From Bugula neritina (taxonomy: Eukaryota; Animalia; Bryozoa), in assembly GCA_964035545.1 (NCBI GenBank), contig OZ037773.1, positions 9,825,751-9,889,750 of the forward strand: DNA of 64,000 nt. Direction: 5' to 3'. The position numbers and the translations under genes were made by a program. This document shows positions 1-64,000 of the stretch, in pieces (position 1 is the first letter of the stretch; each line of letters begins with the position of its first letter). The notes below the pieces were generated by a model, which saw only the letters and a list, made by a program, of their open reading frames with translations, did not search any database and was not told the origin of the DNA.

Positions 1-14395: not shown

Positions 14396-15240
14396 GATTG
14401 TGAAAGATAATTATTATAGGTATATTCTTATATACCTTAAAGCTGTTTGTTATTGTTGGATTATGTTCGAGAAGCTTTAAAGTAATTATATAAAACAACT
14501 ATGGTCACTAAATTACACTAGTTACCTGGCTGTACTATAATGTTTACATAATATGTTGCTAATACACTATACTTACCTGTACTAATACACTATATACTTA
14601 CCTTGTACTAATACACTATATACTTACCTGTACTAATACACTATACTTACCTGTACTAATACACTATACTTACCTGTACTAATACACTATATACTTACCT
14701 GTACTAATACACTATACTTACCTGTACTAATACACTATACTTACCTGTACTAATACACTATACTTGCCTCTTACTATTACACTATACTTATCTCTTACTA
14801 TATAATACACTATGCTTATCTCTTAGACTCTTACTATAACACACTATACTTACCTCTTACTATAATAAACTATACTTACATCTTACTGTCACACTACACT
14901 TACCTTTTACTAATACATATAGCAGATTTCCAATTAAACAGCTGTAGATCAAAAAAAGATTAAAATGCTGCATTGTATAAAGTATTAGATTAATTCTCTC
15001 TTTAAAACAGTGTTCACATATGGTAATTAAATTCACAGTGATTAATTTAAAGCCAGAAATGTATGGGTAGTTGGTTGTGAGAAATTATGCACATGGAATT
15101 TTTATCAGAGATGATAAAAGCATGTGTATATATAACTATTCTATGTCTATTCTTTGAGAGAAGGAAACAACTCCCAATAACATATGAGTCTTCAACTAGA
15201 TTTTCTATACATATCTTCTCGAGATCATATGGCATCCGTA
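14396..15240 (-). repeat. Inverted copy of the 3' flank of DEG/ENaC gene A (homologous to ~26688-27292)
   Basis: The reverse complement matches tgccatatg...gagaagatatgtatag...catacatttctggctttaaattaatcactgt...ttatctttcacaatct. Confidence 0.9.
14558..14912. repeat. Minisatellite, 22-24 bp unit ~ctaatacactatacttacctgta
   Basis: About nine near-perfect tandem units followed by degenerate units. Confidence 0.92.
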
Positions 15241-15383
15241 TAGGTAATGCATGTCATATCTAACCAAAGGAGGGGAGAGAAAATTGTGTATTTTGCTCAA
15301 ATAATTATTATACAAGTTTCAATTGAGTATCGATCGTTAAGCTTGAGCTTTTTGGATATATTACCATTTAATAAAACAACTAC

Positions 15384-15482
15384 ATTATTAAAGCCAAAAA
15401 AAAAATAAGTACATGGGCAGGTGCCAGCTATAGCAGCAAAATCCAGCATATATCTCTATAGTCATTATATAGTTATGTTCAC
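15384..15482 (-). pseudogene. Degenerate relic of DEG/ENaC exon 2 (TM1 exon)
   Basis: Reverse complement gaacataactata...gatatatgctggattttgctgctatagctggcacctg aligns by eye with exon 2 ggacataaatatg...gatatgctgggtgttgctatttataactggtatctg; frameshifted. Confidence 0.55.
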
Positions 15483-15944
15483 CTGTATTAGTACTCAGGT
15501 AAGTAGTGTAGTGAGTAATATCTAAATAGTTTCAACAAACACTTCTGTGCAATAGAAATGCTACTACCGCTACGGGTAGACATGTATTTGCAGGTGTTTG
15601 CAAGTCTCACAGTCTACATCATTTAAATGCGAAAGTTATATAAATATTTAGTTAATTGCTTTTATTTTGGAATGACAACTCTGGCTGTTTTAAAATATGA
15701 TTTTCATACTCTATAATATTTCATTTGATGTTATGTAATGCAAAGTCAAATGCATGATAACTTAGAGAAATTGTCATTATATATCTGTGTGCATGCAGTT
15801 CCTTATTGGTATCTGTAAGAATGCATAATTTAAAGGGCCGCTGTGAGTTTGCTTGCTTTGCATTGCTTATCATCACGTTTAGTGTTTATAGCTTATATGC
15901 TGCTATATACATAATACCTCTATTTTATTGAAGAGTAGTTATAT

Positions 15945-16354
15945 GGCTGAAATACTGCCATGTTCAGGTGGAGATATCTTCACACACTTCACATCAGCAA
16001 AAGAAATGCTTCTTAGAATATTAAGGTAAAGTATTGCACGTGAAAAGTATTTCACTTAATTAGTATCATGGAATTGTAAATGTATGTGAAAATAATATTT
16101 AAGACTACATTATAGTGCATTCGAAGAATAAGTCAAACAATAGCAATTGCATATTGGGAAAAAATTTACTTTACATTGTGTGACTTAAACTTTATTGAAT
16201 TCAATCTACAAATGCTTCAATTTGGAAACAAAATAATATATATTTAAATTTATTATTGTTTTGCTAACTTCAGTTAAAATGACTAGTTTGATAGTTGAAT
16301 CTTTTTGAGAGTATAACCGTGTTATATAATAATAATTACATTGTTTTCCTTTGC
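15945..16354 (+). repeat. Direct repeat unit 2, carrying a truncated paralogous Sushi exon fragment (minus strand FADVKCVKISPPEHGSISA)
   Basis: Colinear with 13952-14393; the exon is cut after HGSISA. Confidence 0.8.
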
Positions 16355-17380
16355 TGCATTAGTTCAAGATTTATATAGTTTTCTAATAATTTGATGTTAT
16401 TTATAGCAAGAGTTGAAGCTACTCTAATTTGCATGTGCAACTTGGTACAGATTTTATGATTTGATATGACTTCTGCACTGTAATGTTGGTGGTTCTGGCA
16501 TTGGGATGGGAGTTGTCAATCACTGTACTGTTGGTGCTGTCAATAGAGTTAGAATTGTGTGCTCCTGCACTTTTTGCATCAAAATAGGAGTTATGTGTTC
16601 CGGTGGTTCATGTGCTGTTATTGGAGATAGAGTTGTCTTTCCCTGAATTGTAAGTGTTTAGTTTAGCTAAAGTTCTTAGCATGAGGTGTGCTGCATCCAC
16701 CAAACAAATCGGTCAGCGTAAATCATGAGCGAGACAATCACGAATTACAATTATCTAGTTTCTATACTAGTCCAGAAAGTGTCTAAACGATGAGCTCCCA
16801 CTACATGTTTATTCAAACATATCTATTTGAAACTTAATTCGTAGTCCTGAGAAGAGCTATTGAGGTTAAAAAATAACTCATAATACGTGATTGGTTAACA
16901 CTTTTTGTCAATCACAGCAATTGACAATATCTCAGTATGCTGAAAACTAGATTGGATACCAATCAAAGTGATACCACGATCAAAACCTGGATTGTGAAAA
17001 ATTCAGCTATGTGCATTAGAGTGTATAATAACGAGCTTGTTCAACCCTGGAGAGGAGACTGCGGAGTGCCACCAGACTGAAACTCTAACCGAGCTGGAGG
17101 AAGCATTACTTCCCTTGCAGATAAAAACTGAGGCTGATAATGCAGCCAAACATCAAATCCTGTAATAGAAGATACAGAAGGGTAAGGGATAAACCTTCAA
17201 AATTATTCTAAATACTAATGTAACTAATTTTAACTTGCTCATGACCACTCCCATCGACTTATCTTGATAAATCTTATATAGTGACATATTTATATATGTA
17301 TGCTGGTACACTTTTCTTGTGACTATATGCCCATATGCGCATATACTAGGAGCGAATATTATTCATCGCGAGTTAGTGAA

Positions 17381-17520
17381 TAGCTAGACAAAAGTATGTG
17401 GCTGGGCAAATATCAGATATGCTGGGTTTTGCTGTTTATAACTGGTATTGGCGTGTTTATATACTTTTGTTGTAAACTGATAATATACAATATCAAAACA
17501 ATATATGAGTCTAAATGTTA
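17381..17520 (+). pseudogene. Degenerate relic of DEG/ENaC exon 2 upstream of gene A
   Basis: gatatgctgggttttgctgtttataactggtattggcgtgtttatatacttttgttgtaaactgataat...gagtcta matches exon 2 with indels. Confidence 0.8.
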
Positions 17521-18366
17521 TATAGGTGCAAATTAAAAGACATGCAACATCAAAATATTGTAATCTAGGTATTTCTTGCTGAACTTTATAACTTAGGTTT
17601 TTTAAGTTAAAAAAGACTATGGTTTTTACTATTGATAGTCCAATTTTGTGATGCTTTAGCATATCTATGTTATTTTCTCTATGACTAGTTAAAATTATCA
17701 AGTCATATGAACTTAATTTTGTTAAAACAGCCATGACATTCTAAATACCTCACATTATAATAGCCAATCATCTTAAAACTAACGAACATGTGAAAACAAT
17801 ATTGCAGACAAATTATGTTTGAATGCCTGCATGTCAGGTTAACTTTTTTGGAATTTTTGACAAAGTTTTTTTTATTTTATTATAGGCTCATTGATTTGAA
17901 TCATTTTTTGTAGTTTAATAATTATAAAATAAGATATTACATTATAATTATAGAGATCGACTGTTAATTAAACAATCTTTATAATTATATATACTTTTCA
18001 ACCAGTAAACATGTATACACTTATGCCTCAGTTTATCTATATTCCTAGTTCTACCAAAGGTGATAATATATTATCACCTTTCACTATAGTGACGAACAAA
18101 ATGAGTCATGCAAACTGAATTCTTTTAATGCCAGCATCATATTCTTAGGACAAGATGAGAGAGTAGAATATAAAACTAGTAGTATACCCACACAGATGTT
18201 ACAGGTAACAGTGACCTTTGAAAAGATGCATGATTCAGTTGCTTCTTTAAAACTTAACTATTCCAAACAGAATAAATCTGTGTAAATAATCCAACAACTC
18301 TACAATTTTAAGTGAAGAAAACTTTGGTATCTTGAGTAAACCTGCTGAATTTTCTTGACTCTTGAT

Positions 18367-21300
18367 ATGACAGACGACCAGCAAAACAGAATAAAGTTAA
18401 CTCCAAGGCTGAAGAAAGTTGTGCAGAATTTCTCAGAATCTACCAGTGCTCATGGACCTCCTAAGGTAACGTTTATTTTTTATGTCTTGCAACTATTTCA
18501 AACTAAAATGTAAAATAAGTTATGTTTGTATTAGTAAGAAACTTCATTCGTTACTGTATAATGTTTTGATTAGAACAAGAAGCTGTTGATATTTAAAAAT
18601 CCATAATAGTTATAAATATAAATTTTTAAGCAAAGAAATTCAAATATGCATACAAAAAATAATATTTTTATATTGTTTTTCAAAGATTATATACTGAGTC
18701 AAAATCTGTAAAACTCACAATGTGCTTTAGGCTTATTTTGATGGCAATTAATCTGCAAACTTTTAAGTTTAGGAAAATATTTTTCAGCCATTTTATTATA
18801 TGTTAAAGAGTAAACAAAGACTAATCTGCAAAGCATTAGACTAATATAATTTACGTTGAAACGTAAGTTTTATATAATTTTGTATTTATGCTGATGTGAT
18901 TTTGCAGAAAGAAGTGTAGAAAGTAGTTAGTAATTTATATTATCTCCTTATAGATAGTTGGACATAAATATGTGATTGGAAAGATATGTTGGGTGTTGCT
19001 ATTTATAACTGGTATCTGTGTGTTTACATACTTCTGTTGTAAACTGATAATACAATACAAACAATATGAGTCTACATTTCAAGTTGAGGTAAGTGCAAAT
19101 TACGAAAATATAGAATTTAGTTACTTTTTTATTCTTTTTTGAAGTTAATTTTTTAAAGTTTGATAATCTGTGCTGTTCAAATAGTATATGTTTTATTTTT
19201 TATGTTGCTGTTTTAATCATTAAACTTCGAACAATATTTTACAAGGTTTGCAATACAAACATAAATATGCCATTGTAAATATTGCAACTCCTATTAAAAT
19301 GTGAGATATAATTTAATGACTTAAAATATATTCTGACTGAGATTGCATAGATAAATGATCACGTTTTGAAGATAAGCACAAGTAAAATGATAATAAAATT
19401 TATAAAATATATCCGTAGTATTAACTAAGAAAAGCTTGTTCAGAACATTAAAGGCAAAATTATTAATTGCTTTTTTTACAAATAGATGAAGTATGGGCAG
19501 ATTCCCTTTCCTGCTGTATCTTTTTGCAATATCAATCCTTTTCGCCTGGATAAACTGCCACCCTCTGAACTACTAGATGTTGGATATATAGAAGGTTTTT
19601 ACGCGTTTGCGCAGAAAGAAGCTGGTAATGTAATTTACTTAGATTCAAGACTCTTAGCTTGCACTGTAGTGCCAGGTGTTAAACATAGATTACTCAGAAA
19701 TTCTAGTACTAGTGCTTTGCTTTTATGAATTAAGTTGCGGCCAACAAAAACTGGTATTATTTTTCTATGCTTGACTATCATATTGTGAGAGAATTTATAG
19801 GATAACCAATCAACACATATTTCATTGGAGTTGTCTTCACTATGTCTTGGAAAATTTTAGTAGCTATATGCTTCGCTAGGATAATTATAGCTAAACTTGG
19901 CATAATTTTCTGAGGCTTAAATCCTGTAAATATTAATAAAGCTTTTAGCGTAGTAAATAATTCCTTTGCGGTAATTGTTTGAATTATGTAAGCCAACCTC
20001 TGCCAAAGATCGGCGGTTCCGAAATTCGGAATTGTCAAAGTGCCAATATTCGGCATTTTTGCGATCCCTACATTTTGTGGGAATGCCCAATTTTCGGCAT
20101 TGTCGGGCCTTTTTTTTGTATATAAGGAGACGAGCTCCCAGAGTAGGGCAGTCTGCTATTGGAGCTCGCCGGATACAGACCTAACTACGCATACCATTTT
20201 GATACAACAATAAAAATTTCTTCTCTCTATACTACAACCTTACCTTGTAATTTCTATATCGGAGTTATGCTTCGAACTTAATTTCATTCTACCCACAAAA
20301 CTACTACAATATCAATCAAAGAGCGGTTTCTAATAAACAATAATTAAGTTGTATTATAAACACACGCACGCACACATATATTCATAGCATTAGTCTGAAC
20401 ATACACATAACATTAAGTAAAATAATTTCAGTTTCTTTCTTTTGTTGTATCTGAGGTCTTCCAGTTCAAAGCGAAGGCATCTAATTACTATCTATTAAAT
20501 TTTTGCTGATTTCTATATATTAATACAAATCAAATTTTCTCTATTTGGTCAAATATATAGTATTAAAAATTGGCGACAATGTGTTTTCTGGGTGACATCT
20601 GGTAAATATTTATCAATAATCAATGATCAATAATTTAATATGTTATAGAAGCTCAGTTCAAGCTCTACGACTATGTAGAAGCATTAAGAAGTCAAAATTC
20701 TGAAATGACTACAGAGTATCAAAGCAGCACAACAGCAAATTCTTCAGCACCTGAAAATCAAGATAACACAACTCTGTCATCTAGGAAGAAGCGTTCTTCA
20801 GGCAGCTTTTCCCACCCATCTTTCTTTTATAAAGACTTGGTAGGTTTCTTTTTGTGGCTATCATAATTACCATTAGCAAGAATATTTCAATATAACATGT
20901 CCCTTTGATGTGCACGCATGTGGAAACATACTTTTTTGTACCAAAACAGCCTAAAATCTTGACATTTCAAATTATCTAATAAATTACTCAGCACTGCTAA
21001 ATAGCTATTAATTCACTTAAAACTGACCTTGTGCAATATGGTCAAGGTCAAGTAATTAAAAGCAAGTTTTGAGTTGCTGCCTTACTTGCCATTCTTTTTT
21101 TCCTTATAGAATATGCTTTTACTCTTTAGCTTTACAATATTATTTTTATAGTTCAACCTTCATATTTTCATTTTGAAATGTCTTCAATCAGCATATCAAC
21201 ATGGTTTTTGATTTTTCATTATATTTAATATTATTTCAAAGTACTATAATATCCTCAGCAGTTTTGACCAAATTGCAATTATATGAAAGAAAAGAAAGAA

Positions 21301-24300
21301 CTACTGCAACTTCAAAATTTGAATGTACGAGTATAAAAAGTATTTCAGACAACACAAGGAAGAAAAAAATGAAGTATTTTTTGTGTTATAGAAACATTCA
21401 AATATTACACCTTAATATGGGGACACTTACTTTATTGAAGTTGCCTATGAATAAGATAAAAGACAAGTATTTACCTTTTTTTTTTATAAAAATTAGTTTA
21501 TCAGGAGAACTATAATAATTGTGAATAATTTTGCTTTTTTTAATTTGCATTTTCGTTATAGACTAGGATACAAAGTAATCATTTATTTGCCGTCAATATT
21601 CTTTTGAAATTTAGCTGTCTCATTTTTATTCTCAACGTTTTAATTTGCCAAAAGTATAATAAAATCCTTGATATTTAAAATAGATGTGTATGAAAATTTA
21701 AAAGGATCACATGCAGCATGTTTATAACTATATAAGATGACATTAATGTACATATATATTCCTTAAAATCTATTGCACAGGAAGAAGTATACTCCTTGCC
21801 TCCTGAATGGCCATTGCCAGTAGATTCTATTTTTTTTGCTATGGGAAGTCCAGATTATACTAGAAGTCTTGCCTTCAATAGGCTTTACTATGGCCAAACA
21901 ATAAAGGATGAGGACATTTTAACAAGTATGTCTAATAATTTAAATTCTTTTAAAGCTGATAAAGTTTACAAAAGCTTAAAGAAACAAGTGCTGTTCAAAG
22001 TATTTATGTTCTCAAGCTGCGGGAATACGAAGCATTACATTTTATTAGGTGCTTATAATGACTCTAAATTTATATATGCAAAGTAAAGAACTCCATCGTC
22101 AAATATTTAGGATTATAGTAATTTGCAATGCTTGCCTTATAGCTGTGGAAATATATTTCTTGATATCCTTAAGTCATAATTATGTTGAAATTGTATATAA
22201 ATTTTGTCTCCAATTTTAAACTAGCACAATAACAATGGTGACAATTTTAATTTAGTTTGGATAATTATACTGTCTACCGCAAGTTACTAAATAACTCATT
22301 GTAAACTAATTTTATTTTTACATGTTATTTTTTTAACAGTTGTTAAGTATATTTAATTTTCTTTCAAAGTAGTTGGGAAACTTTTAGTCACAAAAACAAA
22401 TTACTCAGTGTTGTGTTAGAGAAAACCATTAGGCAGAAGTTGCAGTTTTAATAGGGTGCAATATGGTATAATACTTTTAGCTTATTCACATGAGTTACCA
22501 GAAATGCTGCAGGAGTGTTCCTTTCAAGGAAAACAATGTGACTCAGGGTAAGTTTTTATAGAACAATATTGTAGCTTAACTTAATTATATGAACAATGTA
22601 TCATGTCATATTTTAGTTGATCATTATAAGTACAAGAACCTTTAATCTGTATTTAAGACATGGAAGAAACAGTTTTAAAATTTATATTAATATAAAATAT
22701 GTTATTAAAGGAACAATTTTTGCAACATTTTTGTTTGATGTCCGCATTAAAAAAGTTCCTTAACAAGATGCTTAAACTAAATTCAGCACTGCCAAAAAAT
22801 GCTCATGAAAAAACAAAAAATATTTAATTATTTAATTCTGTTTTTAGAGATTTCTTTAAGTTTTTTGACAGAAGATTTGGAAATTGCTTTACTTTCAACA
22901 GCGGGCTAAATGGTACTATTGCTAAAGCAAATGTTGCAGGTCCTACAAATGGCAAGTTATTTGTTATGTAATATATTTAGTCAATTATATGATTGCGGTG
23001 GTTTTTAGGTTTGTCTTTCCTTACATTATGTAGCGCATTAATATTTCTCATTTAGTTTTATTTGTACTCTTTTTTTCTTTGTGTAAACCGGTCTCCGACC
23101 GAAATCGACATGTGAGGCCCTCCATCAAGTCGGAATATGTCCGATGTTGGTCATATTTAGAAGATATCGGCTCTGACATTCCGAATATCTACGATCTTCG
23201 CCAAAGATCGGTGGAAGATTCTCGAAGAAATGTTTTCCAAACTATATAAAGCAGCGAGCCCGCAGTGTAGAGCCAGTCTACAGCTAGAGCTAAAGACCTT
23301 ACTACTTATTTTACTACACTAAAGCTATTCAAAACACAATTCAAGACCCTCTCCCATCTCTTTAGTTAAACAAGAAGTTATGTTTTCCATTTACAATTTA
23401 GTGGTTCCAAAACCTATCAAATTACTACAATATGTAAGTTAGAACATAAGTACATAGTACCTATAAATGCAACCTGCAGTATATATTACCCTGAAAACAC
23501 GTATAACCAACTTCCCTAATATGCATTGGTAATGAGTTCCAATGAACAGCCATTTAGTGATCTACTTGCCATCGTTGGCCACATGTAATTGTTGATGGTG
23601 TTAGAGAGAGTGAGATACTGTGTGACATGAAAGACACGGGTGTCTTACTATAGATACGAATTGCAGTGTATGTAGCATTTAGCAAGCACGAGAAAGCAAA
23701 GTTGTAGTTTTAATTGAAGATAAAGAAGTAAAATCTTTGTTTTTTTAGTAATAAAGCTGAATCGTGACTATCATCAGCATATTATATATACAATTTGTAT
23801 AATTGTCATTTTTCCATAATTCTTTAAGTACTAAAGCTTTCGTGAAATTTTCTTAAAAGATTTAAGATGTTATGTATATTGATGCAATTGTTTTTTAATT
23901 TCAGGTTTAACATTATCATTCTTTGTAAACCAAGAAAACTACATACCAATGATGGCCCAGGAAGCTGGAATGAGAGTTCTTCTCCACAGACAAAGAGAGA
24001 CTCCACAGATGGAGGATTATGGTTTCAATGCCGCAACCGGTCTCAGAACTTCAGTTGCCATGAGTTATGTATGTTTTGCCCAGTTCTAAAGGATCATAAG
24101 CAATGAGCGGTATTGTTGGTTTCAATTACTAACATACCTATAATAGAGCCCAACTAGGCAACTTTCTGAATAGTTTTCTTATGTTTGATTAAAAATCTTA
24201 GTAGAAAACAGAACTATTTAGTGCAAGTTATTGCAGAACGCATTTATTTTTTATCAGAATGATCTGCTCTTGTTATAAAGCGCAAGCTTTGTGGCTGTTA

Positions 24301-26667
24301 CGGCAGTGTTGGGTTGCACTTTGTGTTTTAAAAGCAATTTCATTACTTATTTTAGTCAACAACAACTAGACTTCCAGAAGCTCAATACAGTAACTGTACA
24401 TCAGACAAAAGTCTTAATGACATCTACCCCGGTACTTACAGCCGTCTGGTAAGTTAACTTCAGTAACCTACAGCCATGCAGTGCAGGTAATATAAATCTA
24501 CAGGTGTAAAAAATGAATAAAGTTGAAACAGCAAAAAGCTTATTATTGAAGATACACTGAATTATTGTGCCACGAAGTCATATCAAGCTATGCATATAAT
24601 ACGTTATCATATATAATGCAAAATGAAAAAGAACTGAAAAAAAAAATGATCCAATATTTTCGTGTCATATATAACTTCTGTCTTACCCTTTCTTAAGAAT
24701 ACACTTCATATGGTGTAACAGACTTTAGAAAAAAATTAATTTGGCCGGAGGAAACTTTTACTGAGTTTACAAATAACTGCTACTTTTTGTTTAATTCAAA
24801 ACTTGTACAAAATTGAAAGCTAATAATGTAAATTTGCGCAGGCTTGCTACAAAAGCTGTGCACAAAGACTCCCGTTAAATAGATGTGAATGTGCCAACAC
24901 TGAATTTAGAGTACCAAGAGGGGAGCGTGTCTGCAACAATCCAATAGATTGTGAGTATTATATATGCCGTAGACTGCTATTTGTTTTAGCTTCCTTATAG
25001 ACATTGTAGTTTTCCATTGCTACTTATAATATAATAGCTATATAAGAAAAATTATTTGTAGAGCTGGAAATGTCACAGGTTTTAATTTTAAATAGCCATT
25101 TTTAAAATAGCAAGGATAGTGCTCAATCATTCCAAGTATGTTGTTTTTCTAAGAAATTAAAGCAAAAATTGCGTTTTTAGTTCTCTTGAAAAACTAAAGA
25201 ATCAAATGTGCTTATAGTTATGTTTTTCAATGTTTACGATATGTACAACTGAAACAAAATTTGTTTTCTATTAGTTTAAATAGACATTGTGTTTAAACAT
25301 GTTATAGTATTAGATTTTATGAATTGGCATAACCTCTTGCAGCAACGACTCACTTAGCAGTGTGGTGTTTGCCCCTATAATCTATTGCATCACCAAATAA
25401 AGTAAGAGTGTTAAATAAAGGTTCATTCTACACTCCTAAGTGAGCTGGTGAGACAAAGCTCTCAACTTCATTGCCATCGTTTTTTTCTTGCATGCATATA
25501 ATATGCAGCTGAAAATAATTAGTCTTTTTATCATTGGACAGGGGATTGTATGGATGAGATAGAACAAAACTTTGATTACGAGATAAACTGCACATGCCCG
25601 CTTGCGTGCAATGAACATCAGTATCACTACACTCTATCTATTGCTGAGTGGCCTTCCATAAATTTTGAGGTAACTGCAGTTTGAGTGATTCAGGCATTAA
25701 TATCCCATCTTATCAGCTGCTTGAGTGCTTATATATAAAGCACTTTGCTTCTCATACTTTCTGTAAAATCGTATTGAACATATGAACTATGCTCCCAGAT
25801 CTATTCAAAAACTATGTTATGGTGTTGGTGAAATATATAAAATAGAAAGGTAATTAAAACTCCCAATGTCATATATTCACAGCCTTTCTGGACCATCCCT
25901 CGACAATATGAGTCAGAGTTACTGAAGACAGCCATTGAGAATCAGACAAGGTAGCCGATTGGACAATACATTTCTAATAAATGCACTGTTTAGATTGACT
26001 GTTGCTCTGTGTAGCAAAAAAACATTCATGTTTCAGAGAAAGAAGACACCATTAATTATGGTACTATAACTTATACTGAAAAGCAATCTGTTAAGCAAAA
26101 AGAGAAAGCTACCAGTATTGAATGATTTTAGAGAAAGAATCAAAGGGGAGTTTGTCAGTGTCAACATTTACTTTGACAATCTGTTTCACACTCAGTATCA
26201 TGAAAAAGCTAGCATGACCGTAAGTGACACCTCAATAAATAGTTTCTATAGCTGCTTATCTTTAGTACAACAAATGAAGAGACTTTGCTGCTCACATGAA
26301 CTATTGACCTTTGCTGTATGATTTCTATTTATAAGAGCATATAGCAATAACAAGTTAAAATTTTAACCTTGCATGGGATGAAAAATAAAAGTACATTAAA
26401 CTCAAGTTTTTTTATACATATGATGTCACAAAATTCTAGAGTGATGCTATTTTTAAAATAAAATAATTAAAACTAATTTATTTGTTTTAGCTGGAAGACC
26501 TCATTGGAAATATTGGCGGCCATCTTGGATTATGGATAGGAATGTCTGTCATTTCATTTGTAGAAGTATTTGAACTGATAGCTGGTTTGTGTGCTGCTTG
26601 TGGTAAATATTTTCACAAAAGAAGATCAGCATCTTCAGATTCACCAGATGATGAGACTGAAATGTGA
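18367..26667 (+). CDS. DEG/ENaC (ASIC/FaNaC/ENaC superfamily) channel subunit, copy A, 568 aa; exons 18367-18465, 18954-19088, 19486-19624, 20649-20839, 21781-21925, 22481-22547, 22848-22951, 23905-24068, 24356-24448, 24842-24950, 25542-25669, 25883-25950, 26132-26219, 26491-26667
   Basis: 1707-nt spliced ORF with STSAHG (HG gate), TM1, FPAVSFCNINPFR, FGNCFTFN, GPTNGL, EAGMRVLLH, Cys-rich thumb and TM2 GNIGGHLGLWIGMS (GxS filter). Intron 7 has a GC donor. Confidence 0.92.
19987..20308 (+). mobile_element. LTR-like insertion (solo or truncated LTR) in intron 3 of channel A
   Basis: GC-richer island bounded by TGTAAG...ACTACA with TATATAA and AATAAA inside; it sits at the same site as the Gypsy pol remnant in copy B. 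No clean TSD. Confidence 0.6.
23082..23429 (+). mobile_element. Second related LTR-like insertion in intron 7 of channel A
   Basis: TGTAAA...ACTACA ends; shares gccaaagatcgg, tatataa..cgagc..cag.gtag..cagtct and agttatg motifs with 19987-20308; absent from copy B. Confidence 0.55.
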
Positions 26668-28150
26668 ATTGTTAGTCTAGATCAGTCGTATGCCATATGC
26701 TTTTGAGAAGATATGTATAGGAAATCTAGTTGAAGACTCATATGTTATTGAGAGTTGTTTATTTTATCAAAGAATAGACATAGAATAGTTATATATAGAC
26801 ACATGCTTTTATCATCTCTGATAAAAATTATATGTGCATAATTTCTCACAACTAACTACCCATACATTTCTGGCTTTAAATTAATCACTGTAAACCTATT
26901 TACCATATGTGAACACTGTTTTAAATAGAAAATTAATCTAATACCTTATACATTGCAGCATTTTAATCTTTTTCTGATCTACAACTATTTAATTGGAAAT
27001 CTGTCATATGTATAAGTAAGAGGTAAGTATAGTGTGTTGGTAGGAGGTAAGTATAGTGTAATAGTAAAAGGGAATTACAGTGTATTAGTACGAGCTGGTT
27101 ATTAGATAAGTACAATGTAATATAGTAACATGTAGCAGGTAACTATAATAGTGTAAGTTAGTAACCTGTAACCTACCCATATAGATAAAGAGCTAATTGG
27201 TTTATATAATTACTTTAATGCACCTCAGGCATATCCCAAGAATAACAAAGAGCTTTAAGCTACAAGAATACCTATAATTATCTTTCACAATCTCATATAC
27301 AATATAAGATGTCATTGGTAAAGAGGTACTAATAAGGCTTATTATAGGTGCTGCTGGCAGCAGAGCTAGTGGAGGTGATACCCCAAAAAGAATATCAAAT
27401 AATTAGTTAATTAACATTTTGCTGTCAAGAAGGCTACACTTTGCACTCATCCTAAATCCATTCTTTTATCTCTATTTACTATAATATATGTTGTTTACAA
27501 TGCTATTACTACTGAAAATATCTTTCTCTATGACAAAATTGATATATTGTTTAAATTTTCTCAGTGTTATATTGTACTCACACATATATAGATGCGATAT
27601 GAAGAATCGACATATTTCTAACAACTAACTCAGGCATGACTTTATACTGAAAACATATCATTTGCTATTCAAACATGTCAAAAACATTTTTAATTAGCTT
27701 ACTACATAATCGTCTCAGCTTTATTTTTCAATTTATTTAGGCAAATTCAGTTTAGCTGTGGCATAACACACATATTAATGATACAACTATATTTTCACTT
27801 TTTACTTTTAAAATTGAAATATGAGTTAAAGTTTTTGACATTTAGTAAAATATTTTATCAGACAAACTCAAAATGAAGCATAATAATGAGATAATAAAAC
27901 AATAATGGAACCCCTTGTATATAATGTGCAAACCAGAGCATAATATAGCATTTAATTTTAAAGTAGATAAACAGTTTATAGTCTCTAAAAACACATATTG
28001 AATCAAATGAAAGATGTCTACATATTTACTAATAAGTACAGCAGCTGCAGGCACAACAATTAGATTTTCACACATGCACAAGGTAGTAATAGAGTGATAT
28101 TAACTGCATGGTAATAATAAGTTTACAAACAACTGATCTAGACTAACAAT

Positions 28151-31100
28151 TCACATTTCAGTCTCATAATTTGGTGAATCTGAAGATACTGATCTTCTCT
28201 TGTGAAAATATTTCCCACAAGCAGCACACAAACCAGCTATCAGTTCAAATATTTCTACAAATGAAATGACAGACATTCCTATCCATAATCCAAGATGGCC
28301 GCCAATATTTCCAATGAGATCTTCCAGCTAAAACAGATAAATTAGGTTTAATTACGTTGTTCTAAAATTGCATCACTCTAAAATTTTGTGACATCATATG
28401 TATAAAAAAACTTGAGTTTAATGTACTTTTATTTTTCATCCCATGCAAGGTTAAAATTTTAACTTAAGTTATTGCAATATGCTCTTATAAATATAAATCA
28501 TACGGCAAAAGCCCATAGTTCATGTGAGCAGCAAAGGTTCTCCATTTGTTGTAATAAAAATAAGCAGCTATAGAAACTATTTGTTGAAGTGTCACTTACG
28601 GTCATGCTAGCTTTTTCATGATACTGAGTGTGAAACAGATTGTCAAAGTAAATGTCGACACTGACAAACTCCCCTTTGACTTTTTCTCTAAAATAATTCA
28701 ATACTGGTAGCTGAGATTTTTGTTTAAAAACTTTCTTTTTTTTGTTTAACAGATTGCTTTTTAGGATAACTATCATTAATAGTGTCTTCTTTCTCTGAAA
28801 CTTGACTGTTTTTTGTTACACAGAGCAACAGTTAACCTAAACAGTGCATCTACTAGAAATGTATTGTCCAATCGCCTACCTTGTCTGATTCTCAATGGCT
28901 GTCTTCAGTAACTCTGACTCATATTGTCGAGGGATGGTCCAGAAAGGCTGTGAATATATATAGCATTTAGAGTTTTAATTACCTTTCTATTTTATATAGT
29001 TCACCAACACCATAACATAGTTTTTGAATAGATCTGAGAGCATAGTTCATATGTTCAATATGATTTTATAGGAAGTATGAGAAGCAAAGTGCTCTATAGG
29101 CACCCAAGCAGCTGATAAGATGGGATATTAATGCCTGAATCAATCAACCTGCAGTTACCTCAAAATTTATGGAAGGCCATTCAGCAGTAGATAGAATGTA
29201 GTGATACTGATATTCATCGCACGCCAGTGGGCATGTGCAGTTTATCTCGTAATCAAAGTTTTGCTCTATCTCATATACACAATCCCCTGTCGAACGATAA
29301 AGTGATTTAATTATTTTCATCTGCATATTATACAAGCAAGAAATTGATGGCAAAGAAATTGAGAGTTTTATCTTACCAGCTGATAATTAGAAGTATGGAA
29401 TAAACCTCTATTCAACACGCTAGTTTACTTGGTAATGCAATAGACTATAGAGACAAACACCACACTGCTAATTAAGTGAGTCGTTGCTGCAAGAGGTTAT
29501 GCCAATTCATAAAATCTAATACTATAACATGTTTAAACACAATGTTTATTTAAACTACTATAAAAAACAAATTTTGTTAAAAAGTCAATGTCAGAAAAAG
29601 CTATCTGTTCAGTTGCATACATATCATAAACAGTGAAAAACATAAGTATAAGCACATTTGATTATTTAGTTTCAAAAGAACTAAAAATGCATTTAATTGC
29701 TTAAAAAACAACATACTCGAAATAAGCGCTAATTTTGTTATCGTAAAAATGGCTACTCAAAGGCTATTCAAAACTGAAACCTGTGGCGTGTCAATGCAGC
29801 TCTACACATAGGTTTTTTTATAACTATTATATTATAGCTAGCAATGAAAAACTACAATATGTATGAAGAAGCTAAGACAAATATAAGCAATCTAAGGCAT
29901 ATATATATATACTCACAATATATTGTCAAGTTGCAAGCAGGCTCCCCTCTTGGTACTCTAAATGCAATGTTGCCACATCCGCATTTATTTAGCGTGAGTC
30001 TTTGTGCACAGCTCTTATAGCAAGCCTGCACAAAATTAGTTTTTATTTTTGTATAAGTTTTAAATTAAACAAAAAGTGCAATATATATACTTAAACTCAG
30101 TTAAAGTTTGCCCGAGGTCAAATTAGTTTTTAGCTAAAGTCTGTTGCACCATATAAAGTGCATTCTAAAAAAAAGGTAAAACAGAAGTTATGTATGACAC
30201 AAAATATCGGGAAATATTTTTTTTAGTTTTCTTTTTATTTTGCATTATATGGCAATGTATTATATGCATAGATATATATCAATTGTAATGACTTTGTGGC
30301 ACAATAATTCAGTGTATCTCTAATAATAAGCTCTTTAAGCTGTTTCAACTTTATTTATTTTTACCTGTAGATTAGTATTACCTGCACTGCATGGCTGTAG
30401 GTTACTGAGTTAACTTACCAGACGGCTGTAAGTACCAGGGTAGATGTCATTAAGACTGCTGTCTGATGTACAGTTACTGTAATGGACTTCTGGAAGTCTA
30501 GTTGTTGTTGACTGAAACAGCAACGAAATGCTTTTAAATGAAACAAAGTGCAACCCAACACTGCCGTAACAGCCACAAAGCTTGCGCTTTATAACAAGAG
30601 CAGATCATTCTGATAAAAACTAAATGCGTTCTGTAATAACTTGCACTAAATAGTTCTGTTTTCTACTTATAAGATTTCAAATCAAACATAAGAAAACTAT
30701 TTAGAAGGTTGTCTAGTTGTGCTCTATTATAGGTATGTTAGTAATTGAAACCAACAATACTGCTCATATTGCTAATGATCCTTTAGAACTGGCCAATACA
30801 TACATAACTCATGGCAACGGAAGTTCTGAGACCGGTTGCAGCATTGAAACCGTAATCCTCCATCTGTGGAGTCTCTCCTTGTCTGTGGAGAAGAACTCTC
30901 ATTCCAGCTTCATTAGCCAGCATTGGTAAGTAATTTTGTTGGTTTACAAAAAACGACAATGTTAAACCTGAAATTTAAAAAGCAATTGCATCAATATACT
31001 TATTACATTACTTCTTTTGTTAAAAAAATTTCACGAAAGTAAGTAATGAATTATGGAAAATTGACAATTACGAAAATTTTGTAAATATAATATGCTGATG

Positions 31101-34100
31101 CTAATCACCATTCAGCTTTATTATTAAAAAAACAAAGATTTGATTTATTTATCTTCAATTAAAACTACAAGTTTGCTTTTAATTGTGCATGCTAAATGTT
31201 ACATGAGCTCTAATTTGTATCTATAGTGATTAGACACCCTTGTCCTTCAGGTCTCACAGTATCGCACTCTCTTTCTAACACCATCAACAATTACATGTGG
31301 CAAACGATGACAAGTTGATCACTAAATGGCTGTTTATTAGAACTCATTGCCAATGCATATATTAGAGAAGTTGGTTACACGTGTTTTCAAGGTAATTTAC
31401 TGCAGGCTGCATACATAGTATATGTACTTATATTCTGCACTTTGATTGGCTATACTATTCCTCATCACATTTATTAACAACATAACAGTCTTGCATATCT
31501 ATTACTTCGGATGAAAAGAAAGTGCATACAAAAATATACTTGTAAAAAAATTTTTTATAGCTACTTGCATGATTGTTAGCTTGACCGAACTTCAATCCAA
31601 CAAACAAAAAACATATATGTATGTAAATTTATTTGCAAAACCAAACCGTAACTAACATGAGTTATTATAGATGATGCATATGCGCTATTATAAAAATATG
31701 TTCATTTCTATTTTTAAAATGATTATATATTTCAACATGCCGATTTAATTTGCTTAGCTATATAAAGTCATGACATATAAGGAGATTACTAAGTATATAG
31801 GCTATAATATGATTAACTAAAATAACTAGCTAATAAATAAATAATTGCAACCAGCTAACTAACTATTACTCAAACAACCGCACAATAAACAACTGGTTAT
31901 CAGATTTACTAACTTAGATATAATTGACTAAATATATTACATAAAAAATAACTTACCATTTGTAGGACCTGCAACATTTGCTTTAGCAATAGTCAAATTT
32001 AGCCCGCTGTTGAAAGTAAAGCAATTCCCAAATCTTATGTCAAAAAACTTATTGAAATCTCTGAAAACAGAACCAAATAAATAAATAAATATTTTCTTTT
32101 TTTCATGATAATTTTTTGCCAATGCTAAGTTTAGTTTAAGCATATTTTCAGACAACTTTTTATCCGGACATCAAACAAAAAAATGCAAAAAGAATTTTTC
32201 ACTAACACATAAATGTCAAAACTCTTCCTTTGTGCATATCATAAATACAGGTTAAAGGTTCTTAAAACTATAATAATCAACTAAAATATATGACGTGATA
32301 CTTACATTGTTCATATAATTAAGTATAAACTAGTGCTACAATATTGTTCTATAAAAACTTACCCCGGGTCACATTGTTTTCCTTGAAAGAAACACTCCTG
32401 CAACATTTCTGGTAACTCATGTGAATAAGCTATAAAAGTATTACAACATAATTATGACTTAAGGATATCAATAAATATAATTCCAACAGCTATAAGGCAA
32501 GCATTGAAAATCGCTATGATTATAAATACTTGACGATCAAGTTCCTTACTTTGCATATATACAATTAGAGACATAAATTTTATCAGTTTTGAAAGAATTT
32601 AAATTTTTGGACATACTTGTTAAAATGTCTTCATCATTTATTGTTTGGCCACCATAAAACATATTGAAAGCAAGACTTCTAATAGTACTTGGACTTGCCA
32701 TAGCAACAAAACTGGAAGATTCTGGTGGTGGCCATTTAGGAGGCAAGGAGTATACTTCTTCCTGTGCAATAGATTTTAAGGATTCTATATGTCATCTATA
32801 ATTATAAATATGCTGCATGTGATTTTTTTAAATACATCTATTTTAAATTTCAAAGATTTTATTATAATTTTGGCAAATTAAAACATTGAGAATAAGAATT
32901 AGAAAGTTAAATTTCAAAATAATATGGATTGCAATCAATCATTATTGTGTATCCTTGTCTATGTATACATATATATAACAAAAATGCGCATTTAAAAAAA
33001 GCAAAATTATTCACAATTATTATAGTTTTCCTGATAAAATAATTTTTATGAAGTAAAAGACAAGTGTTTGTCTTTTATCTTATTCACAGGCAATTCAGAT
33101 AAAGTAAGTGTCCCGTATTAAGATATATAATATTTGAATGATTCTATAATTCAAAAAATACTTTAATTCTTACTTCCTTGTGTTATCTGAAATACTTTTT
33201 ATACATTCAAATTTTGAAATTGCAGCACTTCTTTCTTTTCTTTTATATTTGGTCAAAACTGCTGAGGATCTTACAGTACTTTGAAATAATATGAGAAATA
33301 ATGAAAAATCAAAAACCATGTTGATATGCTGATCATGGACATTCCAAAATGAAAATATGAAAGTTGAACTATAAATAATATTGTAAAGCTAAAGACTATA
33401 AAAGCATATTCTATAAGACAAAAAAGAATGGCAACTCAGAACTTGCTTTTAATTACTTGATCTTGACCATATAATTCACAAAGTCATTTTAAGTGAATAA
33501 ATAGCTCTTTAACAGCTGCTGAGTAATTATTAGAGAATTTGAAATGTCAAGATTTTAGGCTGTTTTGGTACAAAAAAGTAGTGTCCACATGCGTGCACAT
33601 GAGAGGGATATATTATATTGCAATATTCTTGCTATAATGGTAATTATGATAGCCACAAAAAGAAACCTACCAAGTCTTTATAAAAGAAAGATGGGTGGGA
33701 AAAGCTGCCTGAAGAACGCTTCTTCCTAGATGACAGAGTTGTGTTATCTTGATTTTCAGGTGCTGAAGAATTTGCTGTTGTGCTGTTTTGATACCATGTA
33801 GTGGTTTCGTAATTTTGACCTCTTAATGCTTTTACATAGTCTGTAAGCTTGCGATCAGCTTCTATAACATAATAAATTATAAATTTGAATAAAGAGTTTT
33901 CATATGCTACCCAGAAAACACATTGTCACCAATTTTTAATACTATTTATTTGACTAAATGGAGAAAATTTGATTAGTATATATTAATATATAAGAATCAG
34001 CAAAGATTTATTGGATAGTAATTAGATGCCTTTGCTTTGAACTGAAAGACGTCATATGCAACAGAAGAAAGAAACTGTAGTCATATTACTTTATGTTATC

Positions 34101-37100
34101 TGTACATTCAGACTATTGCTATGAATATATATGTGCGTGTGTACGTGTGTGCGTGTGTGAGAGAGAGAGATTCCGATTCGACGTCTAGTTCAGCTATCCT
34201 ATGTACAAAGATCACCCACTCTCTGTGTCGTGTCACCCTTCTTTTGGTAATTGGTTGGCAAGTAGGCTCCAGAGCTTGTCCAAGTGCGTCTGGGCTGGCA
34301 TGGTAGAGTTTTAGATGCGGCTCACTCTGGACTGAGATCTGCCCAGAGCGTTCGACATGGTATGTGTGGTTGGGCAGCGCTTCCACCATACAGTAGGGTC
34401 TCACGAACTTGGGCTGTAGCTTAGTCGACTGTCTGTGTCACCAACGGTAACTGACCATCCAAACGCAATTCCCTATTTAGTACAAAAAAGGTTCTTCTGA
34501 GTCCTCAGTCCGCACCTTCCACTGCTTCTCCCGCAGAGCATCATGGGCCTCCTCCATGATCTCAATCAACTTCTCATTGGTACTCATGTACTGGGGACTC
34601 GGGTGCTGGAACATTGTATGTCAGGTGTTTCGGAACCTGTGTCTCCTGGCTGAGCATCAGGAGGTTTGGGGTCTCCTGTGTGCTGGTGTATGGTGTGCTG
34701 CGGTAAGCCTGCGTGATTTGCGACAGCACCACATCCAATTCTTCCTGACTCCGGCCTAAGAGTAGGCTCCTGAGGGCATCACCCAACATCTGGTTGTTCC
34801 GCTCTACGACCCAATTCCCTTGCGGTTGATATGGGGTGGTTCGACTTTGATTCACCCCCTATATCCGGCAGAGGTCTCCCATCAATTGGGACTAGAACTG
34901 GGCACCCTGGTCTTTATGTATCTGCTCCAGTAAACTGAAATAACAGAATACATGTTGATCTAGGACCTGGGCCACCATGGGGGCTGACGCGTCTGGAATT
35001 GCCAGAGCATCTGCCCACCGGGTGCAGTGGTTCATGAGCACCAGTATCCAGGTATTTCCTTTGGCGGACAATAGCATAGGCCCAACGAGGTCAACCACCA
35101 CTACTTGCCAGGGTTGACTAGCGTACAGCCAGCGTCGACCCTTGGTTTTCATGGGGCGGCCATGCTTAGTAGCTTGACAGACCTCACACTCCCGTATCTG
35201 CAGTCGTATGTCCCGAGTCATTCTGAGCCAATACCATCTCAGCTGCAGACACCTGATGACCCGACTGGCTCTAGCATGAGCCTGTTTATAGGTGTTCCAG
35301 ATCACTTCCCGTTGGAGAGCAGTTGAACATACGACACGGTTTCTATCCTGCCGAAGGTTGTCTTTTGCCAATGCCATTGTCAGAAGGCCATTCGGACTGA
35401 CCTTGAGGGAATCTTAGCGACCACAGAAAGGTTGGAACTCAACGTGTACCTGTAGCTGCTGTTCCTCGGTAGTTTGTTGGCCTTCTTTCTTGGCCCGGAA
35501 GATGTCAGCTACAGCTTTTAGTAGCCTCTCATAGAGTCGGCACAGCTCCTTGGCATTCTCGTACAGTGTGGGGTTGGCGCGGAGTGCATTGACACTATGT
35601 GGTTGGGTTATGGTCTGAAGATGGCCGTGCTCCAAACGATAGACGTCACCCTTCCTCAACTGTTCCTCAACGTCAAGGCGAGCAGGTTCCCCATCCCGTC
35701 TCTCAAAGTGCAGGCACTGCTTACAGTCCTCCCTTGGCTGGCAGCTGGCGGCTTACATTAGTTAAACAATTACTACAAAGGAACTATTCACTACGCAAAA
35801 AGCTCTACCAATAATTACAAGATTTAGGCCTCATAAATTTACGCAAATTTTAGCTATAATTATACTAGCGAAGCACATAGTTACTGAAATTTTCCAAGAT
35901 ATGGTGAAGAGAACTCCAATAAAATGTGTTAAATGGTTATCGTATAAATTTTCTCACAGTATGATAGTCAAGCACAGAAAATTAATACCAGTTTTATTGG
36001 CCTCAACTTAATTCATAAAAGTAAAGCACTAGTACTAGACTTTCTGAGTAATCTATGTTTAACACCTGGCTCTACAGTGCAAATTAGCAGTCTTAAATTC
36101 AAGTAAATTACATTACCAGTTCCTTTTTGCTCAAACGCGTAAAGTTCTTCTAAATTTCTAACATCTAGTAGTTCAGAAGGTGACAGTTTGTCCAGGCGAA
36201 AAGGATTGATGTTGCAAAAAGATACAGCAGGAAAGGGAATCTGCCCATACTTCATCTATTTAAGTAAAAAGAGCAATTAATAATTTTGCCTTTAATATTC
36301 TGAACAAGCTTTTCTTAGTTAATACTATGAGCATCTCTTATAAATTATATTATCATTTTAATTGTGCTTACCTTCATACTATGATCACCTATCTATGCAA
36401 TTTCAGTCAGAATATATTATAAGTCGTTATAAACTATATTTCATATTTTAATAGGAGTTGCAATATTTACAATGGCATATTTATGTTTGTATTGCAAACC
36501 TTGTAAAATATTGTTTGAAGTTTAATGATTAAAACAGCAACATAAAGATTAAAACATATAATATTAGAGCAGCACAGATTATCCAACTTTAAAAAATTAA
36601 CTTCAAAAAAGTAACTAAATTCTATACTTTTGTAATTTGCACTTACCTCAACTTGAAATGTAGACTCATATTGTTGGTATTGTATTATCAGTTTACAACA
36701 GAAGTATGTAAACACACAGATACCAGTTATAAATAGCAACACCCAGCATATCTTTCCAACCACATATTTATGTCCAACTATCTGTAAGGAGATAATATAA
36801 ATTACTAACTACTTTCTGCACTTCTTTCTGCAAAATAATATCAGCATAAATACAAAATTATATTAAACTTCCGTTTCAAAGTAAATAATATTAGTTTTTG
36901 TTTATTTTTTAACATATAATAAAATGGCTGAAAACATTTTCCTGAACTTAAAAATTTGCAGATGAAGCCATCAGAATAAGTACATTGTGAGTTTTACAGA
37001 TTTTGACTCAGTATAATCTTTGAAAAACAATATATAAAAAGATTATTTTTTTAGCCTATTCAAATGTCTTTGTTTGAAAACTATTATTTAAAACTATTAT

Positions 37101-37339
37101 GCCCCTTTTAAATATCAACAGCTTCTCTTTCTAACCAAAACATTATGCAATAATGAATGAAGTTTTTTACTGATACAAACATAACTTAATTTAAATTGTA
37201 GTTTGAAATAATTGCAGGACATGAAAAACATTAACGTTACCTTAGGAGGTCCATGAGCACTGGTAGATTCTGAAAAGTTCTGTACCACTTTCTTTAGCTT
37301 TGGAGTTAACTCTCTTTGGTGCTGCTGAGTGTCTGTCAT
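28151..37339 (-). CDS. DEG/ENaC channel subunit, copy B, 568 aa (572 if ATG 37351 is used); exons 37339-37241, 36781-36647, 36255-36117, 33861-33671, 32761-32617, 32429-32363, 32060-31957, 30967-30804, 30511-30419, 30025-29917, 29286-29159, 28947-28880, 28687-28600, 28327-28151
   Basis: Every exon has the same length and phase as in copy A, all introns are GT-AG, no stops were seen, and the same motifs are present. Confidence 0.92.
34160..35757 (-). mobile_element. Ty3/Gypsy LTR-retrotransposon pol remnant (integrase region) in intron 3 of channel B
   Basis: Zn-finger remnant (H...CEVC), WQVVVVDLVGP, IHKDQGAQF, TPYQPQGNWVVERNN and GPY/F-like KLQPKFVRPY; has stops and frameshifts. Confidence 0.9.
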
Positions 37340-38229
37340 ATCAAGAGTCATGAAGTTTCAGCAGGCTTACTCAATTGACCAAAATTGTAGAGTTGTTGGA
37401 TTTTTTACACAGTTTTATTCTGTATGCAAAAGATAAGTTTCAAAGAAGTAACTGAATCATGCATCTTTTCAAAGATCACTGCTACCTCCATCTCTGGCAC
37501 ATATAATCTTTTTATGTTTTGCTACGTCATTCTATCCTAAGAATTTGATGCTGGCATATTAAAAGAAATATCCTTGTTTGCCATGCTCATGACAAGGATG
37601 TTACCGCTAATTGTTGGTCATCAGAATTTTGTCGTTATTATGATTTGGTAGAACTAGACAGCATACAGATAAACTGAAGCACAATTATACATGCTTTCTA
37701 GTCAAAAGGTCTCAGAGATTGTTTAATCGACTGTCTTTATATATTAGTGTGATATCTTATTTCAAAATTAATCAATTACAAAAAATGATTTAAATTGATG
37801 AGCCTATAAAATAAAAGCAACTTGTCAAAAAATTGTAAAAAAAATAACCTGACAAGCATTCAAACAAACTTTTTCACATATGCTTGTTAGTTTTAATATG
37901 AATGGCTATTATAATGTGAGGTATTTAGAATGTCATGGCTGTTTTAACAAAATTAAGTTCATATGACTTGATAATTTTAACTAGTCATAGAGAACATAAC
38001 ATAGATATGCTAAAGCAGCGCAAAAGTTGGACTATCAATAGTAAAAACCAAAGTTCTTTTTAATTTACAAAACCTAAGTGAGGTTCAACAAGAAATACCT
38101 ATCATTTTTTTAATAGGTTACAATATTTTTAATATGTCGTGTGTCTTAATTTTAATTTGCAAGGGTCTATAAAATTATTTTATGTCTGTCTGGGGTGTGG
38201 TAAATACAGCTATAGGTGAGTAAAGAACC

Positions 38230-38336
<107 letters not shown>

Positions 38337-38432
38337 TGCTAACAAAGTACTAGAGTATAACCTGCAATATGCAATAACTGAACACTATTCATAAGCTATT
38401 TGCAATCCTTCATATAACTTTCTAAATGTCTT

Positions 38433-38575
38433 GCAACTTGAAATTTAGACTCATATATTGTTGATATTGTATTATATTATCAGTTTATAACAGAATTATG
38501 TAAACAAATACCAGTTATAAACAGTAAAACCCAGCATATCTGATGTCTGACCAGCTATATACTTTTATTTAGCTA
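38433..38575 (-). pseudogene. Degenerate relic of DEG/ENaC exon 2 upstream of gene B (paralogue of 17381-17520)
   Basis: Reverse complement gatatgctgggttttactgtttataactggtatttg...gagtctaaatttcaagttg. Confidence 0.8.
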
Positions 38576-40467
38576 TTCACTAACTATAGCGATGAATAAT
38601 ATTCCCTCCTAGTATATGCGCATATAGGCATGCATATAGTCACAACAAAAACGTACCAGCATACGTATATAAATATGTCACAATAAATAAAGATAAGTCA
38701 ATGAAAGTGGCCATGAGCATGTTCAAATTAGCTACATAAGTATTTAGATTTACTTTTATAGTTGTTTATCATCTGTACCATACCGTCTGCATCCTCTACA
38801 GGATTTGATGTTTGGCTGTATTATCAGCTTCAGTTTGATCTATCTCCAAGGGAAGTAATGCTTCCTCCAGCTCGGCTAGAGTTTCAGTCTGGTGGCACTC
38901 CACAGTGTTGTCTCCAGGGTTGAACAAGCTCGTTATTATACACTCTAATGCTCCGTAGCTGAGTTTTTTACAATCAAGGTTTTGATCGTGGTATCACTTT
39001 GATTAGTCCCCAATCTAGTTTTTAGCATACTGAGACATTGTCAAACTGTGATTGACAAAAAGTGTTAACCAATCAAGTATATTATGATTCCTTTTTTAAC
39101 GTCAATAGCTCTTCTCAAGACTACAAATTAAATTTCAAATAGATATGTTTGAATAAACATAATTTGAGCTCATCGTTTAGTCACTTTCTGGAATAGTATA
39201 GAAACTAGATAATTGTAATTCATGATTGTCTCGCTCATGATTTACGCTGACCGAATTGTTTGGTTGATGCAGCACACCTCATGCTAAAAGCTTTAGCTAA
39301 CTAAATATTTACAATTCAGGGAAAGACAATCCTGTACCCAATAACAGCACATAGAGCATCAGAACAGACAACTCCTATCTTGATGCAATAAATGCAGGAG
39401 CACACAACTCTAACTTCATTGACAGCACCAACAGTACAGTGATAGACAACTCCCATCCTTAATGCCAGGACCACCAACATGACAGTACAGAAACCACCAA
39501 ATCATCAAATGCTTCTTAAGGAGCATATGCAAATTAGAGTAGCTTCAACTCTTGCTATAAATATCATCAAATTACTAAAAAAGTATTAATCTGGACCTAT
39601 ACATCCGCAGAGTCATGTGCAATAATTTTGATGTGTTCCAGGTTGAGCTGATGTTAGCTTCAAAAGCATTGGACACCACAGCAGCAATACATTTTTGTGA
39701 TTCAAGTATTACATAATTTATAATATTATTTCTAATCTAATATAGTTAGAGTTAGAAGAGAAAGGCTAAATACACTTTGCTGGTTTGCTATAATCTATAG
39801 TTAAAGCTCAAGAGCTTTTCTCTTAGGCTTTCACAGAGGTTTCAACTGCTTTTTGCCAATGTTGTTTTTACTTCTACATATACAGGATAAATGTCATGTT
39901 ATGTAGTGCAGTACAATTAATAGACTGATAAAAAGCTTATGGATTATTGAATAGCAGCAAACCCTAATTACCACATATGACGTATGCTTTCCATTTACAG
40001 TTGTTTCACTCCATCCATGCTTCTGTGTAAAATTAGGAATTCCAAAATTGTGCTAGTTTATCATTTCAAAAGGTCAGAATAACATTATTACTGTAATACT
40101 GTGTCTCAAATTGGGTCACATCAATCATTTTTAGAGAAACTAAACTGAGGGCACACCAATCCCAATTTAATCCTTTGTGACAAGATAAATTGTATTGGCT
40201 GTAATCCAACAATGACAATAAACCTGGTGTGTCATTTCCATATTGCTGTGGCATACATTATCACCTTAGAGTTTGTTGTATTAGTTGAACTAATGCAGTA
40301 AGGATACAAGTGGCCGACCACTAGCACGTGTTTAGTCTCGTATAACTGGCCTGTTCGTTGAATGTAAACAAAACTCAGTTAGTGTACATCTGCATGCCAT
40401 CACTTTGACAATTGCTACACCGTGCTGAGTTTTAAGAAGACCGACGTGTTAAACTAAAGCATCAAAG

Positions 40468-43400
40468 ATGTCTCTGACTGGTAGTGATTCTGGAGGCGCA
40501 AAGAAAGAGCTGACAGAGAGTTATTACCTTGACACCAGTCATCCATTGACCTCTAGAAAGCTAGATGAGTTTCTAGAAGAGGCCTGTTTAAAGAATAATG
40601 ATCGCTACATGACCTGGGTCAATCCCTATGAGAAGATGTCACATAAAGAGTTTTACACAAAGGTAAGTAATTTAATTCCTCATTTCCAATTTTACCACCA
40701 TGCAGCTTTATGTTTTTATGGCACATTGTTTCTCACTCAGGTTCTTGTGATACATTGAATGTGTGCCGTTGTAGACATAGTAATACTTAGTGTTCTTTTA
40801 GCTCTAACTGTATCACAAGCCTATTTATACAGCCCATGCAGTTGGTATCTTGATTATAAAGCCAAGCTTAAATGATATGTAATGTATTTCTGAATTCTAT
40901 CACATCTCTCTAACAACTTTTATTAGTTGATGCTCTAGATATAAACTGCAAGTCATTGTGTTTCTACTGCATGTATTATAAATATAATCTGCCTATGTTC
41001 CACAGGCTATGGTGCTCGCCAAAGGACTGCTAGCTATCGGTATGAAAAGAGGAGACACATTTTGTAGCTTTGGTTCCCAAGGTTCAGACCCTGTCCTGCT
41101 ACTGATAGCTTGTGCTTCACTCGGCATAAAATACACAGTGAGTTTTATAGAAGCAGGTGTGGTGGTGGAGAATTTTCTAGACTAGAATTAAAGCAATAAG
41201 AGTAATATTCTCTTAAAAATTACAACTTCAGTCCAAACTAAAATTTATTGTGAAAATCAAAGAGCTCAGCTTATTGAAATTTCTCCACTACTGCATATAA
41301 ATGATGAGGCTTTGACAATCAACGAAGGCTTGTAACTCCAAATAGCACTATATAGCTATATAATCAAAGCTTGCAAACAAGTTTATCTGATCACATGCTT
41401 GTCATAGCTAGATAGCAGTTATCAAGTTTCCTGTGCAACTTGATAACTGCTCACTTTTAGTTGACCTTAATATGACTTATTAATATAGACTCTGATATTC
41501 AACAGGTTGCTTAGTACAAATATCTAATCTACTTTCCCTAGACTGTTGCCTTTGAAAACTTCAAGTCTCACAATTACCTTTTCAGTTTATAAATAACATT
41601 TACAATAATTAACCAAGGCATGTGTAGTAAGTAAGTGGTACTAATTGTAGGCCATGCAATGCAAGCTATCAATGCCAGGTTTTAAATCCTCTTGAAAAAA
41701 AACAACCATCTTACCTTACTTGTCATATTAGGTTTCCAGTTAGCAAGCACTTGTAAGCCTAGGGCCACACTGTGCGTATTTTCGCATGCGAAAATTGAAA
41801 TCGAAAGTAGCAAAGGTGTCCACTGTGCGCGTTGAGAAAACGTTCGCACTTGTCGCTCTGCATTTTCAACGCAAGTGCGAATCGTCTCTGTCGTCGTCAC
41901 CTAATTGGCTGGTAGTTATTCAGCGAGCCCAATTTCTTTATTTTAGTGCTACATTCCAGTAAATTGCGTTTTATTGAAAGCGAGTGCGATTTAAAAATGA
42001 AAGCTTTATTTATCACGCATCACTGACGCTACAGTGGACACCTTTGCTACTTGTGATTTCAATTTTCGCATGCGAAAATACGCACCGTGTGGCCCTAGGC
42101 TTACTGCTGCAAGGCACTCAGCAGAATTTGACTTATGCATTGTGCTCTTTGCATGCACTAAGAAATCTATAGCTCTAACATCTCAGATGTCAAATAACTT
42201 GTCTAACATGCCATATATTCTGGCCCTTAAATCCCCAGCAACAGTTATGTAGTCAACTCTTTTTTAAATACATAAACATGTGCTATATTGGTCTCAGTTT
42301 TAGACTCACACAGCATGATTTATTAAACCCAAGTTTAACAGGAAAAATCAGAAATACATCAAGCTACAAATTATCTATAATCTGTGACATTCATGATATA
42401 GTTAGAGGGACTGAGCATTACTATTCTAGTTTATATTATTTTGTGATGTTTACATGACAGGCATTTTCAAAAATCATTAAATATGTTGGCTTGGCTGTTT
42501 TAGTTGAGGTTTTGTGTTGACAAAGTAGATATTACAGTGGGGAGAGGAGGGTGTCTCGCTTGCAGGTTATAGCCTTGGTCTTTCTTGTATGCTCAACATT
42601 AGGTCTTATTTTCCCCAATGACTTAGAACAATAGATTAATTTCTAGAATTTTCAGCTTCACTCTGTCTGCAAGTTTATTCTGTTTTAGACACAATTAAGT
42701 CTGATTTGTGGGTTTGGTAACATGCAACATTCTGAAACAGAGCTGGGTTTGGTTTGTTTCACCTCAACCATTGCTCACTGATAAATATTCCACTGCGATG
42801 GCTCAAACTCAAAAACCTATCGAAAATTTTTTGGTGTTTGGCTTGAAGCCCCATTTAGTCTTTTTTTCCTTGAAGTCTGGATGCCAGCCATATCTATAAA
42901 AAATAAGAAAATGTTTTTGTCCATCAATCTTGAGTATTTTGAGAATTCGTCAACCAATCATCATTCTTCGTTTATGTTCTAGGTGCAGATATACTAGTTG
43001 TAAAACACATGTGCCTTGCACTCCAATGTACCTCAGCATAAACAACATCGTATTTTAATACTCTGGTAAATGATTTGCTAATAAATAGCTTATACAACCA
43101 CAAATTGGCTCATAGCCAAATTTCCTGTTCCCAATCCTTCATATTATTATGTCATAAATATTGGCATATGACACCACACATAGATTTCTGCAACCACCTG
43201 CTATTTATTTCATTGCATCACATAACTCTCAGCTTGTCCAACACTCAGTTCAGTTCTGTATGAATAGAAAGCTTCCAGTGACATGTCCTTCAATAACATC
43301 ATAAACAGAGCAAATATGCTAAATGATAATCTATAATATTATGCTATATGATATATGCTATATATAATATTATATAGCATATGATATATGCTATATGTTT

Positions 43401-46400
43401 TTTCATACGGATTGCGATACACTTATATGTCTGTAACCTACCAAAACAAGTTTTTTCACAATATTTTTCCTGTATATAGTAGCAAGTTTAAACTAATTCT
43501 TAGGGGGCCATCCATAAATTATGTCACACTTTATTCAGCACTTTTTGACCCCCCCCTCCCCCCTTGTCACAAAGTGTCACGCTTATATGACCCCCTCCCC
43601 CCATGTGATGTCACACAGATTATGTAAACGCCCTTTTAAGATTAAATGGCATGACATGAACCACACTAATGGTTACATTATATAGGTCACAGGTGCAGAG
43701 GTCAAGGAGTGGGATTTTTGCTAATTGGTCTGGGGAGGGGGGTCTGTTTTTATTGTGCTTTATATTGACAAAAAATACATGTATATGATGTTTTATGTTC
43801 AGTATTAATACATATCTGAAATATTTTGTTTTGGTAAAATATTTGAAAATGTGACATCACACATATCTACCCTCCCCCCTCCCCCCTGTCACAAACTGTC
43901 ACACATGAGGGTACCCCCTCCCCCCCCTTGAGCGTGACATAATTTCTGGATGGCCCCTAGTTGCCTTTCCCAAGGATATCAGCGAATAATACTCTTATAT
44001 TCATTATTTAAATGCTTTTTGCTTTTGCCTTTTGTCAGTTTAGTGTTGCAAAGTTGGATGTTAGCCAGTGTATTAAGTAGTCATTGCTATTAGTCTAGAA
44101 GTAACCTCCCAAAAAGTGCTCAAAAAATTGGCTTATTACACTTTACTAGGTGGCCACTCAAAAAAAGTTGTTTTTAGATCAAAATTTTGTGCTGATTCTG
44201 AATCTACAAACTCTAGAATTCTATCTCTACCCAAACTCAAGATATTGCAAAAAACAAATCGGCATTTGTGAATTGTGCAAAATAGTATCCAATTTTATCA
44301 AGCTATCTTGAAGAAAAAATATTTGTTAAAATACCAAAAATAATTGCCTCTTACTTAGAATTCTATGCTGATACTGAATTTAAAGACTGCAAGAGGCTAT
44401 CTCAAATTATAACCAAGTTGTTTATATAAACATATATAGTCTAGAAGTAACCTCCCAAAAAGTGCTCAAAAAATTGGCTTATTACACTTTACTAAATGGC
44501 CACTCAAAAAAAGTTGTTTTTAGATCAGAATTTTGTGCTGATTCTGAATCTACAAACTTTAAAATTCTATCTCTACCCAAACTCAAGTTATTGCAAAAAA
44601 CAAATCGACATTTTAGATGGGTGATAAAAAGAAATGTGGATTGTGCAAAATAGTATCCAATTTTATCAAGCTATCTTGAAGAAAAAATATTTGCTGAAAT
44701 ACCAAAAATAATTGCCTCTTACTTAGAATTCTATGCTGATATTGAATTTATAAAGACTGCAAGACACTATCTCAAATTAAAACCAAGTTGTTTATATAAA
44801 CATATGTGTTTGTTATGAATCGACATATATTGCATGAGGCATAAGCATGCAGAATAATCATGTATGACCAAGCTATTTATACAAAAATAAAAACAAAGTC
44901 ATGCTGATGTGTGAAAAAACTATATTATTTATAAAATTATAGTACAAAATAAATGTTGAAATGAATAAGTATTGAAATCTTTTGAGCTCAGCCCAAGTGA
45001 ACCATTTGCTATAGTCTGTGGGTAGCCGTTGAACGTCTGCAAAAATCAACAAGATTTTGTAAAATTATTTAGAGGAACAGAAGCATGACAGATTATCAAA
45101 ATCAAATTGGTTGCAGCAAAATATATAACAAATGTCTAAAAATAGTGCTTTATTATGAAAAAGTATTCTCGTCACCATTGTCACTGCCATCAGTCTCATC
45201 AGTTTTATCCCCAATATAGAGCTTCTTCTCAGACAATCCTTACATTGACAAACATCAGTGTATGCACTGCATTTGAGACTTCTGACATCCACATCTTGAT
45301 ATGTTGCAGCTGGTCTTACAGGAGCAGTTTAAACTTTGCAATATACATGTTCAGGTACGGAAGCTTGAATCTTTTTATAATATTCTGGGGGTAATGCATC
45401 AATATAGGCTGTTGTCACTCTTCTCCAAATGGCTGCCTGATAATTTGCTCTTTTTACATGCAAATTTAATTCATCATTTGTTGGAGGCAAACTCTATTAA
45501 GTTATTTTAGACGGTGAACGAAATACAGAGTATCAGACATTATCTATATATGGATTTCCTGCTCCATAAAGCTTATAGACAAATTGTTCTACTTCAGCCG
45601 CTGTGATTGCTTACAGCTTAAAATACTTCCCAAGGTGTTCAAAGTTTCCCATACATTATGGATATTTTCTCAAAAAAGAGTAGGCTGTGCGCTATCATTT
45701 TCCATAAAAAGCACTATAGTCGAATAAAAACCTGTTAAAGCATGAAATCTACCAAGTGCTGCACACAACTGCGGTCTGGATTTATTTGCTGCAATGTTGA
45801 CATCCAAATATCTATAATATGATTATGGTTTCCTCCCAGATAGACGCTATTTTTATTTTGTTACCATATATATTAATATTACCTATATAACTGATGAATT
45901 GATTGCTAATATGCTAATAGCTATATGTAGCTAATACATATACTAATACTAATACTAATACTAATATAGTAATACATTAATAATAGACACTATCTTTAAT
46001 GGATACTTAATAGCAAAATATATTTTCAAACATCAGACAAGATGTATAAAATAATATACAAAATTAAAAGTTAATGCAAATCAAAAAAATTTATTTATGT
46101 GCTAAATAACAAGCAATTGATCCAAGTTTATTTAAATATACATATATTTCAATAATATTAAAATAAGTTGCACATGAAAATACATTTTACCAAAATAAAT
46201 AACTAGCGTCTAAATAGGAACTTTAGTCTAGCCTCTATCTGGCATGACACCATGATTACCACACCAGTGAAAAAAAAAATTGGTAAGAAAGTAATGTTTT
46301 GCAAATAGCGAGACTTAGGATGAAAGATTGAGATTTGATTATTACACGTGAGATTATGATGTTCATAAGATATTTTGCATGTAACAAAGTTTGTGTATCT

Positions 46401-49400
46401 GCTTCCTCATGATCTAATTGTAAGCATTTGAGTTCTGCTTTCTTAGGAATTCCACCATGTTTGGTAAAATTGTAGCGAACGCAATTTTTTTTGGTATGCA
46501 TCAACTATAATAACCATATTGTTCTCTAAAATATTTTTACTCCATGTTTCACGAAAAAATGCACCAGTCTCAAACTCAGCTTATTTTATTTGCTGATAAG
46601 AAATTATTATTTTTGTAACAAATGGCACACATGAAAAAAGTACATGCCTATGATTTTTGAATGAGGCAGCCCAAGATCATTTTTCTAATGGGTGGTCTAA
46701 ACTTAACCATATATATTAAACATTATAGGAAAGCTTTAGGGTATTTCTTCTGAGATAAATTGGCTCTATAGTCATTATATCAAGATAGTATAAAAATATG
46801 CATTTTAACCAATAGCATTGTTTTAAAAACCAGATTGCTTATGTATATATAGTTCAGCCTAAATTTATTAGCAAAGCTCAATTGTACACATTTAAAATAT
46901 TATCTTCCGGAGTCCAGATCAACTAGCTCATGCTTCTCATTACTTTTTTGTAAAAGTAGTTATTATATAATAAAAACGGTGAAGAAAATCATTATCAGAC
47001 ACAGCTTTACTTATAATTCGCCTTTTTTATAGCCGTTCAATAATAATGTTTGCCTTATAACTAATAAACCCATTCCTTTGTTTGTTTTCGTCCAAATAAT
47101 CCACTTTTTTCAGATTTTTTCACAAGAAAATCACTAGAAATAAACTCAGAGAAGTGAAAAACACATCTATGATTATCTGCAAGAGTTTTTGCTTGTATAT
47201 ATAATAAACTAGCTTCAATAATTTCAAGGTAATATTTAATAGATTTGGACAAAGTTGTGGGGAAACAACTCCTGTAACATTTAAAAGAGTTTTTGTGATT
47301 AACCGGGTGAACAGAAAAATTTAGAGTTGTTATAAAAGAAAAGTGAAAAAAGTATCTATAATTATTAGCAAATTTATTTTGCTTATATAAAATAAATTAG
47401 CTTAAATAATTCTAAAATATTTAGCCGATTCACAAAAACGTTGAGAGAAAACAACTCCTGATTAATTTTAAAAGTTTGAAGCGTTTTTGTGGCTAACTGG
47501 GTGCACAGAACAGTCTAGAGTTTTCACAGATTAATTAGGACCCTTCAAACTTTCTATTTCTAAAAAAATTGCGTGGCCACCCCTCGAAGTGTAATGAGTG
47601 AAAGATAATTGGAGGTTACTTCTAGACTATATAGTTAAATGATGATATAATTTAAAGATTGATCAATTACTGCCTGTCTATTATGTAACCTCCTTTAGTG
47701 CCTGGATGCAGTTCCCTGTATCACTGCGTTTCCATTATAGCATTATGCGAATGGATTTTTTCATTCGGCTAATGGAAACAGTTACATCGGATGAAACCGC
47801 AACTATAAGGTAATGCAAACCACAAATCACAAATAATCCGTACGGGGCATTCATTCGCATTATGCGCAGTCATGGAAACGCAGTGTATATGTCTGTATGT
47901 TTATTTCCTACTTCTGCAGGGTGAAGTGAAATTCTAAATTTGTTTTTTTTTAAAGTGACATGTTGTATAATACTGTATATATTATACTTTATCACTATTA
48001 TAAAATGCGCATAAATTATTTGGAATTGTCTTTCATTTTTACTAGAAACTTATACAAGTTTATGCTTACTATATCTCTATGAGAAATCCCTCATGGAAGG
48101 AAAGTTTTTTAAAGCAGGCCAAGGACCTGCTCATATATGGCACAAAAGCAATTACAACTAGATGCTTTTGCTACTATCACCAAGGACCTTTACTGGGGGT
48201 CAAACCCATGACCTCATGTTTACCAAGCCTACCCTCTAACCCCTAGACCACAGAATTTGTTGAAAGTGCAAGGGTTCTTATTAGCCATTATGTAGTAATT
48301 ATGAAATACAGACTAAACTAATTTGGCCAAATTGATTGCAATAACATTGCCATTGTTATTATTTATTACAGGCCAACTACCTTTACGCACCAATAGCAAA
48401 TGTCATACGAATGATGATCACAAGGGTAAGTCACTTATTCAACTAAAGTCTTAGAAAAGGAACATATTTTGTTCGTTTATTGGTTTATGTTTGATTTGAT
48501 AGTTTGGTGGTTTCAAATATAATTAATATTTCTTTTTTGCTTGCATCAATCTGATTATATAACTGTTACATAATTTTCGTATGAATAATTACTATATAAT
48601 GTATGATGTTTATATTCTTTTTATAAAAAGCAGTAGCAAGCAAGTGAGTGACAAACTATTTAAATGAGTGACAACTTTTTAACTTTTCAAAATAATTCCA
48701 AGAAGAATTTTACTTTTAGAAAGATTGAAAAAGTTTCTCAATTTCTGTTAAATTGTGTGTAGCCAAATATATTATTGTAATTTTTAGAGACCACATCTCT
48801 TTTTCTCATATATTTGTATATATACCTAGAATGTTTAAATTATTGTTGTGTTAGATAAAGCCCAATGCTGTTTTGGTGGGAAACTGTACATCTGGTAAAA
48901 GGCAAGAACTGGCTTGTGCTGAGTTCATCAATGTTATTGGAGACATCTCTAAGACACACCCCCATGGCATTGAGCATATTATCTATGATAGGAAAGCAGC
49001 CAATGACCCTCTCTGTAACATACAAGAGTAAGTTTCCACACCCTTTTTGTAGCTACAGTACTTACTGAGCTGAATATGGTATGTTTACCTAATAGTTTCA
49101 AGTGTGTAATATTTGTATTTATAACACCTCATGCACTCCGTAATATTATTTTAAGACGTCTACTCTGCTCTAAGTGCCTATATTTAAACTATGTTCAGCA
49201 AACCAAAATGGCTAGAAAACAATTCGCCCATCATTTATTACAGTATAAAAGTTTCAACATCCCTTGCATGCCATAATTATAAGAAACATGCTTAGTTATA
49301 TTCAGTGTCAGCGAATTTTGTCAGTATTATAATTTTTATTATTTCTCAAACACAATTTTATAAATTAACGCATTGAAATTTAATATAACAGCTTGAATTG

Positions 49401-50744
49401 AGCACAACAACATACAACATCCTCACACTGCAAATGTAAAAGTAGATAACAGTTATATAAAACATATGTGCATCAGAATAGGTTTTAATTGCAGTGAGCT
49501 ATGATAGAGAAGAAAATGTAAAGTACTTCCACGTAACTTATTTTTGTAGTGACTGGACTTCTCTGGACAGTATCTATGAGTTGGGAGAGAAGATAAGCGA
49601 TGAATTTCTTAGAGAAGCCAAGGAGAAAGTTGTTCAGGAAGAGCCAATCATATATTTATGTTCATCAGTATGTACCTTTACCGATACGCTAGAACATTCT
49701 ATATAACAATCTTAAAATAAGATATAATATACTAGTTCATCTACATTTTTTATTATGATATAATATTATAAAACACTTATATAATAGTATCTATACTTTA
49801 TTAATTTATAGAATATAATTATGTTTTGTGTATGTACTGCAAATATTGTATAATATGTCTTGTAGCACGCACTGCAAATATTGTATAATATGTCTTGTAA
49901 GACACTTACATTAACTATTATATAATCTACTAAAATGTTCTAATGTGCATGTTTTAAAAACATTATATTATTCAAAACATGCTTATAATTGCTATATGAT
50001 ATTTTTAGTATAATATTATGCCAATATTATTAAAAAATCTTCAAGATAAAAAGTTGGACACGTTAAAAACTGGAATATACTATAAGACTATTATTTTTAT
50101 ATAATTAGATATATAACTACTGTCTGATGAGTCATATGCTAGTATTTTGTGCAGTGAATAACACCCCATTATATTTAGCTTAGTTTTAAAGCTCAACAAA
50201 CACTGCATTTCAAAATGTTTTGACAAAATAAGTAGCATATTGCAAAAAACAAAATTTCAATTTCTGCAAACACTGGCCATTGGAAATATAATCATTTGAT
50301 CTTATAATCAATGCATTATAGTGTAATATATACTTACTGTAATATATTTATAAATAAGGTTGAAAATACACATGTTAATATTTGTTTGTGTAGGGGTCTA
50401 CAGGGGAGCCTAAGATTGTGCTGCTCAGTGCTAGAAACATGGCTAATGCAGCTTTCCATGGTCAACAAAGGAATACTGGAAATGTATGCATTTTATTTAC
50501 TTATAATTATGTTTTGCTATGTTCACATAGTTATTTATTATATTTTATATAATATGTAATCTGTTTTCACATCTGTTTTCATTTTCTCAGCTTCTAGTTG
50601 TAAGAGTGACAGAAACTAATAACTGACTATTCTTCTGATATTGAATCGGTAGCAGAGTTCTACACACATGCACATACACGCATCCACACGCACGCACACA
50701 TACACGCATCCACACGCACGCACACATACACGCTGGCACGCACG

Positions 50745-50782
<38 letters not shown>

Positions 50783-50979
50783 CACCCACACACACACACA
50801 CGCACACTCACACTCACCTACACACACACTCACATACACACACACACACGCACACACACACACTCACATACACACACACATACACACACACGCACATACA
50901 CACACACATACACGCACCCACACACACACACACGCACACTCACACTCACCTACACACACACACTCACATACACACACAC

Positions 50980-51049
<70 letters not shown>

Positions 51050-51106
51050 ACTCACACACACACACACACACACACTCACATACACACACACATACACACA
51101 CACGCA

Positions 51107-51141
<35 letters not shown>

Positions 51142-51198
51142 ACACACACTCACACACACACACACACACTCACATACACACACACATACACACACACG

Positions 51199-51235
<37 letters not shown>

Positions 51236-51318
51236 ACACACGCACACACACACACACTCACACACACATGCACACACACACTCCCACATACACGCGCACA
51301 CACACACTCCCACATACA

Positions 51319-51349
<31 letters not shown>

Positions 51350-51605
51350 CCACACGCACTCGCACACACACACGCACACACACACTTCCACATACACGCG
51401 CACACGCACACACACACGCGCACGCACGCACACATACACGCACACACACACACATACACACACGCATGCACGCACACACACACACACGCACACGCATACA
51501 CACGCACACATACACGCACACACACACGCACACACACACACTCACACACACGCACACACACTCCCACATACACGCGCACACGCACACACACATACACACA
51601 CACGT

Positions 51606-51641
<36 letters not shown>

Positions 51642-54600
51642 GCACGCACGCACGCACACGCATACACACACACACACACGCACGCACACACGCACACACG
51701 CACACATACACACACACATACACGCACACATACACACTCACGGCCACAATTATATATACTTTATACAGTATACTATTTATCAATATTATTTCACTCAGGG
51801 GGTTGTTACATTTGGTGTCAACGACATAATGGAAGGGGATGTGAAGCTGATACTGGTAACATTCAGTTGTCTGGCAACTGGTAACAATGCAGTCATCTAT
51901 CCAGCTACCAACACTCCCGATGACTTGGCTGCAATCTCAGAAATCCTGGCAGCGACTGAAAAATACAAGTATGTATCGTGCTGCTTTAGGAAACAGAGTA
52001 TACATGCGTAGTACTGTGCTTTACAAGATTTCATATTATTCAGCATTGTTTTGTAAGAAATATCACGTCATATTTATGATTAGTATAGAGTATATAGACT
52101 GCTTTTATAACTATCTTATAACTTTTGGAGTTGTGTTATCTTGCTAGTTTGACACTAGTCTGAATACTAGACTATAGCTGCTGTAAATTATCTTATTTCT
52201 ATAATTTCGTAAGATTTGAAATTTTTAGTATAAATTATATTTGTAAAAGCCCTCAAATTGATATTTCTAATTAGTAAACTGCTGCATTGTATATTATCTA
52301 AATTTTTATAGAGTTGTGTTCCCTTACTAGCTTTAAAATGGAAAAAGAAATTTTTATTAGAAAAGTATATAAAATGTCAGTCAATTTTGCTAAAACAAAG
52401 ATTTTATTTATTATTGAAAAATTATTTAATATCGACAATATTTTTTAGTCTATTGAAATTGTTTTAATGTTCAACAGAATATTTTTAATTTAAATTTCAA
52501 AATAATATGTGACTAAATCATTTATTTTCAGAGTACAACTCATAATTCACCGCGCAGACTACCTCGTCAAGATTGCCAATGATCTCTCTTACAAGGATCA
52601 GTACGACCTCAAATCTCTAAGTTCGCTAGTTATTGGGGGGTATCTATCTTCCCCCGAACTGAAACAGAAACTCGCAGCCTTCGCCCCTTACTCTATGGTT
52701 AGATTATCAGACAAGGGCAGATAACTCTATTGCTAAATTCGATTTAACTATTTTTAAATTTTATTATTGAATTTTTTATTTTATTGTGTTTTAAATTAAG
52801 TTTTAAATTTCTTACACATATTTTCATTAACTGGACAAAATACTTATGAAGATAAGATGCTTTTAGCATTTCAGTTTAGCCTTGACCCTTGTTTACAGGA
52901 TGGCTATGGTGGTACAGAATTTTTAAACTCTATTGACCCTGCCCCGATTAGTTTGCTTCCTCCCGAGAAGATCAACACGGTCGGCAAGCCAGCAACCAAC
53001 GTTGAGGTTGGCACTACACAATCATATATTCCGGAAACTTCAATAAAAGGAGATGCTAACTTTACAAGAGTTATGTTAACCTGCATAACTTTTATTTGCC
53101 TAACTATAGCTCATATTTTTATAGTAAATCTGTTTTGTGTTTAGATGAAGATTGTAAATGAAAGCGGTGAGATTGTACCAGTGAACGAAAAGGGGGAGTT
53201 GTATGTCAAAGGTTGGCCTCTGTTCATTGAATACAAGGATCAACCGGAGCTGACAGCTAAGGCTATGAGTGAAGATGGATGGTACAAGACTGGGTGTGTT
53301 GTTACTGAATATTATCATTATTTTATTACAGCTATTAGAAATACGGATGCAGAAATTATAATTATATTAGATAACATTGTCAAAAGTTTTGTAGTAATTT
53401 ACAAAACTCTAAGCACCAAACAACTTGTATTGAATGTTGACTTGCCTTATGAAAAAGTGTGTGGATTTTCGTACATGCATGGTTCTATTAGTTTCAAATT
53501 TAGAATTTTGTAAAACTTTATTTTTGCTCTAAAACAAGAAGCATTTAGTAATTATTTAGTTTTCAATACAAATTAAAAAAAGTCAAAATTATTTTCAGTA
53601 GTTGCGAAACATTTGTAAAATTTTATTTTAGAGTAATGACAATCTAGTTTTAGCTCTCAATATTTGTAAATGACAATTTATTAAACAGTTTAAGAAATAA
53701 AAAAATTACTTACACTGAAAAGCTTATTCGAAATTATTGTTTAATTATATTATTCTTCAAATTTTGTAGCCAACTTGCACAAAAATGGTCAAGAATCCTT
53801 TTAGCATCTGTAACATTTTGGCACACTACTCTTCTCTAGTCCTAAAATTTTGTGTGAAAAAATTTGCTGCAATATTTTTACTCAATAATAGAAAATTATT
53901 TTTGTAGAATAAATGTATGGTATTATTACTTGCAGAGACATGGTCTCAATGGACAAAGACGGATACCTGTATCACTTTGGGAGACTTTCAAATGCTGAAA
54001 GATGGAAAATCAACTCTAGAGTTGTCTACTCAATTAGCATGGAATCCGTTCTAATGACTCACCCTCATGTCAGATTCAGTATGGTAAACTGACGAATTAG
54101 TATATTCTGATGATATAATGGTTTTAAAACTATGAAGTCTTGAATGATCATTCATAGAGAAATCTAATTCTATGTATTAGATCAACTCACAATTACATGC
54201 ATAGCATAATTAATCTTGTTGAGGTTCCTTTAATTTGGAGAATAAAAATTAAAAAATTTTCTAAGCATTTTTATTTACACATATTTTTGACCTTATTAAT
54301 TTAAAGTGATCGCTAGAATTATTTTCCGACTTAGAAACTTACTTCTTAATCACTACGAAAAAAATCATTATTCAAGGTTATTTTTAAAGCGCAGGATTTA
54401 AAAATTTTTATGGTTTCTACAAATTTTTCGGACTTCAAATCCCAATATTATTTTCTGACAGGTTATCGGCACAGACAATGGAAAAGGTCATGACCTCAAC
54501 TATGTCATAGAGTAAGTTTTTCCTTCGGTATATAAACTAGATTTATCTAATTTTTAACATCAACACATTTCTATAAGTTTAACACTTCTGTAGCATTAAA

Positions 54601-55564
54601 GAAAATAAATATTTTTAGAGTGTCATTTTTCACATTTGTAACTATGGTAACTATGTTAGTTGAACTATGAGCTTGATCACAGTTTCTAACTAAAGTCAAG
54701 GTTATATCAAGCTACCCGTGATGCACTATTGTGATTACCTGTTGCTATGACAACTATTTTCAGGCCAGCTCCAGACTCGACCTTGACATTTGAGGAGATA
54801 AAAAAGTTTTCTGTTGAAAAGGTGACATTTTAAGCTATTAAATATAGAAAAGTTTGTGCGCGAAATTTTCGGCAGATTTAGTTACTTGAATGAAAATCAA
54901 TTAACAAAGTTTCTTTGTTGATTTTTTTTTAAATTAGTGTTGACAATTGGTGCCAAGCATAAACACTGTTGCATTTTAAAATTGTTTCACTGATTGATTT
55001 TATTTAGCAAGTTTTATATAATTTTATACATAAACTGTTAAACTTTAGCCCATATATTTACTTAATGTTTTGCAATTTGCTAACTGTAATCAGTTATGCT
55101 AAGTTTTAATCTCGTGTCAATTTCTCTGTAATAATGTCACATACACACTTTTATATTTTCTTGTAAAGTAATCAATTAATTTCTATGTTAATTTAGATGT
55201 ACAACTCCCAGGAATGGCCAACTAGAATATTCTTTTATTCGTATGATGACATGCCAAAAACAGCTGGATCACGCCCGAAGGTAGTCTTTCATTCTATGAG
55301 AAGGACTAATACTGGAGAATTATGTTGTGAATAAATCAGTTTATTTGTTTGATACAGACAAGGTTTTTAAATGAGAGAAGAAATAGCTTACCTTCAGTCT
55401 CAGAGTTGTTCACTATATCATTGAGTACTTGAGTATATACTTGCTTTAGTAGCATTTACATAACGCAGCTGTTTGTGGTGTTGCAGGTTCACCGAAAAGC
55501 AATGACTGAGATGATAGCTAAGAGAGTGCAAGCTGACCCCGCGGATGGTGCCACCAACTTGTGA
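40468..55564 (+). CDS. ANL-superfamily AMP-binding enzyme (acyl-CoA synthetase ACSF2-like/luciferase-like), 590 aa; exons 40468-40662, 41006-41137, 48372-48425, 48855-49027, 49550-49667, 50394-50483, 51799-51968, 52532-52697, 52899-53006, 53145-53293, 53936-54083, 54462-54511, 54764-54821, 55197-55280, 55487-55564
   Basis: 1773-nt spliced ORF with [15 protein letters not shown]-loop CSSGSTGEPK, GYGGTE, TVGKP, GELYVKG, GWYKTGD, DGYL..GR and PKTAGSRPK. Confidence 0.85.
41756..42101. mobile_element. MITE, 346 bp, ~70-bp TIRs
   Basis: AGCCTAGGGCCACAC...GTGTGGCCCTAGGCT flanked by TA; each TIR contains the palindrome ATTTTCGCATGCGAAAAT. Confidence 0.85.
43502..43958. mobile_element. MITE (PIF/Harbinger-like termini), ~460 bp
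   Basis: TIRs GGGGCCATCCATAAATTATGTCAC / GTGACATAATTTCTGGATGGCCCC with subterminal C-rich TGTCAC repeats. Confidence 0.8.
44091..44803 (+). repeat. Tandem duplication of ~350 bp of the Academ terminus (44091-44436 / 44437-44803)
   Basis: Two near-identical copies, each starting TAGTCTAGAAGTAACCTCCCAAAAAGTGCTC. Confidence 0.92.
44091..47629 (-). mobile_element. Degenerate Academ (AcademX-type) DNA transposon, 3539 bp
   Basis: 19-bp TIR TAGTCTAGAAGTAACCTCC at both ends with 3-bp TSD TAT. Minus-strand fragments include [22 protein letters not shown] (XPG/H3TH-like), [22 protein letters not shown] and a C-terminal Cys cluster (TDVCQCKDC). Confidence 0.75.
47722..47885. mobile_element. Small MITE, 164 bp, CACTG termini (CMC/EnSpm-like)
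   Basis: 14-bp TIR CACTGCGTTTCCAT / ATGGAAACGCAGTG with 3-bp TSD TAT. Confidence 0.75.
48100..48255 (-). mobile_element. Probable tRNA-derived SINE fragment (boundaries approximate)
   Basis: Reverse complement ctgTGGTCTAGGGGTTagagggtaggcttggtaaacatgaggtcatgGGTTTGACCCC shows A and B boxes. Confidence 0.5.
50661..51742. repeat. Compound, degenerate (CA)n/(CACG)n microsatellite, ~1.1 kb
   Basis: Directly visible; intronic in the ANL gene. Confidence 0.97.
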
Positions 55565-56734
55565 ATGTCTATTAATTTACTTTGTCTGTGACAAAATTGA
55601 ATTTATGCTATTTTCTGGTTTTAATATAATTATAAATTTAAATAATATTAGCGCATTTGATTTAATATTGACAAATAAGATATATTTAACTTTATTGATT
55701 TATGGTAGTTTATCATTTTGTTTCTAACTCATGCAATGTATATACACCAAAAATTGTTTATCTTTCAGGTTATTTTGACTTCTTTGACAGGAAATGTGAC
55801 GGGCTCATTTTTTGCATAATTTTATGATTTAGCTATATATTTATATAAATCATTCAGTGTGTAATTCATGCATTATGAAAAAATATATTATGTACTCTTT
55901 TAATTAAATGACACATCCAACATGTTGAACAAAAACATACCAAATAAACACATGCTGTAAATATTATGTAATCAAAGATTGTATATATGCTTATGCTTAA
56001 TATAATCTCACAAATGAGTAGAGTAAACGGGAGTTGCCAGTCTTTGAAAATTTCATTTTATAAAAGAAAAGACAACTCCTGTTGCAAAACTGCAACTATA
56101 TAAAGAGAAAACAACTCCTTACTGAAAAAATACAATAGATGCAATGTTATAATATATATATGACACTAAAATATAACCAGTGCATATATCCAAAAGACAT
56201 ATTAATATTTTTAGATGTTCATTTGACTCTCATGCTAAGTTATATAATATATAATGCTGCATAGAATACCCTCACATACATGCACATCAATCTATCTAAA
56301 TTGAAGTGAGTAATGTAGGTGTACATATAGTTATAGTGGCTGTGGTTTATAAATGATAAATATAAGACAAAAGAACAAAGGACTGCTCAAGCTGGCATTA
56401 AAACAAAAAGTTGTATGCCATGTTCAATAATGTTTACATTATTTGAATTTCAAAATACTATTTTCTTCAAATAACTTTGTTTAAGTTGATAAACAGCTAC
56501 CAGCATGCTAAATTTCATTATTGCTTTCTGTTTATTTATATAATTATTTATACATCCAGTCACTATAGGCTCCTGGTTTGTTTCCTTATTTCGGTGTTTA
56601 GCATCGTGTCAACCAGCACGTCTTTTCACCCAGCAGGTTATACTGTGCATGCTTTACCCCGTTGTGAAAGAATTTAGTAGTAGCAGGCTTCTACACCAGT
56701 TCACCAAACTTAAAGAACGTGAATACTTCGACGC

Positions 56735-57160
56735 AGACCAGACCATATCAAATCTTACTAGACCATATCAAACCAGACTAGTCCATATCAAACCAGACCA
56801 GACCATATCAAACCAGACCAGACCACATGCATCAAATCAGACCAGACCATATCAAACCTTACTAGACCATAGTATACCAGACCAGACCATATCAAACCTT
56901 ACTAGATCATAGTATACCAGACCAGACCATATCAAACCTTACTAGACCATATCAAACCAGACTAGTCCATATCAAACCAGACCAGACCATATCAAACCAG
57001 ACCAGACCACATGCATCAAATCAGACCAGACCATATCAAACCTTACTAGATCATAGTATACCAGACCAGACCATATCAAACCAGACTAGACCATAGTAGA
57101 CGAGACCATACCAGACCAGAAAGATCATAATAGTCTAGACTATGTTAGACTAACCCAGGC
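56735..57160. repeat. Minisatellite built from ~20-bp units (agaccagaccatatcaaacc) with higher-order repetition
   Basis: Directly visible; a ~180-bp block (about 56735-56915) recurs from about 56920. Confidence 0.9.
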
Positions 57161-60100
57161 CCTATTACTAGACCATGGGGAAAATATATTATAGATTTCG
57201 TGGATGGTTGCTCCTGCATTCAATTATGAAAATATAAGATAGAACAATTTTTTATTGCATTAGAATCTATAACCTTTAGTGATAGTGCGTCTTTTTCTTA
57301 TTAGTGTGAATCTACACAGAGGAACACGGTAAAGAATTAGTGAAAGGAGACCTTATATCTTGTTTCCTTGCTTGTTTCTTTGTTTGTTGATTTTATTATC
57401 ATGGTATTTAGCAAAACAGTATAAATGCAAGGGAAGTAATGCATGATGCAACCCAATGCACTATATATATAGTCATGCACAGGCAGACACAAACTGATGA
57501 CTCTCTGTCAAATAGATATACAATCCACAACGCCTACTTTAACAGGCTAGCCTTAGCATTTTCCTAAATTTAAAAGAGCCAGTTATTGATTGTGGAAAGA
57601 TTGGCAGTTCATTCCACAGAGCCCAAATTTCTCCTTTGACTTAAGATCATTTATTAAAGTTAAAGAAGTTGTCAATGCACCAAAAGCTACTTCCTGTTCA
57701 GCTAAGCACTCGATCAGACTCTACAAACTCATTCTTTCCAAAAATCCCCCATTGCCTCATTGAAAACCAACTAAATCATACAAAATCATTTTCAACTTCA
57801 TTTATATTGCAACACCAATATGAAACACAATATGCACCACTATAGTTCCTATATTATGTCATACAAGGAATTCTTTTTAGGAATGAAGATAGTTTGCCCT
57901 TCTAGTGTTACAACAGCATGAATAAAATAAAGCTCAATGAATTATCTCAACTTATTTAAGTTAAGCACACAGGTGCAATCTTTTCAGAATACAAATAAAA
58001 TACTCATCTCCATTCATATACTGAAATGATGATTGCATCTCAAAAGAGATTGGTTTGAGCTGCTACAATAGTTTTACTTCCTCTACGCCTTGTTTAATAT
58101 TTGATGAAATGCAAATTTACACAATGCAGCATTAGTAGCTCTGCTACTACTTATAAAAGTTTGATGAATTGAACTATCAGTGTGGGATGTGACTGAGTTA
58201 TTGTACTGAGTTGGGGCAGGGATTGTGGAGCACTGAATAAGAGTAGTGTCACTTCTTCAACTATAACATCTCATATACACTGTAAGTATGTGTTTAACCA
58301 AGTAAACTGTTTGTATAATAATGTTTTCAGTAAGTCTTTGTTTAATATAGACTATACAATTTTACTGGATGTGCTAACGATGTGCAGCTATGGTGTCCAA
58401 GTTTTATATCTTTCTGCTTTTGTTTTGCAACCAACTTATTCCCTGAAGAAAACATCATCTTTGAATAAACAGGATAAAATATTAGATTCTAAAGCCATAA
58501 ACTCTGCTCACGTTTTCAAATAAACTCAAAATATTATTATTTTTCCAGTAAAACAGGAACTACATGCATAATACAAATCAATTGTAGCTTTTTTACTGAT
58601 TCTAATCAACCATTATACCCAGTGGATTGCAGAACAACATGTGAGGGTTACAAGTTGAGACGTGTTTTAATACAAAGTTGTTTGACATCCATTCACACGT
58701 CAGTGTAACCAGAGAATTGTCAGTGTAACTCAATACACTCTACTCACAGCTTCATCCTGTGCATTCAATAGCAGAACTTAATATGAGAGCATATCATGCA
58801 ATAGATAGCACGTATTGATTTACCCATTTGGATAAACTTATCACACAGCAAAACAAACTTTATTTGTAGCGCTAAGAGCTACTTGTGTTCAAACAGGAAA
58901 GTGACAGCTAAGTTATACAAGTCTGGTTATAGATTATCTGGAAAAGGTTGAGTTTAAATTGGAGAATATTATATAAGGCTTCCAGGTAAGTGCATTGTGT
59001 TGAGTTGAAGATTAACATCAAATGCTCGATATGATTGATTTATGGTAAAAGAATTACATAAGGTTATAAAATGTTTCCGGTTAGAATTGTATTTGAAAAG
59101 CGGGTGAGATTGAAGTAATATTGGTAATATTTGTTGTAATACTATTCATAACAAATACAGACATGAAATACTTAGTATAGGTTCCTAGCAAAATCAGTGT
59201 TGATGTTTTTGCAGATTCAGATTTTGCACTATCGATCTTTTAGCTGCAAGCAGAAATTTTGACTTGCTTATATATACTGCCTCAAGCTTCTGAAAAATAC
59301 ATAGGAAAGTTGACACATGTTCATTTCAAATACATATATTTATGTATATGAAGATAAACAAGTGAAGGGATGCGTGTAAACTTGAGCAAATACATAAATC
59401 TTCATGTCAATACTCGTTCTTTGTTATATACCTAATAATTTATTCACTGTCAACCCTATAGCTTTCAAAATGTAGTGAAAAGTGCACCATCTTCTTTTTC
59501 ATTCGCAAATTTGCCAAGCTGTAAGAAAATTATTCATTATAGATTTAAAGATTTTTACATAAAGTTTTAAAGGCAGAATTTGTATATTACATTTTAAAGA
59601 CGGATTAATTATATAAGAGATAATTACTATGAAAACATTTATACTGCTACCAAAGTCTAGTACTCTCTTATTTATAGTGAATAATCGCCTCTTCAATTAG
59701 ACTAAGAATTGCTGTTATATATACTACAACACGGCTTATTGTTACTAAAAGCAGACAACATAATGTAGAAGTGTAGACGTGTGTATTATAACAGCAGGCT
59801 ATTTTAGGGCCTCATAAAGTAATAAAATAAGATTTCATCTAGCTACCAGCTCTTATTAAAAAATAAGGTGATTGTTTCATGTCAATTGAGAAGTTATGAA
59901 ATAAGCAGAATTCATAATATAACATAAAACACAGTCAAGATCTCTTTAAAGTATAGTAAGCAGTTTGCAACGGATTTAACTGCTGCTTTTATAGTCAGCT
60001 TTAAAGTTTTTCTAAACTTTAATTAAACTGCTTTAAATAATGGAATCAAAGTCATTGCTAATTTTAATTACATATTAAACCTCTCAAGAGATATGAACTT

Positions 60101-61461
60101 TTTTAGGTTTAATTTATTATATTGGCATAGGATGTAAGCGTTAGTTATTCAGAGGTGAGTTTATATGTGGAATATACAGGTATGGCTTCTTCTTTGGTCT
60201 AGTTTTGATGTAAAGGTAGTTAATTACTGATTGGTAGTTTAATTGGAAATCAATAACATACTTTAATGTTTCAGACAATCATACGTCTATTTTTAGTGAA
60301 ATTAACATCTGTTATAGGTATAAAATATTGCCGTACTAGTTATTCGTTAGCCTGGATTGCTCCAGTAGAGTAGTGAGTAGAAAATATTATTTTTTAATTT
60401 AATTATTACTTTAAATATACAGACATACGTGTATATTTTGAGTGCTTAGAAATGTTGTGTAACAATTGTTAAAGCTCAGCAATGCTATAACTGATTTACA
60501 TATTTTGATCAGAAAATGCTAAATTTTATTGAAATCCTTTTTGAAATTTCACAACATAGTTTTTCAACTTGAAATTTAATATTTCTGCAAGCATAAATTA
60601 GTCGGAAGAACTGTGCAAATGTTTATGATAATTTTTTTTATTTTTTAGTCTACAATACTATATACAGTTAATTTCAGCAAATATATAATTATTATTTATA
60701 TTTTTAAAATAAAATATAAAGCAGCTTTGTTTTCTACAATTAATTTGATTGATTGTTTCATAGACACATGACTAAATATGATATTTATAGACGAAGCATC
60801 ATTAAATATATTGATGCAATATACAGTGTATTCTAAAATATAAAGCTCCCTGCTAGAGTAATTATAAGTCTGGACTAATTACTTTGCATTAAAATAAAAA
60901 ATGCTCTATGCATACAGCTTTAGCAAATTTTTGTGTAATTTCGTTCAAAAGAGTTATTCATATTATATTAAAAATTGGACTATTTAAATTAAGATTCATC
61001 AAATAAAATGTTTAATGCATTTATCAAAAAAATATGTAAGCTGTATTTTGAATTAATGTAAATAGCTATATGCATGCCTACCAATGAAAAGCTATCAATT
61101 TATGATTTTATATTTCTCTAAATCTAAATAGTTTGTCGAAATTGTTTTTGTTGTAATTGTGCATTTCATATTTTGATCAAATGTTTTTAGTTTTGTCAAA
61201 ACTTTTATATAAGTAAATTTGGATAAATCAAGTTGTAAGCATTAAGGTAGATGATTTCTGCGCTAATTTTAGGTTACATTGCTATTGACCTTAGCAGCAG
61301 TTGCAACTTTTCAATAAACACGCTAATGTTACTTAAAAGCAAATTCCAACATTTTTACTGTGCATATTGACATGAATCAAAGCTATTTCCACATTAATTT
61401 AATTGTCTTCTTTATTTTTAGTACATCAAGTAGAAGTGAGTGGCTGAGAACTGCTTCTAAG

Positions 61462-62460
61462 ATGGCTTTAGAGATAGAGTCTGGCACATCATTGTTTGAC
61501 TACAGCACCACCACATCATTGTTTGACTACGATAAGCTGTATGAAACTGAAGATCTGTTATACCAAACCGTAGGCACAATCACCTTATTCATCGGTACGG
61601 TAGGGCACATCCTTTCCATCATCACAGTAATGTTGACCAAGCCAATGAGAACCCAGTCTACGTCTATTTACATCGTCGCCATGTCATTGGCCGGCTTAGC
61701 AACTCTGTATACCGGTCTTCTGCGATCCGTCATTCTGGTATTCAGCAACTGGGAGATTGAGATTCGCTCAATGTCGCAAGTTTCCTGTAAACTTCATACT
61801 ATGGTAACATACCTATCTCTCCAGTACTTTGCCTGGATCCAGGCCACCATTGCAGTTGATAGGTTCATCGCGGTCTGGTTCCCTATCAAATACAAGACAA
61901 CGTGTAGCTGGAAACTCGGTCTACTGGTGGTTGTGATAGAGCTAGTCGCAGCTACTGCACTAAACAGCCTTGTGTATGTTGGTAAGGGCATAACAGACTC
62001 AGGGCATTGTGGGGAGCTGAAAGAAAAGCTGATTGCAGATTATTTCTACGTGGATCTTTTCAGTTTTTCTCTTGTGCCAGCAATAATTATTATAATATGT
62101 AACAGTTTACTGCTCTACAGACTTTCAAGGACAACTAAGGTCGCGGGATCCAAGGACAAGCGGCTACGTGCTCTGACGGTTATGTTGACAGTAGTTAATG
62201 TTGAGTTTGTTGTGACCACTCTGCCTGTCTCCATTTACTATTTAGTCCATCAGAATTTCGACAGCGTGAAAAATAATGACAGGGTCACGATTGTAGGGGC
62301 TGCCTGTTTCCTCTTGTTGCAGTATTTTGGAACTGCCGTTACATTTTTCCTTTACTGCCTTACTGGTACTCAGTTTAGAGAAAGTCTGAAGCAGGTTTTC
62401 AGTGTATGCGTCCCTTCAGGTCAGCTTAGTCGCTTTGGTACTGAGTCTACAGTTATGTAG
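61462..62460 (+). CDS. Class A (rhodopsin-like) GPCR, 332 aa, single coding exon; FMRFamide-receptor/GPR139-142-like orphan group
   Basis: Seven hydrophobic segments, CKLH (C3.25), DRFIAVWFP, SLVP (TM5), VTTLP (TM6) and FFLYCLTGTQFR (TM7/H8). A splice acceptor at 61416-61421 precedes the ATG at 61462. Confidence 0.9.
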   Translation: MALEIESGTSLFDYSTTTSLFDYDKLYETEDLLYQTVGTITLFIGTVGHILSIITVMLTKPMRTQSTSIYIVAMSLAGLATLYTGLLRSVILVFSNWEIEIRSMSQVSCKLHTMVTYLSLQYFAWIQATIAVDRFIAVWFPIKYKTTCSWKLGLLVVVIELVAATALNSLVYVGKGITDSGHCGELKEKLIADYFYVDLFSFSLVPAIIIIICNSLLLYRLSRTTKVAGSKDKRLRALTVMLTVVNVEFVVTTLPVSIYYLVHQNFDSVKNNDRVTIVGAACFLLLQYFGTAVTFFLYCLTGTQFRESLKQVFSVCVPSGQLSRFGTESTVM

Positions 62461-63683
62461 GTCAAAGTTCTGATATAAACTCGCAACAGCAATCTCGTTT
62501 ATTGTAATTACTTATAGTGTTAGACAAAGAGATGGGTTTCACTTGCATATTTACTACATGTACATATGTATGTGTATGTCTAAATATCTTGTGTTTATAA
62601 ACAAAATTTGTAGTACATATAATAAATCAAACTGAATCAGTATGAGATATAGTATAGAATTTGCTGTTTTGTAGCTATAAAAAGTTTTAAGATGCAGGGA
62701 ATTTATTTCAACTACCATCACATTACTTGAATATAATAATCACTGAATTATTAAATAATTTGTTTTATATTTTCAAAAGCTTTTATCAAAGTATTTTTTA
62801 CTGTCTTTTCTTTTTATTTGTACGTGTAACCACTTCTTATAGAGAGATATTTTATTTTTGTTGTTTCTTTGTTCTTTGATATTTTGTTACATATTTTCAA
62901 AATAAAATTATAATCATCTCACTGCTCAAATGTTCATTCAAGCATTCAGCCACACTTTTATAACCTGTATTGTTTATATAGTGTGTTAGGCTAGACTGCA
63001 CAAATTCCACATATTTACTATCAGTTTGTTGCTTGAATTAGCAGTTTATAACATAGCAGAAAATTTGCTACTATTAGTTTCATTATCATTTATTTAAAAG
63101 CATAATTCACGTAAGTCATCAATATGAGAATAATCATTACAAAGCAAAACTTCAAAATAAAATAGTTTTTTAAACTCAAATAAAAAATCAAAAAAATCAC
63201 TTATTCCCTTTGGTTTAATTCCTTTTGAACTTTTCACCAAAATATTCCTCAAATATATAAACTAACAAAATAAATTCGATTGCAATAAACATTCACCTTT
63301 AAATCATAACCAATAGCGCTGTTTTATTTTTGGTATATATTGATTAAAGCTGCTGTTTTAAATTGGTTTTGAAGTGTCATGCTAGTTTAGGCATGTCCCT
63401 GAATCACAAGGGAGTAAAATACTTTCATATATTCAAAATAACAAAACTCTTGAGCACTTAATGTGGATGAATTACTTGTATTGATTTTTAAACTACATAG
63501 CCTACTCAGAAAGATCTGTTTATGAGCGATAAAGTAAACATATCCTTATAAACTTTTGGTTGCATGTAACTTCAAAATATTTTCATGACACTCGGGAATT
63601 CATATCATAGCTCTAATTATTTACAAAATATTAGTTTGTTGAAAACAGTGAAGAGAAAATATTACTAATTGGGTTAGAACAAC

Positions 63684-64000
<317 letters not shown>

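Follow-up and report, generated by a model that had tools for sequence, protein, structure and literature searches.

Two palindromic ENaC-like channel genes of the bryozoan Bugula neritina differ at short finger and thumb patches

A stretch of 64,000 nucleotides from the genome of the bryozoan Bugula neritina (hereafter the window) carries two paralogous channel genes, A and B, whose sequences are alike over parts of their length and differ strongly at a few short places, which raises the question of how such local differences arose and why they persist. A sequence-only reading of the window had proposed that a burst of amino-acid replacement is confined to the finger region, and that this burst reflects positive selection for new ligand specificity on a shared pore. 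Here, we have recounted the differences, compared them with intron divergence and with related sequences from metagenomes, and weighed this proposal against other explanations.

The two genes are oriented tail to tail within a palindrome whose arms are ~10 kb each (Table 1). The arms were detected by self-BLAST as minus-strand HSPs of 83-87% identity and were also aligned with MAFFT; overall, they are ~89% identical. The exon limits of gene B were transferred from gene A via the arm alignment. All splice sites of both genes have AG acceptors and GT donors except for a single GC donor at A exon 7, the two coding sequences show zero indels relative to each other, and both genes are intact with open frames.

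Table 1. Coordinates of the genes, the palindrome and the compared segments in the window (gene A on the + strand, gene B on the - strand)
Feature	Gene A or arm A	Gene B or arm B	Residues	Details
Palindrome, 16360..39599	~16360-26692	~39599-28126		spacer ~1.4 kb
Gene A, ENaC-like DEG/ENaC channel	18367..26667		568 aa	14 exons; open spliced frame, AG/GT sites
Gene B, inverted paralogue of A		28151..37339	568 aa	14 exons
Exons 1-5	18367-18465, 18954-19088, 19486-19624, 20649-20839, 21781-21925	37339-37241, 36781-36647, 36255-36117, 33861-33671, 32761-32617
Exons 6-10	22481-22547, 22848-22951, 23905-24068, 24356-24448, 24842-24950	32429-32363, 32060-31957, 30967-30804, 30511-30419, 30025-29917
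Exons 11-14	25542-25669, 25883-25950, 26132-26219, 26491-26667	29286-29159, 28947-28880, 28687-28600, 28327-28151
Finger-a part 1, exon 3 3' end	19555..19624	36186-36117	103-124	9/23 residues replaced
Finger-a part 2, exon 4 5' end	20649..20726	33861-33784	125-150	9/26 residues replaced
162-nt A=B identical run	20725..20886	~33785-33624	151-188	includes 47 nt of intron 4
Finger-b, in exon 5	21805..21906	32737-32636	197-230	14/34 residues replaced
Thumb patch part 1, exon 10 3' end	24888..24950	29979-29917	390-415
Thumb patch part 2, exon 11 5' end	25542..25560	29286-29268	416-420

The proteins differ by 77 replacements over 568 codons, 32 of which fall within only 82 codons. Our recount matches exactly the figures given in the sequence-only reading, with 9/23 residues replaced in the last codons of exon 3 (2 further codons silent), 9/26 at the start of exon 4 (1 silent), 14/48 in the whole of exon 5 (4 silent), 2/45 in the TM1 exon, 0/23 in exon 12, where not one nucleotide differs, and V/I in TM2; three further changes lie in the C-terminal tail encoded by exon 14. 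The clustering is therefore real, but its confinement to the finger did not hold, because thumb residues 390-420 (exons 10/11) are equally dense in changes (13/31 replaced) and N-terminal residues 4-14 add six more. The finger patches sit between the strands FPAVSFCN and HELPEMLQEC and thus in the finger by homology, and the thumb patch corresponds, by alignment to ENaC/ASIC, to the Cys-rich alpha4-alpha5 segment. A strong difference between A and B at three short extracellular patches (two finger, one thumb) is thus real.

Profile matches and motifs place both genes in the DEG/ENaC superfamily. The Pfam profile ASC (PF00858, cut-off 23.6) scores above its threshold on exon 8 (30.3 bits) and exon 14 (35.4 bits), with sub-threshold matches on exons 2, 3 and 10 in the correct profile order, and a genome scan with the same profile gives matches at A and B. 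The gene models contain the motifs SAHGPPK (HG) and FPAVSFCN, a thumb C..C..C.C..C pattern and a TM2 G-x-S filter (GLWIGMSVISFVE). The gene A protein shares 39% identity with a Watersipora ENaC-like protein, and a ranking of PDB entries via this homologue gives ENaC gamma (4e-49), ASIC1 (9e-45) and FaNaC (4e-39 and 1e-30); for A exon 8, only ENaC (beta, gamma, alpha) and ASIC were found in PDB at E below 0.01, with FaNaC absent. Judged by these similarities, the nearest solved relatives are ENaC subunits, not FaNaC. In addition, an RKKR motif at residues 170-173, identical in A, B and the metagenome contigs L006, L008, L009 and L010 and present in the finger of the Watersipora homologue, is a putative polybasic furin-type site inside the finger.

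In FaNaC, finger alpha1-alpha3 form the FMRFamide pocket, and this region diverges more than any other in the superfamily (PMC11026163). The sequence-only reading had stated this correctly, but its extension to A and B is a weak analogy, with ENaC being nearer. In HyNaC the peptide is bound in the acidic-pocket region and not in the finger (PMC11474038), which makes the finger only one of the candidate ligand sites.

None of the tests applied to exons 3-5 or to the patches (NG86, and GY94 with likelihood ratio tests) gave an omega significantly above 1. Under GY94, omega was 1.24 for the hand-picked finger patches (LRT against 1, p=0.60), 1.33 for the thumb patch and 1.00 for whole exons 3-5, compared with 0.35 for the coding sequence outside the patches, which indicates a conserved pore and palm; NG86 dN/dS was 0.59, 1.16 and 0.88 in exons 3, 4 and 5, respectively. 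At composition-corrected intron rates, 58.6 differences would be expected in exons 3-5, and 55 were seen. Base composition as a cause was rejected because the exon expectation rises by only ~10%, with G/C sites diverging 2.1x faster than A/T sites. Positive selection in the finger is not demonstrated, and the comparison of per-exon dN/dS with intron divergence, which the sequence-only reading had itself put forward as able to refute its proposal, largely goes against it for exons 3-5, where only patches delimited post hoc exceed the introns.

Introns and exons alike show a mosaic of divergence between A and B, ranging from 0.03 to 0.21 per 120-nt window. The longest identity is the 162-nt run, which exceeds the maximum of 143 obtained in 5000 shuffles (permutation P<0.0002), crosses an exon-intron border and includes the RKKR motif; we take it for a tract of recent gene conversion. 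Conversion is also the best explanation for the low divergence of several further tracts and, given that the arms are only ~89% identical, would have been patchy or infrequent.

Outgroup sequences were taken from two B. neritina metagenomes representing a sibling lineage, and seven copies were compared over finger-a; the short metagenome contigs may be chimeric or pool several genotypes, and their orthology is segment-specific. Three-taxon site patterns group A with contig L010 around finger-a, in intron 3 (54 vs 28 and 25), B with contig L005 around the thumb patch, in intron 10 (55 vs 20 and 33), and A with B in intron 8 (36 vs 6 and 9), and in the 3' part of exon 4, compared with L010, all informative sites show the A=B pattern (10:0:0). 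The heterogeneity between segments is significant (chi-square p=1.7e-4 and 8.8e-6), so that an identical tract beyond chance length and incongruence between adjacent segments, both hallmarks of conversion, are found together. In different segments, A and B are each nearer to a sibling-lineage contig than to one another, which contradicts a recent burst after a young duplication; the A/B duplication predates the separation of the sibling lineage, and the low divergence of the backbone reflects conversion and not youth.

The patches also stand out in these comparisons. Within finger-a, 7/48 residues differ between A and L010 and 18/48 between A and B, and part 1 is hypervariable in all seven copies, with the frame kept in every copy. 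In exon 5, 41/145 sites are variable among A, B and L006 compared with 190/1023 in the flanking introns, and thumb part 1 has 11 A-unique changes in 63 nt compared with 0.10 per site in the flanking introns. A word search for exon 5 relatives returned zero candidates, which leaves finger-b with a single outgroup (L006/L007), and alignments of exons 4 and 5 found no match when scanned against metagenomes, in a set that may lack near-genome records. With exon 8 as the query, the representative library gave nothing other than ORF fragments and distant full-length proteins. The nearest other paralogues in the genome (C6:14746396 and C6:737042) have only 67% identity in exon 8 and no detectable match to exon 4 or exon 5, and the in-genome outgroups L001-L004 were left out of the comparisons.

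Considering these results together, we favour, with a probability of roughly 0.55, the explanation that A and B form a palindrome in which concerted evolution is partial and old islands of divergence survive, and that they are not the product of a recent burst. It builds on the observed gene models, mosaic divergence, conversion signal, segment-specific relationships and omega near 1. The two arms each encode an intact ENaC-like DEG/ENaC subunit and, since the split from the sibling lineage, arm-to-arm conversion would have homogenised parts of the locus, exons and introns alike, while finger-a (103-150), finger-b (197-230) and the thumb alpha4-alpha5 segment (390-420) were kept apart. Within these islands, replacements accrue at about the synonymous rate (omega ~1-1.3), with the rest under purifying selection (omega ~0.3). 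The islands may persist because selection filters conversion and replacement there, which would maintain two extracellular sensor surfaces on a shared pore; in FaNaC, ASIC and ENaC, the finger-thumb region is where ligands, ions or proteases bind. The finger-a of B may, in addition, have undergone some adaptive acceleration. The limits of the patches were picked after seeing the data, which counts against this explanation.

Since the most diverged 120-nt intron windows reach 0.20-0.21, equal to the patches, the islands could also be places that conversion tracts happened to miss. Relaxed constraint would then suffice, with finger and thumb loops drifting neutrally and no functional divergence between A and B, and a patch omega of ~1.0-1.3, not different from 1, is consistent with such drift. 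So are the indels that other copies carry in the same segments, all in-frame, the failure of the ASC profile to cover exons 4 and 5, and the high divergence of the finger, for which alignment is difficult even among FaNaCs (PMC11026163). We nevertheless regard this explanation as unlikely, considering that all three islands are coding, that finger-a flanks intron 3 on both sides with the adjoining intron ends less diverged, and that A and L010 have conserved part 1 (1 replacement vs 3 to 4 silent changes). Moreover, the same 70-nt finger-a segment is the divergence peak consistently across the seven copies, being 2-10x more diverged than the adjoining intron in almost every pair (0.34 vs 0.03 for B and L015). 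The 332 nt of patches also contain 0 indels between A and B compared with 6.1 expected at intron rates, which is weak evidence because about two thirds of indels would be frameshifts.

The original proposal, taken as a recent duplication followed by a positively selected finger burst that gave the channel a new ligand specificity and left its pore unchanged, appears more doubtful still. Although the patches alone show 1.5-1.9x the composition-corrected intron divergence (29 observed vs 18.2 expected, P=0.011, for finger-a; 23 vs 12.4, P=0.005, for finger-b), their limits were drawn post hoc, whole exons 3-5 fit the neutral expectation, and change is also found outside the finger. A lineage-specific excess of replacements in the finger-a of B is suggestive only: 20 replacements and 4 silent changes lie on the B side, with ~10.8 replacements expected from the intron of the same tract (Poisson P ~0.008, post hoc), and 7/8 polarisable residues are derived in B. 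Changes in exon 4 between A and L010 are nearly all replacements, as a burst would predict, but dS is raised along with dN, with finger-a dS of 0.22-0.74 among the copies and silent sites of the patches seemingly equally elevated (pS* 0.19 vs 0.11-0.13 elsewhere, from 8 changes only and not significant). The absence of any omega significantly above 1 and a duplication that predates the sibling-lineage split speak against it as well. The finger is the ligand site in FaNaC (PMC11026163), and peptide gating of A and B would be an extrapolation from that analogy.

It is highly improbable that the pattern is an artefact, whether of assembly errors or collapse in the palindrome, of misplaced exon limits or of a pseudogene among the two copies: the GC donor, the absence of RNA among the sequencing runs listed, the short contigs of reads over 18300-24200 (genomic DNA only, without splice joints) and some cross-mapping of read contigs between arms, e.g., at 19059, could be taken as signs of it, but contigs of the source run are identical to the window across exons 3-8, independent metagenome contigs share the A/B exon structure, and a pseudogene is ruled out by the open 14-exon frames and conserved splice sites of both genes and by the omega of 0.35 outside the patches.

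If selection does keep the islands apart, A and B represent a natural chimera experiment with nearly the same pore and palm. They differ mainly at the finger-thumb surface, which receives proteases, ions, protons or peptides in ENaC, ASIC and FaNaC, and a swap of ~110 residues could reveal specificity determinants in an unstudied lophotrochozoan branch of DEG/ENaC channels. At least five finger variants are present in the sibling-lineage metagenomes and two in this genome. More tentatively, and with odds that we consider low, bugulid bryozoans might keep a small repertoire of ENaC-like subunits bearing furin sites, in which the backbone is homogenised by conversion and the finger/thumb cassettes are long-lived, are actively held distinct and may move from one paralogue to another; this would diversify, in a modular way, the ligand, ion or protease specificity of the extracellular sensor on a shared pore.

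As it stands, the A/B pattern is a familiar one, combining a variable finger with paralogues, tandem or inverted, that evolve in concert. With ENaC (SCNN1A/B/G/D, whose finger contains the protease-sensitive GRIP region), A and B have in common a polybasic motif in the finger, as well as the HG motif, the Cys-rich thumb and the GxS-type TM2. They differ from ENaC in that one polybasic site was noticed, with no evident pair flanking an inhibitory tract, in their invertebrate host, and in an identity of ~39% to the nearest annotated protein. FaNaC/WaNaC channels belong to the same superfamily and provide a precedent for the finger setting specificity; however, the greater closeness to FaNaC than to other DEG/ENaC channels that would mark this clade was not found, since ENaC and ASIC are at least as close to A and B as FaNaC is. 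Paralogues in palindromes with arm-to-arm conversion and selected islands are known from Y-chromosome palindromes and from the opsin and RH gene pairs. Like these systems, A and B have inverted arms, a short spacer, mosaic identity, segment-specific phylogenies and an identical tract across an exon-intron border, whereas their arms are only ~89% identical and selection against conversion in the islands would be the explanation that we propose for their persistence.

The window, part of contig C9 of a 216-Mb assembly, is AT-rich (~30% GC) and contains an inverted duplication, with ~1.4 kb of spacer between two arms that share 83-87% identity (BLAST). Each arm carries one DEG/ENaC gene, A or B, the two oriented tail to tail. 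Both were modelled manually, using open frames, splice sites and the alignment of the arms; each model comprises 14 exons and 568 amino acids, with no indels between the coding sequences. Every acceptor is AG and every donor GT, the sole exception being GC (GCAAGT) after exon 7 of A. At that donor GT is seen in B and in the sibling-lineage copies, and the GC of A may represent a GC-AG intron or a weakened splice site. Pfam ASC matches occur in profile order in exons 2, 3, 8, 10 and 14, and the family hallmarks were found (HG motif, FPAVSFCN strand, Cys-rich thumb and GxS-type TM2).

Several other features surround these genes. In each arm exon 1 is preceded, at a distance of ~0.9 kb, by a TM1-like open segment (..ICWVLLFITGIGVFIYFCCKLII..) with 77-82% identity to the real TM1 exon. 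The metagenome contigs L006, L010/L011 and L015 carry this segment too, which could be a partial-duplication relic or an unused or alternative exon. Intron 3 of B holds ~1.5 kb of GC-richer sequence that A lacks (GC 0.48 over 34001-36000). This sequence matches stretches of L010/L011 in which an ORF was called that has integrase-type Pfam hits (PF17921, weakly PF00665), and it is probably a retroelement remnant lost by A. Upstream of arm A there are disrupted ORFs similar to a Tc1/mariner-type transposase (..DDNAPCHWAK..NWPAQSRDLNPI..). A second inverted repeat (71-87% identical), including a degenerate tandem array (translated YTILTCTNTLY..), links another segment on that side of arm A with the intergenic spacer. 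Long tandem or microsatellite arrays are common to distant sites of the window.

Features of the window and their positions
Feature	Position	Strand
Arm A (self-comparison)	~16360-26692	+
Arm B (self-comparison)	~39599-28126	-
TM1-like segment, arm A	17384-17533	+
TM1-like segment, arm B	~38541-38434	-
Longest A/B identical run	20725-20886	
RKKR, A residues 170-173	20782-20793	
GC donor, A exon 7	22952-22953	
B residue 150 (S150N, giving sequon NST)	~33786-33784	
B sequon NLT, residues 411-413	~29962-29954	
Extra sequence, B intron 3	34171-35743	
Transposase-like ORFs	12171-13109	+
Second inverted repeat, upstream of arm A	14395-15238	+
Second inverted repeat, spacer	27293-26687	-
Shared arrays (strong GC and AT skew)	6204-6843, 50661-51758	
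Further shared arrays	8834-8949, 10908-11094, 38227-38339, 63685-64000	
Match to L006 11830-12177, beyond B 5' end	42103-41756	

The A and B proteins differ at 77 of 568 residues. By homology, residues 103-238 form the finger, flanked by the post-TM1 beta strand and the HELPEMLQEC strand; replacements there fall into two patches, finger-a (residues 103-150; 18/48 replaced) and finger-b (197-230; 14/34), between which residues 151-196 are the same throughout. A recount reproduced exactly the per-exon replacement counts of the sequence-only reading (exons 3, 4, 5, TM1, 12 and TM2), but its claim of a burst confined to the finger was wrong: 13 of 31 residues are replaced at 390-420, the thumb alpha4-alpha5 region in an alignment to ENaC and ASIC via the Watersipora homologue P0011, and six at residues 4-14 of the N-terminus. 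B gains N-x-S/T sequons within the patches, by S150N and by NNP to NLT in the thumb, and part of the patch divergence may, judging from these motifs, alter glycosylation.

Codons replaced and silently changed between A and B
Segment	Replaced	Silent
Exon 3, last 23 codons	9	2
Exon 4, first 26 codons	9	1
Exon 5, 48 codons	14	4
TM1 exon, 45 codons	2	1
Exon 12, 23 codons	0	0
Exon 14, 58 codons	4 (V/I in TM2, 3 in tail)	3

For neither A nor B did the protein libraries searched contain an annotated entry, the nearest annotated full-length protein being that of the bryozoan Watersipora subatra (39% identity). ORF fragments of the subfamily were found there, predicted from the contigs of two 'symbiont metagenome' samples (JGI). 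The labels of these contigs include AY690838, the accession number of the mitochondrial genome of Bugula neritina. We infer that the contigs represent a sibling lineage, ~9-20% diverged in introns. They cover exons 1-10 (L006/L007), 2-4 (L010/L011), 1-4 (L015 and L009, identical in overlap), 3 (L012; L013/L014), 4 (L008) and 7-11 (L005). Past exon 10 (L006 9717-13154), L006 no longer matches A and B, and a part of this stretch matches the window beyond the 5' end of B; either the sibling lineage may have another arrangement of the locus, or L006 may be a chimera. The Bugula neritina metagenome samples hold at least five distinct exon-3 (finger-a) variants (L006, L010/L011, L012, L013/L014 and L015 with L009), whereas A and B are the only subfamily members in the genome of the window, which could reflect a difference in copy number, pooled genotypes or collapsed copies.

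The A/B pattern is best interpreted as islands of divergence within a palindromic pair that undergoes gene conversion. Divergence between the arms is patchy (0.03 to 0.21) in introns and exons alike, and the longest identical run measures 162 nt, 47 of them in intron 4 and the others at the 3' end of exon 4; when the variable sites were permuted 5000 times, no run exceeded 143. Three-taxon site patterns also shift along the gene (heterogeneity chi-square p=1.7e-4 and 8.8e-6). Since A and B are in some tracts each closer to a sibling-lineage contig, their duplication is older than the split from that lineage; in other tracts they were homogenised after it. Much of the 'burst' is the greater age of unconverted tracts.

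Sites at which two of A, B and an outgroup contig (L) share a state and the third differs
Segment	L	A=B	A=L	B=L
Intron 3	L010	25	54	28
Finger-a exon parts	L010	6	24	5
Exon 4, 3' part	L010	10	0	0
Intron 8	L005	36	6	9
Intron 10	L005	33	20	55
Thumb patch	L005	2	1	14

Across seven copies, exon 3 is near-invariant over its first half, and for nearly all pairs divergence peaks in its last 70 nt (B vs L015, 0.34 with 0.03 in the adjoining intron; L012 vs L013, 0.13 with 0.05), A vs L010 being an exception (0.07, intron 0.09); the 5' part of exon 4 follows the same pattern. Length changes among the finger copies are all in frame. For finger-a, omega between pairs of copies lies between 0.57 and 1.51 and dS is also large (0.22-0.74), a combination better matched by old finger variants that have persisted while the backbone was homogenised than by recent adaptive replacement. 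The islands fall in coding sequence, and finger-a lies on both sides of intron 3, which is less diverged at the ends next to it. Conversion tracts placed by chance would hardly leave such a pattern, and it suggests selection on the coding segments.

As for the kind of selection, the sequence-only reading had proposed positive selection for new ligand specificity, which is undemonstrated, with omega at 1.24 in the finger patches (p=0.60) and 1.00 over exons 3-5. Nei-Gojobori dN/dS is 0.59, 1.16 and 0.88 in exons 3, 4 and 5 and 0.50 for the entire gene. The neutral proxy was 5102 well-aligned A/B intron columns (divergence 0.113 overall, 0.181 at G/C and 0.087 at A/T sites), with expectations corrected for composition. 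The sequence-only reading had named replacement above neither dS nor local intron divergence as the result that would refute it, and this is the result for dS and for whole exons. The hand-picked patches partly escape this, their excesses being weakened by windows set after inspection of the data, by 120-nt intron windows diverged up to 0.20-0.21 and by apparently higher silent divergence at unchanged residues (0.19 vs 0.11-0.13 elsewhere, 8 changes only).

Selection tests and differences against intron rates, A vs B (patch windows post hoc)
Segment	dN	dS	NG86 omega	GY94 omega	LRT vs 1, p	Observed	Expected	Poisson P
Finger patches	0.253	0.232	1.09	1.24	0.60			
Finger-a						29	18.2	0.011
Finger-b						23	12.4	0.005
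Thumb patch	0.244	0.216	1.13	1.33	0.67	15	10.4	0.10
Whole exons 3-5				1.00	0.99	55	58.6	0.70
Rest of gene	0.036	0.129	0.28	0.35	4.6e-5			

Outgroup comparisons are suggestive of some adaptive change, with lineage-specific excesses that are modest, partly post hoc and drawn from metagenome contigs. In finger-a, where A groups with L010, B has 20 unique replacements and 4 silent changes, with ~10.8 replacements expected from the composition-corrected B-unique intron rate (54/631 sites; Poisson P ~0.008), and 7 of 8 polarisable residues are derived in B; the A and L010 branches evolve roughly as fast as the intron. For finger-b and the thumb it is A that shows the excess, and in a three-way comparison with L006, 41 of 145 sites vary in the whole of exon 5 vs 190 of 1023 in flanking introns (Fisher's test, p ~0.006, hand estimate). 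Simple relaxation is weakly argued against by the absence of indels from the 332 nt of the patches (6.1 expected; introns have 18.4 small indels per kb), weakly because most expected events would be frameshifts. Purifying selection on A's version of the first part of finger-a is indicated by the comparison with L010, in which 1 replacement stands against 3 to 4 silent differences.

What stands of the original interpretation is an extracellular sensor surface diverged on a conserved pore, and the pair is a natural chimera for structure-function work. Among solved channels, the Watersipora homologue is matched best by the human ENaC subunits gamma, alpha, beta and delta, then by ASIC1, with FaNaC lower; for exon 8 of A, only ENaC and ASIC match at E < 0.01. 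The RKKR motif in the finger, kept with the following SSGSFSHPSFFYKDL in A, B, L006, L008, L009 and L010 (RKKR also occurs in the Watersipora finger), recalls the protease-sensitive finger of ENaC and is a candidate furin-type processing site. The premise of a ligand pocket in the finger holds for FaNaC, in which finger alpha1-alpha3 form the peptide pocket (PMC11026163), and extends to A and B by analogy only; in HyNaC the peptide binds elsewhere (PMC11474038). Divergence within the superfamily is greatest at the corner of the FaNaC pocket, where ENaC has ion and protease sites (PMC11026163).
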